Part shown: one piece after another, positions 1 through 64,000 of the stretch
Layout of the letters: the number at the start of each line of letters is the position of its first letter
How positions within the stretch are numbered: the first letter of the stretch is position 1
Sequence record: MK962753.1
DNA: 64,000 bases
Reading direction: 5' to 3' (one strand)
Origin: Shigella phage JK32
Position numbers and translations under genes: made by a program
The notes under the pieces: generated by a model
What the model was told of the DNA's origin: nothing
Seen by the model: only the letters and a program-made list of their open reading frames with translations
Database searches by the model: none

Positions 1-1733
1 TTTGGAACAACCGTTACATCGTCGGAGATCAACACCCTAACCGCTTCTGACATTTTAGAAACTCGATGTTCACCGAATCCAGCCGATACACGGCATGTAT
101 AAACGCCAGTAGATGTTAATTGTGCATGATCTTCGCCATATACATTTCGTTGTTCAATTCCTGCTGGGAAAAGATCCTCACCATCTTTAAACCAACGGTA
201 ACGAACTGGCAAAGCATCATTAGACGTTGCCTTGATGGTAAGCGCCCATTGTCCACCGGAGCGAACTTTAACTGCTTTCGGTTGTACAGTGATCTCTAAC
301 GTTGCCTTTGAGTTATCAACTGTCACCTGAACTGCATTAGACTCAGCCGAAATTCTGTGATTCTGGATACCCATAGAAACTTTACATTTATATTGACCTT
401 CGTCTGCTTTAGTGATTGAGGAAAAATGCAAAGTTTTAGATGTTTTTCCAGGAATCAACTCATCATTTTTATACCACTGATAATCAAGTTTATAATGTTC
501 GTAGTCTGTCTCTGCTTCACAAATAAGAGTTTGTGAGGAACTAACTCGAACATTGGTTAACTGCTGTGGTTGTTGAGTGATTCGAATTGTTGGCGCAGCA
601 CCGACAAGAAGATCCGCTTCTTGTGATTCTGAAACCATATTATCACCGTAAGTCACTTTTGCTTTATATTTCGCCTGATTTAATTCCGCAGTTGCTGGTG
701 CAATGTGGAGATCTTTATTAGTTGCGCCAACAATTGGTTTAAATTCATCTTCACCATTTTTCTTGATGTACCATTGAACTTTTACTGGTTCATAGTTTGT
801 TGCATAATCAACACTGAACAAACCTAAAGCACCAGCACCCACATTTATTGTGAGTGGTTGTTTAGTGAATCGAAAGAACGATCGACCTTCGACTGTAACG
901 TGACAATCTTTTGAATAGATCGTTGTTTCTGCTTGACGAACTTCAAGACGCCATACACCCTCGTCTTTTTTCGTGACGTGGGTTATAGTTAATGCAGTGC
1001 CGTCTTGATCCAACACCATCCTATCGTTGTGAATCCACACATATGATAAAGGACGAGTTTTGTCATCGGTTGTCACCTGTGCTTGTAGTTCAAGTCTTCC
1101 ATCTTCTGGAACTGTAACCGCTGATGGGTAATGTTCCTGAATATGAACTTTAGGAGCATCTTTATTTTGTTCCACTACTACAGGACTGATCCAATAGTGA
1201 GAACGTGCATCATCGGTAACAAATACCTTACAAGTATAGTTGCCAAAATCCTCATAACCAACTCGATCTACATGCACGTTTTTTTGACGGATTTTATCTG
1301 GATTTAACTGAATGTGGTTTTTATACCAAATAGTATCAAATTGCTTGTTATCTTCGATGAACGGAGTAACAAAAATATCCAATTCTTCGCCTAAACGCTT
1401 ATAAATGTAGGTCGGAGATTGATCCTGTGGTGCAAGGAAGGTGCGACGTTCAACAAGAATAGGCTTAATATCAACCGATTCAAGCGGATTATCTTTCAGC
1501 TTAACTTTCGCTGTATACGTGCCGAATTGATCTTGAGTCATTTCAGCAATATACAGAGATTGATCTGGTTCTGCAACCTGATCTGATGGTACGCTTTGAC
1601 CGTTTAGCTTCCATTCTACGATATAGTCTTTAAAATCTGCGGTACTTACTACGAGCTTAAGAACAAGTTCATGTCCTACAGACGCGTAGACCGGACCCAT
1701 AGTTTGATGTAAAATATTGATTTTATCAGACAT
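1..1733 (-). CDS. hoc: Hoc-like capsid decoration protein with tandem Ig-like domains (partial; C-terminus runs off window start)
   Basis: Open frame from ATG at 1733 to the window edge, SD AGAGGA upstream; repeated ~90-aa units with W-Y/F-K-N ... Y-x-C-x-V pattern; absent from ORF track because no stop in window; sits beside uvsW as in T4. Confidence 0.5.
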   Translation of the reverse strand, partial: MSDKINILHQTMGPVYASVGHELVLKLVVSTADFKDYIVEWKLNGQSVPSDQVAEPDQSLYIAEMTQDQFGTYTAKVKLKDNPLESVDIKPILVERRTFLAPQDQSPTYIYKRLGEELDIFVTPFIEDNKQFDTIWYKNHIQLNPDKIRQKNVHVDRVGYEDFGNYTCKVFVTDDARSHYWISPVVVEQNKDAPKVHIQEHYPSAVTVPEDGRLELQAQVTTDDKTRPLSYVWIHNDRMVLDQDGTALTITHVTKKDEGVWRLEVRQAETTIYSKDCHVTVEGRSFFRFTKQPLTINVGAGALGLFSVDYATNYEPVKVQWYIKKNGEDEFKPIVGATNKDLHIAPATAELNQAKYKAKVTYGDNMVSESQEADLLVGAAPTIRITQQPQQLTNVRVSSSQTLICEAETDYEHYKLDYQWYKNDELIPGKTSKTLHFSSITKADEGQYKCKVSMGIQNHRISAESNAVQVTVDNSKATLEITVQPKAVKVRSGGQWALTIKATSNDALPVRYRWFKDGEDLFPAGIEQRNVYGEDHAQLTSTGVYTCRVSAGFGEHRVSKMSEAVRVLISDDVTVVP

Positions 1734-1811
1734 GTAATATCCTCTTTTTTAATTGCATAACGGAACTACAATTAAAAACATAACAAATATTTCACAACTT
1801 TTACACTCTTA

Positions 1812-2537
1812 TTATTTAAGCGTGTGGAATTGGCTGTGTTTAGTCTCTCGCACCTTGACAGACCCATCGCGTTTGATATAATAGATCAGTGACTTGAGGG
1901 TGTCGTGTACATACGCGTGCGGGAAACGTTCTGGATACTTCTTCCAATCTGGAGTATTAACGATCCAGTCGAAAATCCACCACGGGCAGGAGTAGTAACC
2001 ACGACCGCCACCGATCAAGCAAATGGTCGGACGGAAACCAGTAAGATCGCAAAATGAGTCAGTGTCATGTGCTGGGGAACGATGCTCTGCTTCGTCAGAG
2101 AAAATGTTTGCTACCGGAGATTCCGCTTTAACTTCCGATGCTTCTTCAAAATCTAACTTAACTTCTTCGACCACTGGTTCAACTGCTGGAGATTCTTCTT
2201 TTGTTTCTTCAATGACGATCTCAGGTTCTTTCATTGCTTCAACCAGAGACGGATCAACTTCGTCGAATACCACTTTATCATCTGCGGTGTCTGCTGCCAG
2301 AATAAGATCGTTAATACTGGTTCCCTCTTCTGGGGTTTCTTCTTCCATTTCGGACGCCAGTTTAGTTAATTCGGTTTCTACGAACTCGATCATATTCTCT
2401 AGCGAGAGCGTCTTTTTGACCTTGATATCAAATTGTTTTGCGTAGTCCGCTAATTCTGTTTTAGCGGTTTTCTGTGCTTCTTTGTCGTCGGACGCCGCAA
2501 TAGCGCGGAGTTCTTCGAAATATTCTTTATCAAACAT
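1812..2537 (-). CDS. hypothetical protein, acidic central region and Cys/Trp-rich C-terminus (positional counterpart of T4 inh, unverified)
   Basis: 241-aa ORF, SD AGGAGAA 6 nt upstream of ATG. Confidence 0.5.
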   Translation of the reverse strand: MFDKEYFEELRAIAASDDKEAQKTAKTELADYAKQFDIKVKKTLSLENMIEFVETELTKLASEMEEETPEEGTSINDLILAADTADDKVVFDEVDPSLVEAMKEPEIVIEETKEESPAVEPVVEEVKLDFEEASEVKAESPVANIFSDEAEHRSPAHDTDSFCDLTGFRPTICLIGGGRGYYSCPWWIFDWIVNTPDWKKYPERFPHAYVHDTLKSLIYYIKRDGSVKVRETKHSQFHTLK

Positions 2538-2563
2538 GTTATTCTCCTGATTGGGGGTGTTTG

Positions 2564-2571
2564 TATAAATA
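2564..2571 (+). promoter_or_regulatory. T4-type late promoter box TATAAATA upstream of uvsW
   Basis: Exact TATAAATA ~37 nt upstream of uvsW ATG. Confidence 0.5.
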
Positions 2572-2607
2572 TTTGTATACTGTATTTATTGAGTGAGGCT
2601 ATTCGCT

Positions 2608-4110
2608 ATGCAAGATATTAAAATTCACTTTCTGAACTACTCTCATGTTCAAATTGAATGTAGCGATTCAATTTTATTAGAAATGCGAGATTATTTTAGT
2701 TTTGAAGTCGAGGGAGCGCGGTTTCAAAAAAGATTTAAGTATGGTGGATGGGATGGGCGTATTCGTCTTTTAGATTACAATGGAAAGCTGCCAATCGGCC
2801 TAACTAAAACCGTGGGAATCTTCGCTAAAAATATGGGCTATAGCGTATGGGTAGACCCTCGCTTATTCGAAAAAGAACAAGTTACAGAAGAAGAAATTAC
2901 AAAATGGTGTAATGATCTGGAATTATATTCCGGTGCTAACAGGATCACCCCGCATTGGTATCAATCAAAGGCTGTCTTTGAAGGTATTCATCATAAACGC
3001 CGTATGTTAGTTTTGCCTACGTCCGCTGGTAAATCTGCGATTGCTTGTATGTTGTCTCGCTGGTACTTAGAGAACTACGAAGGGAAAGTGCTGATCATCG
3101 TTCCTACCACGTCGCTAGTGCTGCAAATGCGTGATGATTTTGTTGATTATCGCCAGTTTCCTTATGAAGCAATTCATACTATCATGAGCGGTACTAGTAA
3201 ACACGTAGGTGATCGCCTGATCGTTGTTAGTACATGGCAATCTGCATGTAAACAGCCTCGTGAGTGGTTCCAACAATTTGGGATGGTAATTGTTGATGAA
3301 TGTCACAAGGCCACTGCTAAAAACCTGCTAAACATCGTTACTGATATGGATCATTGCCAATTTAAGATCGGCATGACTGGTTCCCCTCGTGACGGGAAAG
3401 CTAACATGATGCAGTATGTCGGGCTTTTCGGTGATATTTCTAAGATCGTGAGTATTGACCGCCTGATGGAAGAAGGTCAAGTGACAAAACTGAAAATTAA
3501 CTGTCTTTTCCTTCGTTATACCGATGAGGAATGTAGCGCGGTTAAGGGGAGAGAATATGCGGAAGAGATCAAGTATATTACATCTAACCCACGACGAAAT
3601 AAGTTTGCTTGCAATTTGGCGCTAAAACTCGCTAAGAAGGGCGAAAACGTATTCCTTATGTTCCGCAATACTAAGCACGGAAAACTTATGTATGACGCGT
3701 TACAGAAGGTACACGACAAGGTTTATTATATTGACGGTGGAGTTAAGACAGAAGAACGTGATGAATTTAAGAAAATGGCGGAGGGTGACACCGGGATCAT
3801 TTGTGTTGCGTCTTATGGTGTGTTCTCTACTGGTGTTTCCATCAAGAACTTGCACCATGTTATTTTCGGGCATCCAGTTAAAGAATCAACCATTGTTAGA
3901 CAGAGTATCGGTCGTGCATTGCGTAAACATGGTTCTAAGGATATTGCTACCGTTTGGGATCTTATCGATCATTTGGCGGTTAAGACAAAGAGCAAGAATG
4001 CTAAGAAACAGTTTAGCCACCTTAATTATGCTCTTAAACATGCGCTTTTGAGGATACAGCTTTACAATACCGATAAATTTGAGTATGCTACCAAGACTAT
4101 AGAAATCTAA
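2608..4110 (+). CDS. uvsW: UvsW DNA/RNA helicase (SF2)
   Basis: Strong similarity to remembered T4 UvsW along whole length (LPTSAGKS Walker A, DECH box); first ATG at 2608, track start 2593 is GTG. Confidence 0.9.
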   Translation: MQDIKIHFLNYSHVQIECSDSILLEMRDYFSFEVEGARFQKRFKYGGWDGRIRLLDYNGKLPIGLTKTVGIFAKNMGYSVWVDPRLFEKEQVTEEEITKWCNDLELYSGANRITPHWYQSKAVFEGIHHKRRMLVLPTSAGKSAIACMLSRWYLENYEGKVLIIVPTTSLVLQMRDDFVDYRQFPYEAIHTIMSGTSKHVGDRLIVVSTWQSACKQPREWFQQFGMVIVDECHKATAKNLLNIVTDMDHCQFKIGMTGSPRDGKANMMQYVGLFGDISKIVSIDRLMEEGQVTKLKINCLFLRYTDEECSAVKGREYAEEIKYITSNPRRNKFACNLALKLAKKGENVFLMFRNTKHGKLMYDALQKVHDKVYYIDGGVKTEERDEFKKMAEGDTGIICVASYGVFSTGVSIKNLHHVIFGHPVKESTIVRQSIGRALRKHGSKDIATVWDLIDHLAVKTKSKNAKKQFSHLNYALKHALLRIQLYNTDKFEYATKTIEI

Positions 4111-4158
4111 TGATACAAAAATACCCCGCGCTATGCGGGGTATGGAGGAAAGAAAATC

Positions 4159-5244
4159 ATGGAACTTGTATTTGCTAAAGATATAGAATTTGTAAAGAAA
4201 ACAAACAATAAGTCCCCTCAATATTATGAAGACCTTATTATCAAACGCTGTGCTGATCTGAAACTTAACTTTGATGGATTTATTCTTCCGTGGACTGGTG
4301 CTAAGACTAAATTAATTATATCAAATCCAGAAAACGGTTTGACACAGACAATAAATGTTAACAGAATGATAACTTCTACAAATCCAGGTGACAAACTAAA
4401 ACGAGCAAATGAATTGCACTACAAGTCAGAAGCAACAAAATATCTGTTAAACGCTGGTCTTGAATTTATTGGTTGGAATGGGGAATATAATAAAAGTAAT
4501 TCTCTGTCTACATGGTGCGACGCTAAATGTTTGATTCATGGAACTACTCATCGATATTTATTGCGAACTATAGTTCAGCATAAAGATATGGTAAAGACAA
4601 AATGTGTTGAATGTTATCGGATCAATGAATTGACGGAAAAATACGGTAGTGTTGATGCAGCAATAGAAGACCAAGAAAAGCGAGTTTTCGATATTGTTTC
4701 TAAGTTGGGGTATGAAATAAAACATTTCACTGGAGACCGATTGAGAGACAGCGAAACTGATGTAGTTCTATATTGCCCTAAACATGATGTTGAGTTTAGT
4801 CGAAATGTTTGCGACCTGGTTTATAAGAAATTTGTATACTGTCCTACATGCATTTCTGTTAATAAAGGAATGAGAAGTGGAATAATCCATTCCTCCAATA
4901 TAGGGGCATCTAAACCGACTTCAATCTATTTGCAAAATTTGAGCGATAAGTTTTGTAAGTTTGGCGTTAGCGTTCGCCCAAAAGTTAGGATGTATGAGCA
5001 ACAAAAAGTTTCTCAATATAACCACTCTCTTGTGTATGTTCACACTTTCGAAAAAGGCTGGATGGCTGCCGATGTGGAATATGGGATAAAACTTAACTTT
5101 AAAGGGCGTGGTGCTAGCCCTACAGCCGTTCCTGATGGGTATACGGAAACGAGAGATATTAGTATGCTCGATAGTATAAAACAGTTTATAGAAAACTATA
5201 TAAGAGAGAATCCAGAAAATCCTCTATACCTAACAGAAATTTAA
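4159..5244 (+). CDS. zinc-ribbon repeat protein with GIY-YIG/T5orf172-like C-terminus (putative homing-endonuclease-like accessory gene)
   Basis: 361-aa ORF, SD GGAGGAAAG; several CxxC...CxxC pairs; C-terminal PDGYTET motif shared with ORF 39536..40774. Confidence 0.7.
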   Translation: MELVFAKDIEFVKKTNNKSPQYYEDLIIKRCADLKLNFDGFILPWTGAKTKLIISNPENGLTQTINVNRMITSTNPGDKLKRANELHYKSEATKYLLNAGLEFIGWNGEYNKSNSLSTWCDAKCLIHGTTHRYLLRTIVQHKDMVKTKCVECYRINELTEKYGSVDAAIEDQEKRVFDIVSKLGYEIKHFTGDRLRDSETDVVLYCPKHDVEFSRNVCDLVYKKFVYCPTCISVNKGMRSGIIHSSNIGASKPTSIYLQNLSDKFCKFGVSVRPKVRMYEQQKVSQYNHSLVYVHTFEKGWMAADVEYGIKLNFKGRGASPTAVPDGYTETRDISMLDSIKQFIENYIRENPENPLYLTEI

Positions 5245-5249
5245 TAAAT

Positions 5250-5275
5250 AGGGGCATATAGCCCCTATATTTTTA
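5250..5275 (+). terminator. rho-independent terminator
   Basis: Hairpin AGGGGCATATAGCCCCT followed by T-rich run. Confidence 0.6.
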
Positions 5276-5289
5276 CGGAGATTAAAATA

Positions 5290-5529
5290 ATGAGTATTAG
5301 CTTTAAAAGATTCCTTGTAGAAGCGGTTATTGATGGTTTCATGAATAAAATCTATTCTTGTAATACTATGGAAGGTTTGGACGAGCTTGAAAAATATTAT
5401 GAAAAGCGCAAGAAAGAGACCGATCTCAAACCGTCAGATGATATCTCTATTCGTGATGCAATAGCAGGTCGGAGAAAACAGTTAGAGAGTGAAAACGAGC
5501 CGGAGGAGGAGCCGGAAGAGGATTTTTAA
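5290..5529 (+). CDS. small acidic protein (uvsW.1-like by position)
   Basis: 79-aa ORF with SD GGAG; acidic C-terminal tail. Confidence 0.55.
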   Translation: MSISFKRFLVEAVIDGFMNKIYSCNTMEGLDELEKYYEKRKKETDLKPSDDISIRDAIAGRRKQLESENEPEEEPEEDF

Positions 5530-5544
5530 TAAATCATCGGATAC

Positions 5545-5571
5545 AAAAAAAAGCCCCATCAATGATGGGGC
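5545..5571 (-). terminator. rho-independent terminator (bidirectional hairpin)
   Basis: Hairpin GCCCCATCAATGATGGGGC flanked by A8 on plus, giving a U-run on minus. Confidence 0.6.
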
Positions 5572-5609
5572 AAACAAAACCAATTAAAATCGGTTATCAA
5601 CAAATTCCT

Positions 5610-5783
5610 TTAGAGAATCAAAGTAGTTTCTACCAGTTGTTCTTGTTCTTCTGCACTTGATTCGCTCAAATGATTCCGGTTTGCAAATTCTTCGCAATAT
5701 CCCGGATGAACAACATGATTTTCGATTTTAACAGCCAACGCCATTTCGACTGGCTGTTTACATACAGCACAAATACAAGTCAT
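5610..5783 (-). CDS. small Cys-containing protein (uvsY.-2-like by position)
   Basis: ORF with strong SD AGGAGGAAGG before the second ATG (5783); track ORF extends to 5801. Confidence 0.5.
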   Translation of the reverse strand: MTCICAVCKQPVEMALAVKIENHVVHPGYCEEFANRNHLSESSAEEQEQLVETTLIL

Positions 5784-5813
5784 AAATCCTTCCTCCTGCA
5801 TATATTTAGTGTC

Positions 5814-6221
5814 TTACTTTCCAGACTCAAGCATACGCAACTCTATAGCATTCTTGATCGCGAATCCTCGCGATTTGATTATATCAAGAGCCTTGCCAGC
5901 AAAATCCATAACCATTTGATAATAAGCAATTTTTGTGTCCAATGGTAGGATATCATCATCTGCCGCCATCACAACTTTCAATTCTGATGTGGCGTACTCA
6001 ACTCTACACCATTCATCACTACGATTAGTGTAAAAGTCAAGTTTATTTTTTGTGGCTTTCTTTTTCTTTGCTTCCAGCGCAATGATCTCGCGCTTTGCTT
6101 CACTATACACACGAAGCCATTTAGAGTAAACTACAGGGTTATTAAGTGCTTCCCATTGTAGCTTTGTTGCGTCGATCTTGACGTCAGCGTCAAGCTGGTC
6201 TTTGAGTTCATTCAGGTCCAT
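5814..6221 (-). CDS. uvsY: UvsY recombination mediator
   Basis: Matches remembered T4 UvsY (KSRGFAIK C-terminus); first ATG at 6221 with SD GAGGTG, track start is TTG. Confidence 0.9.
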   Translation of the reverse strand: MDLNELKDQLDADVKIDATKLQWEALNNPVVYSKWLRVYSEAKREIIALEAKKKKATKNKLDFYTNRSDEWCRVEYATSELKVVMAADDDILPLDTKIAYYQMVMDFAGKALDIIKSRGFAIKNAIELRMLESGK

Positions 6222-6236
6222 AGTAAAACACCTCAA

Positions 6237-6623
6237 TCATTTAGACAATCTAACTCTAAGTTGTTCTAACTCATCTGGATTGTCTATAACAGAAAAATAA
6301 ACCGTTACGATAATCGAGTTCTCATCATACTGCGGAGTTACGTCTACGTCAAGCCTTTTTACTCGTGGTTCGTAGTTTCTTATCGATTCTGTGATATTCT
6401 TAGACAAGGTATCCACAGTCAATGGGTTGATGTTTTCGAATAGTGCGCGGTTTAGATCACATCCAAAGTTAGGATCAAACGGGCGAGATCCCTTAGCCGT
6501 GGTTATGATCAGCAATATGGAATCTTTAACCGCTTTAATCCCTGTGTTCTTTTTAATATCGTTGTTCCATGCTCGCTTAAACTCTAGATTTAAGTCAGTG
6601 TACATCTGGTTAACTGTTGTCAT
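6237..6623 (-). CDS. 25: baseplate wedge subunit gp25
   Basis: Matches remembered T4 gp25 (KGSRPFDP-FGCDL motif); 128 aa. Confidence 0.9.
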   Translation of the reverse strand: MTTVNQMYTDLNLEFKRAWNNDIKKNTGIKAVKDSILLIITTAKGSRPFDPNFGCDLNRALFENINPLTVDTLSKNITESIRNYEPRVKRLDVDVTPQYDENSIIVTVYFSVIDNPDELEQLRVRLSK

Positions 6624-6630
6624 AACTACC

Positions 6631-7260
6631 TCAAAGGATCGTCAGAAATTCATTAAGACCCCTGATCGAATGAATACCGGACTCCCCGCACTCACACTTG
6701 ATCGGCACTGCCAGTGTGATTTGTGGTCCTGTCAACTCATCGATGATAGTCTCTACATGTTCTGTTGTCAACATGCTTAGTATGGTGTCGAAGTCTTGCT
6801 CGTTTAGGTCATTAATATCAAATTCCTGATTATCTATGACAATATAATCAATACAAGCAATTACCATCTGCATGATATCGTCATCTTCTGTAAAACGCGG
6901 AGGACGGAATTTAATTTTAACCCCTCCTAAATCTAACAGATATGGTTCTGTGTCTGGGATCTGTGTCCGTTCAACGTTAAGATTGTATTCTTTCTCTTTG
7001 TTACATACTCCACACACCCACGTAGATTTGAAATTTTCTTTTGCTAGGCTATGACACCATAGCATAAGGAATAGATATTCAGCCTCGCACTTCTCTAGCT
7101 CTAATGCGTTAATTCCTGTACATTCATTGATAATGTCTAATACCGCTTCCTTAAGACGTCCAGTGCTCTTATATTCTACTAATTTTTGAAATTCTTCATA
7201 GGTGAATGCTCTAGCGGTGATCGTCTTATCACCTAACTTGATCTTGAAAATATGTTGCAT
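6631..7260 (-). CDS. 26: baseplate hub subunit gp26
   Basis: Size and position equal to T4 gene 26; ATG at 7260 with SD AAGAGGTG. Confidence 0.7.
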   Translation of the reverse strand: MQHIFKIKLGDKTITARAFTYEEFQKLVEYKSTGRLKEAVLDIINECTGINALELEKCEAEYLFLMLWCHSLAKENFKSTWVCGVCNKEKEYNLNVERTQIPDTEPYLLDLGGVKIKFRPPRFTEDDDIMQMVIACIDYIVIDNQEFDINDLNEQDFDTILSMLTTEHVETIIDELTGPQITLAVPIKCECGESGIHSIRGLNEFLTIL

Positions 7261-7301
7261 AGTATACACCTCTTATGATACATAGAAATTATTTAGTATT
7301 T

Positions 7302-7309
7302 TATAAATA
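7302..7309 (+). promoter_or_regulatory. late promoter box TATAAATA upstream of gene 51
   Basis: Exact TATAAATA ~21 nt upstream of ATG 7330. Confidence 0.5.
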
Positions 7310-7329
7310 CCCGAAAGGGGGATTGTATT

Positions 7330-8103
7330 ATGAATGTTATACGAATTAAAATGCCAGATGGCGGGGCTAAACGTTTTAAGCCATTCACTGTAAAAGATTA
7401 TCGTGATTTTCTTTTAGTTTCGGCTGATATGAAAGGCAATCCATCGGAGGAACAACTGATTCTGGATGAATTGCTGGAGGAATTATACCCTGATGTGGAC
7501 CCGATATTCCGAGAATATATTTTCCTGAACGTTTTTACTAGCTCAATAGGCAAAACAAAATTACCACTTTCTTTTAAGTGTCCAACCTGTGGTAAGGAAA
7601 AACGAATACTGTTAAACCTTGCTGTTCCGGCACTGCAACCAATCGTCCTAGAAACGGCTGGGCTTAAAATTAAGTTTAAGTATGTGAAACCATCAAGCGA
7701 CTACGCAAAAACGTTTCTAGAAGCTATTGAGAGCGTTTCTGACGGTGATCATGAGTATGTATGGACCGAATTGCCGGAGGAAGTGCGCGATCAGGTTATA
7801 GATTCGATATCCTTCGCAGAATTTGAAACCATAGTAAAGAAAATGCACACCATTTTGATTGAGCAGAAGATCAAATGTTGTGATACACACGAATTAAGAT
7901 ATACTGATTTGTTGGGGTTATATAAACTAATCCTTAATCCAGATGAGCTTTTTACTTTTTATAGGATTAATCATTTGCTTGTAAAAAGTAGTTATACGTT
8001 TGGTGATCTAATGGATATGTTGCCAGTAGAAAGAAATATCGCCCTAACATTAGTAGAAAAAGACGTTAAAGAGGCAAATAATGCAAAGACCCGGATTTCC
8101 TAA
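7330..8103 (+). CDS. 51: baseplate hub assembly protein gp51
   Basis: 257 aa, divergent from 26 as in T4; synteny and size. Confidence 0.7.
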   Translation: MNVIRIKMPDGGAKRFKPFTVKDYRDFLLVSADMKGNPSEEQLILDELLEELYPDVDPIFREYIFLNVFTSSIGKTKLPLSFKCPTCGKEKRILLNLAVPALQPIVLETAGLKIKFKYVKPSSDYAKTFLEAIESVSDGDHEYVWTELPEEVRDQVIDSISFAEFETIVKKMHTILIEQKIKCCDTHELRYTDLLGLYKLILNPDELFTFYRINHLLVKSSYTFGDLMDMLPVERNIALTLVEKDVKEANNAKTRIS

Positions 8104-9190
8104 CGTCTCTATAAAGCTATATCAGGACTATGAAGCATTTTTGGAAAATAGATTTGTTGAATTGGGAGCAACCTTCATTACAATGACATTACGAGATTCT
8201 CTTCGTGGTGTCAATGAAGGTCTACTACAGATCTATGATTCTAAGGCGCTTCATACGAAATTAGCAGGAACAGAGATTATACAAATTTCATTATCAACGG
8301 CTAATACTGAACAAGTATTCAACCGGATATATGGTATCGCGCATAGTAATGTGACCGTTGACTCTAAGGCCGATAATATAATAACCTTCCAGTTAAAGAG
8401 CTACCATGAAACGCTGAATCTAAAGTTTTCTCGCGCTACCGACACTAACGCGATGAATAACATCACCAGTATGATAGACGCGATCTATAAGAATGTTCCC
8501 TTGTGGAAACCTACCATTACAGGAGTAAACGTATTCATTCCTAAGTGTCCGTGGGTTAGTACCGTCAATGACTATTTTGAATATGTGAGAACACATGGTC
8601 AGAGTGTAGACAACGAATCGTTCGTTTACTGTTGGGAAGACTTTGACGGGATCAAGATCACCGATCATAAACTACTAATGCAGGGTGATCCAATTCCTGC
8701 TATCGTCACCGAGCCTACCCTAACAGGACAATTCATGGATATGAGCGAATATTTGATGGTGTTTAACTTTGAGTGGGATACTAAGAGTAATGCGGTAACA
8801 AAAAACTCATTCGCTAATGTCACTTACACAACAATTGATTTCATCACGAAGCAGTATAACAAGATTGTAGTGGGTAATGGTGATAACATAGCTCATTTTG
8901 CACATGGTGGTGCCTATGGTAATTTGACATATAAAAACGCGTATCTTGAAGGTTCTAAACTGGCAACTTTTGGACAATTTGATTCCTATGCCAGCGCGGT
9001 GTGTCATGGTAATTTCTCTCTACGTCCGGCACAAAAGCTAAGATTCTTTGATGCTAAACAGCAAATTCGCACCGACTTTATTGTCGATGAAGTTGTTCAT
9101 GAAATTTGTCGAGAACAATCATTAACACATATTCACATGTTTAGTCATAGTGAGATTTTGAAAGATGTACAATTTGAAGGTAAAATGTGA
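8081..9190 (+). CDS. 27: baseplate hub subunit gp27
   Basis: 369 aa; synteny and size (T4 gp27 391 aa). Confidence 0.7.
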   Translation: MQRPGFPNVSIKLYQDYEAFLENRFVELGATFITMTLRDSLRGVNEGLLQIYDSKALHTKLAGTEIIQISLSTANTEQVFNRIYGIAHSNVTVDSKADNIITFQLKSYHETLNLKFSRATDTNAMNNITSMIDAIYKNVPLWKPTITGVNVFIPKCPWVSTVNDYFEYVRTHGQSVDNESFVYCWEDFDGIKITDHKLLMQGDPIPAIVTEPTLTGQFMDMSEYLMVFNFEWDTKSNAVTKNSFANVTYTTIDFITKQYNKIVVGNGDNIAHFAHGGAYGNLTYKNAYLEGSKLATFGQFDSYASAVCHGNFSLRPAQKLRFFDAKQQIRTDFIVDEVVHEICREQSLTHIHMFSHSEILKDVQFEGKM

Positions 9191-9708
9191 TGACTGATAC
9201 TAAACCATCTCTAAAATTTGTTGTTCCTGTTAAAAATATTACCGTTAACGGGAAACATATCAAGATCCCTAAAATGGGGATCAAACAGCACAGATTATTA
9301 AAAGATGTTCGTAGCTGTGAAGAGACTTTAAAAATTCTACTTGATTCCATTCACCCAGGACTAAATGCAGCCGAAGCAGAATATGTTATGCTTCACTTAT
9401 GCTCTTTTAATGGCAAATGCCTAGAAGAAAAAGATGGTTTGCGATTGGATGATGTTTATATCTGTACAGAATCGGAGTTTGAATTTAATGGCGAGAAATT
9501 CAAGTTCACGCCTCCTATGCTCTCTTCTGAATATACACATGATGATGCAAATTTCCTAAGCAATCACTATCACGATCCTAGTGTAGACTTTCATAAATTC
9601 CCAGCGTTTATTATGAATTGGGCTACAGGATTAAGAAAAACCGTTGCCTTAGATACTCCAGAAGGTACTATCTATGGTGGCATTAACATATTGGATCGCC
9701 TATCATGA
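9190..9708 (+). CDS. 28: baseplate hub distal subunit gp28
   Basis: ~172 aa; ATG overlaps gp27 stop (TGATG). Confidence 0.65.
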   Translation: MTDTKPSLKFVVPVKNITVNGKHIKIPKMGIKQHRLLKDVRSCEETLKILLDSIHPGLNAAEAEYVMLHLCSFNGKCLEEKDGLRLDDVYICTESEFEFNGEKFKFTPPMLSSEYTHDDANFLSNHYHDPSVDFHKFPAFIMNWATGLRKTVALDTPEGTIYGGINILDRLS

Positions 9709-11384
9709 ATGACACATTAACATCATTTCGCGGAATGCGTAAAGACGCAGAAAATGATCCGCTTGATAAATTAGAAAAATTGGACAAACTAGATTCTATT
9801 GATAATCTTCAAGCTGCAAGCGAATTGGTAGCAGAGACAGTAGAACAAAAATCTAATGAAGTTATTGGAGCGGTGGAGGATAACACCGCCGCCAACGAAT
9901 TAACGGCAGAAAACACACAATCAACTGCTGGTAATACTCAAAAAACCTATGAAGAATTGCAGAAGTTGAACAGCTTTTCTTCTCAGATGAATGAGAAATT
10001 ACGCGGTTTTGGTGTTATGATGGAACGTAGATTCAGCGTAGTTTCTAAGATCACCAGTGGTCTTGATGCAATTGAAAAGGCCATCAAGGATGAGAAACAG
10101 CCGGAACAAACTATGCCATCACCGCAACCAGTTTTGCCGAGTGTACCGGAACAACAAAATAACGATAACTACCCTACGTTACCTAAGAAGCCTAAAGACG
10201 ATAAGAAAAAGAAAGATAAGAACAGCGACCGTGACAATAATATGCAAATGCTAATAAAAGCGGTTCGCGGTGGATTTAAAGAGACTGTTGGTGTATCCAA
10301 CAAGATATTCTCTATGCTGTTTAAAATGACCGTAACTGCATTGCTGGAAGTTGCCAAATGGGGAGCTATTCTTCTGGGGATCGTTGTTGCTATTGATACT
10401 CTTATGATTCATTTTAGATACTGGAGCACGCAGTTTAACGAGAACTTTGGCGGGTTTATGAAGAAGGCCGGAGGATGGGGTACATCACTAACAAGTATTT
10501 TAGCTAGTGTTGACGCGATTAAAGATTTTTGGGCTAAAAAACAATATGGTGATCTAGTTTGGGAAATTGTTAAAGGCATCGGTAAATCATTAAAAGATGC
10601 ATTCTTCCAGTTAGATAAAATTGTCACTCAAGGCGTAGCGTCTGTATTGCGAACTATTCCTATGATGGGTGATGTTGCTGATACTATGGAATATAACGCG
10701 CTAAAACAAGCTAAAGAGCATGGTGGATATAAACTTACACCAGAAGAAAATAAACTTTATCTTCGTAAGAAAAAAGAAGAAGATATGGAAAAAGGTAAAC
10801 TTGCTAAAGCTAAATTAGCCGTTGAGAAATATAATCAGCCTTTGGGGATGCAAACAGAAATTTTGTTGTCGCCCGAAGAACAAAATGCTGTAGATAGATA
10901 TGAAGAATTGAAGTCTGTGAGTGAGGAAAAATATTTGCGTAGTGGTGCTATTACTAGCGATGCAGAATCTGACTTAAAAAGAAATATTTCTATGTTGGAT
11001 TCGCTTAAGCCAAACTTACATGACAAACAGATTGCCGAACTTGATGCTAATGTAAATGAATATCGATCTTTGGTTAATGATGACTCATTGCTTTCTACTG
11101 ATCGCAGAATGATTCAGGATCTGCTTAATCGTTATGACAAACTTCGTGCGGATAAAAACGCTAAGGTAACAGTAACCGCGCCTCCACCGGATGAAACCGA
11201 TACAGCAAAACAAGCAACGGCAATAGAACAGGGGCAATTACAGAATATCAGGAATGATAATTCTATTTCTAATACAGCCAACGTTGCAAACACGCAGATC
11301 TATAACAATAATAGAACGGTGCAGATAACACGGCCTCAAACTAGTACGCCTTCTCCCGGCCTATTACAGAAAGGAATAGTTTAA
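9705..11384 (+). CDS. 29: baseplate hub / tail length determinator gp29
   Basis: 559 aa; ATGA overlap with gp28; synteny and size. Confidence 0.7.
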   Translation: MNDTLTSFRGMRKDAENDPLDKLEKLDKLDSIDNLQAASELVAETVEQKSNEVIGAVEDNTAANELTAENTQSTAGNTQKTYEELQKLNSFSSQMNEKLRGFGVMMERRFSVVSKITSGLDAIEKAIKDEKQPEQTMPSPQPVLPSVPEQQNNDNYPTLPKKPKDDKKKKDKNSDRDNNMQMLIKAVRGGFKETVGVSNKIFSMLFKMTVTALLEVAKWGAILLGIVVAIDTLMIHFRYWSTQFNENFGGFMKKAGGWGTSLTSILASVDAIKDFWAKKQYGDLVWEIVKGIGKSLKDAFFQLDKIVTQGVASVLRTIPMMGDVADTMEYNALKQAKEHGGYKLTPEENKLYLRKKKEEDMEKGKLAKAKLAVEKYNQPLGMQTEILLSPEEQNAVDRYEELKSVSEEKYLRSGAITSDAESDLKRNISMLDSLKPNLHDKQIAELDANVNEYRSLVNDDSLLSTDRRMIQDLLNRYDKLRADKNAKVTVTAPPPDETDTAKQATAIEQGQLQNIRNDNSISNTANVANTQIYNNNRTVQITRPQTSTPSPGLLQKGIV

Positions 11385-11385
11385 T

Positions 11386-12432
11386 ATGAAAATTAAAATT
11401 TTGGATGATGCTAATGACGCCTTAAAAAAAGGCGTCAAAGCGTCTGCTGGGTTTACTCAAAAACAAGACAAGTCAACTTTAACCGCTCAATTTCCATCTG
11501 AACGAGCTAGCGGTAATGATTCGTCTGGTATATACATAAATGACCTTTATAGTAATGGCTTGTTGTTTACTGCCTATGATTATAGAGAACGTGTTACTAG
11601 TTCTCTTCGTGATTTTAGAAATGAGCACAGTACATTACGTGGATTTGGTGCGAATGGGAAAATAGGGTCAAAAGATTTTTATAAAACATCGTTTGACCGT
11701 GATGCTGTTGCTAATATCCTGCTTCCTCGTAGTCAATCAGATGTTGATGCGGTAAGTCACAAGTTTAATGATGTTGGTGAATCTCTCGTTACTCGTGGTG
11801 GTGGTACTATTTCTGGTGCATTATCTGCTATGGCATCGACCGCAGTATTTGGTGGTTTGGAAAGTTTGACAGGTGGTTATCTTGCGGATAAAAACGAGCA
11901 GATCTATAATACCGCTCGTAGTATGTATGCTGGGGCAGATCCTAGAACTAAAAACTACGTCTGGCACTTAACCCCACGTAGTATTGAAGACCTGCGAAAT
12001 ATCCTGATTATCTATGAAACGTTTGTAGAATTGTCTTATGGATCTAGTGGTATTTCCAGTACCGCAAAACAATTAAAAGCGGAAGTTGATGCATGGTATA
12101 AAAAGACAATTCTTTCTAAAACGGTTCCAGAAGGTGCTGATACAACGGGTACTGTATTTGAGGGAATAACTGACTTTTTGACAAACGTAACCACTGTGTC
12201 GAATCCTACTATATGGATGGTCTCAAATTTCGGTAAGAGATCTGCTTATGAGGGACGTAATGACTCTTTCGGACCAGCGCAGATCACTAACGTAAGACTT
12301 GATAAATCACCAGATGGTAAATTTGGTGGCCTGGCAATATCTCCTAACTTACCGAGTACCTTTGTTTTGGAAGTATCGTTTAGGGAGATTCTTACTCTTT
12401 CCCGTGGTACTGTATTTGGGAGTCAATTATAA
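11386..12432 (+). CDS. 48: baseplate-tail tube junction protein gp48
   Basis: 348 aa; synteny and size. Confidence 0.7.
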   Translation: MKIKILDDANDALKKGVKASAGFTQKQDKSTLTAQFPSERASGNDSSGIYINDLYSNGLLFTAYDYRERVTSSLRDFRNEHSTLRGFGANGKIGSKDFYKTSFDRDAVANILLPRSQSDVDAVSHKFNDVGESLVTRGGGTISGALSAMASTAVFGGLESLTGGYLADKNEQIYNTARSMYAGADPRTKNYVWHLTPRSIEDLRNILIIYETFVELSYGSSGISSTAKQLKAEVDAWYKKTILSKTVPEGADTTGTVFEGITDFLTNVTTVSNPTIWMVSNFGKRSAYEGRNDSFGPAQITNVRLDKSPDGKFGGLAISPNLPSTFVLEVSFREILTLSRGTVFGSQL

Positions 12433-13361
12433 TGTTTGATTTAAATGATTTCAACGAACAAGCCGCTAATCTAGACTTTCAGCGATCTAATCTATTTTCG
12501 GTGGCGTTTGCCACCGTTCCTAGTAGCAAGACACAGCAAATTCTAGAAAATTTTGGTGGTGCTATTCATGATATTATACCTGGTAAATTAAATGATTATT
12601 TTGGTATTACAGAGGGTGATTATACCGATGCCGTAACAAATTTGGCTATACATGGAGTGCGTAGAGCCGTTACATCGTCCGGTGTCAAAAAGTATCTTTT
12701 AGGTGCAATGTCATCCCGCGTAGTTCAATCTCTTCTGGGGCAATTTGAAGTTGGTACATATGTCATGGATTGGTTCAATATGGCATATAAGACAAGCGGT
12801 TTGATGGTATATGCTGTTAAAGTTCCAGAAAACCGATTGAGTTATGAAATGGACAGAAACCACAATGCGCCTAACATTAGAATTACTGGACGTGATTATG
12901 ACCCGTTGATTCTTAGCTTTAGAATGGACGCTAGCGCGTCTAATTACAGGGCGATGCAGGATTGGGTTAACTCAGTAGAAGACCCCGTTACAGGGCTTCG
13001 TGCGCTTCCTGTTGACGTTGAAGCAGATATTCAGGTCAACTTACATAACCGAATGGGAGTTCCTCACACGATCATGATGTTTAATGGTTGTGTTCCTGTT
13101 GGTGTGAGTTCCCCTGAATTAAGCTATGAAAATAACAACGAAATCACAACATTCGATGTTACTTTTGCGTATAGGACTATGCAAACTGGTGCTGTAGGAG
13201 AGCAAGCCGCGCGAGAATGGATTGAGGATAAGGCAATAAACCTGATTCAAAATACTATTGGTGATGGTACATCTGGATCGTTGACCGCTGCTGGTAGTGC
13301 GTTATCTCGCCTACAGGGTGTTGGTGGTAGGATAGTTAATTCTATTACTAGGTTGTTTTAA
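12432..13361 (+). CDS. 54: baseplate tail tube initiator gp54
   Basis: 309 aa; TAATG coupling to gp48; synteny and size. Confidence 0.7.
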   Translation: MFDLNDFNEQAANLDFQRSNLFSVAFATVPSSKTQQILENFGGAIHDIIPGKLNDYFGITEGDYTDAVTNLAIHGVRRAVTSSGVKKYLLGAMSSRVVQSLLGQFEVGTYVMDWFNMAYKTSGLMVYAVKVPENRLSYEMDRNHNAPNIRITGRDYDPLILSFRMDASASNYRAMQDWVNSVEDPVTGLRALPVDVEADIQVNLHNRMGVPHTIMMFNGCVPVGVSSPELSYENNNEITTFDVTFAYRTMQTGAVGEQAAREWIEDKAINLIQNTIGDGTSGSLTAAGSALSRLQGVGGRIVNSITRLF

Positions 13362-13365
13362 TGTT

Positions 13366-13388
13366 AAAAGGGGCATTGCGCCCCTTTT
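13366..13388. terminator. bidirectional rho-independent terminator between convergent genes
   Basis: AAAAGGGGCATTGCGCCCCTTTT hairpin with A/T runs on both sides. Confidence 0.65.
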
Positions 13389-13390
13389 AA

Positions 13391-13903
13391 TTAATTTAGT
13401 ATATCTTCACACTGTTTACGCAGTTTATACCGGTATTCTTTAGAACTCAGCAATTGAACTTTTTCATAATCTCCAGACTCATATGCACTTGACAGGTCGT
13501 CTTGATATGCTGCCTCTACCCCGATTCGACAAATGTCATATTTTCGTGCTTTCTTCAAGTCCAATTGTTCTCGCTCAAACTCTTTTCTTCTTTTCTCTAA
13601 ATCTTCCTGATAGCTCTTATTTCTGCGATCTATCTTATCTTGAATCTCTGCGATTCTTTGTTGTGCTTCTTGTGGTAGTCCTATACGCGCTGCTGCCTCA
13701 TCTTTTTTCTGTAGCATATCAATCACGCAATGTTCAGGGTCTTGATATACAAATTGCTTGACTTGCGAATGATTGTACCATTGAACACAATATTCTTCAA
13801 CTTGCTGTATTGATGCTGTTGCGACTCGATAATCTTTTAACCCAGCGCACCCATTAAGCATAGCCACTAAAGCCGCAAGACCAATCAGTTTAATAATTTT
13901 CAT
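13391..13903 (-). CDS. predicted lipoprotein with coiled-coil region
   Basis: 170 aa; signal peptide with lipobox LNGC; ATGA overlap with upstream ART paralog; SD GGTGAGGTGA. Confidence 0.7.
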   Translation of the reverse strand: MKIIKLIGLAALVAMLNGCAGLKDYRVATASIQQVEEYCVQWYNHSQVKQFVYQDPEHCVIDMLQKKDEAAARIGLPQEAQQRIAEIQDKIDRRNKSYQEDLEKRRKEFEREQLDLKKARKYDICRIGVEAAYQDDLSSAYESGDYEKVQLLSSKEYRYKLRKQCEDILN

Positions 13904-14733
13904 TTAGTCACCTCACCGAAAATTGTAAATTGTCTACGATTCTCATCGCCGAAGGATTCTACTACGTCGTTTACCTTTATGCAAGTCCCGCGCGGTAAAA
14001 TTACTTCACATTCGCAAGGATTCCACGCAATCGACCCAACAACAAAACCTTTATGATCTTTTACATCAATTACCCATGATACATTACAAGAATGTTGCAT
14101 CTTTCCGGTCATCGATTCATATCGATTCTCACAATAAAGGCTAGTGCTGTTTGAAAGCCATCCTCCAAAAATGATCGGTGTCATGCTGGTCGACACAAAG
14201 TTTTTAAAGGTAAATTCCTTATCTTCAATAATACGCTCTATTGTTTGAATGTCAAGATGTTGACCACGATAAAGAGTACCGTTTAACTTTTCGGTTTTAT
14301 CCATGACACAATCCATCAAATCGACAATCTCTGATATCTCGTCGGTCATGTCTTCCTCGCCTAAGAGAGCACCATTTACCCATTCGTATTGTTCAGACAC
14401 ATAATCACAGATTGCATTATATTCTGCTGGGGTTATGTTGTTATGTTTGTAATATTTGAATACATTATCTCCAAAATCTTCGGAGTGTACTTCATACATC
14501 ACATTAATGATTTTCTTGACAAATCCATAATCTTGTGTCTCTCGCTCAAGGAAGCGGATAATCTTCACATAATCATCAAAGTTAATCTGATCGCTGATCA
14601 TCTCAGTGATCATGTAACCATTAATCCCCTCAATGCCATATGTTTCGATGTAATTATCCATACGTTCCATCATTGATTCGCGTGAATCTTCTGAAAGACG
14701 AAAATCCTGTAATTGTTTGAACATTTTGAACAT
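13900..14733 (-). CDS. ADP-ribosyltransferase paralog (Alt/Mod-like ART domain)
   Basis: 277 aa; C-terminal region parallels Alt (FKNFVSTSM..IFGGW..ECEVILPRG) with R / S-T-S / E-x-E triad; SD GGGAGG. Confidence 0.7.
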   Translation of the reverse strand: MFKMFKQLQDFRLSEDSRESMMERMDNYIETYGIEGINGYMITEMISDQINFDDYVKIIRFLERETQDYGFVKKIINVMYEVHSEDFGDNVFKYYKHNNITPAEYNAICDYVSEQYEWVNGALLGEEDMTDEISEIVDLMDCVMDKTEKLNGTLYRGQHLDIQTIERIIEDKEFTFKNFVSTSMTPIIFGGWLSNSTSLYCENRYESMTGKMQHSCNVSWVIDVKDHKGFVVGSIAWNPCECEVILPRGTCIKVNDVVESFGDENRRQFTIFGEVTK

Positions 14734-14746
14734 TTTAAACCTCCCA

Positions 14747-14778
14747 TATAACAGAAAACGGGGCTAGTATAAAACTAG
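14747..14778 (-). terminator. rho-independent terminator after alt
   Basis: AAACGGGGCTAGTATAAAACTAGTCCCCGTTT hairpin with U-run on minus. Confidence 0.55.
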
Positions 14779-14811
14779 TCCCCGTTTGAGTCAACCATTA
14801 TTTCTTAAAAA

Positions 14812-16863
14812 TTACATTTTAAATTTATCTGGCATTGCGTCTACAGATACCAGATCAGCGATAAGCTGACGTAGAGTTGCCTTATCTGCTTTCTTACGTT
14901 CGGTTTTAGCTTCGGTAATAAAGCTGGAGAAAGACAGGTCAGAAGCAGGTTTAACAACACCTTCACGGATGAATGCATCACCGTCCGCGATCATCTCGCC
15001 AGATTCTTGTAATGCTGCCAGTTCATTTTTGTTCATAATATGTGCCTCAATGTAATAAGTTTCTTGTGAATCCGTCGATGCCGTAGCACGAGTTACCGTA
15101 TCAAAGGATAACACAACACCGCGAGGAAGTAAAATCTCGCATTCTTTGTAAGCAAATGCTTTGTTACCTACTGGCAATACGGGGATGTTTTCCGCGCCAG
15201 CAATGGAGAAAGCAACATTAGCGCCACCTTCACCGCGAGATCCAGCCATAGAATCTACACCAGCAACGGCACTAGCCACGTTTGCATTCCAGCCGCCAAA
15301 AATGTTAGGTGCAAGGGAAGTGCTCACATAGTTTTTAAAGTAAAACGCTTTTTGCTTACGTGCAGTTTCCCACATTTGCGACCGGAAGTCCATACCACGA
15401 TACAGAATAGTACCAGGATCAAGTTTAACGCCATAGTTGGAGAAGGCATTATCCAGTGCATCGCACATCTTGACCAATTCTTCTGGATCTGCGATGCCTT
15501 CAAACTCTTCCAGCTTACGGTCGGTTAGGAAGTTGTTCATATTGATGTATGCTGCATCGGCATATTCGCTCAACACAAAACCTTCCGCGCCCGGCAGATC
15601 AAGATCAATATCTGCCATCATTTCACCCATGTTGCTAGCAATTGCTTCAAACATACCGGAAGCAACATTACGTAGGGCATCGGTTTTAATCTGTGTGATG
15701 TGACTACGCAGCATTTCAGCTTTTACATCTGCTGGCATAGACTGGTCTACTCGATCCATTGCCAGGGCGGTGATCTTGTTTTCGAATACTTCCTCGCTCA
15801 TGATTTCTTTTAAGCGTTTGATTGATGCTGCGATAACTTCCGCAGACAACGGATCATATTGATCCTGAACTTTTACCAGTTCGCTTACTGCATATTTTGC
15901 ATCGGCTTCGCTTTCAAAAATAGTACGCATGAAACCATAGCGAGTGATAATATCACTTGTCCAGTCATTCAGAGAACGAGCGGTTGAACGTTCTAAGGCT
16001 TGACGATCAATCAGAGTATTAAACTGTTTCTTAGGTTCGGCTTCGGTGATATCTTCTTCTGGTTTAAGATTAATTTTTTCTGGATGATTCACGTAGTCGC
16101 TGTTATATGTCGCTTGAGTTTTCAGCATTTCTTCTTTAGTCAAACGAGATTTAGCCGCTACGCGTTGTTCCGCTTCCGCGTTTCGTTCTTCTTCTGACAC
16201 AAGACTAGCCGCATACGCCTCATCTTTAGTCAGAGATTCACCAGTAGCCTTAGATACCCAGCGATCACCTAAATCACTTTCTACTTTAGTGAACAAGGAT
16301 TCATCAAGTTTAATCCCTTTAATCTTATCAATCGCCATCCCGCGACGCTTGACAACAACTAAAGCGATCTTTTTGCTGGTCATTACTTCCTGCTGGAATA
16401 CTTCAAACTTCGGTGTACGACGCACCAAACGCTCTATAACGCGCTTAACCAGTTCGGTCTTACCTTTCATGCGGGATACGTTAAAACGGAACATAACAGC
16501 GTCTAATTGCGCTTTACGGGCTGTTTCCATAACCACATCAAAAGCACTTGCCATAACTGCAATCGGGTTATCGCCTAGACCATTTTTAAGCTGTACAATA
16601 CGACCGCTTTTGTTCATTTCGCACAGTACAACATGTGCGGTCTTGTCACCCATACGAATGATTTTAGGTGTTTTGTTGGTGAAGTTACAAAGACGGACAA
16701 TCACATCTTTATCGCGTGTCTGTACTGCAAAAAGCTGTTTAGGATTCTGCTTAGGCTTTAAGCACTGTACCGGAGCAATACTGCCAAAGTTTTCTTCCTC
16801 TTCCGTCAACAGCCATTTCTCGAAAGATTCAATCATTAGATCGTCGATTTCTAAGTTAAACAT
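14812..16863 (-). CDS. alt: Alt ADP-ribosyltransferase (injected RNA polymerase-modifying enzyme)
   Basis: 683 aa (T4 Alt 682 aa); ART motifs LYRG / STS / ECEILLPRG near C-terminus; position after gene 54. Confidence 0.8.
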   Translation of the reverse strand: MFNLEIDDLMIESFEKWLLTEEEENFGSIAPVQCLKPKQNPKQLFAVQTRDKDVIVRLCNFTNKTPKIIRMGDKTAHVVLCEMNKSGRIVQLKNGLGDNPIAVMASAFDVVMETARKAQLDAVMFRFNVSRMKGKTELVKRVIERLVRRTPKFEVFQQEVMTSKKIALVVVKRRGMAIDKIKGIKLDESLFTKVESDLGDRWVSKATGESLTKDEAYAASLVSEEERNAEAEQRVAAKSRLTKEEMLKTQATYNSDYVNHPEKINLKPEEDITEAEPKKQFNTLIDRQALERSTARSLNDWTSDIITRYGFMRTIFESEADAKYAVSELVKVQDQYDPLSAEVIAASIKRLKEIMSEEVFENKITALAMDRVDQSMPADVKAEMLRSHITQIKTDALRNVASGMFEAIASNMGEMMADIDLDLPGAEGFVLSEYADAAYINMNNFLTDRKLEEFEGIADPEELVKMCDALDNAFSNYGVKLDPGTILYRGMDFRSQMWETARKQKAFYFKNYVSTSLAPNIFGGWNANVASAVAGVDSMAGSRGEGGANVAFSIAGAENIPVLPVGNKAFAYKECEILLPRGVVLSFDTVTRATASTDSQETYYIEAHIMNKNELAALQESGEMIADGDAFIREGVVKPASDLSFSSFITEAKTERKKADKATLRQLIADLVSVDAMPDKFKM

Positions 16864-16904
16864 TTTATATCCTCTAGTTGATAACCTATAAACCTATATT
16901 TATG

Positions 16905-16930
16905 AAAAAGGGGCTTAACGCCCCCTTTTT
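16905..16930. terminator. bidirectional hairpin terminator
   Basis: AAAAAGGGGCTTAACGCCCCCTTTTT. Confidence 0.6.
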
Positions 16931-16931
16931 A

Positions 16932-17144
16932 TTATAATGCACCATCAAGCAATTGCTCTAAGGTGTATCCTGAATAGTCTTTTTCAATCAGGATATATTT
17001 TCCTACTCGTTTAATCCAACCGCGCATTTCAACGTATTCTGCGTAGTTGATGGTACGAGTTGTTCCATCTTCCAGTAATGCAGTACCGATTTCGTTGATG
17101 CGGTCATAAGTTACGTCGGTAATGATGATTTCGATGTTAGCCAT
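16932..17144 (-). CDS. hypothetical small protein (70 aa)
   Basis: ORF with SD AAGGAG; own early promoter upstream. Confidence 0.6.
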   Translation of the reverse strand: MANIEIIITDVTYDRINEIGTALLEDGTTRTINYAEYVEMRGWIKRVGKYILIEKDYSGYTLEQLLDGAL

Positions 17145-17180
17145 TTGATACTCCTTAGTAGTTCGTTTCGGTATGTGTGC

Positions 17181-17209
17181 ATTATAGGGGATCGATGATC
17201 CCCTGTCAA
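17181..17209 (-). promoter_or_regulatory. early promoter with palindromic spacer
   Basis: TTGACA, spacer GGGGATCATCGATCCCC (17 nt, perfect palindrome), TATAAT. Confidence 0.7.
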
Positions 17210-17216
17210 CAACTTT

Positions 17217-17735
17217 TTAGTTATTTTTTAATTGCTCATCTTGCAATAAAGCAATCACATGCTGGCGATGTTCTTCCGATTGAGGCACACCGAAAAAGTT
17301 TGTTTTGTAGAAATACTCTAATCGGTCTTCTCGTGTGCTCTCTTCCATCATGATCGCGGGTAGTCCGAGATTTCGGAAACGTCGCTTTTCTGCTGGCGTA
17401 AAATCGCTGTAATACAGCATAGAATCATCATTACCAGCAATGCTAAACTCATCCTTCATGAAGGAGAATATTGCGTTTAAACGCTGTTTACCGTCCACTA
17501 TTTCGATTTCATAGCGAGAGCCATCATCAATCTTAGCCATTGCGATAGCACCAACCGGAAAATCATTAATCAGGTTTTCGATAAACATACGTTTGTTTTC
17601 TGTGTCCCATACTAAAGGACGCTGATAATCTGGGTTCATGTTGATATAGCCATCTTCTAACCATGCATCATAAACAGAGATGACAAAGTTTTTAGTATTG
17701 GTATAGTAACGGCGTTTAGGCGTTAAACGGTTCAT
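17217..17735 (-). CDS. DUF262 / ParB-like nuclease-NTPase domain protein
   Basis: NPDYQRPLVWD ... IVDGKQRL motifs (DGQQR-type); ATG at 17735 with SD AGGAGA; last gene of a four-gene operon. Confidence 0.7.
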   Translation of the reverse strand: MNRLTPKRRYYTNTKNFVISVYDAWLEDGYINMNPDYQRPLVWDTENKRMFIENLINDFPVGAIAMAKIDDGSRYEIEIVDGKQRLNAIFSFMKDEFSIAGNDDSMLYYSDFTPAEKRRFRNLGLPAIMMEESTREDRLEYFYKTNFFGVPQSEEHRQHVIALLQDEQLKNN

Positions 17736-17736
17736 G

Positions 17737-18069
17737 TTATAGTCTCCTGAATGGATCATCACGTAAATCAATATCTTTTAAGAACTCATCCCATGAATGG
17801 CGGATATTGTTCTTAATTCTCCAGATAAGCGCAGGGATTGAACGCTCTCCCATCTGGAAGTAAGGATCATATGATCCGTATGCCCAATATGCTACTACAA
17901 TTCCACAATCAGCGCAATAGTATTCTATTTCACTTGCTGGCGACCAAAGTCCATCAATATGATCGGTGATCTTGCTTTCGATGTTATGGCTATGGCAATC
18001 AGGGCAACGGATGCAATGACCTTGTTTATCGTAATTTGACGTTAGCGAATACTTAAACAATCTCATCAT
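17737..18069 (-). CDS. small Cys/His-rich putative zinc-binding protein
   Basis: 110 aa with CxxC-x2-H and CxxC motifs; start overlaps stop of upstream gene. Confidence 0.6.
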   Translation of the reverse strand: MMRLFKYSLTSNYDKQGHCIRCPDCHSHNIESKITDHIDGLWSPASEIEYYCADCGIVVAYWAYGSYDPYFQMGERSIPALIWRIKNNIRHSWDEFLKDIDLRDDPFRRL

Positions 18070-18782
18070 AGATCCTTATTGGCTTCAAATACTGCCTTTG
18101 CGAATCCTCGCGGGGTAAGTGACCTGATAGTCTTTGTTCTGGTTCCTTTTCCGCCTAGCTTAGAATGCTGTTTGCTGTACCCTTTATTAATCGGCAACGG
18201 TTTCTTTTCTGGCATTATAAAGCCTTGTCCGGTCCATAAGCAAGTCTTTTTCGGGTACATATCACGGGAGGCAATATACTCAGGAAACGTAGGATGTATA
18301 TCATCTTCCGGCAAATAACCGCCATATTCCCACGGATGGAACATGTAATCAGGCTTACGCCACATACTAGAGATAACGCTTACAGGATTCTCTATCATGT
18401 AGGGAACTCCTAGCCATTCACCCAAATAAGCGGTTATTTTAGCTGCCCGTACATCATGAACTTGAATCAATGGTCCTTGCTCTCGTTTCTTTCGTTCAAA
18501 GTGTGCAGCGCCACTAACAGCTAAATTGGTGCACGGTGGGAATGCAAATATAATATCCGGTTTCCCCCATTCAAGGTCCATTGCTCTTTCCAGCCAGTTC
18601 AAATCAATCCATGTGTTTACATAGGTAATGTTTGGATGTTCAAATCGGGTATTATACTTTTTGTATGTGCCGTGGTCGCCATCGTCAGCATTAAAGCAGA
18701 TCACCTTATGACCTGCTTTAGCCCATTCTAGCCCCATTATCCCCGATCCGTCAAAGTTGCAGAATATTAATTTTTGTTTCAC
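18066..18782 (-). CDS. truncated C5-cytosine methyltransferase-like protein (SAM-dependent MTase core, no obvious target-recognition domain)
   Basis: 238 aa; motif I-like FDGSG, motif IV-like FPPCTNLAVSG, motif VI-like ENP in canonical order; GTG start overlapping upstream stop (GTGA). Confidence 0.55.
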   Translation of the reverse strand: MKQKLIFCNFDGSGIMGLEWAKAGHKVICFNADDGDHGTYKKYNTRFEHPNITYVNTWIDLNWLERAMDLEWGKPDIIFAFPPCTNLAVSGAAHFERKKREQGPLIQVHDVRAAKITAYLGEWLGVPYMIENPVSVISSMWRKPDYMFHPWEYGGYLPEDDIHPTFPEYIASRDMYPKKTCLWTGQGFIMPEKKPLPINKGYSKQHSKLGGKGTRTKTIRSLTPRGFAKAVFEANKDL

Positions 18783-19030
18783 GCTGCCCCCATTGGTTTG
18801 ATAGTAACAGAATCTAAAAGACCTTTGTTAGCCAGTTCGCGGCAAGTTTTCAGATCCGTAACTTCCCAGCCAGCCGCAATCAGGTTATCGATGAGGATGT
18901 TAGCAACTTCCTCGCTCATGAAAGAGCACTGTTTGCCGATGGTGTAGCGTACACGCTGTAATTTCAGTTTACGGAAGCCTTTAACGTTCAGGTCTTTAGC
19001 GATTTTCTTTGCGGTTTCGATGTTAGCCAT
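18779..19030 (-). CDS. hypothetical small protein (83 aa), first gene of operon
   Basis: SD GGAGAA; early promoter directly upstream. Confidence 0.6.
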   Translation of the reverse strand: MANIETAKKIAKDLNVKGFRKLKLQRVRYTIGKQCSFMSEEVANILIDNLIAAGWEVTDLKTCRELANKGLLDSVTIKPMGAA

Positions 19031-19070
19031 TGTTTGATTCTCCTAAGTAGTATCTCGTCTTGATGTGTGT

Positions 19071-19098
19071 AGTATAGGGGATCTCCCGATCCCCGTCA
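19071..19098 (-). promoter_or_regulatory. early promoter with palindromic spacer
   Basis: TTGACG, spacer GGGGATCGGGAGATCCCC-type palindrome, TATACT. Confidence 0.65.
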
Positions 19099-19114
19099 AC
19101 AACTTTTTTTAAAA

Positions 19115-19396
19115 TTATTCGTGATTAGTTTCGATGTTGTACATTTTGCACCAGTTCAGCCAATCGCCCAGATCTTGATAGTTGATGCTTTTATCTGCTG
19201 CCATCGTTTTTGTCTTGATACCCATATGTGCGTTATGAGTAAGCATTTTTACAGTGAACTCAATTTTATCGCCTTTAGCTTTAACATCAACCAGTTTGGT
19301 CCACTGGCTACCAGCGCCGCGAATGTTCATACCAACGATGTTTCCGATGTATGCTTCTTTGTTTTTCAGGATTTCGGTTGCTTTGATGAATTTCAT
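19115..19396 (-). CDS. hypothetical small protein (93 aa)
   Basis: ORF with SD GGAGAG; early promoter upstream. Confidence 0.6.
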   Translation of the reverse strand: MKFIKATEILKNKEAYIGNIVGMNIRGAGSQWTKLVDVKAKGDKIEFTVKMLTHNAHMGIKTKTMAADKSINYQDLGDWLNWCKMYNIETNHE

Positions 19397-19429
19397 TTTT
19401 GACTCTCCAGTTCGTTTCGGTATGGGTGT

Positions 19430-19458
19430 ATTATGCTATGTTCTTACTTTGGTGTCAA
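19430..19458 (-). promoter_or_regulatory. early promoter
   Basis: TTGACA, 17 nt, CATAAT; inverted repeat flanks -10; conserved ACACCCATCGAAACGA downstream. Confidence 0.65.
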
Positions 19459-19466
19459 CAACTTTT

Positions 19467-19736
19467 TTAGATATTTTCAGAAATAAATTTTAAAACTTGA
19501 CGTAAATGCTTCTCATCTTTGATAGTCGCCGGAAGTTCTTCTTTTACTTCCTGTGCAAGATAGATATTGCCGTTCCAAGTGAAAGATCCGTCTTCGTTTA
19601 CGCGATAGCTGAACATCCATTCGCAATCATTTTCGATTTCATATACACACAGAAGGGTGTAATCTTCAAAGCTATTGATTTCAAGGTCGAGGCCGTGACG
19701 TTTTGCAAAGTTGGTAGTGGTTTTAGTCAATGCCAT
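19467..19736 (-). CDS. hypothetical small protein (89 aa)
   Basis: ORF with SD AGGAGAA. Confidence 0.6.
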   Translation of the reverse strand: MALTKTTTNFAKRHGLDLEINSFEDYTLLCVYEIENDCEWMFSYRVNEDGSFTWNGNIYLAQEVKEELPATIKDEKHLRQVLKFISENI

Positions 19737-19776
19737 TGTTTGATTCTCCTAAGTAGTATCTCGTTTCGATGGGTGT

Positions 19777-19805
19777 ATTATGATATAGGCGTGATCTGGT
19801 GTCAA
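19777..19805 (-). promoter_or_regulatory. early promoter
   Basis: TTGACA, 17 nt, CATAAT. Confidence 0.65.
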
Positions 19806-19828
19806 CAACTTTTTTAAAATTTAGGCAA

Positions 19829-19852
19829 TAAAAAGCCGACACTAAGGTCGGC
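19829..19852 (-). terminator. rho-independent terminator
   Basis: GCCGACCTTAGTGTCGGC hairpin plus U-run on minus strand. Confidence 0.65.
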
Positions 19853-19857
19853 ACATT

Positions 19858-20112
19858 TTAAAAATTCTTGCTATATATGCAAGCCTCATAATCTAGAGGA
19901 TGACCGCCAATCCTACCAGGCTTAATATTCCAACCGCATCGATATTTGCTGACCATGCTAACCGTTTCGGTTCTTAGAGCATTTCTTTGCAAATCATACC
20001 CCCTAAATTCTTGTCTATAAGGACAGTCCGCTTTGCAAGTTGGCGGTTCTACGTCATTTAGCGGGTCAGAAGCAGTTGGCTTTATTATCAATTCTTTGTT
20101 TGCAATAATCAT
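19858..20112 (-). CDS. hypothetical Cys-rich ORF overlapping 3' end of upstream gene
   Basis: Open frame between 59-aa gene and terminator; start uncertain (ATG at 20112 or 20142); no clear SD. Confidence 0.35.
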   Translation of the reverse strand: MIIANKELIIKPTASDPLNDVEPPTCKADCPYRQEFRGYDLQRNALRTETVSMVSKYRCGWNIKPGRIGGHPLDYEACIYSKNF

Positions 20113-20245
20113 AAGCACATCCCATTGAAGGCAATTTAACATCTTCGCAATAAGTGTTGAATCCGTCAAATACAATCACTTCGTATTTGACTCCATCGGC
20201 GATAGCTTTTACTTTATACCATCCATGCTTGTATAAAATCTTCAT
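20066..20245 (-). CDS. hypothetical small Cys-rich protein (59 aa)
   Basis: ATG at 20245 with SD GAGGGAAAT; track start is TTG. Confidence 0.5.
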   Translation of the reverse strand: MKILYKHGWYKVKAIADGVKYEVIVFDGFNTYCEDVKLPSMGCAYDYCKQRIDNKANCF

Positions 20246-20276
20246 CTTTATTTCCCTCAATCTCGTTTCGATGGGT

Positions 20277-20305
20277 GTATTATGCTATACACAGGATCTA
20301 GTGTC
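20277..20305 (-). promoter_or_regulatory. early promoter
   Basis: TTGACA, 17 nt, CATAAT. Confidence 0.65.
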
Positions 20306-20329
20306 AACAACTTTTTAAAATTTTATGCA

Positions 20330-20353
20330 ATAAAAAAGCCGACACTAAGGTCG
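20330..20353 (-). terminator. rho-independent terminator
   Basis: Same hairpin as 19829..19852 followed by U6 on minus. Confidence 0.65.
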
Positions 20354-20363
20354 GCTAATAAAA

Positions 20364-20669
20364 TCATTTAGACAAATAATCATTCTGTGCAATCCGGTCG
20401 GCATGTTCCGGCGTTACGTCAATTGCAATCACTTTAACGCGCGCTTTCTTGACTGAATTTTCTCGTAGCCAGTGCGTGTGACCGTGCACATTTTTATATT
20501 TTGATGCGGTTTCGAAGGTACGGATCGGACCTGGGTAATCAGCGTAAAGGATCTCTAGGTCATCGGTGATGTAAAAATATACGTTGTAATTACTGTTCTC
20601 TAGCTTAAGCAGAGACTTTCGGAACATTGGGAGATTTTCGCGGGTAAATTCAAAGATATTATCTTTCAT
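20364..20669 (-). CDS. HxHW-family small protein, paralog A
   Basis: 101 aa; motifs YFYITDDL ... HGHTHW ... VIAIDV..ADR shared with five neighbouring ORFs. Confidence 0.65.
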   Translation of the reverse strand: MKDNIFEFTRENLPMFRKSLLKLENSNYNVYFYITDDLEILYADYPGPIRTFETASKYKNVHGHTHWLRENSVKKARVKVIAIDVTPEHADRIAQNDYLSK

Positions 20670-20692
20670 AGTATTATCCTCAATAGTTGGAT

Positions 20693-20713
20693 GAAAAGGG
20701 GGCTTAACGCCCC
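20693..20713 (-). terminator. hairpin terminator (likely partial)
   Basis: GGGGGCGTTAAGCCCCC followed by TTTTC on minus. Confidence 0.45.
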
Positions 20714-20719
20714 CATATA

Positions 20720-21007
20720 TTAAAACAGTCCTTCCTGTACACCGTAGTAGAGTTCGTCGCTGATAATTTCATTAATGCGACGGTGTGCATATTCCTGATT
20801 TGCGAAGTTGTCAGCAAGTTCTACTTTAGTTTCGCCGTCATGAGTCCATTTAGTGATAACTTTACCGTCTGCAAATTTGAAGTTGAACTCTTTAGCTACT
20901 GCATCGCGTACCAGACGTGCAAACTTATTGTTGCGGATTGCATTATCGGTTTCGTGTGCAGCGTGAGCAAATTTGTTAACTTTCAGCGTGATAGTGATGT
21001 ATGCCAT
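20720..21007 (-). CDS. hypothetical small protein (95 aa)
   Basis: SD GGAGAA; early promoter upstream. Confidence 0.6.
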   Translation of the reverse strand: MAYITITLKVNKFAHAAHETDNAIRNNKFARLVRDAVAKEFNFKFADGKVITKWTHDGETKVELADNFANQEYAHRRINEIISDELYYGVQEGLF

Positions 21008-21053
21008 AATTTGATTCTCCTAGTTAGAAAGTGTATCTCGTTTCGATGGGTGT

Positions 21054-21082
21054 ATTATGCAATACACCCGATCTTATGTCAA
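21054..21082 (-). promoter_or_regulatory. early promoter
   Basis: TTGACA, 17 nt, CATAAT; upstream gene stop abuts the -35. Confidence 0.65.
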
Positions 21083-21088
21083 CACTTT

Positions 21089-21367
21089 TTATAAAATAAT
21101 TTTTTGATATTTTTCTATGATGTTCGTGTAATCCACATCAACCGCTATCACCGTTGCTTCGAATCCACCGTTTAGCCAATGGCTATGGTCATGATCGTGA
21201 AAGAAACCAAGACCAGTACGAAGACCTTCTTTATATTCGGCGCGTACATTTAGATCATCATCGATAAACAGATAAAACCATGAATTTTTACTAGGATTGA
21301 TGATACAACCTTTCAGATTAGGGAGAATATCACGACTAAGAATAAACTTATCACCTACTTTGAACAT
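21089..21367 (-). CDS. HxHW-family small protein, paralog B
   Basis: ATG at 21367 with SD GTGAGGA; motifs WFYLFIDDDL ... HDHSHW ... VIAVDV. Confidence 0.65.
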   Translation of the reverse strand: MFKVGDKFILSRDILPNLKGCIINPSKNSWFYLFIDDDLNVRAEYKEGLRTGLGFFHDHDHSHWLNGGFEATVIAVDVDYTNIIEKYQKIIL

Positions 21368-21371
21368 AATA

Positions 21372-21692
21372 TTAGTCCTCACTTATAAGGTCAAACCAAT
21401 TGTTTTTCGCATAATGCTTAATGCGTGCTTGATCTGCTTCCGCTGGTGATAGATTCCATGCAACCACTACAACTTCTGACGCATCGTCATCCGTTTCTGA
21501 TACCCAATGATTATGATTCATACAATTGTTTGCTATCGCGTGAGCAAATGATTTCATCACTGGAGACGTATAATCATAGTAACGGATTTTCAGATTTTCA
21601 TCAACGTACAAATAGATCGTATAAGGTTTATATTCAGTAACCAGTAACAGACAGTTACGCAATTCTGGGAAAATATTTTTAGTTAATTTCAT
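21372..21692 (-). CDS. HxHW-family small protein, paralog C
   Basis: 106 aa; YLYVDENL ... HNHW ... VVVAWNL..AEADQ; SD GGAGAA. Confidence 0.65.
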   Translation of the reverse strand: MKLTKNIFPELRNCLLLVTEYKPYTIYLYVDENLKIRYYDYTSPVMKSFAHAIANNCMNHNHWVSETDDDASEVVVVAWNLSPAEADQARIKHYAKNNWFDLISED

Positions 21693-21894
21693 ATTCTAGT
21701 TCTCCGTAATACACGGTAATCCATTTTTCTTCATACTTTGTATCTTTCCAACACACAATCCCGTTTACTGTGCAATCTTTGGAATTGACGAATGATTCAT
21801 ATTGTTCTGCATCTTCCATCATTGCATGAGCGGTCTTTTCATCGAATATATCGCAGATCGCTTTATATGCTCGATAATCTTTAAATTTGCTCAT
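21679..21894 (-). CDS. hypothetical small protein (71 aa), tandem duplicate 1 (MSKFKDY family)
   Basis: N-terminus MSKFKDYRAY, paralogous to adjacent 21897..22106; ATG at 21894. Confidence 0.55.
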   Translation of the reverse strand: MSKFKDYRAYKAICDIFDEKTAHAMMEDAEQYESFVNSKDCTVNGIVCWKDTKYEEKWITVYYGELEYEIN

Positions 21895-21896
21895 AA

Positions 21897-22106
21897 TTAA
21901 GACCACTCAAGAGTTTTTGAAAACACATCTATCCATTGTTGAGTATATGCGGTTTCTTTCCATGATACAATACCAGTCGAATAATGGTTTTTGTTTCCAG
22001 AAAAGGACGGGCATTTTGAGGCATCTTCCATCATCTTTTCGGCGAACTCTGGTTCGTATACTCGCAAGATCTGTTGATATGCTTTATAATCTTTAAATTT
22101 GCTCAT
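21897..22106 (-). CDS. hypothetical small protein (69 aa), tandem duplicate 2 (MSKFKDY family)
   Basis: N-terminus MSKFKDYKAY; SD AAGGTAG. Confidence 0.55.
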   Translation of the reverse strand: MSKFKDYKAYQQILRVYEPEFAEKMMEDASKCPSFSGNKNHYSTGIVSWKETAYTQQWIDVFSKTLEWS

Positions 22107-22371
22107 AATTGTTAACTACCTTATCAGCTTCTTTTATTGTTTTTACATCAACTGCGATAATCCGTAAAGGTTCGTCGAAGGTCCACCAATGATCGTGAAT
22201 ATCGGCTTGTGATTTATCACCAAAGGAATCACGAATATCATTTTTACATTTATAGCTAATGTGACCTTCATAGTCAACATAAAGGTAATTATCGAAAATC
22301 GGCGTTTTTAAGATCATACCGAAAAATCTTTCTTTGTGTGTCTTATCCAGTGTTGCAGTAATTCTCATCAT
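22093..22371 (-). CDS. HxHW-family small protein, paralog D
   Basis: 92 aa; YLYVDYEG ... HDHWW ... IIAVDV..EADK; SD AAGAGGAA. Confidence 0.65.
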   Translation of the reverse strand: MMRITATLDKTHKERFFGMILKTPIFDNYLYVDYEGHISYKCKNDIRDSFGDKSQADIHDHWWTFDEPLRIIAVDVKTIKEADKVVNNYEQI

Positions 22372-22383
22372 AATATATTCCTC

Positions 22384-22563
22384 TTAGAAAGGGATGGTCA
22401 TTTCTTGAGCTTGTACATTCTCGTTAGGATTAAACTTCATCCAACCGATATTGTCTACCAGCATATGCACATTTTTATCATATCCTACGTGAGTAGTCAA
22501 TACTGTATGTGCTTTACCTTCAACGATGATTTCCATGTACTTCTGAACTTCGATAGCTTTCAT
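22384..22563 (-). CDS. hypothetical small protein (59 aa, below track cutoff)
   Basis: Hand-translated ORF starting MKAIEVQKYMEI; SD GGAGAATC; early promoter upstream. Confidence 0.45.
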   Translation of the reverse strand: MKAIEVQKYMEIIVEGKAHTVLTTHVGYDKNVHMLVDNIGWMKFNPNENVQAQEMTIPF

Positions 22564-22595
22564 TTTGATTCTCCGTTTGTTGTCTTGATGGGAGT

Positions 22596-22624
22596 ATCTT
22601 ACTACTCCCTTTAATCATTGTCAA
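22596..22624 (-). promoter_or_regulatory. early promoter with inverted repeat around -10
   Basis: TTGACA, 17 nt, TAAGAT; GGGAGTA ... TACTCCC inverted repeat flanks the -10. Confidence 0.6.
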
Positions 22625-22627
22625 CGA

Positions 22628-22795
22628 TTATTTGTTAATTTCCGGTGCGTTGCTTGGATAGTAACCTTCTTTAACACCCAGATATTTTGCAACCATTCCG
22701 GTGATCTTCTGTGCTACTACGATATCGAATTTCAGGTAGTCTTCACCGTGGTTTGCTACAATGTATGCTTCGCATTCTGCTTTAGTCTGGAACAT
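22628..22795 (-). CDS. hypothetical small protein (55 aa)
   Basis: ATG at 22795 with SD AGGAGAATC; track ORF starts further upstream. Confidence 0.5.
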   Translation of the reverse strand: MFQTKAECEAYIVANHGEDYLKFDIVVAQKITGMVAKYLGVKEGYYPSNAPEINK

Positions 22796-22829
22796 TTTTG
22801 ATTCTCCTATATCTCGTTGGTATGTGTGC

Positions 22830-22859
22830 ATTATAGGGGATCGGTGACCCCCCTGTCAA
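22830..22859 (-). promoter_or_regulatory. early promoter with palindromic spacer
   Basis: TTGACA, spacer GGGGGGTCACCGATCCCC, TATAAT. Confidence 0.65.
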
Positions 22860-22866
22860 CAACTTT

Positions 22867-23169
22867 TTATTCTTCGTCTTTATCTTTATATGCGTATTTC
22901 ATAAATTTGTCTGCCACTTCGTCCGCGTTTTCAGGTTCTACGTCTGACGCTAGGACAACAGCTAGTTCGGTTTTGTCGTTTCCATCATACCAATGATTAT
23001 GAGTGTCGTTTTCTTCGATATAAAACGAATCATTTGGAGATGGGCGACAATATACGTCTAAATTCCCATCGATATAAAAGATCCAATCCGAATACAAAAT
23101 GATTGTTTTAGCCAGATTTTTATTGTCTCTTACAAAAGGTTCCGCGACAAATAGCTTAGTTTGTTCCAT
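22867..23169 (-). CDS. HxHW-family small protein, paralog E
   Basis: ATG at 23169 with SD GAGGAGA; IFYIDGNL ... HNHW ... AVVLASDV..ENADE. Confidence 0.6.
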   Translation of the reverse strand: MEQTKLFVAEPFVRDNKNLAKTIILYSDWIFYIDGNLDVYCRPSPNDSFYIEENDTHNHWYDGNDKTELAVVLASDVEPENADEVADKFMKYAYKDKDEE

Positions 23170-23185
23170 AGTAATCTCCTCAAAA

Positions 23186-23377
23186 TTATACAACTTCGTA
23201 AACTTCCCAATGTCCAACACCGGAACGCTTAACGAAAAGGTTTTCTTTGATGTTATTCATAAACGTCTGGATGGATTTAATGCGGTTGGAAGGTTTCCAG
23301 TCTTCGTTGGCATTGCGGCGATACATAATAACATTACCAGTTCTCTTATATTCAGCAACCATTTTAAGACCACACAT
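23186..23377 (-). CDS. hypothetical small protein (63 aa)
   Basis: SD GAGGA. Confidence 0.5.
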   Translation of the reverse strand: MCGLKMVAEYKRTGNVIMYRRNANEDWKPSNRIKSIQTFMNNIKENLFVKRSGVGHWEVYEVV

Positions 23378-23434
23378 AATATTATCCTCAATTTATGGGA
23401 GAGTATTACCCCTCCCAATGATTGTTATATTACA

Positions 23435-23755
23435 TCACATAAAATGGCGTTTCAATGCTTCTTTTGCGGTTCCGCTAAGACTTTCGATCTCGCCTGGCAT
23501 AACATCAACTGCCAGAACTTCTACAACATCCTCTGACCCCAACCAGTGAGTATGACCTTTGTAGAACTTGATAACCAGACTACCTTCCTCATCCCATTTA
23601 ACGCTATCGCTAGCCCACCACACATCACCGTCGATAAAGTTGATGTAAAGCACACTACGCCACATTGAATTAATTACTTTCAATACTGCGCCTTTCATAT
23701 CTTCCACGGTGTGGTCTTCCATTTTGAAGACCTCGCCTACCTGAACTTTTGCCAT
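23435..23755 (-). CDS. HxHW-family small protein, paralog F
   Basis: 106 aa; YINFIDGDV ... HTHW ... VLAVDV; SD GAGAGGTGA. Confidence 0.65.
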   Translation of the reverse strand: MAKVQVGEVFKMEDHTVEDMKGAVLKVINSMWRSVLYINFIDGDVWWASDSVKWDEEGSLVIKFYKGHTHWLGSEDVVEVLAVDVMPGEIESLSGTAKEALKRHFM

Positions 23756-23772
23756 TTAGTCACCTCTCTTTA

Positions 23773-23952
23773 TTACATAACAATCACGCCAGCCGTTGAA
23801 AGTTGATGTTTCAACTGAGCATTTTCTGCTACTGTCAAATCAATGATTTCTTGTGACGCTGCAATCATATAACCATTGGTGATATTGTTTTGCATCAGTT
23901 CAATGGTTTCTTCGTTGTAGCGGATTTTAGCGATGATTTCGTTGAAGTTCAT
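23773..23952 (-). CDS. hypothetical small protein (59 aa, below track cutoff)
   Basis: Hand-translated ORF starting MNFNEIIAKIRY; SD AGGAGAATC; promoter upstream. Confidence 0.45.
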   Translation of the reverse strand: MNFNEIIAKIRYNEETIELMQNNITNGYMIAASQEIIDLTVAENAQLKHQLSTAGVIVM

Positions 23953-23986
23953 GTTTGATTCTCCTAGTTCGTTTCGGTATGTGTGT

Positions 23987-24015
23987 AGTATAGGGGATCA
24001 CCGATCCCCTGTCAA
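23987..24015 (-). promoter_or_regulatory. early promoter with palindromic spacer
   Basis: TTGACA, spacer GGGGATCGGTGATCCCC, TATACT. Confidence 0.65.
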
Positions 24016-24028
24016 CAACTTTTTTGAA

Positions 24029-24505
24029 TTATTTTTCTTGATGCTCGCGCTCGTACTTTTCGAAATAAAATTCTACTGGCTGGTCGTGGATTGACAGTAA
24101 GCCAAAGCGTTTAGCCGCTCGCAACCCCATATTGCGCTGAATGTACTTCTGGAAGTTCTCGCGTATACACTTACGCCAGTATTCTAAGCCCATACAGCTT
24201 TTATAAAGATTGCATTGCACACACGCCGGATTCATGTTATCAAGTATATCATGCTCCGGTTTATGCATTCCTACAACCTTATACTTCCACGATCCATCAT
24301 CATTACGGGCAATTCGTCCATTTTCATCATAGACTACTTTTGAGCGTCGTAATACTGGTTTGATGTGGTCTGCGTGCCAGCGATCCCCTAGTTCCTCGCC
24401 ACAATAGGCACAACGTCCACCATATTTCATTTTCAGGATCTGGCGTTGCTCTTTCTTTGACAATTTTTTAGGTTTAGGGGCTTTCGCCCCTTCATTATCA
24501 CACAT
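24029..24505 (-). CDS. HNH endonuclease
   Basis: 158 aa; CxxC ... HADH ... N ... CxxC HNH-type motifs; start overlaps ligase stop (ATGTGTGA). Confidence 0.75.
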   Translation of the reverse strand: MCDNEGAKAPKPKKLSKKEQRQILKMKYGGRCAYCGEELGDRWHADHIKPVLRRSKVVYDENGRIARNDDGSWKYKVVGMHKPEHDILDNMNPACVQCNLYKSCMGLEYWRKCIRENFQKYIQRNMGLRAAKRFGLLSIHDQPVEFYFEKYEREHQEK

Positions 24506-26000
24506 CGAATACCTCTTTTACTGTATTTGCAGTGGTCTTGTCGTAGCGAATACGTTTGATGATCGGGAGAAATAAAGAGAACTCCGGTTCATCTTCTTTA
24601 CGTGATTTGCTGCGGATATACCCGTTGCATGTCATCTCAATGACTTTTCCAATCAGGTTATGACGGTCAGCCCATAACATTTCTCGGTCAAGTTCATTTC
24701 GACGATCGAACGGAATTACACGTTCGATACCATCATCACCTTTTTCGGTTGTAGTGTCGGTTAATCCCGATCCGGTGTTAGTCATCATTCGTCCACACGC
24801 ACTACGGACAGTAAAACCGCCTACCTTATTGGGGTCTTTACTATGCGGATATACATCAACAATTTCCGCGTCGAAGTCAATCACTTCTTTAAATTTAACC
24901 TGATCTTTACTACGGCGATCTTCAAATACACCATGCAGATTTTTAAGGATAATACCTTCTAAGCCCATGTTTACATAGCGATGATATACTTCGCGAGCTT
25001 CATCGATATTGTTAACTACAGTATTTTCGATTATCTGAACACGAGGATCGTTAAGTTCTTCAACAATCTGTTTTAGTTCTTCGAATCGATCTTTATATTG
25101 CTTCGTTGCTTTCTCGTTTCCGTAATACACATCACGGTCGATAACATCCCAGACAGTGTAAACAATACATTGGGCTTCTTCTTTTGGAATAGTTCCTTTC
25201 AGTGATTTGTTGAGGATACCATTTCCGGTCTGACGATCTGCAACAACGGATTCTTTCACTGCTTCCGCTACTGGCGTTAATGGCATTTCCTCTTCTTCAA
25301 ATATCCATGACAGAGTACCATCATAAACGCTCTCAACGAAGTTCTGCGCTGGTGTTTGCGAAAGGGTAGGCATATATACCAATTCGCCATCTAGAACAAT
25401 TCCACGGCCTCGTAGACGCTCTAAAACCGCAAACAAATCATCAAGCCCCTGATAGGTATTACCTGAACGGGTATAGATTGCTAATGTTTCCCCGTCAATA
25501 TCAGCCATACCACGAGCGCCATCGCTTTTAAGTTGTGCATATGCAGGATATTTGATATTAGCAATGGCCTTATCAGAATATGACGATGCAAGGTGGCACG
25601 GCTGCTGGGGGATCAGTTTCTTCCATACCTTGTTTGCAGTGGTAGCGGAACAACCGCATTCCAGATCACGATTCAGGACCATCATTGCAACTTTAGCATC
25701 ATCTTCTGACAAGCAAGTCAGAGTATCGGTAACTAGCTGTAATGCTGCATTACCAGTTACTTGACGCGTGGCAAGTTTATTTTTAAAGACCTGTAATGCA
25801 CCGGATAAAGACAATACAGACGAATAACGCGATGGTTTATCGTATTTCTTTACGCCAAACGTAACCTGTTTGCAATATGCCAGATAAAAGCATTCTTTCA
25901 GCGTTTCATTGCTTGCAGATTCTTTCAGAATCTTTTCTTTCAGCGATGTTTTGTCTGTTGCTGCAAGCTGATTAATGATATTAAGAATTGACATTTTCAC
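24498..26000 (-). CDS. 30: ATP-dependent DNA ligase gp30
   Basis: 500 aa (T4 487 aa); adenylation motif KSDGAR; position after alt region as in T4. Confidence 0.9.
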   Translation of the reverse strand: MKMSILNIINQLAATDKTSLKEKILKESASNETLKECFYLAYCKQVTFGVKKYDKPSRYSSVLSLSGALQVFKNKLATRQVTGNAALQLVTDTLTCLSEDDAKVAMMVLNRDLECGCSATTANKVWKKLIPQQPCHLASSYSDKAIANIKYPAYAQLKSDGARGMADIDGETLAIYTRSGNTYQGLDDLFAVLERLRGRGIVLDGELVYMPTLSQTPAQNFVESVYDGTLSWIFEEEEMPLTPVAEAVKESVVADRQTGNGILNKSLKGTIPKEEAQCIVYTVWDVIDRDVYYGNEKATKQYKDRFEELKQIVEELNDPRVQIIENTVVNNIDEAREVYHRYVNMGLEGIILKNLHGVFEDRRSKDQVKFKEVIDFDAEIVDVYPHSKDPNKVGGFTVRSACGRMMTNTGSGLTDTTTEKGDDGIERVIPFDRRNELDREMLWADRHNLIGKVIEMTCNGYIRSKSRKEDEPEFSLFLPIIKRIRYDKTTANTVKEVFDV

Positions 26001-26460
26001 CTCGTTTTGTTAAACGTTCACGAATATCATTGAGGATACTACAAAATTCCGATTCGGTCAATATGGTCTTTAACGGATCTGATCCACCTATGCTATGACG
26101 TAATTTCTTATTTCCGGTAGCGAGTAATGCTTTACAAAATTCTGGGTTATTCCGTGCCATCGTAACAAATGCCAGATGTACCAGTCTGTAATAATGCTCA
26201 CTCATTCGATGAATCTGGCGACCCTGAAAATATAACATGTGATTCTCAACCTTTTCAGTCCTTCCGGTTCTTTTTGCTTTGCCACCGTGCATCAAAAAGA
26301 TTTCTCTTTGTCTCTGAGGGTTCTTAAATCTTAGACCCTGTAAAAATCCTTCTGTGCTGTTAATATCGCAACCAAATAGACGGAATGGTCTTTTATTGAA
26401 GTTGCTCAATTCACCCGATGGATAAGGTCCACCCGCATAGATATCAATTTCAGAAGTCAT
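25981..26460 (-). CDS. NADAR-domain (YbiA/DUF1768-like) protein, putative ADP-ribose-processing enzyme
   Basis: 159 aa; N-terminal GGPYPSGELSNF ... FRLFG ... STEGFLQGLRF resembles NADAR signature; 3' end overlaps ligase start by 20 nt. Confidence 0.65.
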   Translation of the reverse strand: MTSEIDIYAGGPYPSGELSNFNKRPFRLFGCDINSTEGFLQGLRFKNPQRQREIFLMHGGKAKRTGRTEKVENHMLYFQGRQIHRMSEHYYRLVHLAFVTMARNNPEFCKALLATGNKKLRHSIGGSDPLKTILTESEFCSILNDIRERLTKRGENVNS

Positions 26461-26614
26461 TGAAACTAATCTCGCTAATCAGAGAGAACGGATCATAATC
26501 GTCATTAGGAATATCGATAGTAATCGAGTGAGGATTTACCCATACACCAAACTGGTCTTCTTCGGTGAATACTTCGGTATGGATTTCGTGGATGTTTACA
26601 TTCATAGTTTTCAT
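26450..26614 (-). CDS. hypothetical small protein (54 aa, below track cutoff)
   Basis: Hand-translated ORF starting MKTMNVNIHEIH; SD AAGGAA; 3' end overlaps NADAR start. Confidence 0.35.
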   Translation of the reverse strand: MKTMNVNIHEIHTEVFTEEDQFGVWVNPHSITIDIPNDDYDPFSLISEISFNDF

Positions 26615-26656
26615 AATAAAATTCCTTAATAATCAATAACTTACAAAATCATATAG

Positions 26657-26685
26657 CCAAAATATAGGCGGGATTATTTCCCGCC
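26657..26685 (-). terminator. rho-independent terminator after gene 31
   Basis: GGCGGGAAATAATCCCGCC hairpin then T-rich run on minus. Confidence 0.55.
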
Positions 26686-26695
26686 GTTTAAATCA

Positions 26696-27019
26696 TTAAC
26701 CGTAAACTACCACAATATTCTGTTTGTGTGTTACAGTCCATTTCAGGTCGATCTCTTCTTCCTTCTTAACGCCGTTAATAACGTCTGGATGAGGAACTTT
26801 ATTAAGTTTCCCATGAGGAAGCAATACAGTCTTGCCCAGCAATTCTTTATCTACAGTTTCACCAATATCAATAATCTTACCTACCAGCGGAATCTCGCCC
26901 ATAGTGCGCTTTTGCTCAATAATGATCCCCATAGAGCTTTTTACTTCGGTCCCTGCGCTTTCTGCTTTAGCTTCGATAATTACATAATCACCAAGTGCTT
27001 TAGGAGTTTTAACGGTCAT
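26696..27019 (-). CDS. 31: co-chaperonin gp31 (GroES analogue)
   Basis: 107 aa; resembles remembered T4 gp31 including NKVPHP motif. Confidence 0.8.
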   Translation of the reverse strand: MTVKTPKALGDYVIIEAKAESAGTEVKSSMGIIIEQKRTMGEIPLVGKIIDIGETVDKELLGKTVLLPHGKLNKVPHPDVINGVKKEEEIDLKWTVTHKQNIVVVYG

Positions 27020-27060
27020 AATTTTATTACCTCTTCAAATCAATACAGTTTAATGATGAA

Positions 27061-27381
27061 TTATTTATAAATTTCGACGATCTGCGCTGGAGTCAGCCCG
27101 TCTACATTAATCAGACTATCAAGCCCAAAACTACGGAAACCTTCAACTGCAATTTCATATACTGGCAAAGATGTTTCTGATTCTTTACGCGGTTTTTCAA
27201 CATTCGGAACTAACCACTTTTCGTATGTTTCAAACGGCATCAGTGCCGGATCTCTCGTAGCGATCATCTCGCGGACAGTACCATCTTTCTTAGTAAACTG
27301 CAAAGAGTGAGTACCGACCGAAAACATTTTCTTTAGTGCTTCACGAAGTGCGATATTATCAATTTGTTCGGTCATTATCAA
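27061..27381 (-). CDS. hypothetical protein (106 aa)
   Basis: ORF between cd and 31. Confidence 0.55.
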   Translation of the reverse strand: MIMTEQIDNIALREALKKMFSVGTHSLQFTKKDGTVREMIATRDPALMPFETYEKWLVPNVEKPRKESETSLPVYEIAVEGFRSFGLDSLINVDGLTPAQIVEIYK

Positions 27382-27874
27382 TACCCTTCAAATCAGTCAA
27401 TAATGCTTTTGGAATACGCGTGATCGTAATATCTGCATTATTAAGAATATCAGCCCAATCACGCCCACCATTTCGATCATATGTGTCGCAATAGTATAGA
27501 TGTTTAATTCCACTGTTTGCAATTGCTTTAGCGCAATCTGGACACGGTGAAGCAGTACACCACATACTAGCACCTTCAATCGATACACCGCTACGGGCAG
27601 CAAACAAAATAGCATTTAATTCAGCATGGATCTCGTTTTTCTGTGACCATGCACTATGTTCTGGTCGTTTTTCTGGGATCATTTTGCCGTCATCATCCAG
27701 CCAACCGCTTTTATGTGCATGACAGCTACAATTTACTTGCCCTGCTGGAGTGCCGTTAAATCCAGTAGAAATGATTCGCCCGTCTTTTTCAATTAGTGCG
27801 CCTACCTTCCACGAAACGCATTTAGAGTTCTTTGCGATTAGATAGGCGATCTGCATGTAAGTTTGTGACAACAT
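27359..27874 (-). CDS. cd: dCMP deaminase
   Basis: 171 aa; zinc-binding deaminase motifs HAELNAI and PCPDCAK. Confidence 0.9.
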   Translation of the reverse strand: MLSQTYMQIAYLIAKNSKCVSWKVGALIEKDGRIISTGFNGTPAGQVNCSCHAHKSGWLDDDGKMIPEKRPEHSAWSQKNEIHAELNAILFAARSGVSIEGASMWCTASPCPDCAKAIANSGIKHLYYCDTYDRNGGRDWADILNNADITITRIPKALLTDLKGIDNDRTN

Positions 27875-27895
27875 AATATAATCCTCACATATTAA

Positions 27896-28099
27896 TTAAC
27901 CGTATACGCGAAAGTATTCTACTGATCCGTCGCTATACTGTTTTACATTGAATGTATTCACACCATGATCATTGCTCATAATGACATATACACTACGACG
28001 CTCATCACCAAACGGGTTAACTGGTGCGGGTTCAATTTCAACATTAAAACCACGTTTAGCAAGTGCTTCGCCTAATTGCTTGAGTTTATCGGTAAACAT
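27896..28099 (-). CDS. hypothetical small protein (67 aa)
   Basis: ORF abutting pseT stop. Confidence 0.5.
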   Translation of the reverse strand: MFTDKLKQLGEALAKRGFNVEIEPAPVNPFGDERRSVYVIMSNDHGVNTFNVKQYSDGSVEYFRVYG

Positions 28100-28998
28100 T
28101 AAAAGTCTCCGTAGTTAACCTGAAAACATTCTACACCAATTGATCGGTACATGTCAACCACTTGATCACGGTCATCTACTGCCAACACAACATGATAACG
28201 CGGTGCAATTTCAGAGAAGAAAATCTCTTTCTTCACTTCATGATCAGGACGACGATCATTAGTTTCACGTTGAAAGTGATCACTAGGTTCGATACCTTGT
28301 TCACGCAACCATTGCAGCGTATCTTCCTCGCAAACATCCTCACGTCCTGAGCACGTAATGATACGATAGCCATTATCACGATACAGTTTAAGCATTTCGA
28401 TCACTTGCGGACGCGGTTTATCTTCTTTGACCTTTGTCCAGTCAAACGGATGACGACCGCCCTTATCCGCTAATGTTCCATCAATATCAAAGATCACTGC
28501 CTTCGGCAGCATGGTATTCGGTTTGTATACTTCTTGACCCATATATTCCTGCATCAGATAAAATTGGTTACGCAAATGAGAAAGTGGAATTGCTTTCTCG
28601 CCGCGATAGAAATTACGTTTCTTTAGTGTCTCAAATGATTCATTGAACACCTGTTCAGTATACACCGCGTTAAATTCTTTTGCAAGTTCTTTGTAGAATA
28701 CACGATGTTTTTCTTTCAGGTTAGTATCAGAGACAATGATACTCAATCCGCGTGATAGAGTCTCACGAGCAATCATTCTCTGAATAGACTCTACCAGCTT
28801 TTCTTTTTCCTTAGTATACTTGTATTTCAAAAGTGAGTCAACACCAAACAACATAAGACGAAGATCATCGCGATTCACATTACGATAATTACTAAACCGT
28901 TTACATGTTTCCATAGCCCATGTAGTTTTACCAGACCCAGAACAACCAACGGTTAAAATCACTTCACATTTCGGCATTATTTCTCCTTCGGTTTGCAC
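28099..28998 (-). CDS. pseT: polynucleotide 5'-kinase / 3'-phosphatase
   Basis: 299 aa; P-loop GCSGSGKT at N-terminus and HAD-type DIDGT phosphatase motif; matches T4 PseT architecture. Confidence 0.9.
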   Translation of the reverse strand: MQTEGEIMPKCEVILTVGCSGSGKTTWAMETCKRFSNYRNVNRDDLRLMLFGVDSLLKYKYTKEKEKLVESIQRMIARETLSRGLSIIVSDTNLKEKHRVFYKELAKEFNAVYTEQVFNESFETLKKRNFYRGEKAIPLSHLRNQFYLMQEYMGQEVYKPNTMLPKAVIFDIDGTLADKGGRHPFDWTKVKEDKPRPQVIEMLKLYRDNGYRIITCSGREDVCEEDTLQWLREQGIEPSDHFQRETNDRRPDHEVKKEIFFSEIAPRYHVVLAVDDRDQVVDMYRSIGVECFQVNYGDF

Positions 28999-29429
28999 CG
29001 TTCCTCATTAAGTTCTTTGCGATAATAACACATGATCAACTTACTTTCAAGTGTATATCTCTTGATATCCGCAAGCCAGACTCTGAATTTTTGGGAGTCC
29101 TCCCACGACATAGAAACTCTAGGTTTACCGTCTATTGTATCCACTTTCAGGTCAATGTCAACTTTTTCTATTGGTGCTGGTAGTGGAGGATGTAATTTCG
29201 GTTCCTGTGAATAATGGTCCATTGTACACGAAGAAAGAGCAAATACAATAGGTACAGCGAAGACATGGATTATGGCGGTCTGAAAATTCTTATGTGCTTT
29301 CTTAAACATCCAGTGTATCACGAAAATTGAAAACACCATCAGGATAATAATGCTTGCACCTATCCCCAGATAATCAACCAGATTAAAATTGCTTATCTGC
29401 TCTTGCGTAGGCAATATTTCTATGCTCAT
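28977..29429 (-). CDS. hypothetical membrane protein (two predicted TM segments)
   Basis: 150 aa with hydrophobic stretches; ATGA coupling to upstream gene. Confidence 0.55.
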   Translation of the reverse strand: MSIEILPTQEQISNFNLVDYLGIGASIIILMVFSIFVIHWMFKKAHKNFQTAIIHVFAVPIVFALSSCTMDHYSQEPKLHPPLPAPIEKVDIDLKVDTIDGKPRVSMSWEDSQKFRVWLADIKRYTLESKLIMCYYRKELNEERCKPKEK

Positions 29430-29749
29430 TTAGTAGCCTCCTTTAATTCTTCGGTAAACTCCTTAAATGAATCATTAAGCTGTTTCTCTACCAACTTGGG
29501 TTTTTGTGCTACTACATAGCCTCGTGTAGCGTCTTTCATTGCTTTGTTTTGTTCTTCGGCAAACTTAGTTCTTATTCCGTACATCTCCTTTTGTAGCGAG
29601 TCTACAATCTTCATCTTCTCATCTGTCTTTTTCTTATACTCTGTAAATTCCTGATTCAGTCGATCTACCTCCTTTTTATTTTCCCACCACATATTGCCAC
29701 CTATCCCCAACAACACAGATATGATAACAATGTATATCAGCTTTGACAT
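29426..29749 (-). CDS. hypothetical membrane-anchored coiled-coil protein
   Basis: ATG at 29749 (MSKLIYIVIISVLLGIGG, N-terminal TM) followed by Lys/Glu-rich helix. Confidence 0.55.
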   Translation of the reverse strand: MSKLIYIVIISVLLGIGGNMWWENKKEVDRLNQEFTEYKKKTDEKMKIVDSLQKEMYGIRTKFAEEQNKAMKDATRGYVVAQKPKLVEKQLNDSFKEFTEELKEATK

Positions 29750-29764
29750 ATTACCCCCAACGAC

Positions 29765-29789
29765 AAAAGGCGGGGAACTAGCCCCGCTT
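29765..29789 (-). terminator. rho-independent terminator
   Basis: GCGGGGCTAGTTCCCCGCC hairpin then TTTTG on minus. Confidence 0.55.
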
Positions 29790-29793
29790 ATTA

Positions 29794-30963
29794 TTACCAA
29801 TCAATCTTATCAGCCGGAATTAGTTTCTTATAATTCCGTAGATAGTAAGTTTTCATTGAAGCCAGAATACGGTCATAATCAAGACCATCAAATGCAATCA
29901 TCAGACACATGAAAATATATGCTTGTGCATCACCATGTTTACGTGATTCGATAGTCGCATTGGATGCATATGTCTTTCTGTCTTCTCCCGCGTGTGCGTT
30001 ATAAAATTCTGTTGCTGTCGTGAAGGCATTGCGAAGAATAGACCTGAATGCTTCCTCGAATAGCTCGATTCGTTCCAGTGCTTCCGGTTCGCCTTCATAT
30101 GCAGCACGCAAATCATCGGTTTCACTTTCTACGACATAGTAGATCAGGTTATTAGGAAACATCGATGTGTTTTTAATGTTATGCACACCAATATACCATT
30201 CACTCTTCACCTTGAACATTTGACCGTCTTTAGTGCGTGCAACAATTCCTTCGATACCTTCTGCGGTCCGAACTTCATCAAGAATATTGCTAAAACGCGC
30301 TGAATCAACCTGTAACGCATTTACCAGATGAGGACGTAGGATTGCATCAGCAAATAGCATTTGATGCGGTACATACTCTCCTGTGACGTTATGGCGTACA
30401 TTCAGAAGTGTTAGCGACGGTTCAGAATATTCTACAACAATTCGGTTGCTGGGTGCTGTATATTCAAAGTTGAAAGTATAATCAGACCCGATATCGGCGA
30501 TCTTAGCGCGTAGATCCGCATACTTCTCTGAATACAGAAGACCGTTTGCTCTCTCCGCTTGGCTTGAGTACAAGGCCGCTTTAGACTTCAACTGAACATA
30601 GCCGTTATCAATGTATGTGCTTACTAGACTACCGTCCATTTTGTCCATGACCATTTCCACATCTTCCGGCTTAAAGCGAGAGCGTTCATTCTCACCTAAA
30701 TTAAAAAACTTCTCCATAGGACGAGATGCAATGCGGACAGGTCGGTCTTTATCATCGATTTCAAACATGATCCCGCGACACTCTAACGCATCTGGTTTAT
30801 TCCACATTTCCGGTTTGCTCAAGTACAAATAACTAAAAATGCGCATACGGGTTTGCATCGCCGTAATTTCATCTTTGTAATAGAACGTATCAGATCCGTC
30901 ACATAGTGTCATCAGATTTTTGAACAATGCTAAAACTTTTTTGTTGTTTTCTTTTGTTGACAT
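29794..30963 (-). CDS. rnlA: RNA ligase 1
   Basis: 389 aa; ligase motif KMDGSL and LECRGIMFE block as in T4 RnlA. Confidence 0.85.
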   Translation of the reverse strand: MSTKENNKKVLALFKNLMTLCDGSDTFYYKDEITAMQTRMRIFSYLYLSKPEMWNKPDALECRGIMFEIDDKDRPVRIASRPMEKFFNLGENERSRFKPEDVEMVMDKMDGSLVSTYIDNGYVQLKSKAALYSSQAERANGLLYSEKYADLRAKIADIGSDYTFNFEYTAPSNRIVVEYSEPSLTLLNVRHNVTGEYVPHQMLFADAILRPHLVNALQVDSARFSNILDEVRTAEGIEGIVARTKDGQMFKVKSEWYIGVHNIKNTSMFPNNLIYYVVESETDDLRAAYEGEPEALERIELFEEAFRSILRNAFTTATEFYNAHAGEDRKTYASNATIESRKHGDAQAYIFMCLMIAFDGLDYDRILASMKTYYLRNYKKLIPADKIDW

Positions 30964-31360
30964 AATTTGTGTTCCATTCTGGTTTAAATTTGGTGATCAA
31001 AACAGGTTCTTCGATATCGGCAGTGCTTATAATATCTTTACCCGTTGGATTCTCTATGTACAACTCAAAGCACTGGCGGTAATAGAATGTTACTGTCTTC
31101 CCTTCCTCTAGCGCCTTATGAATATTCTTACTCTTGCGAGTATCCGCCGTTGGTGTCTGTCTGTTAATGCTAGTCCGGTAATAGTTGATCCGCTTTCTGA
31201 GATTAACAGTCTGACCAATGTATACCAGTTCATCATCAACCGCAATAGCGTAAAGAACATTTAAACGGTTCTTCTGAGGCGGTAGAATCACATCACCATC
31301 TTTACACTCTAAACATGAATATTTAACGAATCCATAGTTTTCTATTAGCTCATTAATCAT
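30899..31360 (-). CDS. denA: endonuclease II (GIY-YIG family)
   Basis: Strong match to remembered T4 DenA (NVLYAIAVDDELVYIGQTVNLRKRINYYRT); SD GAGGAAAGGA. Confidence 0.85.
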   Translation of the reverse strand: MINELIENYGFVKYSCLECKDGDVILPPQKNRLNVLYAIAVDDELVYIGQTVNLRKRINYYRTSINRQTPTADTRKSKNIHKALEEGKTVTFYYRQCFELYIENPTGKDIISTADIEEPVLITKFKPEWNTNYVNKRKQQKSFSIVQKSDDTM

Positions 31361-31380
31361 TATCCTTTCCTCACGTCACA

Positions 31381-31403
31381 ACAAAGGCGGGATTTCTCCC
31401 GCC
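31381..31403 (-). terminator. rho-independent terminator
   Basis: GGCGGGAGAAATCCCGCC hairpin then TTTGTTG on minus. Confidence 0.55.
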
Positions 31404-31410
31404 CACCTTA

Positions 31411-31809
31411 TTAACTTTCCAGAATATCGCGAGCTTCGTTACGCTCCTTGATGATTTTCAGGACAAATTCCAGTTTTTCTTTGTTCAGTGTTCCGTTTTC
31501 CATTGCTTCTTTGACGGTAAGCACTCCGCCACCTTGCCCGTATACAGTGACAGTGATTTCACCTAACATCGTGGTATGAAAACCGCCAATTTTCGGTGAT
31601 TCGAAAGAAACAATCACCTCACGGATAGTATTGCCATCGTTGATTTCTTCCAGCGTAATATCGCTTTTGTAAGCGGTTGCTTTAACCATACGGATCAGCA
31701 TAGTCTGATCTGGGGAGATGGTCATTTTGTCCATTGCATGTTGCAATGCAGCGTAACCGAAAACTTTAACGAAGTCCAGAACGTCTTTGCGAGTTTGAAA
31801 TTTAATCAT
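31411..31809 (-). CDS. hypothetical protein (132 aa)
   Basis: SD AAGGAG; early promoter upstream. Confidence 0.6.
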   Translation of the reverse strand: MIKFQTRKDVLDFVKVFGYAALQHAMDKMTISPDQTMLIRMVKATAYKSDITLEEINDGNTIREVIVSFESPKIGGFHTTMLGEITVTVYGQGGGVLTVKEAMENGTLNKEKLEFVLKIIKERNEARDILES

Positions 31810-31850
31810 CTTGATACTCCTTAGTAAGTTAGTTTCGTTTCGATGGGGGT

Positions 31851-31879
31851 ATATTACTACCCCCGTTTCAGGCTGTCAA
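31851..31879 (-). promoter_or_regulatory. early promoter with inverted repeat around -10
   Basis: TTGACA, 17 nt, TAATAT; GGGGGTA ... TACCCCC inverted repeat. Confidence 0.6.
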
Positions 31880-32101
31880 CTACTTTTTAATGACAAGTTC
31901 GAATTTTGCTACCTTACGTCCTCGTTTATTGAAAGCAACCCACGGACGGTTTTCAATGTAGAACAATTCTTCACCAATAATGAATACTGGCTGATTGTAA
32001 AGGCGACCCATCAGGTCACGCTGGCGAATGGTAGTAGATTCGTATACTTCGCCTACTACAAAGTGTTTGCTGATAGAGTCGGTGCAGATAAATTTCATTT
32101 T
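31880..32101 (-). CDS. hypothetical small protein (73 aa), MK-x2-C family
   Basis: ATG at 32101 with SD GGAGAATC; paralogous to 34471..34638 and 59493..59699. Confidence 0.55.
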   Translation of the reverse strand, partial: KMKFICTDSISKHFVVGEVYESTTIRQRDLMGRLYNQPVFIIGEELFYIENRPWVAFNKRGRKVAKFELVIKK

Positions 32102-32126
32102 GATTCTCCTTTGTTTCGATGGGGGT

Positions 32127-32155
32127 ATATTACTACCCCCGCTATTCAGTGTCAA
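32127..32155 (-). promoter_or_regulatory. early promoter with inverted repeat around -10
   Basis: TTGACA, 17 nt, TAATAT; near-duplicate of promoter at 31851..31879. Confidence 0.6.
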
Positions 32156-32162
32156 CTACTTT

Positions 32163-32381
32163 TTACTTGTTGTATTCATTCCACCATTGGGTTAGCTTAT
32201 CAATTATTTTTGTGTTTCTATCCAACTTCTCCCACCGTTTTCGAGGGTTTATCAACCGGAATAGGTAAGGTGTACTTGTTAAGTGAACTCGGTCAATGTA
32301 GTGATTGATGTACTGCTTTTCAATTCTAAGTTTCATCTTTTTACGATGAAAATATGCAATGACTTGTTCTTCTGTTTCCAT
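32163..32381 (-). CDS. hypothetical small basic protein (72 aa)
   Basis: SD GGAGGA. Confidence 0.55.
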   Translation of the reverse strand: METEEQVIAYFHRKKMKLRIEKQYINHYIDRVHLTSTPYLFRLINPRKRWEKLDRNTKIIDKLTQWWNEYNK

Positions 32382-32405
32382 ATGTTCCTCCGTTTCGATG
32401 TGCGT

Positions 32406-32434
32406 ATTATGCTATGGTAAGATCCGATTGTCAA
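32406..32434 (-). promoter_or_regulatory. early promoter
   Basis: TTGACA, 17 nt, CATAAT. Confidence 0.65.
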
Positions 32435-32444
32435 CACCCAATAA

Positions 32445-32470
32445 CAAAAAAGTCGCCACTATGGGCGACT
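32445..32470 (-). terminator. rho-independent terminator
   Basis: AGTCGCCCATAGTGGCGACT hairpin then U6 on minus. Confidence 0.65.
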
Positions 32471-32481
32471 TTGAACAAACA

Positions 32482-32958
32482 TTAATCATGACCGTGATTT
32501 GCAATATCCGCTCGCGTCTTGTCTTTGTGATTTCCTACGTCAAAGACACGATAGCCGTTTTCTCTAAGAACTTTAATCACTTCTGGGTTATCCTCAAAGA
32601 CTCCGACAACTTCATCTTTATCAAAGGATTTAATTACCTCTAATTTGATGTGATAGTCTTTACGGGAATCGGTACGGCCTCTCATAAAGATTTTATCAAA
32701 ACACACTCCGTTAGAAATTAACCAATCAATTGTTTCCATGTAAGCATGTGAACTTCGTCCGGTGAGGATGTAAATCAAATGACCGTTGTCAGAAAGAGCA
32801 TTGATAACACGAATTACATCGTAAATGGGGGAATCTCCCCCACATGCCTTGTTATATTCGATCCATGACTCGACTTTATCAAGATTTTCGGTTGGCATCT
32901 TTGCTAGTCGATGCGTTGGATCTGTGATCGTAAAATCTAAATCGACAAAATATATCAT
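32482..32958 (-). CDS. HAD-superfamily phosphatase-like protein
   Basis: 158 aa; DLDFT motif I, LTGR motif II, Lys and FEDNPE motifs; ATGA coupling to nrdB. Confidence 0.55.
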   Translation of the reverse strand: MIYFVDLDFTITDPTHRLAKMPTENLDKVESWIEYNKACGGDSPIYDVIRVINALSDNGHLIYILTGRSSHAYMETIDWLISNGVCFDKIFMRGRTDSRKDYHIKLEVIKSFDKDEVVGVFEDNPEVIKVLRENGYRVFDVGNHKDKTRADIANHGHD

Positions 32959-34115
32959 AGATATTTCCCGAATCGGTTGTAGTCGTCGTCTGTTAAATCG
33001 GTATTAACCTGAGATACCAGATACATAATCTCTACTTCTTGCGCCGCGTTTTGAACTTCGTCAGAGTTCAACCATTTACGCATCCACGGTAAAGGATGAC
33101 GACGAACACTAAACGGGCTTTTCAGTCCGGCAGCACGCATACGGGAATCTGCCAGGTATTCTACATAGGTTTTCAGAATTTCCGGTGACAGGTTAGGAAT
33201 TGCCCCCATTGCGAATAGGTGGTCTACCCATTCTTTTTCTTGCTCGACAACATCCAGAAAGATTTTCGTTGCTTCGTCTTCAAGTTCTTCCGCAATCTGT
33301 TTCCACTCATCACCGTCAGCCCCCGTTTGCCATTGACGAATAATGTATTGTGTGCCTTTTAAGTGAAGTTGTTCATCACGCGCAATAAATTTCATGATCT
33401 TCGCGTTACCTTCCAGTAAACCACGTTCGGCAAAGCTGAAAGTACATGCAAAGGACACATAAAAACGGATTGCTTCCAAAGCATTAACGCAGTGTGCACA
33501 CAGATAAATCGACGCCATCAGATCTCGTTTTGTATCTTCAAAAAATCTTCTTGCATCATCTAATGCTGTCTGGTCTTCTCGGTCTTCCCAATAGCGGAGA
33601 TCTTCTTTTGCATTCTCATACTTACGAATCCAATAAAGAACATCATCATAATATTGCCCGATAGATTCCGCTCGCTTCATGATAGCAGGGTTATCGATGA
33701 TCTGGTCAAACTCACTAGCCGGATCAATGAAACAGTTACGCATAATGTGAGTATAACTGCGGCTATGAATTGTCTCGCTGAATGTCCATGTTTGCAACCA
33801 TGTATCGAGAGTCGGATCAGATACAATTGGACCAAATGCTGCGGACGGTGCGCGACCTTGAATAGAATCAAGTAATGTCTGATACTTCAAGTTTTCTGTA
33901 AAGAAACGTTTTTCAACATCGCCCATATTAAGATATTGAATACGGTCGGTTGCAAGTGAAATCTCTTCTGGACGCCAGAAAAATGACAGAGATTTTTCAA
34001 TTAATTCTTCAAATACTTGATGACGCTGAATATCATAGCGAGCGATACCCAACCCACTACCCAGAAACATTGGTTCGTTCATAATATCAACATGTTCGCG
34101 GTTAAATACGCTCAT
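32955..34115 (-). CDS. nrdB: ribonucleotide reductase small subunit
   Basis: 386 aa; diiron/tyrosyl-radical R2 fold features; SD GAGGTGA. Confidence 0.9.
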   Translation of the reverse strand: MSVFNREHVDIMNEPMFLGSGLGIARYDIQRHQVFEELIEKSLSFFWRPEEISLATDRIQYLNMGDVEKRFFTENLKYQTLLDSIQGRAPSAAFGPIVSDPTLDTWLQTWTFSETIHSRSYTHIMRNCFIDPASEFDQIIDNPAIMKRAESIGQYYDDVLYWIRKYENAKEDLRYWEDREDQTALDDARRFFEDTKRDLMASIYLCAHCVNALEAIRFYVSFACTFSFAERGLLEGNAKIMKFIARDEQLHLKGTQYIIRQWQTGADGDEWKQIAEELEDEATKIFLDVVEQEKEWVDHLFAMGAIPNLSPEILKTYVEYLADSRMRAAGLKSPFSVRRHPLPWMRKWLNSDEVQNAAQEVEIMYLVSQVNTDLTDDDYNRFGKYL

Positions 34116-34130
34116 TAATTCACCTCACTA

Positions 34131-34298
34131 TCACTTTTTAACACAAAAGAACTTAGTATTTCTGTTTATTTCTCTATCCTGTTGCAATTCCTGCATGGCT
34201 TCAAAACAACTTTGATGTGATGAAAACTCTACGCTGGTAACAGTTCCTTTATTATATACCCCGACACTAACGGAAAGCAATAACCATAATGTAGCCAT
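34131..34298 (-). CDS. hypothetical small protein (55 aa, below track cutoff), tandem paralog 1
   Basis: Hand-translated, starts MATLWLLLSVSVGVYNKG; start overlaps stop of upstream paralog (TAATGGCTAC junction). Confidence 0.4.
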   Translation of the reverse strand: MATLWLLLSVSVGVYNKGTVTSVEFSSHQSCFEAMQELQQDREINRNTKFFCVKK

Positions 34299-34471
34299 TA
34301 GTTCACCTTCTGCTTTTCAATGCAATACAGATTCATAAAGCGTTTATTGTCTTCGCGGATAATCTCGCGAGCTTTAACGCAATCCTGCTTTGTTGCAAAT
34401 TCAATGCTTGACATGTTTCCGTAATTATACATTGAATTGCTTATTGCAATCAATAACCATACAGTAGCCAT
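34298..34471 (-). CDS. hypothetical small protein (57 aa, below track cutoff), tandem paralog 2
   Basis: Hand-translated, starts MATVWLLIAISNSMYNYG; same TAATGGCTAC junction. Confidence 0.4.
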   Translation of the reverse strand: MATVWLLIAISNSMYNYGNMSSIEFATKQDCVKAREIIREDNKRFMNLYCIEKQKVN

Positions 34472-34638
34472 TATCCGACAACCTCAAAACATTTATCATC
34501 AGGAAGAATAGCCCATTCTACGCCGTATTCATCCTCAACGTAGTAGCAAGTCCCATCATGTCGAGCATCATATACATCACCGACAACAAAGCTATCAGCT
34601 AGCTCAAAATCTACAGCAACACATTTTAATTTTGCCAT
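34471..34638 (-). CDS. hypothetical small protein (55 aa), MK-x2-C family
   Basis: ATG at 34638 with SD GAGGA. Confidence 0.5.
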   Translation of the reverse strand: MAKLKCVAVDFELADSFVVGDVYDARHDGTCYYVEDEYGVEWAILPDDKCFEVVG

Positions 34639-34669
34639 AATAAAATCCTCATTTGTTTTTGATGGTTGT

Positions 34670-34698
34670 ATTATAGCGGGGATTTCTCCCCGCGTCAA
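34670..34698 (-). promoter_or_regulatory. early promoter with palindromic spacer
   Basis: TTGACG, spacer CGGGGAGAAATCCCCGC, TATAAT. Confidence 0.65.
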
Positions 34699-34706
34699 CA
34701 CTTATT

Positions 34707-36950
34707 TTACAGTTTGCAAGATGAACATTCGCTAGCGTCTTCCGTACCATCAGCACCATCACGCACGTTAGCGTAATACAGTGTCTTGAGACCGTAATAT
34801 TGAGCAAACAACATATCATCTAATACATCAGCAATATCGACTTTACCAGTCTTATAAGTGCTTGGATCGTAGGATGTATTGGAACTAATCGCCTGATCTA
34901 CAAACTTCTGCATGATCGCTGCCAGTGTCAGATAAGGCTTGTTACCTTTCTTGATCAGTGTCCAAAGCAGGTCAATAACATCAGCATTATTCTCTACGTT
35001 CGGAATAACCTGATTAAATTGCCCTTCTTTCGATCCTTTAACCGATACAATCCCGCGAGGCGGTTCAATACCGTTTGTGCTGTTAGACACCTGAGAAGAC
35101 GACTCACAAGGCATCAGAGCCGAAAGCGTACTGTTACGAATGCCATATTTTTTCAGGTCTTCGCGCAGTTCTTCCCAATCCATCTCATACACCGGATCAA
35201 CCAGTTCATCTACTGTCTTTTTGTACCAGTCGATAGGCAGTTCACCGCGACCATAACGTGTTTCGTGCATCAGTTCGCAAGCACCCTTCTCTTTAGCCAG
35301 TTGCACACTAGCCTTAATCAGAGCATATTGCAAGCGTTCAAACGTTTTATGCGTAAACTCGTTAGCGTCTTCATATGTGAAGAAATTATCCGCCAGATAC
35401 GATGCAAAGTTAGTCACGCCAACACCCAGAGAGCGACGTTTTTTGGCTGTCAGAGCTTGTTCTACAGGATAATCCTGATAATCTAACAGGTTGTCAAGTG
35501 CACGCACCATAACCATAGCAATGCGTTCTACTTCTTCCATGTTTTCGATATCGAAATTACCTAAAACATATGCTGCCAAAGTACATAGGCTGATCTCTGA
35601 ATCATCACGCCCCATTGGTTTAGTAGGCAGTGCAATTTCGCAACACAGGTTAGATTGTTTAATCGGTGCTACATTGCGAATAAACGCCCCGTGATTGTTC
35701 ATGTTGTCTGTGAATGCTGGATAGATTCGACCAGTGTTAAAACGTTCAATCGCCACCGCTAAAAATAGGTCTTCGGCTTTAACACGAGTTTTACGAACAC
35801 TCGGATCTTTTTCCAGTTTTTCGTAAAGCTGGCGGAAACCTTCCTCATCTCGGAAGTACAGATCCCACAACAAGCCACCCGCAACATCTGGACTAAACAG
35901 AGTAATGTAATCCCGTTTAAGGAATCGCTCTACCATCAGGTTATTAATCTGTACGCCGTAATCAAGATGACGAATGCGGTTATCTTCTACCCCTTTGTTA
36001 TTCTTCAACACAATAAGACTTTCAAATTCTAAATGCCACATTGGGTAATAGAGAGTCGCTGCCCCGCCACGAATACCGCCTTGTGAGCATGACTTAACGG
36101 CAGTCTGAAAATGTTTCCAGAATGGGATAACGCCAGTATGACGAACTTCACCATGCCCGATCTTAGATCCTTCCGCGCGAATCATGCCAGCGTTGATACC
36201 GATACCAGCACGCTTGCTAATATACTTGATGATTGCATTTGCGGTTTCATTAATACCCTGCAATGAATCATCAGATTCGATCACCACACACGAACTAAAT
36301 TGTCGTGTTGGAGTACGCACACCCGCCATAATCGGAGTAGGCAGAGAGATTTGCTTATTCGCAACAGCATTATAAAAATCAATCACATGTTCAAGTCGAT
36401 TTTCTGTCTCTTCTTGATGTAAGCACATACCGATCAACATATACGCAAATTGCGGTGTTTCAATGATTTTCTTAGTGCTGCGATCCTGAACAAGATATTT
36501 CTCTTTTAACTGCATCGCACCCGCATAGGTCATTTTAAAATCAAGTTTATGGTCGATAAATTTCTCCAAATATTCCACTTCTTCACGGGAATACTTTTGC
36601 AGAATTTCACGATCATATTTTCCGGTTGCAATATTACGCTCAATATGGCTGTAAAAATCACTCGGTTGGAATTGACCGTATACTGATTTACGAAGCGCGA
36701 ACATTGCAAGGTTACTTGCTACATATTGATAATCAGGAGTTTCTACAGTGATGTTATCTGCGGCGACCTTAATCAATACTTTCTGGATATCATTGGTAGA
36801 CATACCTTCTGTCAGAAGTGGTTCAACCATATCAAACAATTCATATGGATCAACGTTATGACCTTCGGCTGCCGCTTCCAAAATTTTCATTACTTTTTCT
36901 TTTTCAAACGGAACAGTCAGACCGGAAGACTTAACAACATTTTTAATCAT
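34707..36950 (-). CDS. nrdA: ribonucleotide reductase large subunit
   Basis: 747 aa; N-terminal ATP-cone and catalytic Cys-containing blocks (NLCCEI, PCESS) typical of class Ia R1. Confidence 0.9.
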   Translation of the reverse strand: MIKNVVKSSGLTVPFEKEKVMKILEAAAEGHNVDPYELFDMVEPLLTEGMSTNDIQKVLIKVAADNITVETPDYQYVASNLAMFALRKSVYGQFQPSDFYSHIERNIATGKYDREILQKYSREEVEYLEKFIDHKLDFKMTYAGAMQLKEKYLVQDRSTKKIIETPQFAYMLIGMCLHQEETENRLEHVIDFYNAVANKQISLPTPIMAGVRTPTRQFSSCVVIESDDSLQGINETANAIIKYISKRAGIGINAGMIRAEGSKIGHGEVRHTGVIPFWKHFQTAVKSCSQGGIRGGAATLYYPMWHLEFESLIVLKNNKGVEDNRIRHLDYGVQINNLMVERFLKRDYITLFSPDVAGGLLWDLYFRDEEGFRQLYEKLEKDPSVRKTRVKAEDLFLAVAIERFNTGRIYPAFTDNMNNHGAFIRNVAPIKQSNLCCEIALPTKPMGRDDSEISLCTLAAYVLGNFDIENMEEVERIAMVMVRALDNLLDYQDYPVEQALTAKKRRSLGVGVTNFASYLADNFFTYEDANEFTHKTFERLQYALIKASVQLAKEKGACELMHETRYGRGELPIDWYKKTVDELVDPVYEMDWEELREDLKKYGIRNSTLSALMPCESSSQVSNSTNGIEPPRGIVSVKGSKEGQFNQVIPNVENNADVIDLLWTLIKKGNKPYLTLAAIMQKFVDQAISSNTSYDPSTYKTGKVDIADVLDDMLFAQYYGLKTLYYANVRDGADGTEDASECSSCKL

Positions 36951-37018
36951 ATTACCTCACTTCATATTTTAGCAGGAACAAGTTTATCCTCCATATTGGG
37001 GGCTTTCGCCCCCTTTGT

Positions 37019-38239
37019 TTATACTGCCATTTGAGCGGTGATCGCTGGATGGCTTTGATAGTTGTGAATTTTAAAGTCTTTCGGAGTCTTTGTCAATACC
37101 TCATCTAAAGACTTAAATTCCGGCAACTCAATTGTTGGTTTATCAAACGGAACACGGTTTAATTGTTCCATAACTTGATCAAAGTGGTTTTTGTAAATGT
37201 GAGTATCTCCACCAGAGAAAATCAGTTCTCCTACCTCAAGATCACACATTTTCGCTATGATGTGGGTTAAAAGTGCATAGCTGGCAACATTAAAGGGCAA
37301 GCCCAAAAAGCTGTCTACGCTTCTCTGAAACCACATACAAGACAGTTTACCTTCATTGACGTAGAATTGCACGAAAGGATGACATACACCTAACACAGCA
37401 TTATGTGTTCCTTGTACGTTCCATGAGTCAATAATGATCCGGCGATCCGTTGGATTGTTTTTAATTTGTTCAATCACGTTTTGTAACTGGTCTTCCCAAA
37501 TCTTCGGTCGATAGATATATTCTTCATCGTCTTTAGGGCTTGATGTGTCTACGTCCATATTAACAAAGATCGTGGTATCCGGTGCGAACATATCCCCACC
37601 CAGATAATCACTATCAAGCAGATAACCGAAATAACCATCATCTACCCATTCCTGGAATCCCCACAAGCAATATGCATCATTAACAAAATTAGATTGAGTC
37701 TTCCAGTGGTCTGCTACCAGAATATAATCAAACTCTTCATAACGCATACCACGCCAGATAGCACATAAACGGTCTTCTGTGTCATTGGTTGGCGTAAAGT
37801 CTTCTACCCACGGGTGCTTAAATGTATGTGTATATTTGCTCTTAACGCGCTTAATTTTGATTTCACCGTGTGGATGAATCGGTTTGCGTCGCCAAGCCAT
37901 ACCATACATATTGCCGACATTATAACCATTGAATCGCAAAGGATTCTTTTCTTTCATATCAAGACAGTTGCCGCGCCAAATGTCGAAGGCTTCTTCGTCA
38001 AACTTACCGCGTGTAATTTCCTGTAAGCGACGGCGGTCAAGTGATCCCTCCATAAACCATAGCAACTCGCCAATTACAGAGGCTGTAGCCATCTTTTTAG
38101 TGGTCAGTAAGGGGAAACCCTTGCTTAAATCGATTCGCATCTCTGCGCCGAATTTAGAGAGCGTACCTACCCCCGTGCGGTCTTCACGAGGCCAGCCATT
38201 ATCAAGAACATCACGCAACAGTTTCAAATATTCTTTCAT
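37019..38239 (-). CDS. td: thymidylate synthase with ~120-aa internal insertion
   Basis: N-terminal RTGTGT and C-terminal catalytic blocks conserved; 406 aa versus 286 aa in T4; insertion after the YG-x-WR block. Confidence 0.85.
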   Translation of the reverse strand: MKEYLKLLRDVLDNGWPREDRTGVGTLSKFGAEMRIDLSKGFPLLTTKKMATASVIGELLWFMEGSLDRRRLQEITRGKFDEEAFDIWRGNCLDMKEKNPLRFNGYNVGNMYGMAWRRKPIHPHGEIKIKRVKSKYTHTFKHPWVEDFTPTNDTEDRLCAIWRGMRYEEFDYILVADHWKTQSNFVNDAYCLWGFQEWVDDGYFGYLLDSDYLGGDMFAPDTTIFVNMDVDTSSPKDDEEYIYRPKIWEDQLQNVIEQIKNNPTDRRIIIDSWNVQGTHNAVLGVCHPFVQFYVNEGKLSCMWFQRSVDSFLGLPFNVASYALLTHIIAKMCDLEVGELIFSGGDTHIYKNHFDQVMEQLNRVPFDKPTIELPEFKSLDEVLTKTPKDFKIHNYQSHPAITAQMAV

Positions 38240-38480
38240 CCCACTTCACCTTTTTCTTATTGATTGCTTTCTTACGCAGTTTTGCTACTGTCTCGTCAAT
38301 ATCGATAAAGACAACGCCCGGATCGAATACAGTAACAGGTCTTGAAATGTCGCTATTTTCCTGTACTGGAAGCCATGACGCTTTAGCTTCATCATAGAGA
38401 TATTGTAAACCGTAATAATCTACGGCTACTGCGTAGTTTTCACTGGTAGCTGACCATAATTGAATAATGGTTATTTTCAT
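38211..38480 (-). CDS. hypothetical small protein (89 aa)
   Basis: First ATG at 38480 (track start is GTG); overlaps td start. Confidence 0.45.
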   Translation of the reverse strand: MKITIIQLWSATSENYAVAVDYYGLQYLYDEAKASWLPVQENSDISRPVTVFDPGVVFIDIDETVAKLRKKAINKKKVKWDERIFETVA

Positions 38481-38572
38481 TATTGTTCCCGTCCGCAATG
38501 TAAACACCGACTACCAGCAAACATCAAAGATTCACCACAATGTTTGCACTCATAATCTGTCAGAATTTTCAT
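38480..38572 (-). CDS. putative 30-aa zinc-ribbon micro-protein
   Basis: Hand-translated MKILTDYECKHCGESLMFAGSRCLHCGREQ; SD AAGGTG 5 nt upstream; TAATG coupling to next gene. Confidence 0.3.
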   Translation of the reverse strand: MKILTDYECKHCGESLMFAGSRCLHCGREQ

Positions 38573-38573
38573 G

Positions 38574-39143
38574 TTACACCTTCTTACGTTCTAAAATTTG
38601 TTCGCTGATCAGGTAATCATCAAGGAAGTAATTATGTTCTTCTTTTGTTGCAAAGTCAAAATATAATTCCTGAATCATTTCCTTAGAGATACCAACATCA
38701 TATTCAAATGGATCGTTGATTCCTGAACGTTGAACATACGTTAACACAATACGATCCGCAAAGTCAACCGCTTTTTCAATCAGGGAAGGTCCACCGATAA
38801 CACTTACCAAACCTTGCGTTTTCTCTAGGGCTTTTAACAGATCCTTCAATTCAATTCCAGTGTACACATCAGGTTGGTCGCCGTTTTTGGCTTTAGGTGT
38901 CGGTTTGCTGGCATCGGTACTAATAACCACATTAAGACGACCTTCCAGTGCTTTAGGCAGACTTTCAAAGGTATTACGTCCCATTACTACCGCCGCAAGA
39001 TCAACATCTCCCATAGTGCGCATTTTAAAGTTTTCCATGTCCTTTTTGATTGGACGACCCCACGGTAAACCGCCTTTAAAACCAAAAGCCCAGTTTTCAT
39101 CTGACATTTTAGTGTCACCAATCGCAAATACACATTGAATCAT
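38574..39143 (-). CDS. frd: dihydrofolate reductase
   Basis: 189 aa; DHFR-like GLPWGRP motif; adjacent to td as in T4. Confidence 0.85.
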   Translation of the reverse strand: MIQCVFAIGDTKMSDENWAFGFKGGLPWGRPIKKDMENFKMRTMGDVDLAAVVMGRNTFESLPKALEGRLNVVISTDASKPTPKAKNGDQPDVYTGIELKDLLKALEKTQGLVSVIGGPSLIEKAVDFADRIVLTYVQRSGINDPFEYDVGISKEMIQELYFDFATKEEHNYFLDDYLISEQILERKKV

Positions 39144-39158
39144 AATATAAATCTCCCA

Positions 39159-39488
39159 TCAAATCAGTTTGAAATAGTTTTCGTTTACATTTTCTTCTGT
39201 GATTGCTGTCTTAAATTCTTGACCGTTATCCGGTGTGATGAAATAACGGTCAGAATAATCACGAAAACGTTTTAAGTGAGATACCCCAACATTAACACCA
39301 TTTTCCCAGAAACGAAAGGTAATCATTTTTGGTTCATATCGATAGTCGCTGGTTAACACAGTACCATCCCCGCGACGGGCTTCATAAACCGTAATACATT
39401 CACGATTGGCGGCTTTTAGGCATTCTTCAATAGTGCCACATGAGATAATACTTACTTTTTCATCTACGATTTGTTCTACAGTCCACAT
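39159..39488 (-). CDS. hypothetical protein (109 aa)
   Basis: ATG at 39488 with SD AGAGAGGA. Confidence 0.55.
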   Translation of the reverse strand: MWTVEQIVDEKVSIISCGTIEECLKAANRECITVYEARRGDGTVLTSDYRYEPKMITFRFWENGVNVGVSHLKRFRDYSDRYFITPDNGQEFKTAITEENVNENYFKLI

Positions 39489-39519
39489 AATATAATCCTC
39501 TCTTTGTTTCGATATGTAC

Positions 39520-39548
39520 ATTATACACTATTGCGTTACGCTGTCAAC
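39520..39548 (-). promoter_or_regulatory. early promoter
   Basis: TTGACA, 17 nt, TATAAT. Confidence 0.6.
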
Positions 39549-40774
39549 TCTTTTTCAAAAGTTTTTACGATATACATGATAGTGCTCAATTCTGACGGCG
39601 CTACTGTTTCTGTGTAGCCATCCGGCATATCTTCTTTTGAGATATAGGAAGTTTTACCTTTCATCGCTTCCTTGATCTTGTTCTCTAATTCTAAGATCTT
39701 TTGACCATCTTGTAAAGTCAATTCATAAAAGATCTCGTGATCGAATTTAGATTTTGCTGATTGGTTTCTCATACGTTCTCTTGTTGTCAAATTGGTTATT
39801 CCAAATTTAACACCTTCAAAAACGTCTCGTCTTAACAATTTTTGAATATATAATGTTCCTTGTTTTAAACGTTTGTAACCAGATTTCGTACACGAAGGAC
39901 ATCTCTTATGCGTTCTTGTTATGCTATGTATAGTTGGTGTCCAGACGCTACCACATCCACATAACATTGATATTCTTGTTGATGACCCGTTATACTCATC
40001 GATAATTCCATTATATTTGATGTTTTCGGATTTACATATAGAGTATATTATTTTTTCATAGTGCTCTAATGGTTTAATTCTAAGACTTGAATTATTTTTA
40101 TATGCACATATTCTGCAATTATAACCTCTAAGAAAACTAGTTACATCAGTTGTATATGCGTGACCTCCGGTGCATTGTATAGTAAGTTTGGTATCATGTG
40201 TGATATCGTTATCAAGTAAAGTTATTATTTTGTAATTAATTGCTGAACATCTTTTCAAGATTTCTGATTTGTAATACGTTGATTTTTTATTCGTCTCTTG
40301 TATATTTTTTGTGTGACATTGTGGACATCTAGTTCCTTTCTTGGTGAAATGTGTTACTGTTGGTGTATATATGTGTCCATCTAAACATTCAATCATTATT
40401 TTTGTTTTTAATTTATTCGAAGTCCATTCACCAACAACGCCACGATATTTCAACTTTTCGGATTTACATATTTCTATAATTTGTTTCTCTTGTTGTTCTT
40501 TTGTTATATATTCTCGCTTCTTGCTTTTTTGTTTTGCACATTTTGGGCATCTACTGCCTTGTTTTATACTAGATACGATAGGTTCCCAATAATGACCGCA
40601 CTTACAAAGTAAGGCCGTGCGAGTTCTATTCCCGATACATTCACCAATAAACCCCAAAAAGTTTATATCATCGGAAGAACACACATCGTGCATAAATTTT
40701 TCATGTTCTAACATCTTTTTAATTTTGCTGGTGGATAGCATATTGACTATATCTTTAACGAAATATGTTTTCAT
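39536..40774 (-). CDS. zinc-ribbon repeat protein with GIY-YIG/T5orf172-like C-terminus (putative homing-endonuclease-like accessory gene)
   Basis: ATG at 40774 with SD GGAGGA; four ~60-aa repeats C-x-C-G-H ... CPxC; C-terminal KFGITN ... R ... PDGYTET; paralog of 4159..5244. Confidence 0.7.
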   Translation of the reverse strand: MKTYFVKDIVNMLSTSKIKKMLEHEKFMHDVCSSDDINFLGFIGECIGNRTRTALLCKCGHYWEPIVSSIKQGSRCPKCAKQKSKKREYITKEQQEKQIIEICKSEKLKYRGVVGEWTSNKLKTKIMIECLDGHIYTPTVTHFTKKGTRCPQCHTKNIQETNKKSTYYKSEILKRCSAINYKIITLLDNDITHDTKLTIQCTGGHAYTTDVTSFLRGYNCRICAYKNNSSLRIKPLEHYEKIIYSICKSENIKYNGIIDEYNGSSTRISMLCGCGSVWTPTIHSITRTHKRCPSCTKSGYKRLKQGTLYIQKLLRRDVFEGVKFGITNLTTRERMRNQSAKSKFDHEIFYELTLQDGQKILELENKIKEAMKGKTSYISKEDMPDGYTETVAPSELSTIMYIVKTFEKELTA

Positions 40775-40802
40775 TTTTATCCTCCGTTGTTTCGATGAGT
40801 GC

Positions 40803-40830
40803 ATTATACATTATCTCGGATCGGTGTCAA
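40803..40830 (-). promoter_or_regulatory. early promoter
   Basis: TTGACA, 16 nt, TATAAT. Confidence 0.6.
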
Positions 40831-40855
40831 TACCTTTTCATAAAATTTTAGGCAA

Positions 40856-40881
40856 TAAAAAGCCTTCCCGAAGGAAGGCTT
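40856..40881 (-). terminator. rho-independent terminator after gene 32
   Basis: AAGCCTTCCTTCGGGAAGGCTT hairpin then T-run on minus. Confidence 0.65.
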
Positions 40882-40900
40882 AAAATTACTTATAAATCAA

Positions 40901-41848
40901 TCACATAGCCAACAAGCTATCAAGGTCATCCAGATCAGAAGCGGAGGAACTACCGCCACCCAGATCCAGAGATGTCATCAGATCATCAGCGGAAGAACTC
41001 GACGCGGTGCTCATTGCGCTAGTTCCTGCATCGAATGCATTCATCTGAGCATCAAAATCATCAAGCTGGCTGTTAATCGCTGCCGCAGCACCAGAAGCCG
41101 AAGCACCAGCTACCAGACTTACACCTTTAACTTTCTTAAATTTAGCATCCAGTTCCTCGAAAGATTTAAACTGGTCTTTTGCTACGATAACATCAATATC
41201 TACCATGTTTTCGAACAGATATTTCTGGAATGCTTCATCTTCGATGTTCGGAATCGCTGATTGCTGCATGAAACGTGAATCATCGTAGTTCAGGAATTTA
41301 TCTACTTTCTTAGCTTTCAGAAGGAAGTTAGCGCCTTCGAACGGACATACGATGTTTACAGGTTTTTCGCCCAATTCCGTGTTTACGTTGCTCATTGCCA
41401 GAATCTTGTCATAAATTTTCTTACCGAAGCGGAATTTAAATACTTTACCTTCGTTTTCCGGCGCTTTCGGATCTTTCATGACCAGAATGTTTGCGAAGTA
41501 AGAAGATTTACGCTTAACATCTTGATATTCTTTATTGTTGGTGTTGTACAGGTCATTTTCGCTAATGTATTTGCACACAGGGCAAGAATCAAAATCACCG
41601 TGGGTGCTAGGGCAGTTTTCCCAATAATACTTACCATTTACTTTGAAAGAATGGTTTACAAGGTTGATGATCGGTAAACCGTCTTCGGTGCGTGCTGGAA
41701 GAAAACGAATCACCGCTTCACCGTTACCCGCCGCGTCAGTTTTAATCTTCCACTCTTTCGGATCTTCTTTGGAGAAACCGTTGCTACCTTTCAGTGCTGC
41801 CAGTTGAGCTTGCAGTTTGGAAGAATCTTGACGACGAAAAATGTTCAT
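40901..41848 (-). CDS. 32: single-stranded DNA-binding protein gp32
   Basis: Matches remembered T4 gp32 (GNG-AVIRFLP, acidic Ser/Asp-rich C-terminus); ATG at 41848 with SD AAGAGGT. Confidence 0.9.
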
Positions 41849-41890
41849 AATTATACCTCTTTTATACATTAACTATTAATTTGCTAGACT

Positions 41891-41918
41891 ATTATACAGA
41901 TTTAAATTTACTTGTCAA
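41891..41918 (-). promoter_or_regulatory. sigma70-type promoter upstream of gene 32
   Basis: TTGACA, 16 nt, TATAAT. Confidence 0.55.
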
Positions 41919-42595
41919 CTATTTGTTTCGGCTTTTAATTGAGATATTTCTTTACACTCTTTAACTACTTTAACAAATAATGCTCTTGCTTTTGCGGCGT
42001 CAATAACAAGTAGTTTCTTGTACGCCTTCATTTTAACACTATAAGTTTGCCAAATCAAGTCTTTGGCTACCTTGTCGTGTTCGTCGATTATATTTAGAAA
42101 GCTATCTAACAACATAAACGACTCAAACGATATAATCCGATTTTGCAGTAGTTTAAAGATACCGCTAGTTTCGGTTGCGGGATTGTATGTAATTAGCTCT
42201 TTAAGAGTAACCCCGCGTTTCTCGGAGAAGTATACCAGACTTTTAATGTCATCGTCAAATCTTGTTGCTGCATCGGTTATCTTTCCTATGTATTCCATAT
42301 AAAAGCCGTATGCGTCAACATCAGTGATTTCACCTACCCATGCATCGGTATTGGCTACCAGATTGCTTAGGAATAGAAAGTATAATTCTCTTAGATTGTA
42401 CTTTTCCGCTAATTTTGCGAAATAATACTTATCTCTGCGTTTATTGAATGCGGCATCAGACAACCGCATCCTCCAATTGTATTTTACGCAATCATAACGC
42501 CCGTTCATATGAGCTTTCATCATGCAATATAACATATACACAGATTTAGCATTAATTCGCATATCTGGATCTGGAGGAAGACGGTTTCTGATCAT
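41915..42595 (-). CDS. 59: helicase loader gp59
   Basis: Strong match to remembered T4 gp59 (KSVYMLY..HMNG..KYNW..RRDKYYF). Confidence 0.9.
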   Translation of the reverse strand: MIRNRLPPDPDMRINAKSVYMLYCMMKAHMNGRYDCVKYNWRMRLSDAAFNKRRDKYYFAKLAEKYNLRELYFLFLSNLVANTDAWVGEITDVDAYGFYMEYIGKITDAATRFDDDIKSLVYFSEKRGVTLKELITYNPATETSGIFKLLQNRIISFESFMLLDSFLNIIDEHDKVAKDLIWQTYSVKMKAYKKLLVIDAAKARALFVKVVKECKEISQLKAETNS

Positions 42596-42604
42596 ACATA
42601 CCCC

Positions 42605-42874
42605 TTAAATATCGAGAGTGTTGGTCGGTTCGTCGATCACTCCCTTCCTGAGCGTTCTATTTACTATACATTCTTGTGTGATCTTGTCAATAATGGACAC
42701 CGGAATATACTTCTGATAGTGACCATATTCGATAGAGTTTTCCTCTACAAACTGAGTTGTCGCTTCAAGATAAGTCAATCCCTCTTCAACAACCAGTTTT
42801 TCGATTGCAAGACCGTTTGCTGTTTTGTTCGCGGCTTTTACCGCATGTTCATTAAGCATTGAACACCCGATCAT
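42605..42874 (-). CDS. 33: late transcription accessory protein gp33
   Basis: Resembles T4 gp33 core (LEATTQFVEENSI, C-terminal TNTLD); start ambiguous (42874 or 42859). Confidence 0.65.
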   Translation of the reverse strand: MIGCSMLNEHAVKAANKTANGLAIEKLVVEEGLTYLEATTQFVEENSIEYGHYQKYIPVSIIDKITQECIVNRTLRKGVIDEPTNTLDI

Positions 42875-43127
42875 AGAGTTCTACTGCTTCGTCGCGTTCT
42901 GCTTCGAAGGTTTCGCGCTGTTGTTGGTGATACAGTTTAAACAGAATGCCCCACATTTTACCGTCTACGCCTAATTCTTCTTTAGCACGCTGCTTGATCT
43001 CTTTGATCTTATCGCCGTATGCTTCTTGAATGGTTTTCTGATCGCTGGCTTCTTTAATCAGTTGTGCCAGGGTATTTCCGTGCACTGCTTCATCAAATAC
43101 TACTTTTTCTTTTTTCTGTTCAGTCAT
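42852..43127 (-). CDS. dsbA: double-stranded DNA-binding protein DsbA
   Basis: 91 aa, size and position as T4 dsbA; SD AAGAGGG. Confidence 0.75.
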   Translation of the reverse strand: MTEQKKEKVVFDEAVHGNTLAQLIKEASDQKTIQEAYGDKIKEIKQRAKEELGVDGKMWGILFKLYHQQQRETFEAERDEAVELYDRVFNA

Positions 43128-43131
43128 AATA

Positions 43132-43728
43132 TTAACCCTCTTTAATCATTAATTGAAAACCACGTTCAGCTTTTGAGATTTCGCTAGGACTTAAATCATC
43201 GCTGACATATTCTAGCATCATTTCTCTGATAATGTCAAGTGCTTTTTCATCACCTGATTTTAACTCGAACTCAAGTTCATAGTGGGCATCGCCCATTCCT
43301 TCGTCTAAACGTCGATAATAGAAAGTGTCTTTGCACATTTCCACTATACCACAACCCATATCTAGAGTCAATGACTTGCGATGTGTCATTATCTGCATTA
43401 GAGGAATGACATGTTCTGAGTTCACCCCTAGACTATCAACAAAATGGGCGAACTCATCCCATTTTGAAAACGTCACTTCCTCACGGTTGAACAGTCCAGA
43501 TTCACTATCTCCAATTTTGACCATGACTAATGTTCTGTAAACGTCAAGTCGTGCATAAATTCCTTTTCGACGTAGTGCATGGTCTTCGGTGTCATAATAA
43601 AACTCGTGTTTTAATATGTTATCTCTGTCTACGAGATTGTACCCGTCATACATTGCTACCCACACATCATGGATTGTTTCTACACCTTCCTGTGAGTGTG
43701 CATAGTATTTTAATTCAAGTTCTTTCAT
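43132..43728 (-). CDS. CYTH-like (triphosphate tunnel metalloenzyme-like) protein
   Basis: 198 aa; N-terminal ELELKYY (ExExK-type) and further acidic beta-strand motifs (YELEFEL). Confidence 0.5.
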   Translation of the reverse strand: MKELELKYYAHSQEGVETIHDVWVAMYDGYNLVDRDNILKHEFYYDTEDHALRRKGIYARLDVYRTLVMVKIGDSESGLFNREEVTFSKWDEFAHFVDSLGVNSEHVIPLMQIMTHRKSLTLDMGCGIVEMCKDTFYYRRLDEGMGDAHYELEFELKSGDEKALDIIREMMLEYVSDDLSPSEISKAERGFQLMIKEG

Positions 43729-43738
43729 GTGTCAACCC

Positions 43739-44686
43739 TTAGAACTCACCAATTTTCTGCAACATTTTAACTAACGCATTTGTTACAAAATAGTTATAAA
43801 TCTTACCGCGTGGTGCTGGTTTAGATTTTTCCCATTCTAACAAAATTTCATATTCGATGTTATCGGGAATAAATTCAAAATCAATAAGTTCGCGGTTTTC
43901 GTCAAAACGTCGTGCTTCTTCCTCTGTCATCAAAGACTTTGGATCTTCGGCATTGAAAATTTGCTCTAACCATTTGGTTGCAATTGGTTTAGCTCGTTCC
44001 CCTTCCAGTCGTGAGATAATGAAATCACTACGGCACTTGATAGAAGCTACACCGTCTTTTGCGTCACCCTTAACACATTTTACCATAAGGTCTTTGTAAG
44101 GGCTACCATATTTGCATTTCTTCCATGCTTTCTGTACTGGCGCCCACTGTTTCACGTTTTTGTATTTGTGCAACTGTGTGTAGTCACCATCGCCGGAGTT
44201 GATTAGCACCTGGCGACCTTCTACAGAAAACTTTTTAGTTAACACAGCGATTATATCATCCGCTTCAACTTTGTCAACCTTAATAACGTGATAAGGCATG
44301 TTCTCTTTAAACTCTTCGGTGATCTTATTGATCGCAGCAAAGATCATCTCCCAATCACGCGGATCTGCGTCTCGTTTTTCCTTACGGTTACGCTTGTAAT
44401 AAGGTGCGATATCACGTCGCCAGTAACCTTTGCTTGAATCAAAAGCAAGTACCGTGATTGGGTATTGCTCTTTGAATTTTGTCATATTATAACGCATGGT
44501 GTCAAGAATAAGATGACGGATCATGCCTTCACTAATAGGATCTTCCGGTTTAAAGGTATGCGAGATAGTAGCAATCATAAGCTGCGACATATCAATCAAA
44601 TGCACACCTTCCGGTAGTTTATCTTCTGGATCATCGAAGAAATCATTAAGTGTAGCGGTAGTTTTTGTAAACGGGTTATACGTCAT
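43739..44686 (-). CDS. rnh: RNase H / FEN-family 5'-3' exonuclease
   Basis: 315 aa; matches T4 RNase H blocks (SGYWRRD..YYKKNR, KYEADD). Confidence 0.85.
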   Translation of the reverse strand: MTYNPFTKTTATLNDFFDDPEDKLPEGVHLIDMSQLMIATISHTFKPEDPISEGMIRHLILDTMRYNMTKFKEQYPITVLAFDSSKGYWRRDIAPYYKRNRKEKRDADPRDWEMIFAAINKITEEFKENMPYHVIKVDKVEADDIIAVLTKKFSVEGRQVLINSGDGDYTQLHKYKNVKQWAPVQKAWKKCKYGSPYKDLMVKCVKGDAKDGVASIKCRSDFIISRLEGERAKPIATKWLEQIFNAEDPKSLMTEEEARRFDENRELIDFEFIPDNIEYEILLEWEKSKPAPRGKIYNYFVTNALVKMLQKIGEF

Positions 44687-44688
44687 AA

Positions 44689-44874
44689 TTAAGTTCTCTC
44701 CACTCTCACAACAACATATTCGCCAAACGAGTTAGATACTTCACGATCATACCCGTATTTCTCCATAACTCGCAGAATTGCATTGTTTAATTCGGCACGG
44801 AAATAATTGTAATCCTTATCAGGGATTCTGTCAACTATCCATTTTGCACCGTCTGACAAATCAACTTTAACCAT
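44689..44874 (-). CDS. hypothetical small protein (61 aa)
   Basis: SD AAGAGGA. Confidence 0.5.
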   Translation of the reverse strand: MVKVDLSDGAKWIVDRIPDKDYNYFRAELNNAILRVMEKYGYDREVSNSFGEYVVVRVERT

Positions 44875-44912
44875 AATATATCATCCTCTTTTGTTTCTAT
44901 CAAGCCTCATTT

Positions 44913-44920
44913 TATAAATA
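44913..44920 (+). promoter_or_regulatory. late promoter box TATAAATA upstream of gene 34
   Basis: Exact TATAAATA ~29 nt upstream of ATG 44949. Confidence 0.55.
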
Positions 44921-44948
44921 TGAACATACTATAAAAGGAGACCCAATA

Positions 44949-47900
44949 ATGGCAGATTTTTCTCAACATTTCAAGGCCACATTTGGCTTTGACGCTGGTA
45001 ATGAAAAGGTCGTCAATGTAGCATTGGCTGATAAGAATGTCAACACCGATGCGGTCAACGTTGAATTTTTCAATTACCATAATGGTATTACTCAGTATGA
45101 CACAACTCGCGGTTATGATCAATACGGAACTACAATCTATCAAAACCGTCCGTATTATGCAAAAGAAGATATCACAAAGCCAGCAGGTGATTTTGACCCG
45201 ACTAAATGGCAAGCACTGCGCACGGACCCACGTTGGGATTATATTGCAGCAACTTCCGGTGATACTCCTTTAAAGTCTGGTGATTATATCGCAGCAGATG
45301 GTCAATTTGCAAACTTGACTTTCTCTATGCCAAATAAACCAGCCGAGGGAGACACTATAACAGTAAAAGATATCGGTGGCAAGTGTGGTGTTAACGAATT
45401 ATCGTTCTTGAGTTCAGGACATGAGTTTTACCATAACGGTAATGTGTATAACCGAAAATGGTATTGCACTACCCCGTATGCAATGAACTATTTCATCTTT
45501 GTTCGTAATCGTTGGCATGTTTATCAGACAGGAACAGAGCCACGCGGTGTGTACGCACAACCAGCGATTGATGCTATTCAAATGCAGAATGGTGATCAGG
45601 TATTTCGTCGTAGTTCATTGGGTAATATTACCTTAGTGCTTCCTAAGTTTGCCAACAATGGCGACATGATCCAGACTACAGATCTTGACGGGTTAACCGC
45701 AACCAACCACGTTACGGTTAAAGTTCATGAGCACGCAGAAGAACAATCAATTGGCACGTTCGGTCTAAAAGAGATTATCGGTAAGCGTAGCGGTCATGGT
45801 GTATTCATCTTTGATAAGCCTGAAAACTTATGGCGTGTGTGGGATGGTGATCAGTCTGTTCGTCTTAAACCGATCATCGATGACACTCGCTTGCAACCTA
45901 ATAGTTATGTTGCTGTATTTGGTGATCATGATGTTACTCTGACGCTACCGACCAATGTCGAGCCGGGTGATCGTATTCAAGTTTCTATGCAGTATATGCA
46001 CGGAAACCAGAATTGCCGTATTATCACCGCCGCAGAGGATACAAAAATCCTTATGCAGAAAAACATGGTTCAGTTTCCTAAGCGTAGCGAGTACCCATTC
46101 AACGGGACCGAGACGTGGAAGGAAGTGTCTGAATTGTCGTTCAATGCAGCTAGTGATTATGTTCCTTATCTGGAGTTCTCTTATTCAGAAGGTGATGATG
46201 GTAAGAAACATTGGTTGGTAGCACATGCTCACCCAATCGTAGAACGGGTAGATCCGACTCGTAAAGCGCGTGTTGGTGTAATTGCACTGGCTACCCAGAA
46301 TGAAACGAATAAAAACCATGAAGAGAATCCTAGCGACGAAGTTGCAGTAACGCCAAAAATGCTGGCTAATAAAACAGCCAACGAAACTCGACGCGGTATT
46401 GCTCGTATTGCTACTCAGGCGGAAACGCATCAAGATACTGGTTCCAGCTTCCTGGATGATGTTATCGTTACACCTAAAAAGTTAAATGACTGTGTTGCTA
46501 CCGAAGCCCGTCGTGGTGTGATGGAAATTGCAACCCAGCACGAAACCAATGAAGGTTTAGATGATACCCGCGCTATTACTCCTAAGAAATTAGAAGAACG
46601 TCGCGCATCCGAGGATCTCGCTGGTATTGCTGAAATTGTTCAGGCTGGCGGTAGTGCTGCCGATCGACGTGGCGAAGCTGGTACAGGAATCTATAACATC
46701 AATGACCATGCTAAAATTGTTACGCCACAAAACATCAACGAAGTCAAGGCGACCGAAACTTCCCGTGGTGTTGGCTATCTGGCAACTGACGCGGAAGTGC
46801 AAGGTGCTACAGAATCAACCCCGCAAGATGCTTTACTAATCACGACTCGCACGCTAACGAAACGTACTGCTACCGAATCGCGTACTGGTATCGCTGAAAT
46901 TGCAACTCAGGAAGAAACAAACTTAGGTCAAAGTGATAACCATATCATCACGCCTAAAAAGCTGCATACTCGCCGCGCAACGGAAACTTTACACGGTTTA
47001 GCAGAAATTGCAACTCAGCCGGAATTTGACGCAGGTCGTGACGACGCTCGCATTTCTACCCCGTTGAAGATTAAAACCTTCTTTGAGAATGCACAGCGTT
47101 TGAAAGTAGATCCGACTCAGGGGCTTAACCTTACTGGTGATTTGTGGCAAGGTATCATGATCAGCGGTCTGGATGCAACCGAAGACACAAAAGGTGTCGC
47201 GAAAGTTGCAACTACTCAGCTTACGGACGCTGGTCAAGATGATACTACAATCATTACTCCTAAAAAGCTGCAAGGCAAAAAGGCCACCGAAGGTAAAGAA
47301 GGTATTATCCGAGTTGGTACTCAAGCCGAAACCGTGGCTGGTGCACTGGCTAATGTAGCAATTTCTCCGAAGAACTTCAAATATGTTGTTCAGACAGAGG
47401 ATACATGGAAAGCAACCGAAGCGCGTCGTGGTTTCTTGAAAGTTGCTACTCAGGAAAACTGTTTTGTTGGTGATAATCTACAAGGTTCTACTCAAGAGCT
47501 AGGAAACTACCAGCATGACGGAATTGCTGTTACCCCGAAAGGATTAAACTACGCACTTGCTAATTTCTTGCCTAAGATGGCAACCGCTCAGAATAGTTTG
47601 AAATTGGGTAACGTAGAGGCCGCTAAATGGGCGCGTAGAGACATTGACCAGACCATTGAGAGCAATTACACGTTTAATAAAAACGTTAACGTGAAGGGCG
47701 ATTTAGAGTGCTTAAAATCTGGTTCCTTTGAAACGCTGTTTGTGACTAAGAACTCAACCGACGATCCGAGTAATGGTCATCTGGTGTTGGGTGAGCGTGG
47801 AGTTGATGGTCACACCGGAATTACTCTGCATGGCACAACCGCATCGGAAGGCATGGAAAACTCATGGTCTATTATCGTTGGTGGTACTGGAACAGCGCAA

Positions 47901-48689
47901 GTTGTTGATAGTGATGCTATCGCTTTCGGTAAGATTAACGATTCTGGATTCGTCGAGCATTACGCCTTTGCTATGGAACACAATGGCGACGCGGCAGCAT
48001 ATAGAGACTTTATTGCAGGTCGTAACCTGTATGCGAAACAAGGCGGTTTATACATTGTTGACCAGTCTAATCCGGCAATGACTCGTTCCCCAGATGGTAT
48101 GCTGAATATCGGTCACGGTGGAAGTGTTAACATCAAGGCAGGTTATCAAACGTTAACTACAGAGATCGCCGGACAGAAATATCAGATCGTACACGCAGGA
48201 AACGCTGACGAAGTTCTTAACCGTCAGTTTGTTAAAAATGCTGGCGATACAATGGTTGGTAAGCTGATTATGGATAATGCGCCTATTGTTTCTGTTAAGC
48301 ATGAAGCTAGCGCGGCAACCGCTCCGGCAATCGGTAATATCGGCTTCTGGAACATGCGCGTTACTACCCAGAACATCAAAGAAACTTATCCAGAGAAGAA
48401 AAACGGTACTCTGATGCAATGGGGTACTGACGAGGACGGGCTTACCCAGCTTTGGTCCCCTGATGGTACTCATAAACATTATATCCGTTCCGGTACTGGT
48501 GGTCAATGGACCGCATGGGGTGAAATTTACACCAAACAGAATAAGCCTACCGCTCAGGAAATCGGGGCAGTAGTTGCAGAAGGTGGTTTAATGAACTCTA
48601 TGACGGTTCGTGATTGGATCAAAGTTGGTAATGTTAAAATCATCGCCAATAATCTGACTCGTACCGTAGACTTTATCTGGGAAGACTAA
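44949..48689 (+). CDS. 34: long tail fibre proximal subunit gp34
   Basis: 1246 aa; N-terminus and repeated ...ATE.RRG.AEIATQ.E.. units match remembered T4 gp34. Confidence 0.9.
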   Translation: MADFSQHFKATFGFDAGNEKVVNVALADKNVNTDAVNVEFFNYHNGITQYDTTRGYDQYGTTIYQNRPYYAKEDITKPAGDFDPTKWQALRTDPRWDYIAATSGDTPLKSGDYIAADGQFANLTFSMPNKPAEGDTITVKDIGGKCGVNELSFLSSGHEFYHNGNVYNRKWYCTTPYAMNYFIFVRNRWHVYQTGTEPRGVYAQPAIDAIQMQNGDQVFRRSSLGNITLVLPKFANNGDMIQTTDLDGLTATNHVTVKVHEHAEEQSIGTFGLKEIIGKRSGHGVFIFDKPENLWRVWDGDQSVRLKPIIDDTRLQPNSYVAVFGDHDVTLTLPTNVEPGDRIQVSMQYMHGNQNCRIITAAEDTKILMQKNMVQFPKRSEYPFNGTETWKEVSELSFNAASDYVPYLEFSYSEGDDGKKHWLVAHAHPIVERVDPTRKARVGVIALATQNETNKNHEENPSDEVAVTPKMLANKTANETRRGIARIATQAETHQDTGSSFLDDVIVTPKKLNDCVATEARRGVMEIATQHETNEGLDDTRAITPKKLEERRASEDLAGIAEIVQAGGSAADRRGEAGTGIYNINDHAKIVTPQNINEVKATETSRGVGYLATDAEVQGATESTPQDALLITTRTLTKRTATESRTGIAEIATQEETNLGQSDNHIITPKKLHTRRATETLHGLAEIATQPEFDAGRDDARISTPLKIKTFFENAQRLKVDPTQGLNLTGDLWQGIMISGLDATEDTKGVAKVATTQLTDAGQDDTTIITPKKLQGKKATEGKEGIIRVGTQAETVAGALANVAISPKNFKYVVQTEDTWKATEARRGFLKVATQENCFVGDNLQGSTQELGNYQHDGIAVTPKGLNYALANFLPKMATAQNSLKLGNVEAAKWARRDIDQTIESNYTFNKNVNVKGDLECLKSGSFETLFVTKNSTDDPSNGHLVLGERGVDGHTGITLHGTTASEGMENSWSIIVGGTGTAQVVDSDAIAFGKINDSGFVEHYAFAMEHNGDAAAYRDFIAGRNLYAKQGGLYIVDQSNPAMTRSPDGMLNIGHGGSVNIKAGYQTLTTEIAGQKYQIVHAGNADEVLNRQFVKNAGDTMVGKLIMDNAPIVSVKHEASAATAPAIGNIGFWNMRVTTQNIKETYPEKKNGTLMQWGTDEDGLTQLWSPDGTHKHYIRSGTGGQWTAWGEIYTKQNKPTAQEIGAVVAEGGLMNSMTVRDWIKVGNVKIIANNLTRTVDFIWED

Positions 48690-48722
48690 TTAAAGGGGGC
48701 GAAAGCCCCCTATGGGGTTATT

Positions 48723-49862
48723 ATGACACAAGAGATAGAATTACGCAACACTGGAATTAAGTTTGCGCATTTCGACGAAGACTCCGCGACATTTACCAGC
48801 ATTTCAGAAAACAACTCTGTGATGTATAAACTTGAGGTTAGAGGATCTAATGCGGATTCTACCAAACCAGCAAGAATTAGATTTAATGGAGTGGAGATCG
48901 TTGGCACTGGCTATGAAAATGGCCTAAATTTTAAAGTTCTTACTCCAACTGGACGACTACACGAAGAAAAGGTATTCTATGGTCGCGGTGCTGTTTTGGC
49001 AATGCGTGATTATCTTTCTTTACTGAAAGGTGATTATATCATTGCGATGGCAACGCATGGAGAATTGTTTGCAGATCCGGTAAGTGATGATGTATTCTCT
49101 AAGCTGGGATCTGTATCATTCCCGAATCACATTTTGTTACAGCAAATGCCTCGTGTATCCTATGCAGCGATTTATTCTACTAAAATGGGTAAAATTGTGT
49201 GCGAAGGGATGCAAGCAACTCACGGGGAAGGACAAGATTCATCTATACAAATTGAGAAAGTCTATGATACTATAGATGATCTTGCTATAACAGGAACACC
49301 ACAACGATTTTTAGATTATCCGGTTGAGTATGTTAGCGAAGATGCCGAACATTTCGAGCTAATACAATGGCCTCATGATGAGATCAGCGCACCACTTGAA
49401 GATTTTAACATAAAGGCAGGTGACAAACTATCAATATCTTTTGAATTGTTCCGTGATAGTGCCGCAGCCGCAGCCAACGTAACAGCGCGTTTCTATCACA
49501 ACTATTTTACTGACGGACAATATAAAACTGGTGTTCGATACAATGCCAGCAAAAAAGATCAATGGGAAAAGTTTGAAGCAGTCTATACCGTACCGGAAGG
49601 AGTTGATAGTGTGGTAACTGGTTGCGTTAGATATCCAACCAACTCCAATGAAGGTATTGTTAAAGTTAGAAACATATTAATAACACCGATCAGTGGAGTT
49701 GTCAAAACGACTGGTCCTACTTCCTTTGGTGTTAACGGTGTTAGAACAACTCATATTCAAGATAACGGTGATTTTACTAACCCTGTAATGAGTCTTCTTA
49801 AGCTGCCTAGAGACAATAAACATATCACATCCAACAACTTTAAAGAGTTCGATGTTGATTAA
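48723..49862 (+). CDS. 35: long tail fibre hinge protein gp35
   Basis: 379 aa (T4 372 aa), between 34 and 36. Confidence 0.7.
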   Translation: MTQEIELRNTGIKFAHFDEDSATFTSISENNSVMYKLEVRGSNADSTKPARIRFNGVEIVGTGYENGLNFKVLTPTGRLHEEKVFYGRGAVLAMRDYLSLLKGDYIIAMATHGELFADPVSDDVFSKLGSVSFPNHILLQQMPRVSYAAIYSTKMGKIVCEGMQATHGEGQDSSIQIEKVYDTIDDLAITGTPQRFLDYPVEYVSEDAEHFELIQWPHDEISAPLEDFNIKAGDKLSISFELFRDSAAAAANVTARFYHNYFTDGQYKTGVRYNASKKDQWEKFEAVYTVPEGVDSVVTGCVRYPTNSNEGIVKVRNILITPISGVVKTTGPTSFGVNGVRTTHIQDNGDFTNPVMSLLKLPRDNKHITSNNFKEFDVD

Positions 49863-49873
49863 CATTTTTAACA

Positions 49874-49903
49874 AGCCGATCCATGTGGTCGGCTTTATTT
49901 TTA
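49874..49903 (+). terminator. rho-independent terminator after gene 35
   Basis: AGCCGATCCATGTGGTCGGCT hairpin followed by TTTATTTTTAT. Confidence 0.65.
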
Positions 49904-50023
49904 TACAGTTGGTTAAAATGTAACCAAAACGAAGAAAGATCTTTAGAATATAGAAAAGTTTGTTTCGGTTAAAAATTAGTCAGTGCCTACGGCACGTCGC
50001 GAAGCGATATTTTGTTAACATTC

Positions 50024-50031
50024 TATAAATA
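50024..50031 (+). promoter_or_regulatory. late promoter box TATAAATA upstream of gene 36
   Basis: Exact TATAAATA ~34 nt upstream of ATG 50065. Confidence 0.55.
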
Positions 50032-50064
50032 CTCGGAACTATAACTAATTTTTGAGGTTACTTT

Positions 50065-51555
50065 ATGGCAGATTTGAAACATGGATCTACTGTAGGCGGA
50101 TCTCCCATTTGGACGCAAGGAAACTTGACGATCCAGCCAGCGGGGGACCAGCTTTTCTACAAAGGTCATAAAATCTATACCGCTTTTGATAGACCTTCGG
50201 CTACCGATTTTGATGCTGTTAGTGCATCCGAAGGTGGCACATTTCAAAAGCAAGTTCATTTCGAGGAAGGTTTAAGCGTAGGTAGCGCATCGGCTGGAGA
50301 AACCAAAAAGAATGGTATCTTTAAAGGTCAGAGTGACGCTGCTAATTTTGACGGTGTAAGCTGGGGTTTGCATTCATGGAAATCAATCGGCTTTGTTAAT
50401 GCCCGTGATGGCGTTATCATGGCGTATATTGACACCACAACGGGCGAATTTAAGTCTAAAGGGACTATCGAAGGGACAACCATTAAAGACACAGGTCAAC
50501 GCGTCTATAGCCCTGTTAATAAACCAACGAATAATGATTTAGATTTGGTGTCTCGTCGCGGTGATACTCTCACAGGAACATATAATTTAAACACTGTCAC
50601 TGTTAAACTATCGGTTGATTCGAAATTAATTGCAAGGGAACGTGATTTAATTAATTTTGATGCGACTAAGATCTATTATGGTAACGTTCTTGACACGTTG
50701 GTCTTCCGAAGTAAAGATGAGCCTACCATTTTTGTTAATGGCAAAGAAGGTCGTTTTTATCACACCAACAATAAACCAACTAAAGCCGATGTTGGACTAG
50801 GCAATGTCACCAATGATGCACAGGTTAAACGTGCTGGTGATATTATGGAAGGTAACTTACAAGCGCCTAGAATGTTGGCGACAAACGATCCTGCTGGTCC
50901 TAATGAATTGGTTCGTTTGAGCTACTTTGAGAAAAAATCAATGGTAGCAAATCCAACCATCATTGGAAATGTTGATTGGAACACTCTTATTAATCGCGGT
51001 ATCTATCGTGTGGAAAATGCTGGATCAGGTACTAATAAACCGTCTGATAGCTATTATAACGGCGTTTTGATGGTATATCGCCCAGAAGATGCGGTCGGTA
51101 CTCGTCGAATTGTTCAGGTGTATTATCCTGAATCTATTGACCATCCGATGTGCTGGCGTTCGTGTTCTAATGAATCATGGACTGCATGGAACTATGTAGA
51201 TCACCGTAAATTGGCTGATATTCGCTATGTTAACGTCACTGGCGATACCATGACAGGACCGTTAACTGTTCCGGCTGCAAACGGTGTTAGAACAGCTAAA
51301 ACTAACTATAACGGGGATAACTGTTATGCGGCGTTAAGCGGTGCTGATGGCACTGCTATGATTCACCGCATTAGTGATATTAAAGGGACCGAAAAGCTGG
51401 GGATCACCCACGACTCAAAGGTCGTGTTTTTCCGTTCTAGAAACAATACTCAAACCGTGGACCGCTATCAGCTTTATCATGAAGGTAATAAACCTACTCC
51501 GGCTGATGTTGGCGCGGTTCCACTTAATGCGGTGATTGATTTCGGTACTTTCTAA
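50065..51555 (+). CDS. 36: long tail fibre distal connector gp36 (expanded, 496 aa)
   Basis: N-terminus MADLKHGSTVGGSPIWTQGN parallels T4 gp36 MADLKVGSTTGGSVIWHQGN. Confidence 0.75.
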   Translation: MADLKHGSTVGGSPIWTQGNLTIQPAGDQLFYKGHKIYTAFDRPSATDFDAVSASEGGTFQKQVHFEEGLSVGSASAGETKKNGIFKGQSDAANFDGVSWGLHSWKSIGFVNARDGVIMAYIDTTTGEFKSKGTIEGTTIKDTGQRVYSPVNKPTNNDLDLVSRRGDTLTGTYNLNTVTVKLSVDSKLIARERDLINFDATKIYYGNVLDTLVFRSKDEPTIFVNGKEGRFYHTNNKPTKADVGLGNVTNDAQVKRAGDIMEGNLQAPRMLATNDPAGPNELVRLSYFEKKSMVANPTIIGNVDWNTLINRGIYRVENAGSGTNKPSDSYYNGVLMVYRPEDAVGTRRIVQVYYPESIDHPMCWRSCSNESWTAWNYVDHRKLADIRYVNVTGDTMTGPLTVPAANGVRTAKTNYNGDNCYAALSGADGTAMIHRISDIKGTEKLGITHDSKVVFFRSRNNTQTVDRYQLYHEGNKPTPADVGAVPLNAVIDFGTF

Positions 51556-51559
51556 TTTT

Positions 51560-51585
51560 AGCGGGGATTATCTCCCCGCTTTTCT
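51560..51585 (+). terminator. rho-independent terminator (probably partial) after gene 36
   Basis: AGCGGGGATTATCTCCCCGCT hairpin then TTTTCT. Confidence 0.5.
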
Positions 51586-51625
51586 AAATAATATTATTCT
51601 AATAACCGTTTAAGGATTTTATAAA

Positions 51626-54394
51626 ATGGCAGATTTAAACAGAATCCAATTTAAACGCACTAGCACTAAAGGTCGTCGACCTGATGCTAGTACGATGAAT
51701 CCGGGGGAATTGGCAATCAACCTTGCGGATCAATACATGCTCACTAAAAATGATTCCGGTGCTATTATCAATTTAAGTTGTCCTCCGGTTTATGACCGCG
51801 ATGTTACAATGGCTGGTAAAGTTAAAGGTAATAATTATATCTTAAGTAAAACCGCTAACTATCTGGAAGATCAGACAGCGCGAGATCTTAACTACTTTGG
51901 TGCTTTCCGTACCAATGGTCTTGATGGTTTTCTTGAACTCACGCTAAACGTTCCTCATTCTTCTGGTGTTCAGCATGGTCGAGGATTTACTTTCCAGTAT
52001 GGACACACTGGATCGCGTGTAGAAACTTATGGATATAATAGAGAAGGTCAAAAAGCATTTAGCTATAAAATGTATCACGAAGGTGATAAACCAACTCCAG
52101 GAGAATTGAACGTTTATAGCAAACAAGAAATTGACCGTATGTTTGTTAAAAACGTTAAACTTGCTACAGTTCCTGGTGATACAGTTGAAGGCTATTTTAA
52201 ATTAGCAACTGCAATGATTCCACAAAACGGTCGTAGTGTATTTTTCCGTATTCATGGTGGTAACGGATATAACGTTACTGCATACGATCAAGTTGATATT
52301 GTAGAAATTGTTATTCGCAGTGGAAATAATCGCCCTAAAGGTGTTAACGTTATTGCATATCGCCGAAATACAAACAAATCATTTGATGTTTTGGCTGTTA
52401 ATACTTCTGGTGATAACTATGATATCTATGTTAAATATCAGCGTTACACTGATAACGTTATTGTTGAATTTGGTAAAAGTGTTGATGTTAATCTGGTAGT
52501 TCATGACGTTCCAGATTTTGTTGCTGAACGTCCTGCTGGCGATAATGTTATTGGCGGTCGTGCTGTAACTCTTTTTAACACAGAAAATAAGCGTGGTGTG
52601 TTGAGTTTTGACGATAACACACAAAACAGCTATGATATTGTTCATATGAGTAATGATAAAGGTACTGGTCGGAAATATATTCGTAAATTCCGTAGTAACT
52701 ATAATGAAATGATCTGGCATGAGACGGTTCAAGGTTCCAGTTATCGTCTGGCTACTGGTAGCACTGATGCTCAGGAAATTATAACTATTGAATCTAGTAG
52801 CTCAATTGCTGGAACTCATAAAGGTAATATTATTTCTGGTCGTATGCTGTTAAATGGCGGATCTAATGCCATTACACTACGCCGACCTGCTGGTCAGTCT
52901 AATCATATTGCGTTTCAAGATAATCGTACTGGAGATATTACCCGTCAAGGATGGATCGGTTATGCAAACGCCGATACTGACGTTTTTGAATGGTATAGTG
53001 ATGTAGGTGGCAGTTCTATTCGTCAACATATCGACGGACAGATCGAATTTCAGACAGGTAACATGAAGCGAGTCTATACCAACGGTCAATTCATTTCTTT
53101 ATATGCTGATGGCTTCCGTACTGTATATGGTAACTATGGTTCATGGTGGCGAAATGACGGTAGTAACGTTTATCTGATGAGCACAAAATCAGGCGACACT
53201 ATGGGTCCGTGGAATACCTTTAGGCCGTTCATCTATAGCCTAGCCAATGGTAACGTTACATTGGGGGGTAGTGATGCTGGCAACCATTTAATGCGTCTCA
53301 ATAATGAAAATCGTCAAGTAGAAATAAATGCAACAACACATTTAGGGTCTCGATTATATTGGGAACGTAGCGAAGGATCGGCATCTAGATTTTTTATTAA
53401 GAATTGGGGTAATGGAACTTCTCGCGCTCAAGTGTGGGAACTTGCTGACGAGACAGGTTATCATGTATATTCTCAGCGAAACGACGCGGGTGTTCTTCAA
53501 TTCCGTACTGCTGGTAATTTTGAGACTGGTGGTGATGCTCAAGTAAACGGGACTTTACTTGTCACCAATGTTCTTCGTACAAATAACCAAATACAGATTT
53601 ATCGCGATAACAACAAAGAACTCTGGTTTAAGGATGCTAATGGTACTAACCGTGGTGTTATCTGGGGTGATAGCACAGGTCAAATGCGCATTCGAAACTA
53701 TAACAGCGGAGAATTTGACCATGTTTTCCAGACTGGTATGATTCGCTTAGAACGTGGGTCTGCAAACGGTAGCGACCGTGGTTTGATTCGCGGAGAAGTA
53801 CAAGGTGGTGCATGGTCAGACTGGAAAATTCGTGCGGCTGGATTGTTGGTTGATTGTCCTAATGCTCAAACTTCCGCATATAACGTATGGAAAGCGACCA
53901 AATGGGGTTTAGACCACATCGCGGCAATGGGCGTTCATGTTCCTAGTGGTGTTATTACTAATGCTATGGCACGTCTTCATATTCATACCACAAACTTTGA
54001 CTTTAACGCCTCCGGTGATTTCCAAGCAGGTCGTAATGGTAATTTTAACGATGTGTACATTCGTTCTGATGCTCGCCTTAAAATCAATAAGGAAGAGTAT
54101 AAAGAGAATGCCACTGATAAAGTTAATCGCTTGACGGTATACACCTATGACAAGGTTAAATCTTTAACCGACCGTACTGTCATTGCTCATGAAGTTGGTA
54201 TTATTGCACAGGATCTTGAGAAAGAATTGCCGGAAGCCGTAACAACTTCTAAGATCGGCGATCCAGATAAACCAGAAGAGATCTTAACAATTTCTAACTC
54301 TGCTGTCAACGCTCTTTTAATTAAGGCGTTTCAGGAAATGAGCGAAGAATTGAAAGCCGTTAAAGCTGAACTAGCGGAACTTAAAAAGAATTAA
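51626..54394 (+). CDS. 37: long tail fibre distal subunit gp37 with C-terminal intramolecular chaperone-like domain
   Basis: N-terminus MADLNRIQFKRT..RRPDAS..GELAINL matches T4 gp37 start; C-terminal ~120 aa carries IRSDARLKINKEEY and a terminal coiled coil. Confidence 0.85.
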   Translation: MADLNRIQFKRTSTKGRRPDASTMNPGELAINLADQYMLTKNDSGAIINLSCPPVYDRDVTMAGKVKGNNYILSKTANYLEDQTARDLNYFGAFRTNGLDGFLELTLNVPHSSGVQHGRGFTFQYGHTGSRVETYGYNREGQKAFSYKMYHEGDKPTPGELNVYSKQEIDRMFVKNVKLATVPGDTVEGYFKLATAMIPQNGRSVFFRIHGGNGYNVTAYDQVDIVEIVIRSGNNRPKGVNVIAYRRNTNKSFDVLAVNTSGDNYDIYVKYQRYTDNVIVEFGKSVDVNLVVHDVPDFVAERPAGDNVIGGRAVTLFNTENKRGVLSFDDNTQNSYDIVHMSNDKGTGRKYIRKFRSNYNEMIWHETVQGSSYRLATGSTDAQEIITIESSSSIAGTHKGNIISGRMLLNGGSNAITLRRPAGQSNHIAFQDNRTGDITRQGWIGYANADTDVFEWYSDVGGSSIRQHIDGQIEFQTGNMKRVYTNGQFISLYADGFRTVYGNYGSWWRNDGSNVYLMSTKSGDTMGPWNTFRPFIYSLANGNVTLGGSDAGNHLMRLNNENRQVEINATTHLGSRLYWERSEGSASRFFIKNWGNGTSRAQVWELADETGYHVYSQRNDAGVLQFRTAGNFETGGDAQVNGTLLVTNVLRTNNQIQIYRDNNKELWFKDANGTNRGVIWGDSTGQMRIRNYNSGEFDHVFQTGMIRLERGSANGSDRGLIRGEVQGGAWSDWKIRAAGLLVDCPNAQTSAYNVWKATKWGLDHIAAMGVHVPSGVITNAMARLHIHTTNFDFNASGDFQAGRNGNFNDVYIRSDARLKINKEEYKENATDKVNRLTVYTYDKVKSLTDRTVIAHEVGIIAQDLEKELPEAVTTSKIGDPDKPEEILTISNSAVNALLIKAFQEMSEELKAVKAELAELKKN

Positions 54395-54435
54395 GGAAAA
54401 ATCCCAGGGAAGGGAACTACTAAGGAGAAACGGCT

Positions 54436-54675
54436 ATGGTCTATAATATCGTCATTGGTGCTTTGTCTAGTTTCGGAATGAAATTATTGTCAAAGTTAAT
54501 TAGTGAAAAGATGCTCACTAAAATTTTCTTCTACTGCGCTCGTCGTCTTGCGGCGTATACCAATACGCCAATTGATGATCGTTTTGTGGAAGAACTTTAT
54601 AAGGAGTTTAATAAAGATCAATCAGAAGATAGCAACGAGCAAGATAAACCTAGTGATAGTCAACTACCTAAATAA
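54436..54675 (+). CDS. hypothetical small protein (79 aa) in the position of gene 38
   Basis: SD AAGGAGA; hydrophobic N-terminal segment, acidic C-terminus. Confidence 0.5.
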   Translation: MVYNIVIGALSSFGMKLLSKLISEKMLTKIFFYCARRLAAYTNTPIDDRFVEELYKEFNKDQSEDSNEQDKPSDSQLPK

Positions 54676-54708
54676 GAGTACACTGTCATAGTTATCTTAG
54701 GGCATTAT

Positions 54709-55365
54709 ATGCAAGTTTCTGAAAAAGAGAAAGACTTTGCTATCTCAAATGTCCTGCGCGCTATTTTCACAACTAAAAGCACGGAGTTGCTCGTACTTCG
54801 TGTTTTTGCTGCCGTCGTGTTGTCCATATTAGCATTTGTCGTTTATAGCAAAAACGAGTTATTTGCCTTGTATAAAGAGACTCGTTATGAGACTTATGCT
54901 CACGTTCTCCAGGTAGAGAAAGACCGCAATTTTGATAATGCAGCACAGGAGCAGTTACAGATAGTTCATGTGTCGGCTGATGCCGATTTTTCTGCTGTTT
55001 TTAGTTTTCGTCCGAAAAACCTAAACTATTTTGTTGATTTGGTGGCATATGAAGGAAAGCTGCCGCATACAATCGATGAAAAGAATTTAGGCGGATTCCC
55101 TATCAATAAAACGAGTGAAGAATATCGTAGGCATCTTTTAGGTAAATCATATTTTACCGATAAAGATTTCCAGTATATTCCATCGAGGGAGAAAAAATTA
55201 GAGACTATCGATATAGGGTTTATGTATTCTTGTCCTATATTCAATCTCGATAATGTCTATTCTGGTAGTATCGCCATTGCATGGAAGAATAAACCGGATA
55301 TTGACATTGAGAATTTAGATACTCTTTGCAATCAATCTGCCAGAATCCTCGGAAGGATTAGATAA
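54709..55365 (+). CDS. t: holin
   Basis: 218 aa; strong match to remembered T4 holin T (LQIVH.S.ADFSAV.SFRPKNLNYFVD..AYEGKLP, C-terminal ARILGR). Confidence 0.85.
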   Translation: MQVSEKEKDFAISNVLRAIFTTKSTELLVLRVFAAVVLSILAFVVYSKNELFALYKETRYETYAHVLQVEKDRNFDNAAQEQLQIVHVSADADFSAVFSFRPKNLNYFVDLVAYEGKLPHTIDEKNLGGFPINKTSEEYRRHLLGKSYFTDKDFQYIPSREKKLETIDIGFMYSCPIFNLDNVYSGSIAIAWKNKPDIDIENLDTLCNQSARILGRIR

Positions 55366-55370
55366 CTTAA

Positions 55371-55404
55371 AGGGGAAGCCTTTCGGCCTCCCCTTCTTTT
55401 TTAT
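55371..55404 (+). terminator. rho-independent terminator after t
   Basis: AGGGGAAGCCTTTCGGCCTCCCCT hairpin then TTCTTTTTTATT. Confidence 0.7.
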
Positions 55405-55649
55405 TGGCGCATAGAAGCCCCTGAATCACATTTTGACGCTGTATGATGAAAACAGGTAGCGTACCAGTCATCTGCTTGTTTGTCTTCGTCAGAAAACGCG
55501 TAATTTCGTTGTACGCCGTTTTCTACTTTGACCAGCGCAATAGCTGTTTCTGGAAGATCAATCAATCGGACAAAATCGCCATCTTCCCACTCTACACGAG
55601 CAATATCATAGCCCATCTCAAAGTATACAATCGCTTGTTCTAATTTCAT
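55401..55649 (-). CDS. hypothetical small protein (82 aa)
   Basis: ATGA coupling to upstream gene. Confidence 0.5.
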   Translation of the reverse strand: MKLEQAIVYFEMGYDIARVEWEDGDFVRLIDLPETAIALVKVENGVQRNYAFSDEDKQADDWYATCFHHTASKCDSGASMRQ

Positions 55650-55969
55650 TCTGGAAACTTCCCGTAAACATTCTCTGCCAGCTTACGTGCATCTTTTACA
55701 ATATCTTTCATGTAATGACTATAATTTTTAGCTAGATCAATGATGCAATCAACAAAGAAGTAATAGCGTCGCAGTGCTACCAGCTCAACATCTTCGAGAT
55801 GACCATTTTCTCCAATCGCTGAAATATGTTTAAATTCCTTTCGGATCGCGTCCATCGCTACATTAACTTCTTTTATAATATCTTTCGTATTATATGCACC
55901 TCGACTAATCAAAATTTTGGTTAGGTCTTCTGCTTTTTCGTGAAAGTTGTCAATTTCAAACTCGATCAT
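55646..55969 (-). CDS. hypothetical protein (107 aa), tandem paralog pair member 1
   Basis: ATG at 55969; C-terminus ARKLAENVYGKF parallels ARIMTENIFGRF of 56084..56416. Confidence 0.55.
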   Translation of the reverse strand: MIEFEIDNFHEKAEDLTKILISRGAYNTKDIIKEVNVAMDAIRKEFKHISAIGENGHLEDVELVALRRYYFFVDCIIDLAKNYSHYMKDIVKDARKLAENVYGKFPE

Positions 55970-56081
55970 AATCACCTCTCATAATTTCACGCTGTTGTGT
56001 CAACATTTTTTCGTGGTTTGCTAATTCTATACATTGTAATAGCATAACCAGTGCAATTTTCAATGATTCATCATCTTTCAT
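55956..56081 (-). CDS. possible 41-aa micro-ORF
   Basis: Hand-translated MKDDESLKIALVMLLQCIELANHEK...; starts 2 nt after stop of upstream gene; weak SD. Confidence 0.25.
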   Translation of the reverse strand: MKDDESLKIALVMLLQCIELANHEKMLTQQREIMRGDYDRV

Positions 56082-56083
56082 AA

Positions 56084-56416
56084 TCAAAATCTACCGAAAA
56101 TATTCTCTGTCATAATTCTTGCTTCGTCGATTATTTTCGTCATGTTCATGGTGTAGTTATGATCATTTAGTGCCTTAATGACAACGAGCAAGGAATCTAA
56201 AAACACTCGATAACGGGTATATTCTACGCTATTTGTGAATACCGATGTTTTCTCTACTTTATCGATCAGATAGCCTAAAACCGATAGCGCCTCGTTTACT
56301 TCCCTTGTTACTTTATCGGCGCTAAACAGCACCGGATAAAGACGCGGTGTGATTAACCGCGCTGCCTCTTTCAATTCGGTCGCTTTCCATGATTCATATT
56401 TGTCATAGTTAAACAT
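56084..56416 (-). CDS. hypothetical protein (110 aa), tandem paralog pair member 2
   Basis: SD AAGGA; see pair member 1. Confidence 0.55.
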   Translation of the reverse strand: MFNYDKYESWKATELKEAARLITPRLYPVLFSADKVTREVNEALSVLGYLIDKVEKTSVFTNSVEYTRYRVFLDSLLVVIKALNDHNYTMNMTKIIDEARIMTENIFGRF

Positions 56417-56428
56417 TGTATAATGTCC

Positions 56429-56761
56429 TTACAGATGAAAACCTGTTACAATTACCGCATCGATTGTACCGCTAGGAATAAACGGTTCGCCCTCTTTTAT
56501 TTCAACTTTGAATTGATGCCATTTTGCTAATACTTCTTCCGGTACACCCAGCGATTCGGCGTCTGCTTTAGTTTCATCCATAATCCAACTAGGCTGCATG
56601 AGAGCATAGTTTACATAGTCCATTTCTGGGGTCATGTCATCAATGTTAATATATTTGCAGTTGACTCGTTTCAGAATTTCAAATTCTTTATTGTCAACCT
56701 GTACCATGTATAATTCAGTAGTTTCTGGAATCAGTTCCCACACAATCAGTACATTTTTCAT
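56429..56761 (-). CDS. hypothetical protein (110 aa)
   Basis: SD GAGGTGA. Confidence 0.55.
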   Translation of the reverse strand: MKNVLIVWELIPETTELYMVQVDNKEFEILKRVNCKYINIDDMTPEMDYVNYALMQPSWIMDETKADAESLGVPEEVLAKWHQFKVEIKEGEPFIPSGTIDAVIVTGFHL

Positions 56762-56769
56762 AGTTCACC

Positions 56770-57138
56770 TCACTTAACAAAGATTTTCTTTAATGCTTTC
56801 AGGATCGTTGCCTCCGGCGCTTCTTCCGGTGGAGGAAGCAATTCTACCACTTCATCCTCCAACTCGATATAGTCTACCAGATATTCTACATAGAATGCAA
56901 GTGCTTCCATGAAATTAAATGCTACATCCGATTCACCACAAGCGCCTACATGCATTGTATAAACATCACTGCGATCAAGTTTGTGGATACTTCCTAGATA
57001 GTTTCTGTTATACCAGACTTCCCACACTTTCAGCTTTCCGGTTTTGGTTGCTGTTTTATAATCGGTTTCGTAGTTGTGCAATTGACGTTGCAGATCATTG
57101 ATAATAACACATTTTTCGTAATTGTTTTGAATTTCCAT
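56770..57138 (-). CDS. hypothetical protein (122 aa)
   Basis: SD GAGGA. Confidence 0.55.
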   Translation of the reverse strand: MEIQNNYEKCVIINDLQRQLHNYETDYKTATKTGKLKVWEVWYNRNYLGSIHKLDRSDVYTMHVGACGESDVAFNFMEALAFYVEYLVDYIELEDEVVELLPPPEEAPEATILKALKKIFVK

Positions 57139-57148
57139 GATGTAATCC

Positions 57149-57340
57149 TCACTTATCGTTAAGAAGTTCTAAAACTTTCTGTCGTACTTTGTCAATATTA
57201 GTTGATTCAAAAACTGTACGGTATCCCCAGCTTTGACCGTATGATCGCGAGCAATCCCCATATCCCCATTGTTCAACCTGATAGTATTCAAGGAATGGGT
57301 GTTGCCGAACTATGATACCATCACGATTAAAAATTACCAT
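57149..57340 (-). CDS. hypothetical small protein (63 aa)
   Basis: SD GAGGA. Confidence 0.5.
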   Translation of the reverse strand: MVIFNRDGIIVRQHPFLEYYQVEQWGYGDCSRSYGQSWGYRTVFESTNIDKVRQKVLELLNDK

Positions 57341-57363
57341 AATATAATCCTCAAGTCAACAAC

Positions 57364-57645
57364 TTATTTTCGGTTGTACTTCTGCCACTTTCGGTAATAC
57401 TGCTTGTAAACCTGTTTTGCGTTTTCACCATCTTTACTATACATGTTATCTACCATCAAGTCAATAAGACCTTCCGGTGTCTGGTAGTTCCCCGCTCGAA
57501 TAAGTTCTTTAATTAAAGTGTCCTGATGATCTTTGTATACTACGTTAATGATGGTCTTTTCTGCTTTCTTCGTCCCGATCATCCGGTGATTAGCTTTCAT
57601 CGCATCCCACCAATCTTTTGTGATCTTCATGTTATTGAATTGCAT
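57364..57645 (-). CDS. hypothetical basic protein (93 aa)
   Basis: SD AAGAGG. Confidence 0.55.
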   Translation of the reverse strand: MQFNNMKITKDWWDAMKANHRMIGTKKAEKTIINVVYKDHQDTLIKELIRAGNYQTPEGLIDLMVDNMYSKDGENAKQVYKQYYRKWQKYNRK

Positions 57646-57656
57646 AATTTAACCTC

Positions 57657-58415
57657 TTACTTGCACACGTATTGATCTACATCAATTGCGCCACCGAATG
57701 TAGGATGACGTTTTTCAAATCGAATAGTTCCGTCGTTTGGTTCGAAAACGGAGTATTCATATAGATCTTTCTTGCCAACATTCTTATAAAACCCGCCTTT
57801 AGTCATAACGGTTTCTTGTACGTTTGCTTTGTGTACGTTGTATTCGTCAATGTATACAAAATCAACCATCTTCCCATTTTTAATGGTTACTTTAAGATCT
57901 CCTGGTTGGTTTCCATATTTTGCATACAGTGGAGCTTCTTTAATTTTGGTGGAAATTCCATCTTTCATACTCCACTCATAACGAACGGTGCATTGATAGG
58001 TAAAAGTTTCGACCTTCGGTTCTTCCACCACTTTTTCTTCCTGTTTCGGTTGTTCTTCGTCAACCTTCACGGAAGTCTCTGAATCGCTTTCTGACGCGGT
58101 TTCTTCTTTAGGTAATACATTCATCAAGTTTTGGATTTGAGCGTTGTATACAGCCTCCAGTGGCTGAATCTGCCCGATATTGATCATTGTATCACGAACA
58201 GTTTTATTCCAGTTGCGTTGCTCTTGTTTCAGAGACGGATCAATCTTAACAGCCTTAACATATACTTCATGAAGTTTCGAATCCAGTGCGGAGATTGACT
58301 CATTAGCACAAATAAACTTCTCTGATTTGGTAGTGGCTTTAGCGCAATCAAAGGACGCAGCATTAGCACCGAAAGCAGTAGCGGAAAGAACGATAGCAGC
58401 GATAATGTTTTTCAT
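57657..58415 (-). CDS. secreted DUF1311-like (LprI/YecT N-terminal domain-like) protein
   Basis: 252 aa; signal peptide with AxA site; SFDCAKA ... FICANESISALD ... QRNW matches DUF1311 signature; SD GAGGAA. Confidence 0.65.
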   Translation of the reverse strand: MKNIIAAIVLSATAFGANAASFDCAKATTKSEKFICANESISALDSKLHEVYVKAVKIDPSLKQEQRNWNKTVRDTMINIGQIQPLEAVYNAQIQNLMNVLPKEETASESDSETSVKVDEEQPKQEEKVVEEPKVETFTYQCTVRYEWSMKDGISTKIKEAPLYAKYGNQPGDLKVTIKNGKMVDFVYIDEYNVHKANVQETVMTKGGFYKNVGKKDLYEYSVFEPNDGTIRFEKRHPTFGGAIDVDQYVCK

Positions 58416-58449
58416 AATATATTCCTCAGTGTTTTGTCTTGATTGGAGT

Positions 58450-58478
58450 ATCTTACTACTCCATTAATCTGGTGTCAA
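58450..58478 (-). promoter_or_regulatory. early promoter with inverted repeat around -10
   Basis: TTGACA, 17 nt, TAAGAT; GGAGTA ... TACTCC inverted repeat. Confidence 0.6.
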
Positions 58479-58485
58479 CTATTTT

Positions 58486-58641
58486 TTAAATTTCTTCTAC
58501 ACTAAAGTCTTCAATGTTGTTGTGCTCGGAGAACGTTGCCAGACCAGCATTCCATGCATCATCCTCAGAGAAGAATACACCGTAACGTTCATATCCTTTA
58601 GCGCCTTCAAATTTAATCATTAATTTGTGAGTATGTTTCAT
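58486..58641 (-). CDS. hypothetical small protein (51 aa)
   Basis: ATG at 58641 with SD GGAGAATC; track ORF extends upstream into the promoter. Confidence 0.45.
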   Translation of the reverse strand: MKHTHKLMIKFEGAKGYERYGVFFSEDDAWNAGLATFSEHNNIEDFSVEEI

Positions 58642-58672
58642 TTTGATTCTCCTTCGTTGTCTTGATGGGTTT

Positions 58673-58701
58673 AGTATAGGGGATCGCCGATCCCCTGTCA
58701 A
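58673..58701 (-). promoter_or_regulatory. early promoter with palindromic spacer
   Basis: TTGACA, spacer GGGGATCGGCGATCCCC, TATACT. Confidence 0.65.
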
Positions 58702-58712
58702 CAACTATTTTT

Positions 58713-58925
58713 TTAATTTTTACCCGCTCGTGCATTAATACGCATTTTCTGCATAGCCATGATCTGGCTTACTGCTTCTTCTTTACGTTCTTGCGTGATA
58801 ACGTGACCAGATTCCGCAAACTCTCCCGCAACTTCTTCTACGATCTCGCGAACTTGAGAACGTCCAAAGATGCGGTTTCCTTCGTAGCTCATAAACTCGG
58901 TTACTACTTGCTCGATAGATTTCAT
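58713..58925 (-). CDS. hypothetical small protein (70 aa)
   Basis: SD GGAGAATC. Confidence 0.55.
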   Translation of the reverse strand: MKSIEQVVTEFMSYEGNRIFGRSQVREIVEEVAGEFAESGHVITQERKEEAVSQIMAMQKMRINARAGKN

Positions 58926-58955
58926 GTGATTCTCCTTTCGTTTCGGTGTGGGAGT

Positions 58956-58984
58956 ATGTTAATACTCCCATTTCTTTACGTCAA
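58956..58984 (-). promoter_or_regulatory. early promoter with inverted repeat around -10
   Basis: TTGACG, 17 nt, TAACAT; GGGAGTAT ... ATACTCCC inverted repeat. Confidence 0.55.
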
Positions 58985-58987
58985 CAA

Positions 58988-59149
58988 CTATTTTAAATTA
59001 TTTTCGACCTTCATCCATTCCGCGTATTCTTGCGCGGCTACTTTCGGATTTAGTCCGTCTTCGTACATTGCTTCAAGTAATTCTTCGTCGGTGGGCTTAT
59101 ACCCTAGATAAGCCTCCACCTGATTTTTCCAAATTTTATACCAGTTCAT
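58988..59149 (-). CDS. hypothetical small protein (53 aa)
   Basis: ATG at 59149; SD GGTGA; coupled to upstream gene stop. Confidence 0.45.
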   Translation of the reverse strand: MNWYKIWKNQVEAYLGYKPTDEELLEAMYEDGLNPKVAAQEYAEWMKVENNLK

Positions 59150-59153
59150 ATTA

Positions 59154-59426
59154 TCACCAGTCAAGAGCGCGTGTCTCTGCGTCTTCCCATGCTTGGTCCA
59201 TAACAGCCTTGAAAACATATTCTAAAGTATCATCTTTAGAGAATCCGAAGACCTTAGACGGAATATCTTCAATTGCTACTCCAGCAACTTCTGCATTACG
59301 CGCTTGGCAATAATGCAACTCTAAGTTATCGAGATAGCGACCGCCTAATTTCTCCATATCATCCCAGCATTTCCAGTAACCTACTTTATCTGCAATTGCC
59401 AACACTTTGCTGTTTTTGTTGCTCAT
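59154..59426 (-). CDS. hypothetical protein (90 aa)
   Basis: ATG at ~59426 with SD GGAGAATC; track start is TTG. Confidence 0.55.
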   Translation of the reverse strand: MSNKNSKVLAIADKVGYWKCWDDMEKLGGRYLDNLELHYCQARNAEVAGVAIEDIPSKVFGFSKDDTLEYVFKAVMDQAWEDAETRALDW

Positions 59427-59455
59427 CTTTGATTCTCCTTTTGTTTGATATGGGA

Positions 59456-59484
59456 GTATATTACTACTCCCATTATTCACTGTC
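59456..59484 (-). promoter_or_regulatory. early promoter with inverted repeat around -10 (approximate coordinates)
   Basis: TTGACA, ~17 nt, TAATAT; GGGAGTA ... TACTCCC inverted repeat. Confidence 0.55.
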
Positions 59485-59492
59485 AATAGATT

Positions 59493-59699
59493 TTATTCGA
59501 TTATTTCAAATTTTGCTACCGGATCACCGTTTCGTTTGGTTGCAGTAAGTTTCTGTTTGTCAAAGTAAAACCAAATATAGTCACCATGAACTACATCAAA
59601 TGTGTTTCCGCTATTGTCCGTGAATACATCAACATCATAATCACACCCAACACTAAAGCTATAATTGATGTGATCGGTTTCAATGCAACGTACTTTCAT
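59493..59699 (-). CDS. hypothetical small protein (68 aa), MK-x2-C family
   Basis: ATG at 59699 with SD AGGAGATTC; resembles 31880..32101 (MKVRCIETD... versus MKFICTDS..., C-terminal VAKFE). Confidence 0.5.
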   Translation of the reverse strand: MKVRCIETDHINYSFSVGCDYDVDVFTDNSGNTFDVVHGDYIWFYFDKQKLTATKRNGDPVAKFEIIE

Positions 59700-59730
59700 T
59701 TTTGAATCTCCTTTTTGTTTCACTGTGTGT

Positions 59731-59759
59731 ATTATGCAATGCTGGATTATGGAAGTCAA
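59731..59759 (-). promoter_or_regulatory. early promoter
   Basis: TTGACT, 17 nt, CATAAT. Confidence 0.6.
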
Positions 59760-59772
59760 ACAACTTTTCAAA

Positions 59773-59799
59773 TAAAAAAGCCGACCACAAGGATCGGCT
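59773..59799 (-). terminator. rho-independent terminator
   Basis: AGCCGATCCTTGTGGTCGGCT hairpin then U6 on minus. Confidence 0.65.
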
Positions 59800-59809
59800 T
59801 AATAGTCAG

Positions 59810-60205
59810 TTACTTACTAAATTTCTTTTTGGCTTCGTCTACTGCATGAGATGCCAGCACCGCTGCCGCATGTGCACTTTTATCTGTGTTGCATAGAACA
59901 CCCAGATAAACATCACGCCAAAGTTTAATCATCTCGTAGATCATATCAATATCATTTTCTTGTTTGTTGGCGATGCTATTCGTCGTTATCTGGTAAGGCA
60001 ACGGCTTGATCTGTACTGGTTCCGCCATCGGGCTAATCGGTTTCGGATCGGTCATAATAGGTGCTGTTGTTGGTGATGTTTTCCATACGTCATTATTCCA
60101 CGGTTTAACGGTTGTACCGTATATTTTATAAGGATTTTTGTCTGGATTAACCATCCAGGCATGATGAGTACCCAAACCATTTGAAGTAATGCGTCGTTCA
60201 GTCAT
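59810..60205 (-). CDS. hypothetical protein (131 aa), Pro-rich
   Basis: SD GGAGGG; overlaps stop of upstream gene. Confidence 0.55.
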   Translation of the reverse strand: MTERRITSNGLGTHHAWMVNPDKNPYKIYGTTVKPWNNDVWKTSPTTAPIMTDPKPISPMAEPVQIKPLPYQITTNSIANKQENDIDMIYEMIKLWRDVYLGVLCNTDKSAHAAAVLASHAVDEAKKKFSK

Positions 60206-60401
60206 ACTTTCCCTCCAAAAATTCTTTCATCAAATAATCTATCGTTGCTCTGTGTTCTGGTGTGTTTGTTATCTCTGCTAACTTGTTCAGAGATTCAATA
60301 GTGATCCGGTTGGCTTCTTCCATAGTCTCAACGACCATTGGTACAATCTTTTCATTGTTGTACACGAAAGCCATATAACCACCTACGGGATATTCTTTCA
60401 T
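60198..60401 (-). CDS. hypothetical small protein (67 aa)
   Basis: ATG at 60401, 2 nt after gp52 stop. Confidence 0.5.
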   Translation of the reverse strand: MKEYPVGGYMAFVYNNEKIVPMVVETMEEANRITIESLNKLAEITNTPEHRATIDYLMKEFLEGKYD

Positions 60402-60403
60402 AA

Positions 60404-61750
60404 TCAACCCTTCTTAAGTTCTTTAAGATCTTTCTTATATTCCTTCATTGCGGTCGTCTTTGTCCAATACTCATATTCACTATGATGTTTATCGGCATCT
60501 TTGACCAGTCGATCATACTCTTCTTGGGTAACGCTGTACAATGGCATAGAAACGAGCTTATCGGCGTATGGACGCAGTTTTTCATGTCCATTGATGGATT
60601 GCATTACCTCGACCTTTTTCTTGCCCTGTAGCTCGATTTCGCCCTTAATTACGCGATCGATAAATTCAGCTTTAGCCATTGCATAATTGTATGCTTCCAG
60701 TGTTTCCGCTTGCATCAATTCAATGCGTTTATCGACATACCCTAATCGGATTTCGACGAATCGACGGATCAGATCGCTCGCTTTCTCGAATACTTCTACT
60801 AAACCACGTTCATTAACCACTACGATATTCTGGGCTACTAACTGCGTTAGTTTAAAATCCTTCATGATTTGCTCATGTCGAGCGGATTCATCTTCGCTTT
60901 TGAAATAATCGCGTTTCAGTGTTACTTCAAATCTGAATCCGTCCTTAGAGCAACGGTCATTATATGAGACAATCAGATCTTTTTCTTCCAGTGCATCCAG
61001 TACCGCTACATATTCTTCACGGTCGAACTTATAAGGAACTTCTGATATTGTCAGTTTAGTCTTGCCGTTTAGTTCATATGTACCCTCAAGAATCACACCA
61101 TCGCGATCATCTCGCGGGATAACTTTACCAGTGAATTTCGGGAATTGAACATTAGGTTCTTTATCCAGTTTTCCGGCAAGTGCTAGCTCTGTGCATTCAA
61201 TGAGGCTTTCCAGTGAATGCGGTAAAATGTCAGTTTTATACCCTGTAGCAATACCACTAATACCATTAGCCAATACCATTGGCACAACTGGCAAGTAGAA
61301 CGCTGGCGGGATGTGTTCCAGGTCTTCGTGCTTAGGTGCGCAATTCATATCTTTATAGATTTTAAAGAAGTTTTCATGCACACGAGCAAAGATATAACGT
61401 GCCGCACCTGCTTTCTGGACTAAACGCGATCCGAAGTTACCTTGACCGTCAAGCAGTGGAGTATTATTGCTCCATGTATTCGCCATGAGTGATCCAGCTT
61501 CTACGGCATTGGTTTCCCCGTGGTGATACCCCAACTCAGCAACACCAGATCCAATATCTGCCATCTTACGGAATTTCTTACGGTCGCCTTTACTCTTTTG
61601 AAGTGCGCACTCCATAACAAAGCGTTGTACTGGTTTAAGACCATCGACTAATTGAGGAATCCCGCGTTCCTCGGCAGAATAGATCGCATATTCCTTAGCT
61701 TCATTATGTACAATGCTTTCAAGGCTGCGGTAAGTAACTGATTTATTCAT
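60404..61750 (-). CDS. 52: DNA topoisomerase II medium subunit gp52
   Basis: Strong match to remembered T4 gp52 (KPVQRFV, LLDGQGNFGSR, AARYIFARV, EHIPPAFYLP); ATG at 61750 with SD GAGGTGA. Confidence 0.9.
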   Translation of the reverse strand: MNKSVTYRSLESIVHNEAKEYAIYSAEERGIPQLVDGLKPVQRFVMECALQKSKGDRKKFRKMADIGSGVAELGYHHGETNAVEAGSLMANTWSNNTPLLDGQGNFGSRLVQKAGAARYIFARVHENFFKIYKDMNCAPKHEDLEHIPPAFYLPVVPMVLANGISGIATGYKTDILPHSLESLIECTELALAGKLDKEPNVQFPKFTGKVIPRDDRDGVILEGTYELNGKTKLTISEVPYKFDREEYVAVLDALEEKDLIVSYNDRCSKDGFRFEVTLKRDYFKSEDESARHEQIMKDFKLTQLVAQNIVVVNERGLVEVFEKASDLIRRFVEIRLGYVDKRIELMQAETLEAYNYAMAKAEFIDRVIKGEIELQGKKKVEVMQSINGHEKLRPYADKLVSMPLYSVTQEEYDRLVKDADKHHSEYEYWTKTTAMKEYKKDLKELKKG

Positions 61751-61757
61751 CTTCACC

Positions 61758-62120
61758 TCATACACGCTTACAAATCACATTCTTTACTTTATCAGATTTA
61801 TCAGCCCAATCCAATAGCCATTTTAACGGAAGGATTGAAACAATAAACGGGGCAGCAATCAAAGCAAACATCATACACCGGATAATCAAGAAAACGCAAG
61901 TAACAAAGCTAGCGATAGTGATCCCGACAAAACAAAATACCATAGAAAACAGAGTAATGATATAGAAAGGCCAGAATACCCACTCCCGCATCTTAACACC
62001 TTTGTATTCCCTGAATTGCTTAAAATCTACAAACAACTCTCGGATAGACGCATACAGGACCGAAAAATCATCTTTCATTGCTCGAAATGAGCAATCTTCT
62101 ATTTTAGAATGACCTAGCAT
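61758..62120 (-). CDS. hypothetical membrane protein (120 aa)
   Basis: Two long hydrophobic segments. Confidence 0.55.
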   Translation of the reverse strand: MLGHSKIEDCSFRAMKDDFSVLYASIRELFVDFKQFREYKGVKMREWVFWPFYIITLFSMVFCFVGITIASFVTCVFLIIRCMMFALIAAPFIVSILPLKWLLDWADKSDKVKNVICKRV

Positions 62121-62122
62121 TA

Positions 62123-62416
62123 TTAACCGCCTTTAACCATTGATACCGGAATTGTTTTCTGATTTGTGTATAAGTGGCCTACTTCAAATTTTTCCTGAAT
62201 CACCACAACGTTACAATATCCACTGTCTTTAAGTTTTCTGATAATGTCTCGCTTTTGTTCGTCGGTGATAGGATTGACGGTTCTCACCAATTCACCGCAA
62301 ATAATAGCACCATCTTTACAATTACCAGTAACTTTCATGCTACGACCGTGAACAACAACCACATCACCGTAAATCACATTTTCGTCGTCGTATTTGGTAA
62401 TAATCGTGACCGTCAT
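62123..62416 (-). CDS. hypothetical protein (97 aa)
   Basis: SD AGAGGGAA. Confidence 0.55.
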   Translation of the reverse strand: MTVTIITKYDDENVIYGDVVVVHGRSMKVTGNCKDGAIICGELVRTVNPITDEQKRDIIRKLKDSGYCNVVVIQEKFEVGHLYTNQKTIPVSMVKGG

Positions 62417-62430
62417 AATGTATTCCCTCT

Positions 62431-62454
62431 AAGAAAGGCCGCGCAAAGCGGCCT
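62431..62454 (-). terminator. possible weak terminator hairpin
   Basis: AGGCCGCTTTGCGCGGCCT hairpin, poor U-run. Confidence 0.3.
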
Positions 62455-62461
62455 ATGTTTA

Positions 62462-62788
62462 TTATTGTTCTACAGTATAGCCGTTGTTTTCAAGCCATGC
62501 AATAACAATCTTTTCACCAATTTCATCGAGCATTTCATCAGCGCCATATTCTTTAATGAAAGTCGATGGATCATTATTGCTTACTACGTGCTGGATCACA
62601 ACATGTTCAGGGATTGCATCTAACAGTTCGCTATGATCATACTCATTAACGATATCTTCAACACTAACATTATTAACCAAATCAACATCATCCATAGTCA
62701 CAGTAACGCGACCGGACGGACGAAGTGAATATTGGCTACTTTCAACTTCAACATGTGCACTTTCGCAAGTAACTTTCATATCAACCAT
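62462..62788 (-). CDS. hypothetical acidic protein (108 aa)
   Basis: SD GAGGAA. Confidence 0.55.
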   Translation of the reverse strand: MVDMKVTCESAHVEVESSQYSLRPSGRVTVTMDDVDLVNNVSVEDIVNEYDHSELLDAIPEHVVIQHVVSNNDPSTFIKEYGADEMLDEIGEKIVIAWLENNGYTVEQ

Positions 62789-62802
62789 AATTAATTCCTC
62801 TG

Positions 62803-63795
62803 TTAGTAATGGCTAAACCCTTCGGTTACATCTTCAACCACATAGTAACGATGACAGCGCATTTTGGCATTCGCATAATCTTTCGGGATACTTACAACGT
62901 GACGCGGATCAACTTTGCATTTAATGATTCGTCCTCGTCCACCGCCATAGTGCGGAATATAGTGTTTCGCTGCAACATGGAGGCCATTAGAGCAAGTGCG
63001 ATCATCATCTGGGTCCACGTCTTTACGCTTCATTTTAACCGTGCGCCCTGGGCTATTATCAAACGTATGCGTAAAGAAATCTTTATAATCAACATCAACA
63101 CGTTTCCATGCATAGAAACAACCATCTTCCCCGATCTCAATGTCGTTGTGCTCTAAGAAGTCAAACAGACGATCTACCGCCTTACGGCTAGGGTTTTTCT
63201 TGCACTTCTCAAAGAAGTTCAGATAGTGCGTATATGGCTTATTCTCTTTAATCGACTCCACAACTCGACGAGTCAGATTATTATCAAGAACAATATTATG
63301 ATAATACACAATACCATTTTCGATACGGAAAGCACCGTGATAATATACTTCAACCGCTTTCTTAATGTCAATCAGCGTAATTGCTTTAATGAAATCATTC
63401 TGCTTAACCGCTTCCAGTGCTTCATTAAAGTTAACATGTGATGGATCAGCAGTATAAACAATGTCACCGCATGTAATAGTAATAAATTTAGATGAGGCTA
63501 TTGCTACGATTTTTGAGGAAGTAGTCACGGGCTTTTTTGCGCGTTCACCGCCTTTTCCTTTACTGGTTTTACGGCGTGCTTTACGTTTTTCTAGTGCCTT
63601 GCGGCCTTCCGCTACTGCGTCTTTCTGAATCAGTAATACACGGGAAGCAGTACGACGAGATACACCAAATGCTGCCGCAAGTGCTTCGCGGGTAGTAAAC
63701 TTACCTTCGCCCCACTGTTTAGCCAGTTTGATTTGTTTCGCAGAATCCAGGCATTGAACGTTACGGTCAGAGATGGTGATTTTTGCTTTAGTCAT
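62803..63795 (-). CDS. rIIB: rIIB lysis-inhibition / membrane integrity protein
   Basis: C-terminal two-thirds matches remembered T4 rIIB (SRKAVDRLFDFL, FYAWK, FDNSPG, CSNGLHV, VVEDVTE); N-terminal HTH; ATG at 63795 preferred (SD AGAGGAA), track start 63804. Confidence 0.8.
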   Translation of the reverse strand: MTKAKITISDRNVQCLDSAKQIKLAKQWGEGKFTTREALAAAFGVSRRTASRVLLIQKDAVAEGRKALEKRKARRKTSKGKGGERAKKPVTTSSKIVAIASSKFITITCGDIVYTADPSHVNFNEALEAVKQNDFIKAITLIDIKKAVEVYYHGAFRIENGIVYYHNIVLDNNLTRRVVESIKENKPYTHYLNFFEKCKKNPSRKAVDRLFDFLEHNDIEIGEDGCFYAWKRVDVDYKDFFTHTFDNSPGRTVKMKRKDVDPDDDRTCSNGLHVAAKHYIPHYGGGRGRIIKCKVDPRHVVSIPKDYANAKMRCHRYYVVEDVTEGFSHY

Positions 63796-63845
63796 AGTAT
63801 TCATTCCTCTATTAGTTGGGCGACTATCGCCGCCCGATTCACATC

Positions 63846-63874
63846 ATTATACCAGAATTATTTTTCTTCGACAA
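63846..63874 (-). promoter_or_regulatory. candidate sigma70 promoter with extended -10 upstream of rIIB
   Basis: TGGTATAAT extended -10 with TTGTCG 17 nt upstream; hairpin GGGCGGCGATAGTCGCCC in the leader. Confidence 0.4.
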
Positions 63875-63989
63875 CCTTGCGGATTGTGCGGTCTGATACA
63901 TTATAGATTCGTGCCAGTTCGCCTTTAGTCAAGCCGCGAGCGTATTGTTTACGGATGGTTTCTTTCTGGATAGCGGTCAGTTTAGTCAT
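63858..63989 (-). CDS. 43-aa helix-turn-helix mini-protein upstream of rIIB
   Basis: Hand-translated MTKLTAIQKETIRKQYARGLTKGELARIYNVSDRTIRKVVEEK; strong SD GAGGTGA; frame is open upstream so could be part of a longer ORF beyond the window. Confidence 0.4.
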   Translation of the reverse strand: MTKLTAIQKETIRKQYARGLTKGELARIYNVSDRTIRKVVEEK

Positions 63990-64000
63990 AATATCACCTC

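What the first reader, a model, noticed from the sequence alone, without database searches (positions are those of the whole stretch)
21679..22106. Adjacent tandem duplicate genes (MSKFKDY family)
Two neighbouring ORFs begin MSKFKDYRAYKAI... and MSKFKDYKAYQQIL..., share internal MMEDA and W-K-D/E-T motifs, and are joined by a TAATTATG junction - a recent tandem duplication embedded within the HxHW paralog array.
Basis: seen in the sequence. Interest (0 to 1): 0.35.

Follow-up and report, generated by a model that had tools for sequence, protein, structure and literature searches.

The report
Old tandem paralogs, small phage early genes
Two neighbouring genes for ~70-residue proteins in a T4-like coliphage (genus Krischvirus) are real but ancient tandem copies of an uncharacterised phage gene family; this is an ordinary feature of the variable regions of such phages, and the only notable point is that one copy is fixed while the other is swapped, broken or lost between relatives.

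Summary
On the minus strand, gene B (22106-21897, 69 aa) and gene A (21894-21679, 71 aa) both start MSKFKDY, share MMEDA and W-K-D/E-T, and meet at TAATTATG. They are 46% identical (BLASTP E 2e-21; 26 SD above shuffles).

"Recent" is wrong. DNA identity is 58%, synonymous sites are saturated (dS about 1.8), and both copies occur as distinct orthologues across Krischvirus (RB49, Phi1, GEC-3S).

B is present in all 56 Krischvirus records at 88-100% identity. The A slot is variable:
- It holds two deep allele lineages that are synonymously saturated against each other, although the flanking genes differ by dS of only about 0.1.
- There are mosaic alleles and premature stops.
- A is absent in JSE and KMB43.

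Both genes belong to phrog_8471, of unknown function. There is no Pfam or NCBIfam match and no fold match in PDB. AlphaFold gives a confident four-helix model (pLDDT 92). Single-copy relatives lie in the early regions of T7-like Enterobacter, Yersinia, Serratia and Aeromonas phages and in other T4-like phages.

The pair sits in a six-gene early transcription unit bounded by promoter/stem-loop cassettes, inside a real array of "HxHW" paralogs.

Function is inferred only: a non-enzymatic early accessory protein that binds a host or defence factor.

Low interest; new member of a known kind.

The parts
21897..22106 (-). Gene B: the upstream copy (69 aa, MSKFKDYKAYQQIL...). This is the conserved, fixed paralog.
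   Evidence: ORF. phrog_8471 at E 1e-36. Present in all 56 Krischvirus records at 88-100% aa identity. dN/dS between orthologues is 0.07-0.16.
21679..21894 (-). Gene A: the downstream copy (71 aa from the ATG at 21894; the ORF list extends it to a GTG at 21906). This is the variable, exchangeable paralog, present here as allele lineage A1.
   Evidence: ORF. phrog_8471 at E 7e-36. 21 records carry A1 (>=95% identity) and 32 carry A2 (61-65%). A is absent from JSE (two accessions) and KMB43. Premature stops occur in G2494 and FL15. AlphaFold2 gives pLDDT 91.6 and four helices.
21892..21899 (-). TAATTATG junction: the B stop (TAA), two bases, then the A start (ATG).
   Evidence: The same junction is kept in JSE and KMB43, where the ATG instead starts an HxHW gene.
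21809..21898 (-). DNA repeat copy 1: the 5' 86 nt of gene A plus 4 nt upstream.
   Evidence: the repeat finder family D1, 90 nt, 73% identity, period 212.
22021..22110 (-). DNA repeat copy 2: the 5' 86 nt of gene B plus 4 nt upstream.
   Evidence: the repeat finder family D1. The first 30 coding nt are 28/30 identical to gene A.
22093..22371 (-). HxHW paralog (92 aa). Its stop overlaps the start of gene B by 14 nt.
   Evidence: phrog_15972; paralogy.
21372..21692 (-). HxHW paralog (106 aa). Its start overlaps the end of gene A by 14 nt.
   Evidence: phrog_9345; paralogy. AlphaFold2 pLDDT 88 with no PDB fold match. The same order, family member followed by an HxHW gene, is seen in metagenome contig L015.
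21089..21382 (-). HxHW paralog (92-97 aa), the last gene of the transcription unit.
   Evidence: phrog_17255.
22384..22563 (-). First gene of the unit (59 aa, function unknown).
   Evidence: phrog_15082.
22596..22624 (-). Sigma-70-type early promoter (TTGACA-17-TAAGAT) with the overlapping stem-loop GGGAGTA...TACTCCC. This PeSL-type cassette heads the six-gene unit.
   Evidence: Promoter scan and sequence. A promoter is annotated at the equivalent site in GEC-3S. The PeSL concept comes from PMC2839356.
21054..21082 (-). The next PeSL-type promoter (TTGACA-17-CATAAT) with the stem-loop GGGTGTATTGCATAATACACCC. It marks the downstream boundary of the unit.
   Evidence: both the promoter and the terminator-like hairpin at 21047-21070. 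A promoter is annotated at the equivalent site in GEC-3S.

Best explanation
The window comes from a Krischvirus, an RB49/Phi1/GEC-3S-type T4-like coliphage. Genes B and A are old tandem paralogs of the uncharacterised phage family phrog_8471. Each encodes a ~70-residue four-helix protein with no catalytic signature.

They are the third and fourth genes of a six-gene early unit: a 59-aa ORF, HxHW, B, A, HxHW, HxHW. The unit is driven by a host-sigma-70-type promoter/stem-loop cassette (PeSL) in the hyperplastic region downstream of DNA ligase. Gene boundaries are tight (14-nt overlaps and a 2-nt gap), which suggests translational coupling.

The two copies have different fates. B is fixed and conserved across the genus. 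A occupies a slot that recombination repeatedly replaces, remodels, inactivates or deletes, with break-points at the conserved MSKFKDY/TAATTATG start region and at the 3' gene boundary.

Shown: paralogy, age, purifying selection within each lineage, cassette-like replacement of A, early-promoter context, a confident helical fold, and the narrow distribution in T4-like and T7-like enterobacterial and Aeromonas phages.

Inferred, not shown: the proteins act stoichiometrically, by binding a host or host-defence component early in infection (host take-over or counter-defence). On this reading the second, variable copy widens or shifts target specificity.
For: Identity of the phage: 96.5% DNA identity to phage Brandy and 50 further Krischvirus records.

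Paralogy: E 2e-21, z = 26, a 90-nt DNA repeat, and the same PHROG family.

Age: dS about 1.8 between A and B, and both copies occur as distinct orthologues in RB49, GEC-3S, ECD7, Skers and others.

Selection: dN/dS is 0.04-0.20 within the A1, A2 and B lineages.

A as a cassette:
- Window against Skers is 95-100% identical in the flanks and 57-75% only across 21870-21680.
- A1 against A2 has dS about 1.9, while in the same phage pair B has dS 0.11 and the flanking HxHW gene 0.10.
- Mosaic alleles exist: P0006, P0009 and P0012.
- There are premature stops in G2494 and FL15, a remodelled start in RB49, and A is missing in JSE and KMB43.

Early expression context: consensus promoters and promoters annotated in GEC-3S. 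PeSL promoter and terminator activity was shown experimentally for Phi1/RB49 in PMC2839356.

Fold: pLDDT 91.6.

Distribution and context of relatives:
- Only 18 representatives in 1.8 billion proteins.
- Koutsourovirus early region.
- T7-like contigs near an S-AdoMet lyase gene and a pentapeptide-repeat gene.
- The ligase-alt region of another T4-like phage.
- Yersinia, Serratia and Aeromonas podophages.

Precedent for small T4 ORFans that inhibit host enzymes: gene 55.2, PMC4396842.
Against: - No experiment or annotated homologue says what the proteins bind. Every database name is 'hypothetical protein'.
- Position in an early, variable region is typical of, but not specific to, counter-defence genes.
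- Sister status of A and B has weak bootstrap support (14%).
- The promoter calls are consensus matches in this window and were not measured here.
Confidence: 0.6

Rival explanations
1. The MSKFKDY proteins are dedicated partners of the flanking HxHW proteins, for example as a regulator, chaperone or complex subunit. On this reading the duplication simply tracks the expansion of the HxHW array.
For: B overlaps the upstream HxHW gene by 14 nt, and A overlaps the downstream HxHW gene by 14 nt. In an unrelated T4-like metagenome contig (L015) a family member is again followed directly by an HxHW gene. In JSE the A slot is occupied by an HxHW gene at the same junction.
Against: T7-like phages carry the family with no H-x-H-W protein nearby. 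In T4-like contig L016 the single family member is flanked by other genes, not by HxHW genes. There are six HxHW genes and only two MSKFKDY genes. JSE and KMB43 keep their HxHW genes without A.
Confidence: 0.15
2. A recent tandem duplication, with the copies still nearly redundant.
For: The first 21 coding nucleotides are identical and the first 30 are 28/30 identical. The bases before each ATG are shared (AATTATG).
Against: Overall DNA identity is 58% and synonymous sites are saturated. Separate A and B orthologues occur throughout the genus. Net charge has diverged: -6 for A against 0 for B.
Confidence: 0.03
3. The two genes were acquired independently by modular (PeSL or junction-mediated) shuffling from different donor phages, not duplicated in place.
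For: The A slot demonstrably receives foreign alleles: A1 against A2 has dS about 1.9 inside flanks with dS about 0.1. Bootstrap support for A+B as sisters is only 14%. The region is a documented shuffling hot-spot (PMC2839356).
Against: A and B are each other's best matches among all known family members, at 46% against 28-37% to the T7-like members. They share the exact MSKFKDY N-terminus and their length. No other phage group shows that N-terminus.
Confidence: 0.15
4. The proteins bind nucleic acid or RNA polymerase as small transcription or take-over factors, not as counter-defence proteins.
Confidence: 0.12

Closest known systems
RB49 ORF201/ORF202 (RB49p201/p202), Phi1 p201/p202, GEC-3S BN201_0204/0205: 'hypothetical proteins' grouped as PHROG family phrog_8471
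   Same: These are direct orthologues, 88-100% identical for B and 61-100% for A. They have the same order, the same junction and the same neighbours.
   Different: Nothing functional is known for any of them. The window carries the A1 allele, as in Phi1, GEC-3S and ECD7. It does not carry the RB49-type A2 allele or the RB49-type read-through of the B stop codon.
PeSL-mediated modular shuffling of ORFans in the hyperplastic regions of T4-type phages (Arbiol et al. 2010, PMC2839356; Comeau et al. 2014, PMC4122927)
   Same: Same phage group and same kind of region. The unit that holds the pair is bounded by sigma-70 promoter plus stem-loop cassettes. Gene content differs between close relatives through replacement and deletion.
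   Different: The exchange of gene A does not occur at PeSLs. It occurs at gene boundaries inside the unit, at the conserved MSKFKDY/TAATTATG start and at the 3' overlap with the next gene. The paper's text as held does not mention ORF201/202 or paralogy.
Small early T4 ORFan proteins that inhibit host factors, for example T4 55.2 against topoisomerase I (PMC4396842)
   Same: A small, non-essential-looking ORFan in a T4-type genome. The proposed mode of action, stoichiometric binding of a host protein, is the same kind.
   Different: There is no sequence or fold relationship. The target of the present family is unknown and the analogy is only an inference.
Single-copy phrog_8471 members in T7-like phages (Enterobacter phage SDFMU_Pec WNO29623, Yersinia phage fHe-Yen3-01, ISAO8, Serratia Kaonashi, Aeromonas phiAS7 and Atoyac phages)
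   Same: The same family by HMM (E 1e-7 to 6e-30) and by predicted structure (Foldseek probability 1.0). All lie among small early genes.
   Different: They are single-copy, 28-37% identical, often have a basic N-terminal extension or a C-terminal KCSG motif, and have no HxHW neighbours.

Membership tests
phrog_8471 (PHROGs v4, unknown function) | Significant full-length match to the family HMM | tested here: met
   Gene A scores E 7.4e-36 over residues 1-69 of 71. Gene B scores E 1.1e-36 over residues 1-68 of 69. Distant members also match.
phrog_8471 (PHROGs v4, unknown function) | Conserved core motif: K-[FW]-K-D, A-x-x-M-M-E-D-A, F, I-V-x-W-x-x-T-x-Y-x-x-x-W | tested here: met
   Invariant or near-invariant columns in the 27-sequence alignment are K3, K5, A22, M25, M26, E27, A29, F35, I46, V47, W49, T52 and W58. 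All are present in both A and B.
Recent tandem duplicate | High nucleotide identity and low synonymous divergence between the copies | tested here: not met
   58% DNA identity, third positions 53%, pS 0.68, dS about 1.8.
Recent tandem duplicate | Close relatives still carry the unduplicated state, with the single gene equally similar to both copies | tested here: not met
   The single-copy phages JSE and KMB43 carry a clear B orthologue (98-100% to B, 44-46% to A). That pattern indicates loss or replacement of A, not a pre-duplication state.
Tandem paralogs formed in situ | The copies are each other's closest relatives (monophyly) | tested here: inconclusive
   A and B are the best mutual matches (46%) and group together in a neighbour-joining tree, but with only 14% bootstrap support on 68 columns.
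PeSL-bounded early cassette of T4-type hyperplastic regions | Sigma-70 consensus promoter combined with an adjacent or overlapping stem-loop, upstream of ORFans | tested here: met
   TTGACA-N17-TAAGAT at 22624-22596 with the GGGAGTA/TACTCCC hairpin. TTGACA-N17-CATAAT at 21082-21054 with a 10-bp hairpin. TTGACA-N18-TATAAT at 22859-22830 with a polyG/polyC hairpin. Promoters are annotated at the same places in GEC-3S. Activity was not measured here.
Known anti-defence or host take-over proteins with solved structures (Ocr, Tad1/2, Acb2, Gad, Acr families, Dmd and others) | Sequence or fold similarity to a characterised member | tested here: not met
   [not shown]
Known anti-defence or host take-over proteins (functional class) | Demonstrated inhibition of a host factor or defence system | not testable with these tools
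   This needs genetics or biochemistry. No paper mentions these genes.
Any Pfam / NCBIfam family | Score above the curated cut-off | tested here: not met
   No hit reaches a curated cut-off for A, B or the distant members.

The most novel reading that the evidence does not exclude
phrog_8471 is a new family of early counter-defence (or host take-over) proteins shared horizontally between T4-like and T7-like phages of Enterobacteria and Aeromonas. Krischviruses keep one fixed copy (B) plus one rapidly exchanged 'specificity' copy (A1, A2, mosaic or none). Allele swapping at the A slot would then tune which variant of a polymorphic host target or defence system the phage can neutralise.
Probability: 0.3. 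Interest if true: 0.5.

Novelty: new member of a known kind. Interest (0 to 1): 0.2.

Why it matters
As it stands, this is a routine case of paralogy among orphan genes in a hyperplastic region of a T4-type phage, and it changes nothing in the field.

Its modest value lies in four points:
- It corrects the 'recent duplication' reading.
- It gives a clean example of gene-by-gene cassette replacement inside a transcription unit. The break-points fall at a conserved start-codon junction, not at the PeSL elements described for these phages.
- It shows that a confident four-helix fold with no solved relative recurs in the early regions of two unrelated phage groups.
- It offers a natural set of alleles (B only, B+A1, B+A2, and A pseudogenes) that could be used to look for a host-range or defence-evasion phenotype.

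Tried and rejected
- Pfam, NCBIfam and a PDB sequence profile for A, B and distant members gave nothing above threshold.
- I suspected that a 61-aa neighbour in the Koutsourovirus-like contig L008 was a Tad2/DUF2829 protein, which would have marked an anti-defence island. Pfam gave no hit, so I dropped the idea.
- I looked for an obligate link to HxHW proteins. No H-x-H-W proteins occur next to the T7-like members.
- Literature searches for RB49p201/p202, phrog_8471 and the protein accessions returned zero papers. The PeSL paper does not mention these ORFs in the text held.
- IMG/VR yielded only two extra loci, both Krischvirus.
- Rfam found nothing in 20000-24200 (best E 0.83). The plus-strand ORFs across the pair (for example 21887-22096) are antisense shadows of the real genes.
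- The first neighbour-joining tree run timed out and was repeated with fewer replicates.

Full report
**What the window is**

The 3.5 kb around the finding matches 58 phage records, 50 of them over at least 80% of its length and all at 80-99% identity. The best is phage Brandy at 96.5%. All are Krischvirus, that is RB49/Phi1/GEC-3S/JSE-type T4-like coliphages. The genes here run on the minus strand. They lie downstream of the DNA ligase gene (24498-26000) and an HNH endonuclease gene (24029-24505). In another T4-like contig the same region runs from ligase to the Alt ADP-ribosyltransferase gene.

**Check of the observation**

Gene B is 22106->21897 (69 aa). Gene A is 21894->21679 (71 aa). The ORF lister extends A to a GTG at 21906, but the ATG aligns with the start of B. 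Both begin MSKFKDY, both have MMEDA at residues 25-29, and they carry CWKDT and SWKET respectively at residues 48-52. The junction reads TAATTATG on the coding strand.

BLASTP gives 31/68 identities (46%), no gaps, E 2e-21. The local alignment score is 26 standard deviations above 2000 shuffles. The repeat finder independently reports a 90-nt direct repeat at 73% identity with a 212-nt period, covering the 5' third of each gene plus four upstream bases.

The statement that the pair lies inside an 'HxHW' paralog array is also correct. Six ORFs of 92-106 aa share 25-31% identity, with E-values down to 3e-14 and an invariant H-x-H-W motif.

**Is the duplication recent? No.**

- Over 68 ungapped codons the DNA is 58% identical and third positions are only 53% identical.
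- Nei-Gojobori gives pS 0.68 (dS about 1.8, saturated) and dN 0.50.
- Both copies exist as separate orthologues in 53 of 56 Krischvirus records, including RB49, Phi1, GEC-3S, ECD7, Skers and E26.
- Only the first 30 coding nucleotides are unusually similar (28/30, of which 21 are identical in a row). This could reflect constraint on the N-terminal peptide and initiation region, or local gene conversion. In Skers, by my count from the sequences printed, the same comparison gives about 24/30, so the effect is not uniform.

In a neighbour-joining tree of 23 family members, the A clade and the B clade each have 100% bootstrap support. Their union, although recovered, has only 14%. In-situ duplication is the parsimonious reading, because A and B are best mutual matches, share a unique N-terminus and have the same length. 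Independent acquisition is not excluded.

**The two copies behave differently**

B is present in all 56 Krischvirus records at 88-100% identity, with dN/dS of 0.07-0.16.

The A slot is polymorphic:
- 21 records carry the window's allele lineage (A1, at least 95% identity) and 32 carry a second lineage (A2, 61-65%).
- A1 against A2 is synonymously saturated (dS about 1.9). In the same two phages B differs by dS 0.11 and the flanking HxHW gene by 0.10.
- A sliding comparison of the window with Skers shows 95-100% identity everywhere except 57-75% across 21870-21680, which is the body of gene A. This pattern indicates cassette replacement, not fast in-place evolution. Within each A lineage dN/dS is 0.04-0.20, so the gene is functional where it is intact.
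- Metagenomic alleles P0006, P0009 and P0012 are visible mosaics of B-like, A1-like and A2-like segments.
- A has a stop at codon 8 in G2494 and a stop at W58 in FL15.
- In RB49-type phages a small indel removes the B stop codon, so B reads on to 87 aa, and the start of A2 is remodelled.
- In JSE and KMB43, A is absent. The same ...TAATTATG junction leads straight into an HxHW gene, and everything down to about 21100 is replaced.

**Transcription context**

Consensus sigma-70 promoters combined with hairpins stand at 22859-22830, 22624-22596 and 21082-21054 on the minus strand. Promoters are annotated at the equivalent GEC-3S positions. These match the PeSL (promoter-early stem-loop) cassettes that Arbiol et al. 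showed to act as promoters and terminators and to flank shuffled ORFans in Phi1 and RB49 (PMC2839356).

The pair therefore sits in a six-gene early unit: a 59-aa ORF, HxHW-92, B, A, HxHW-106, HxHW-97. HxHW-92 overlaps B by 14 nt, B and A are 2 nt apart, and A overlaps HxHW-106 by 14 nt. Translational coupling is an inference from this spacing.

Notably, the replacement of A uses gene-boundary break-points inside the unit, not the PeSLs.

**What the proteins are**

Both match phrog_8471 (unknown function) at E about 1e-36. There is no Pfam, NCBIfam or PDB sequence match.

An exhaustive HMM search of 1.84 billion representative proteins found only 18 at E <= 1e-3. The family is small and appears confined to phages:
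- Krischvirus.
- Other T4-like contigs: L015, where the member is again followed by an HxHW gene, and L016, in the ligase-alt region.
- T7-like phages, where a single copy lies among small early genes upstream of primase/helicase. Examples are Koutsourovirus SDFMU_Pec, contigs with an S-AdoMet lyase gene and a pentapeptide-repeat gene nearby, Yersinia fHe-Yen3-01 and ISAO8, Serratia Kaonashi, and the Aeromonas Atoyac phages and phiAS7.

Many T7-like members add a basic N-terminal extension, MIKRKRKINK.

**How it most likely works**

What is shown: these are small, folded, selected, non-enzymatic-looking proteins behind early promoters, in the most plastic part of the genome, and in the early regions of two unrelated phage groups that infect related hosts.

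What is inferred: they act by binding a host or host-defence component soon after infection, as do other small T4 ORFan products such as 55.2 (PMC4396842). On this view the conserved copy B provides a constant function and the swappable copy A provides a variable specificity. I give the structural and evolutionary description about 0.9 and the functional inference about 0.3-0.4.

The rivals are:
- An obligate partner of the HxHW proteins. This is weakened by the T7-like members that lack any HxHW neighbour.
- Independent acquisition of the two genes.

**Comparison with what is known, and verdict**

The genes are orthologues of RB49 ORF201/202 and their equivalents, annotated everywhere as hypothetical. 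I found no paper that mentions them. Tandem paralogs and cassette exchange of ORFans in T4-type hyperplastic regions are a known kind of thing.

This is therefore a new, uncharacterised member of that kind, with a neat fixed-copy and variable-copy asymmetry. Interest is low (0.2). The most novel reading still open, a new shared counter-defence family with a specificity-swapping second copy, has a probability of about 0.3.

Noticed in passing
[not shown]
   Followed up: partly
window 22830-22859, 22596-22624, 21054-21082, 23987-24015 (minus strand); exact 16-nt repeat TGTCAACAACTTTTTA at 20302-20317 and 22854-22869: PeSL-type cassettes, each a consensus sigma-70 promoter with an overlapping or adjacent G/C-rich hairpin, punctuate the region. 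They match the mobile regulatory cassettes described for Phi1 and RB49.
   Followed up: partly
L002 (RB49) 1266-1707; also L011 (FL37) and L012 (FL15): In RB49-type phages a small indel removes the stop codon of gene B. B then reads 87 aa into gene A, and the start of A2 is rebuilt (MGIQSQFKDY...). The two genes overlap by about 40 nt instead of being separated by 2 nt.
   Followed up: partly
L013 (G2494) 1501-1713; L012 (FL15) 1501-1692: Gene A carries a premature stop at codon 8 in phage G2494, and a stop replacing the conserved W58 in phage FL15. The variable copy is decaying in some isolates.
   Followed up: yes
L003 (JSE) 1701-2386; L014 (KMB43): In JSE and KMB43, gene A and the two following HxHW genes are replaced by two different HxHW alleles (111 aa each). 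These start at exactly the same TAATTATG junction. The replaced block corresponds to window positions of about 21900-21100.
   Followed up: partly
P0005 (metagenome protein, 66 aa, on a 123-kb contig): A gene B variant whose C-terminal half is frameshifted (MSKFKDYKAYQQILRVYDADFAEKMMEDASKCPSFSGNKKSLFYWDC...). This is either a natural B pseudogene or an assembly error. If real, it would be the only case seen where B is damaged.
   Followed up: no
L007 3093-3308 and L008 6435-6614: In two different T7-like contigs a DUF7267 gene lies just downstream of the phrog_8471 member. This may be a conserved neighbourhood of two uncharacterised early genes.
   Followed up: no
window 24029-24505 (minus strand): An HNH-type endonuclease ORF (158 aa) overlaps the 3' end of the DNA ligase gene by 8 nt. 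The same ligase-then-HNH arrangement occurs in T4-like contig L016.
   Followed up: no

What the first reader, a model, noticed from the sequence alone, without database searches (positions are those of the whole stretch)
24029..24505. HNH endonuclease gene translationally coupled to the 3' end of DNA ligase
The HNH start codon lies inside the last ligase codons (ATGTGTGA). HNH ORFs in T-even phages are often free-standing homing endonucleases; tight coupling to an essential gene would be consistent with a selfish element using the host gene's translation, or with a function in DNA packaging or repair.
Basis: partly seen in the sequence, partly recalled or inferred. Interest (0 to 1): 0.4.

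Follow-up and report, generated by a model that had tools for sequence, protein, structure and literature searches.

The report
Conserved HNH nuclease gene after ligase
A small DNA-cutting (HNH) enzyme gene really does start inside the last codons of the DNA ligase gene of this RB49-like coliphage. It is an already annotated gene, found in every sequenced relative and strongly conserved, so it looks like a long-settled working gene rather than an actively spreading selfish element.

Summary
On the minus strand a 158-aa HNH ORF (24505→24029) starts with ATG inside ATGTGTGA, whose TGA ends gene 30 (DNA ligase, 25994→24498).

The window is a Krischvirus (RB49-like, "pseudo-T-even"), and the ORF is RB49 ORF212, annotated since 2006 and listed as a putative homing endonuclease.

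New here:
- It abuts the ligase in all 58 genome-length Krischvirus records, with an invariant junction.
- Within the genus dN/dS is 0.008, against 0.044 for the ligase.
- A divergent metagenomic lineage (ligase 71% aa, HNH 70% aa) keeps the same order and a stop/start overlap (TAATG).
- All catalytic and zinc residues are invariant across 74 homologues.
- The family (phrog_2118) is otherwise promiscuous. It sits in siphophage replication modules, prophages and more than 2,400 conjugative plasmids, and is present or absent at the trbC/traN junction.
- Stop/start overlaps are routine in this genome and in this family.
- The ORF has its own Shine-Dalgarno sequence. A GNRA hairpin of the phage's intercistronic type lies in codons 6-10.

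Best reading: a once-mobile nuclease gene captured downstream of ligase, fixed, co-expressed with it and kept for a still unknown function. Active homing and a packaging role are not supported. Low novelty, modest interest.

The parts
24029..24505 (-). HNH nuclease ORF, 158 aa (orthologue of RB49 ORF212 / RB49p212). It has a [CxxC]2 zinc site (C32, C35, C95, C98), a D46-H47 catalytic pair, N90 and N99, and a conserved C-terminal helical region (WR...AKRFGL...FYFEK).
   Evidence: invariant residues in 74 homologues; AlphaFold2 pLDDT 93.9.
24498..24505 (-). 8-nt stop/start overlap ATGTGTGA (HNH ATG, ligase TGA).
   Evidence: It is identical in all 13 Krischvirus sequences examined.
24511..24517 (-). 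Shine-Dalgarno sequence AAGAGGT for the HNH ORF, inside the ligase coding sequence, 6 nt upstream of the ATG.
   Evidence: Read from the sequence. A ribosome-binding site is annotated at this place in phage Makalu_002.
24477..24490 (-). GNRA hairpin GGGGC-GAAA-GCCCC (about -12.6 kcal/mol). It lies 7 nt after the ligase stop, at nt +16..+29 of the HNH ORF (codons 6-10).
   Evidence: The same 14-mer occurs twice more in the window, both times intergenic and 5 nt after a stop codon. It is invariant in the genus and absent in the sister lineage.
24498..25994 (-). Gene 30, ATP-dependent DNA ligase (498 aa from the ATG; the ORF tool extends it to a GTG at 26000).
23987..24015 (-). Early-type promoter (TTGACA-17-TATACT) with a stem-loop GGGGATCGGTGATCCCC in its spacer (a PeSL cassette), directly after the HNH stop. 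It marks the start of the variable small-ORF region.
   Evidence: searches (11 of 12 match; annotated promoter in GEC-3S), and Arbiol et al. 2010 (PMC2839356).

Best explanation
The ORF encodes an intact beta-beta-alpha-metal (HNH) zinc-finger nuclease of a family (PHROG 2118) that circulates among phages, prophages and conjugative plasmids as a small cassette wedged between genes of conserved operons.

One such cassette was captured directly downstream of gene 30 (DNA ligase) in the common ancestor of Krischvirus and at least one sister lineage. Since then it has been inherited vertically, fixed, and kept under very strong protein-level purifying selection.

It is transcribed as the cistron after ligase on the same early or middle mRNA. 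It is translated from its own Shine-Dalgarno sequence and ATG, which lie inside the last ligase codons. A stable intercistronic-type hairpin at +16..+29 probably limits independent initiation and/or marks an mRNA 3' end. Ribosomes finishing ligase would then be the main source of a low-level supply of the nuclease.

Shown: gene identity, intact active site, fixation, selection, synteny, junction anatomy and family distribution.

Inferred:
- Co-transcription and coupling.
- That the protein nicks or cuts DNA, like other small [CxxC]2 phage HNH enzymes.
- That it is retained because it benefits the phage, through DNA metabolism, recombination or action on foreign DNA, rather than because it is currently homing.

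The substrate is unknown.
For: - Present and abutting the ligase in 58 of 58 genome-length Krischvirus records. The 59th record is a 1.5-kb fragment that does not reach the site.
- The junction is invariant. The stretch -25..+43 around the start has no variable site in 12 sequences and is the least variable part of ligase plus HNH.
- dN/dS is 0.008 for HNH against 0.044 for ligase, at similar dS (0.14 and 0.12). Of 33 variable sites, 31 are third codon positions.
- The sister lineage L018/L019 has ligase at 71% and HNH at 70% aa identity, in the same order, with a TAATG overlap. HNH G+C tracks each lineage: 43.6% against a 40% window average here, 36% against 34% for the ligase there.
- C32, C35, D46, H47, N90, C95, C98 and N99 are invariant in 74 homologues.
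- The family is absent after the ligase in T4, phage leE, phage Fraggle and 77 metagenomic T4-like ligase loci.
- The family is mobile elsewhere. It occurs on 2,695 plasmid records, is present or absent between trbC and traN, and sits in varied phage and prophage modules.
- In the same genomes, recognised homing endonuclease genes differ in number and kind between RB49, phi1 and JSE, whereas this gene is common to all three (Petrov 2010, PMC2993671; Arbiol 2010, PMC2839356).
- The hairpin copies after td and after a 1246-aa gene are intergenic.
Against: - There are no functional data of any kind. No transcriptome, proteome or knockout for Krischvirus was found.
- Purifying selection shows that the protein matters but not to whom. 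A homing endonuclease that still meets rare empty sites could also be conserved.
- Sampling is limited to coliphage isolates plus a few metagenomic contigs, so HNH-less relatives may exist unsampled. No ligase relatives at 50-95% identity other than L018/L019 could be found.
- Coupling is not required by the anatomy, because the ORF has a good Shine-Dalgarno sequence of its own.
- The hairpin's role is inferred from position and recurrence only.
Confidence: 0.55

Rival explanations
1. It is a still-active selfish free-standing homing endonuclease gene. The enzyme cuts the ligase region of relatives that lack it, and repair copies the gene in. Its fixation in sequenced isolates would simply reflect a completed sweep.
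For: - RB49 ORF212 is listed as a putative mobile element or homing endonuclease gene in the literature (PMC1524935; PMC2993671 Table 5).
- Its position next to a conserved essential gene is typical of free-standing homing endonuclease genes.
- The family shows presence/absence polymorphism at trbC/traN in F-like plasmids and occupies many unrelated operon junctions.
Against: - There is no empty site in 58 of 58 genome records or in the Krischvirus metagenome contigs that reach the site.
- The sister lineage also carries it, with HNH divergence equal to ligase divergence.
- dN/dS of 0.008 after fixation is not what the homing cycle predicts (decay once fixed).
- Pfam detects no accessory DNA-binding module such as AP2 or NUMOD.
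- The HNH-less ligases sampled (<=47% aa identity) are too diverged for homologous repair.
- A real sporadic AP2-HNH gene at the ligase 5' flank of phage Fraggle, absent from phage leE, shows what the expected pattern looks like.
Confidence: 0.2
2. It is a recombination or replication nuclease of the lambda Rap/NinG or T4 endonuclease VII kind. It would cut branched or nicked intermediates, which would fit its position beside the ligase and, in siphophages, inside replication modules.
For: - PHROG secondary hits are to 'endonuclease VII' families.
- 5 of 74 family members weakly match Pfam NinG and 5 match Endonuclease_7.
- Homologues lie between DNA polymerase and helicase (phage eiAU), and among primase, methyltransferase and ParB genes (phage Sasha).
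Against: - The matches are weak (best E 1.4e-4 and 2.4e-3, in a minority of members).
- RB49-type phages are not among those reported to lack gp49 (PMC2993671), so no gap needs filling.
- The plasmid copies sit in type IV secretion operons, not in replication modules.
Confidence: 0.1
3. It forms a functional nick-and-seal pair with the ligase. The HNH would introduce site-specific nicks in phage or host DNA that the co-expressed ligase controls or reverses.
For: - Gene adjacency and overlap are conserved in two lineages.
- Related small [CxxC]2 phage HNH enzymes are nicking enzymes (PMC3592412; Gme HNH 4H9D among the fold hits).
Against: - The family shows no ligase association anywhere else.
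- Adjacency is explained equally well by a single insertion event.
- There is no evidence of nicked Krischvirus genomes.
Confidence: 0.05
4. It is a terminase-associated packaging HNH of the HK97 gp74 kind.
For: - One homologue (phage Bas77) lies two ORFs upstream of the large terminase subunit.
Against: - Here it is flanked by early genes, far from any terminase.
- T4-type terminase gp17 carries its own nuclease and packages by the headful mechanism (established knowledge).
- Most homologues are not next to a terminase.
Confidence: 0.03

Closest known systems
RB49 ORF212c / RB49p212, phi1 ORF212, JSE EpJSE_00219 (annotated 'HNH endonuclease')
   Same: It is the same gene, at 97.5-100% aa identity, in the same position and with the same 8-nt overlap with gene 30.
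   Different: Nothing differs beyond a few synonymous changes. The window carries the 158-aa allele followed by a PeSL promoter. RB49 and JSE carry a 157-aa allele followed 7 nt later by ORF211.
Free-standing HNH homing endonucleases of T4-type phages (MobA-E, I-TevIII, AP2-HNH such as RB49 ORF040)
   Same: It is an HNH nuclease gene lying between conserved genes in a T4-type genome. The literature lists it with them as 'other HNH'.
   Different: - It is not sporadic (58 of 58 records).
- Pfam detects no accessory DNA-binding module.
- It is under stronger constraint than the ligase.
- Its fold is closest to Cas9/McrA-class HNH domains, and no homing endonuclease appears among the structural matches.
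Small [CxxC]2 phage HNH nicking endonucleases next to cos/terminase (HK97 gp74, GVE2 HNH, Gme HNH; Xu & Gupta 2013, PMC3592412)
   Different: - It is not next to a terminase.
- It has a 30-residue beta-hairpin insertion between the DH and N motifs.
- It has a family-specific C-terminal helical domain with no structural match.
HNH domain of type II-C Cas9 (e.g. GeoCas9 HNH, 7MPZ) and McrA-class nucleases
   Different: The resemblance is at fold level only (15-23% identity). There is no RNA-guided or modification-reading context.
PHROG 2118 members in conjugative plasmids (e.g. WP_001229397 between trbC and traN of pSLT-type IncF plasmids)
   Same: It belongs to the same protein family (38-45% identity over about 85% of the length), has the same cassette-like placement inside an operon, and has the same stop/start overlaps.
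   Different: The host replicon and neighbouring genes differ. The plasmid copies are polymorphic (present or absent), whereas the Krischvirus copy is fixed.

Membership tests
HNH (beta-beta-alpha-metal) nuclease superfamily | Sequence match to the HNH profile above the curated threshold. | tested here: met
   PF01844 scores 27 bits against a cut-off of 21.4. 71 of 74 family members match it.
HNH (beta-beta-alpha-metal) nuclease superfamily | Catalytic His (general base), structural Asn, metal-binding Asn/His and, in this class, a [CxxC]2 zinc site, all intact. | tested here: met
   C32, C35, D46, H47, N90, C95, C98 and N99 are invariant in 74 homologues.
HNH (beta-beta-alpha-metal) nuclease superfamily | The beta-beta-alpha fold. 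| tested here: met
HNH (beta-beta-alpha-metal) nuclease superfamily | Nuclease activity. | not testable with these tools
   Needs purified protein.
PHROG 2118 (phage/plasmid small HNH with a conserved C-terminal WR...AKRFGL...FYFEK region) | Full-length profile match including the C-terminal region. | tested here: met
   E 7.9e-55 over residues 4-157. R111, F146, F148 and E149 are invariant, and W110, R129, A131, G135 and L136 are conserved in at least 90% of sequences.
Free-standing homing endonuclease gene | Sporadic presence or absence among close relatives. | tested here: not met
   Present in 58 of 58 genome-length Krischvirus records and in a sister lineage at about 70% aa identity.
Free-standing homing endonuclease gene | Lies between or next to conserved genes that carry the target site. 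| tested here: met
   It directly follows the essential gene 30. This feature is only a location criterion and is also met by ordinary genes.
Free-standing homing endonuclease gene | Nuclease core joined to a sequence-reading DNA-binding module (NUMOD, IENR, AP2, HTH). | tested here: inconclusive
   No such Pfam domain was found. The C-terminal helical region has no structural match and could bind DNA.
Free-standing homing endonuclease gene | Cleaves the cognate empty allele and is over-inherited with co-conversion of flanking markers. | not testable with these tools
   No empty allele is known. This needs engineered phages and mixed infections.
Terminase-associated packaging HNH (HK97 gp74 type) | The gene is adjacent to the terminase genes and the cos end. 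| tested here: not met
   The neighbours are cd, 31, 30.3, 30 and small early ORFs.
Terminase-associated packaging HNH (HK97 gp74 type) | Stimulates terminase cleavage at cos. | not testable with these tools
   This is a biochemical assay. T4-type phages use headful packaging (established knowledge).
Lambda NinG/Rap and T4 endonuclease VII recombination nucleases | Profile match to PF05766 or PF02945. | tested here: not met

The most novel reading that the evidence does not exclude
The PHROG 2118 nuclease is not a homing enzyme at all. It would be a domesticated, generally useful tool of mobile elements, with a shared function still unknown, for example attacking competing incoming DNA or processing DNA ends or nicks. 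That would explain why the same small HNH sits under tight constraint after the ligase of a T4-type phage, inside replication modules of siphophages, and inside the type IV secretion operons of more than 2,400 conjugative plasmids. In Krischvirus it could work with the co-translated ligase as a nick/seal pair.
Probability: 0.12. Interest if true: 0.6.

Novelty: already known. Interest (0 to 1): 0.25.

Why it matters
As a gene it matters little. It is annotated in dozens of GenBank genomes and was listed in 2006-2010 as a putative homing endonuclease.

The useful correction is that population and comparative data do not fit an active selfish element. The gene is fixed, is as old as the split from a lineage with about 70% aa identity, and is more constrained than the essential ligase beside it.

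This makes it a clean candidate for a domesticated nuclease in phages that are used for therapy (phi1, GEC-3S, JSE relatives). It also points to an uncharacterised HNH family that is extremely common inside transfer operons of enterobacterial conjugative plasmids.

Tried and rejected
- **Chance or mis-called ORF: rejected.** The profile matches, the invariant active site and a 31:2 excess of third-position changes all argue against it.
- **Alternative downstream start: rejected.** The TTG at codon 15 aligns with the N-terminus of most homologues. However, no Shine-Dalgarno sequence precedes it, and the sister lineage shares the 'MC' start on the stop/start overlap.
- **Ligase-HNH fusion by programmed frameshift: considered and rejected.** HNH is in the +1 frame, but that frame is open for only 4 codons upstream of the ATG (a TAA lies 5 codons up), and no slippery or RF2-like site precedes the TGA (sequence).
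- **Replacement of endonuclease VII: rejected.** RB49-type phages are not among those reported to lack gp49.
- **Solved-structure sequence search: uninformative.** Nothing scored below E 0.19.
- **Foldseek against the PDB: uninformative.** It gave only generic HNH hits with E > 0.05.
- **PADLOC and NCBIfam: uninformative.** Only sub-threshold PtuB, Cas9 and retron HNH similarity was found.
- **Search for ligase relatives at 50-95% identity, to find empty sites: nothing beyond L018/L019**.
- **Literature searches: nothing relevant.** I looked for Krischvirus HNH function, transcriptomes or essentiality screens, and for the plasmid trbC-traN HNH. The RB49 genome paper PMC135041 is not held.
- **Metagenome scaffold L020, where the ORF breaks at codon 75 into unrelated GC-rich DNA: set aside.** I treated it as a probable chimeric assembly, not as an insertion allele.

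Full report
**1. What is in the sequence**

On the minus strand an ORF runs from 24505 to 24029 and encodes 158 aa. Its ATG (24505-24503) lies in the octamer ATGTGTGA. The TGA of that octamer (24500-24498) ends the upstream ORF, which matches the ATP-dependent DNA ligase domain (PF01068, E 4e-22) and is about 41% identical to T4 gp30 over its whole length.

The small ORF matches Pfam HNH above threshold (27 bits, cut-off 21.4) and PHROG 2118 'HNH endonuclease' at E 8e-55.

A good Shine-Dalgarno sequence (AAGAGGT, 24517-24511) lies 6 nt upstream of the ATG, inside the ligase coding sequence. Upstream of the ligase is gene 30.3 (PF08010), which overlaps the ligase start by 14 nt. Downstream of the HNH stop is a near-consensus early promoter, TTGACA-17-TATACT, with a GC stem-loop in its spacer. 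This is a 'PeSL' cassette as described for RB49 and phi1 (PMC2839356).

**2. Where the window comes from**

The region is 97-98% identical at the nucleotide level to 58 genome-length records of genus Krischvirus in the Straboviridae, including RB49, phi1, JSE, GEC-3S and ECD7. These are the 'pseudo-T-even' coliphages, not T-even phages. In the table of Petrov et al. they are not among the phages carrying the dCMP-hydroxymethylase, denB or alc genes (PMC2993671).

The ORF is RB49 ORF212c (RB49p212). Nolan et al. 2006 listed it under 'putative mobile DNA elements' on the strength of its Pfam match (PMC1524935). Petrov et al. 2010 count an 'other HNH' putative homing endonuclease gene in each of RB49, phi1 and JSE, most likely this ORF (PMC2993671 Table 5). 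I found no functional study.

**3. Is the overlap special?**

It is not.
- A crude ORF map of the window gives 23 overlapping pairs among 83 same-strand neighbouring pairs, with sizes of 1, 4, 8, 11, 14 nt and so on.
- T4's own ligase overlaps its downstream ORF by 4 nt.
- Homologues of this HNH in other elements nearly always start 1-4 nt inside the upstream gene. Examples are Sasha gp75/gp76, KcrB gp032/033, and the metagenomic loci L021, L028, L030 and L031.

The overlap is the normal packing of this genome and of this family. It tells us nothing specific about the ligase.

**4. Distribution**

The HNH DNA is found in 58 records, and the ligase DNA in the same 58 plus one 1.5-kb fragment that does not reach the site. 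In every record the two matches abut with no gap. Some records are GenBank/RefSeq duplicates of one phage. Krischvirus contigs from IMG/VR and from metagenomes also carry the gene.

Outside the genus, the nearest phage homologues are only 42-44% identical and sit in 35-60 kb siphophages. No hit falls between 60% and 95% identity.

Three other Straboviridae that I inspected (T4, Cronobacter phage leE and Klebsiella phage Fraggle) have other genes after the ligase. None of 77 metagenomic T4-like ligase loci has a family member adjoining the ligase.

A search of the 5.8-billion-protein collection found one intermediate relative, P0003, at 70% identity. Its two short contigs (L018, L019) show it directly after a ligase fragment that is 71% identical to the window's ligase. 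The stop and start share one base (TAATG), and a terminator and promoter follow. The gene was therefore already in place when these two lineages split, and it has diverged exactly as much as the ligase. Its G+C content has also drifted with each lineage.

**5. Selection**

I compared ten Krischvirus sequences.

| Gene | mean dS | mean dN | dN/dS |
|---|---|---|---|
| HNH | 0.140 | 0.0011 | 0.008 |
| Ligase | 0.116 | 0.0051 | 0.044 |

Of 33 variable HNH sites, 31 are third codon positions. Synonymous sites change freely, so the constraint acts on the protein, and it is stronger than on the essential ligase.

Across 74 homologues the residues C32, C35, D46, H47, N90, C95, C98 and N99 are invariant. 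So are several residues of a C-terminal region (WR...AKRFGL...FYFEK).

Only the last four or five codons differ between two alleles.
- The 158-aa allele (36 records) is followed by the PeSL promoter.
- The 157-aa allele (22 records, including RB49 and JSE) is followed after 7 nt by ORF211, a gene unique to RB49 relative to phi1.

The shuffling boundary of the hyperplastic region thus lies at the very 3' end of the HNH ORF, and the ORF itself is on the conserved side.

**6. Junction anatomy**

The stretch from -25 to +43 around the HNH start has no variable site in 12 sequences. It is the least variable part of the 1.95-kb ligase-plus-HNH block, with 3 variable sites in 120 nt where about 12 are expected.

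Seven nucleotides after the ligase TGA, at HNH nt +16 to +29, lies a GNRA hairpin, GGGGC-GAAA-GCCCC, with a predicted stability of about -12.6 kcal/mol. The same 14-mer occurs twice more in the window, against 0.12 expected by chance. Both other copies are intergenic and lie 5 nt after a stop codon: one after thymidylate synthase and one after a 1246-aa plus-strand gene.

It is therefore an intercistronic-type hairpin that here falls inside the ORF. The sister lineage lacks it, together with exactly eight codons (DNEGAKAP) of the N-terminal tail. That tail has the lowest model confidence.

My inference is that the hairpin dampens independent initiation and/or marks a 3' end of the ligase message. 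Ribosomes terminating at the ligase TGA, which must melt it, would then be the main route to a small supply of the nuclease. This is not shown.

**7. What kind of HNH it is**

- Then McrA (6.5), Cap5, retron HNH proteins, the Gme nicking HNH (6.0) and the GVE2 packaging HNH (5.9).
- No homing endonuclease appears in the list.

The C-terminal helices have no structural match. A minority of family members weakly match Pfam NinG or Endonuclease_7. Small [CxxC]2 phage HNH proteins that have been tested are nicking enzymes (PMC3592412), so nicking is the most likely activity by analogy.

**8. The family elsewhere**

The family is found in very different settings.
- Between DNA polymerase and helicase in phage eiAU.
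- Among primase, methyltransferase and ParB genes in phage Sasha.
- In early regions of a Stx phage and of Caulobacter phages.
- Two ORFs upstream of the large terminase subunit in phage Bas77.
- Next to methyltransferases, excisionase or integrase in prophage-like contigs.

It is also on 2,695 plasmid records, of which 2,445 are conjugative. In pSLT-type IncF plasmids it lies between trbC and traN, overlapping traN by 4 nt. Other F-like plasmids have trbC overlapping traN directly, with no HNH. An IncI-like transfer region has it between traX and dotA/traY.

The family therefore behaves as a cassette that comes and goes at operon junctions of conserved genes. That supports a mobile origin for the Krischvirus copy.

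**9. Interpretation**

Three things point the same way: a mobile family, a copy that is fixed and as old as the split from the ~70%-identity sister lineage, and constraint stronger than on the ligase. Together they indicate a captured cassette that has been kept for what its protein does.

The homing-cycle expectation is sporadic distribution followed by decay after fixation. This gene does not meet it, although recognised homing endonuclease genes in the same genomes do vary between RB49, phi1 and JSE. A sporadic AP2-HNH gene also occupies the 5' flank of the ligase in phage Fraggle but not in its relative leE.

Active homing cannot be excluded, because no experiment exists and empty sites may be unsampled. 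I give it 0.2. A packaging role is unlikely from the context. A recombination-nuclease role or a nick/seal partnership with the ligase are possible specialisations of the main explanation, with little direct support.

**10. Verdict**

The gene is already annotated and has already been discussed as a putative homing endonuclease gene, so novelty is low. The added value is the evidence for fixation and strong constraint, the embedded intercistronic hairpin, and the link to a very common but uncharacterised HNH of conjugative-plasmid transfer operons.

Noticed in passing
window 21089-23755 (minus strand): ORFs 23435-23755, 22867-23220, 22093-22371, 21372-21692, 21089-21367: Five tandem small ORFs (92-117 aa) downstream of the HNH are paralogues, 20-27% identical to the first. 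They share invariant D...HxHW...A residues and a frequent 'AVDV' motif. None has a Pfam match. They are interspersed with PeSL-type promoters in the hyperplastic region.
   Followed up: partly
window 36999-37012 (-) and 48696-48709 (+): There are two further exact copies of the hairpin GGGGCGAAAGCCCC (16-nt stem versions, about -15 kcal/mol). Each lies 5 nt after a stop codon: one after td and before nrdA, the other after a 1246-aa plus-strand gene. This looks like a recurring intercistronic RNA element of this phage. A 2-mismatch copy lies at 34678-34691 (-).
   Followed up: partly
window 37019-38239 (-): The thymidylate synthase ORF is 406 aa and matches PF00303 in two stretches (the best one aligns residues 250-406 to profile positions 110-266). 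This suggests an insertion or N-terminal extension of roughly 120 aa compared with typical Td proteins of about 280 aa.
   Followed up: no
L116 3986-4405 (pSLT-type IncF plasmid NZ_CP149398.1) versus L119 (NZ_AP026094.1): A homologue of this HNH (about 40% identity) sits between trbC and traN in many F-like transfer operons and is absent from the same junction in others. The family is on 2,695 plasmid records, 2,445 of them conjugative. I found no literature on it.
   Followed up: partly
L011 1969-2520 (Klebsiella phage Fraggle) versus L012 1903-2520 (Cronobacter phage leE): In Fraggle an AP2 + HNH_3-type ORF (weak Pfam matches) overlaps the start of the ligase gene. leE has an unrelated 205-aa ORF at that position, sharing only the last 11 residues. 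This is the replacement pattern typical of a homing endonuclease gene at the ligase 5' flank.
   Followed up: partly
L020 5001-5724 (ENA scaffold_8678, ERZ16268176): This is a Krischvirus scaffold in which the HNH ORF is identical up to codon 75 and then continues into unrelated, more GC-rich sequence. It is probably a chimeric assembly, but an insertion allele was not excluded.
   Followed up: partly
L063 4418-4981, L086 4623-5186, L105 4724-5287 (freshwater T4-like metagenome contigs): A different HNH gene (HNH_5/HNH, E 1e-16 for L086) lies about 1 kb downstream of the ligase in several distant T4-like contigs. It is unrelated to the Krischvirus family beyond the HNH core.
   Followed up: no
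window 24029-24044 and relatives (L022, L024, L027 versus L001, L023, L025, L026): Two alleles differ only in the last 4-5 codons of the HNH ORF (…EREHQEK* versus …ERENKE*). The recombination breakpoint that begins the variable region (PeSL promoter versus ORF211) lies inside the 3' end of the ORF.
   Followed up: yes

Follow-up and report, generated by a model that had tools for sequence, protein, structure and literature searches.

The window analysed here, 64,000 nucleotides from Shigella phage JK32 (MK962753.1), carries on its minus strand a 159-residue open reading frame (ORF; 25981–26460) that begins with ATG, ends with TAA and is predicted to be the adfN (gene 30.3) ortholog, encoding a putative phage-type NADAR-fold ADP-ribosylglycohydrolase. 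Its downstream neighbour on the same strand is gene 30 (24498–25994), a T4-type ATP-dependent DNA ligase by its Pfam match (PF01068, E = 4.2e-22) and by the DNA ligase annotation of near-identical phages; an HNH ORF (24029–24505; PF01844) lies beyond it. On the other side, a minus-strand 54-residue ORF of unassigned function (26450–26614), labelled a hypothetical protein in phage JSE and without a Pfam match, immediately precedes 30.3. Upstream of both, just past gene 31, a GC-rich hairpin followed by a T run occupies positions 26667–26685 of the minus strand, and a 299-residue ORF further away (28099–28998) is annotated as PseT in JSE.

30.3 overlaps both of its minus-strand neighbours. The first-pass annotation had given a 20-nucleotide overlap between 30.3 and the ligase gene; an overlap exists, but that length holds only for the mechanically assigned GTG start at 26000. 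An ATG at 25994, two codons past the GTG, is preceded at the right distance by a GAGGT Shine–Dalgarno sequence located within 30.3 (26003–25999, minus strand), presumably fits the T4 ligase N-terminus, and is equivalent to the ligase start annotated in JSE. For these reasons, the true overlap is most likely the 14 nucleotides at 25981–25994 on the minus strand, the length also found in the JSE annotation. At the other end of 30.3, the last 11 nucleotides of the 54-residue ORF overlap the start-codon region, which makes translational coupling between the two likely. Judged by this spacing, the 54-residue ORF, 30.3 and the ligase gene apparently form a single compact unit whose translation is coupled. 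No consensus promoter was matched between the gene 31 hairpin and 30.3, and scanning the window for tRNAs and Rfam families gave no hits.

Across bases 24000–29000, the window is 97–98% identical at the nucleotide level to about 59 Krischvirus Escherichia phages, including RB49, JSE, MIZ, kaaroe and kvi; like them, the window phage is a T4-type Krischvirus. JSE is classified in the Straboviridae, with Krischvirus standing outside the subfamily Tevenvirinae; in RB49-type phages, cytosine is unmodified. The JSE counterpart of the ORF is labelled ‘gp30.3 conserved hypothetical protein’, and the local order reads denA, rnlA, pseT.3, pseT.2, pseT, cd.2, cd, 31.1, 31, a small ORF, 30.3, ligase and an HNH-type ORF. 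The 30.3 reading frame is intact and full-length in 59/59 close relatives. Comparison with the JSE ortholog yielded seven synonymous and two single-base non-synonymous differences, corresponding to a pN/pS of about 0.08 when one two-base Ser-to-Thr codon is excluded, a ratio that points to strong purifying selection.

The window ORF occupies the same gene 31-to-gene 30 interval as T4 gp30.3. Of T4 genes 30.1 to 30.9, rIII and 31.1, the window has homologs of just two, 30.3 and 31.1; searches of the window for 30.1, 30.2 and 30.4–30.9 returned none. Adjacency to the ligase gene is likewise variable: in T4, both 30.1 and 30.2 separate 30.3 from ligase, in Acinetobacter phage AM101 it is 30.2 that intervenes, the KVP40 homolog sits beside genes 47 and 46, and the homolog of Brevundimonas phage Gurke lies amid unrelated small ORFs. 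A functional coupling of 30.3 to ligase was considered and rejected, as the adjacency is kept in none of these four phages. We read it as a by-product of gene loss, that of 30.1 and 30.2, within a syntenic early region. The earlier suggestion that placement with ligase, an HNH nuclease and pseT marks a role in DNA repair or counter-defence is therefore borne out as far as the neighbours go, but the functional hint is weak, since homologs elsewhere stand in other contexts. Retention of 30.3 despite the loss of its neighbours speaks for a selective value of the gene. With regard to the other anti-DarT factors of T4, no homolog of AdfA (gp61.2, encoded in T4 in the primase–helicase interval) was detected in the window or in 71 kb of JSE, which took in the primase–helicase interval but not 60–103 kb; JSE does possess a homolog of Tk.4/AdfM, the T4 macrodomain anti-DarTG2 factor, at 44% identity.

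The identity of the protein was decided by its match to the phage family profile, together with fold and orthology, and not by a match to the Pfam NADAR family. Against Pfam Phage_30_3 (PF08010), it scored 130.3 bits (E = 5.6e-38, cut-off 36 bits) over profile positions 2–138 of 138, and PHROG 652 was matched at E = 4.7e-45; the ORF, which the first-pass annotation had called at the same coordinates, is thus confirmed far beyond chance. BLASTP aligned it to T4 gp30.3 at 38% identity over residues 3–150, up to the last T4 residue. A NADAR profile match, the check proposed earlier, turned out borderline: Pfam NADAR (PF08719) was hit at 16.9 bits (E = 0.008), under the gathering score of 35.1 bits. 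The same profile recognizes only 21 of the 83 gp30.3 family members at E ≤ 0.01, with a best E value of 1.1e-6. A sub-threshold match was also obtained to the NCBIfam NADAR anti-phage model (14.6 bits versus 240). The PADLOC models for DarG and DarTG matched neither the window protein nor T4 AdfN; the library is thus unable to classify the gp30.3 family. We place the protein, by predicted fold and by motifs, in the NADAR superfamily and outside the Pfam NADAR family as that family is delimited.

The gp30.3 family is large. A tblastn search matched 1509 phage records, 1501 of them nearly full-length, in phages of Escherichia, Klebsiella, Acinetobacter, Aeromonas, Vibrio and rhizobia, and 987 cluster representatives were recovered at E ≤ 1e-3 from genomes and metagenomes clustered at 50%. 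Domains fused to gp30.3 in the long metagenomic relatives were mostly without annotation.

Profile searches of PDB sequences gave a faint signal, and a clear NADAR answer needed fold comparison: the first such search returned a weak YbiA match only, and a profile built from the 83-sequence family alignment reached E = 2.2e-4 for YbiA and 0.23 for 8bau. An AlphaFold2 model built from a 12-sequence alignment was confident (mean pLDDT 93.9, pTM 0.89), and comparison of this predicted structure retrieved NADAR proteins and nothing else, which places the protein in the NADAR superfamily (YbiA fold). The best structural match of the model is E. coli YbiA (2b3w), and its fold neighbours are the same three PDB structures as those published for T4 AdfN (PMC11825919). 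Sequence identity to DarG1-type NADARs is about 11–14%. In the model, the first strand spans residues 4–6, that is, the protein begins at the core domain; at the other end, a C-terminal helix comprising residues 136–157 (25990–26055, minus strand) is predicted to be intact, in keeping with an alignment to T4 gp30.3 that runs to the last T4 residue.

The NADAR/YbiA-like N-terminal motifs noted in the first-pass annotation were found again here, with LSNF (residues 18–21) and the motif E37-GFLQ aligning with YbiA and the Phytophthora NADAR. The catalytic glutamate that opens helix 1 (E36 in T4) is present as E37 (codon GAA, 26350–26352, minus strand), which by alignment corresponds to PnNADAR E43 and to E88 of the E. 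coli C7 NADAR; the residue never varies across the 83-sequence alignment, and 160/167 family rows have Glu here. Seven residues on, a spacing kept in all alignments, the phosphate-binding lysine (T4 K43, PnNADAR K50, C7 NADAR K95) is replaced by R44 (codon AGA, 26329–26331, minus strand). The third position, the last-strand histidine that marks gp30.3-type phage NADARs, is H122 (codon CAT, 26095–26097, minus strand), which directly follows model strand 119–121 and is conserved in 158/167 family rows. The profile alignments extend up to the Leu/Tyr just before the H122 position, where H122 would be in register with YbiA’s own Glu. The window sequence KLRH puts H122 at the position of PnNADAR E125 (PMC11543638); a histidine here is the hallmark of phage NADARs, where YbiA has Glu and DarG1 has Asp (PMC11125620, PMC11543638). 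The window protein keeps every column listed as invariant or nearly so for the 83-sequence alignment.

R44 is a natural, conservative Lys-to-Arg change and the sole departure among the catalytic residues. Within the family, the Glu+7 position holds Lys in 151/167 rows and Arg in 10/167 (about 6%). The arginine is common to the 97%-identical representative of a 167-sequence Krischvirus cluster (P0001) and to a 69%-identical metagenomic relative (P0002), and beyond the window clade, Arg forms that retain both the Glu and the His occur in several unrelated, mutually distant lineages. Conservation under purifying selection and recurrence in distant lineages argue, at the level of sequence, that a gp30.3-clade protein can function with Arg at this position.

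For the T4 ortholog, a function as an anti-DarTG1 DNA de-ADP-ribosylase was published in 2024–2025. In 2025, Johannesman et al. (PMC11825919) mapped T4 gene 30.3 with chimeric phages and renamed it adfN (anti-DarT factor NADAR). The same study reported that adfN is needed in T4 and T2 for plating on DarTG1 hosts, that adfN supplied in trans is sufficient for RB69 to plate on them, and that purified T4 AdfN strips ADP-ribose from DarT1-modified DNA. The substitutions E36A and K43A and a C-terminal truncation mimicking RB69 all impaired T4 AdfN, with K43A giving only partial rescue; RB69 gp30.3 itself is without the C-terminal helix, a loss that correlates with DarTG1 sensitivity (PMC11825919). 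T4 AdfN was ineffective against the thymine-modifying DarTG2 and left DarT1 toxic in uninfected cells, and non-T-even phages were helped by it only weakly, on which ground a T-even helper was proposed (PMC11825919). Hydrolysis of guanine-linked ADP-ribose by T4 gp30.3 in vitro was described by the Ahel laboratory (PMC11125620), the T4 enzyme being specific for guanine (PMC11825919, PMC11125620), and a transposon screen independently found 30.3/adfN to be conditionally essential with DarTG1 (10.1101/2025.11.20.689424). [quoted passage not shown] The published AdfN/DarTG1 phage tests comprise T2, T4, T6, RB69 and Bas35–47 only (PMC11825919), and a literature search combining Krischvirus with DarTG found nothing.

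Taken together, the ORF is almost certainly an AdfN (gp30.3) ortholog with a NADAR fold. Because T4 gp30.3 is an experimentally proven enzyme, orthology to it also assigns a probable function: we put at roughly 80% the probability that the window protein removes guanine-linked ADP-ribose from DNA and protects against DarTG1. The earlier proposal of a NADAR-type remover of guanine-linked ADP-ribose that counters DarT is in this way supported by analogy, through 38% identity, the same Pfam family and the same genomic interval, and it is from T4 AdfN that we infer the enzymatic activity, the guanine specificity and the anti-DarTG1 phenotype. In the mechanism we propose, 30.3 would be expressed from an early/middle transcription unit shared with the DNA ligase gene, its timing suggested by synteny with T4. 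The protein would bind ADP-ribose placed by a host DarT1-type toxin on guanine of single-stranded phage DNA; E37 and H122 would contact or position the distal ribose, and R44 would take the place of Lys in coordinating the diphosphate. Hydrolysis of the ribose–guanine N-glycosidic bond would then free ADP-ribose and leave the DNA intact, such that replication could go on in DarTG1-carrying hosts.

Several observations weigh against this assignment. Identity to the experimentally tested T4 protein is just 38%. The phosphate-binding lysine is an arginine, to be compared with the loss of in vivo rescue in C7 K95R (PMC11543638) and the partial rescue by T4 K43A. T4 AdfN is fully effective only in T-even infection, which implies a helper, and the window phage falls outside the Tevenvirinae and has, in the window, no homologs of T4 30.1, 30.2 and 30.4–30.9. 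The direct Pfam NADAR match is sub-threshold, and the PADLOC DarG models are unmatched.

The arginine, the position of the phage outside the Tevenvirinae, the absence of 30.1 and 30.2, and the lack of an AdfA homolog in the regions searched led us to consider, as an unlikely variant of the same reading, that the Krischvirus enzyme is a functionally shifted AdfN, either helper-independent or tuned to another DarT1 variant or to another ADP-ribosylated substrate such as RNA. If so, its comparison with T4 AdfN could reveal determinants of NADAR specificity and of helper dependence.

Quite unlikely, in our estimate, is a protein that reverses ADP-ribosylation from another source altogether, be it some other host ADP-ribosyltransferase (ART) directed at guanine or RNA, or collateral nucleic-acid modification by the phage’s own ARTs. 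The window does encode two ART-domain proteins on the same strand, one of them Alt-like (14812–16863) and the other at 13900–14733, and modB is present in JSE; Alt and Mod enzymes, however, modify protein arginines, with ModB acting also on RNA ends. The arginine at position 44 and membership of a different clade could accompany a shifted substrate. T4-like NADARs have been described as early genes found together with ARTs (PMC9503650), and the T4 authors themselves suggest that other ADP-ribosylated targets might be processed (PMC11825919), yet the NADARs tested so far cleave guanine-linked ADP-ribose only (PMC11125620, PMC11543638).

A preference for small molecules over DNA we regard as very improbable. 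It would make the protein either a YbiA-like N-glycosidase of intermediates in the riboflavin pathway or an enzyme hydrolysing soluble immune signals derived from ADP-ribose; YbiA is indeed the closest structural match, described in work cited by PMC11125620 as an N-glycosidase of riboflavin intermediates, and a comparative-genomics survey has suggested that phage NADARs may prefer low-molecular-weight ADP-ribose derivatives (PMC9503650). Against this, the window protein has His at the last-strand position and not the YbiA-defining Glu (PMC11125620), and the T4 ortholog acts on ADP-ribosylated DNA with a clean DarTG1 phenotype (PMC11825919; 10.1101/2025.11.20.689424). Detoxification of riboflavin intermediates in the manner of YbiA is not expected of the window protein.

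Least probable of all is that arginine has weakened the enzyme until it no longer protects, leaving Krischviruses with a remnant of the gene that is decaying or has been re-purposed: although rescue of cells from DarT1 toxicity is lost in C7 NADAR K95R (PMC11543638) and RB69 exemplifies a T4-type phage with a defective allele (PMC11825919), K95R is still catalytically active in vitro (PMC11543638), and decay is at odds with the low pN/pS, with a reading frame kept full-length in every close relative and nearly so in almost all phage matches, and with an arginine that persists in a 69%-identical relative and comes up independently elsewhere with the Glu and the His in place.

With removal of guanine-linked ADP-ribose from DNA and protection against DarTG1 as the preferred reading, annotation as a putative “AdfN-like NADAR, anti-DarTG1” now becomes possible, where most of the matching phage records listed still read ‘hypothetical protein’. 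The discovery value is small, as near-identical genomes such as JSE carry the gp30.3 label and the family has already been placed as a phage branch of the NADAR superfamily. The naturally occurring arginine of this non-Tevenvirinae phage nevertheless offers a ready comparison for in vivo NADAR efficiency and for the helper dependence of AdfN.

Among characterized systems, the window protein stands closest to T4 AdfN. The two belong to the same Pfam family and share full-length similarity, a similar size, the absence of an N-terminal extension, a predicted NADAR fold with the same three PDB neighbours (PMC11825919), the catalytic Glu, the phage-type His, the C-terminal helix and the gene 31-to-30 position on the early-gene strand. 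They differ in that T4 AdfN has K43 where the window protein has R44, and in that the window protein extends seven residues further at its C-terminus. At the level of the genome, the window 30.3 abuts the ligase gene, from which T4 30.3 is separated by 30.1 and 30.2; T4 possesses an internal, out-of-frame 30.3’ ORF, of which the window holds no same-strand counterpart of at least 40 residues; and T4, unlike the window phage, is a member of the Tevenvirinae.

The resemblance to cellular NADARs is more distant. DarG1, the DarT1-associated NADAR antitoxin of the BC4488 family, represented by the E. coli C7 NADAR and the G. lovleyi NADAR (8bat), has a last-strand catalytic Asp and an N-terminal extension, and its gene adjoins darT1. 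The window protein has His at that position, begins without an extension and matches no PADLOC model, and its gene is an orphan between the 54-residue ORF and ligase, with no adjacent darT; it is not a DarG1. Nor does it belong to the YbiA family, whose last-strand Glu is replaced by H122 and whose Pfam NADAR profile it matches below threshold. [quoted passage not shown]

Besides the NADAR gene, the ortholog of T4 30.3, the window contains two ORFs in which PF03496, an ADP-ribosyltransferase domain, was identified: an Alt-like 683-aa ORF (14812..16863, minus strand; E=2.3e-9) and a 277-aa ORF (13900..14733, minus strand; E=5.2e-16). Both are encoded on the same strand as the NADAR gene, 9–12 kb downstream from it; taken together, the three genes describe a phage that possesses predicted writers and a predicted eraser of ADP-ribosylation alike. 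A 184-aa ORF (17217..17771, minus strand) matches PF03235 (E=6e-20), the DUF262/ParB-like domain that forms the N-terminal part of GmrSD type IV restriction enzymes; its presence as a short stand-alone phage protein is unusual.

Other anti-DarT factors were sought in the closely related Krischvirus JSE. JSE encodes, at 44% identity, a homolog of Tk.4 from T4, the macrodomain factor against DarTG2 that has recently received the name AdfM (JSE stretch L009, 1773..2228; JSE 51773..52228). No homolog of AdfA (T4 gp61.2) was found at the syntenic primase-helicase position of JSE (stretch L008, 12333..13897), where the genes are named dc1 and dc2.

Metagenomic relatives of gp30.3 display additional domain architectures. 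The gp30.3 domain is matched as two stretches in P0016, P0018, P0056, P0127 and P0134, with the catalytic Glu (E37 in the window protein) lost from one of the two stretches in P0056 (replaced by Ala) and P0127 (by Gln). Among the further metagenomic relatives, which include P0051 and P0062, some are fused either to leucine-rich repeats of the BspA type or to an alpha/beta-hydrolase of UPF0227, and several gp30.3-family proteins of 465–500 aa possess a long N-terminal region devoid of annotation.

Immediately 3' of gene 31, and upstream of the cluster comprising a small 54-aa ORF, 30.3 and the ligase gene, the sequence contains an intrinsic-terminator-like hairpin, GGCGGGAAATAATCCCGCC, followed by a T run (26667..26685, minus strand); no consensus promoter was found after it. 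Neither tRNA genes nor Rfam families at the gathering threshold were detected in the entire 64-kb window (1..64000). At the other end of the cluster, a 158-aa ORF with an HNH motif (24029..24505, minus strand; PF01844, E=5e-6) shares 8 nt with the ligase gene at the ligase stop. This HNH ORF is also present in JSE. JSE, GoldenSnicker and LF73P4 possess ~350 additional bases right downstream of it that are absent from the window, and in JSE these bases correspond to an additional 345-nt ORF.

Comparison of window positions 22000..31000 with T4 revealed no detectable homolog of T4 30.1, 30.2, 30.4–30.9 or rIII in the window. A Pfam search with T4 gp30.2 returned no match, and that gp30.2 might be the proposed helper of T4 AdfN (gp30.3) is pure speculation. 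In Acinetobacter phage AM101, 30.2 adjoins 30.3, as it does in T4. Of the T4 genes compared, only 30.3 and 31.1 are retained in this interval of the window.
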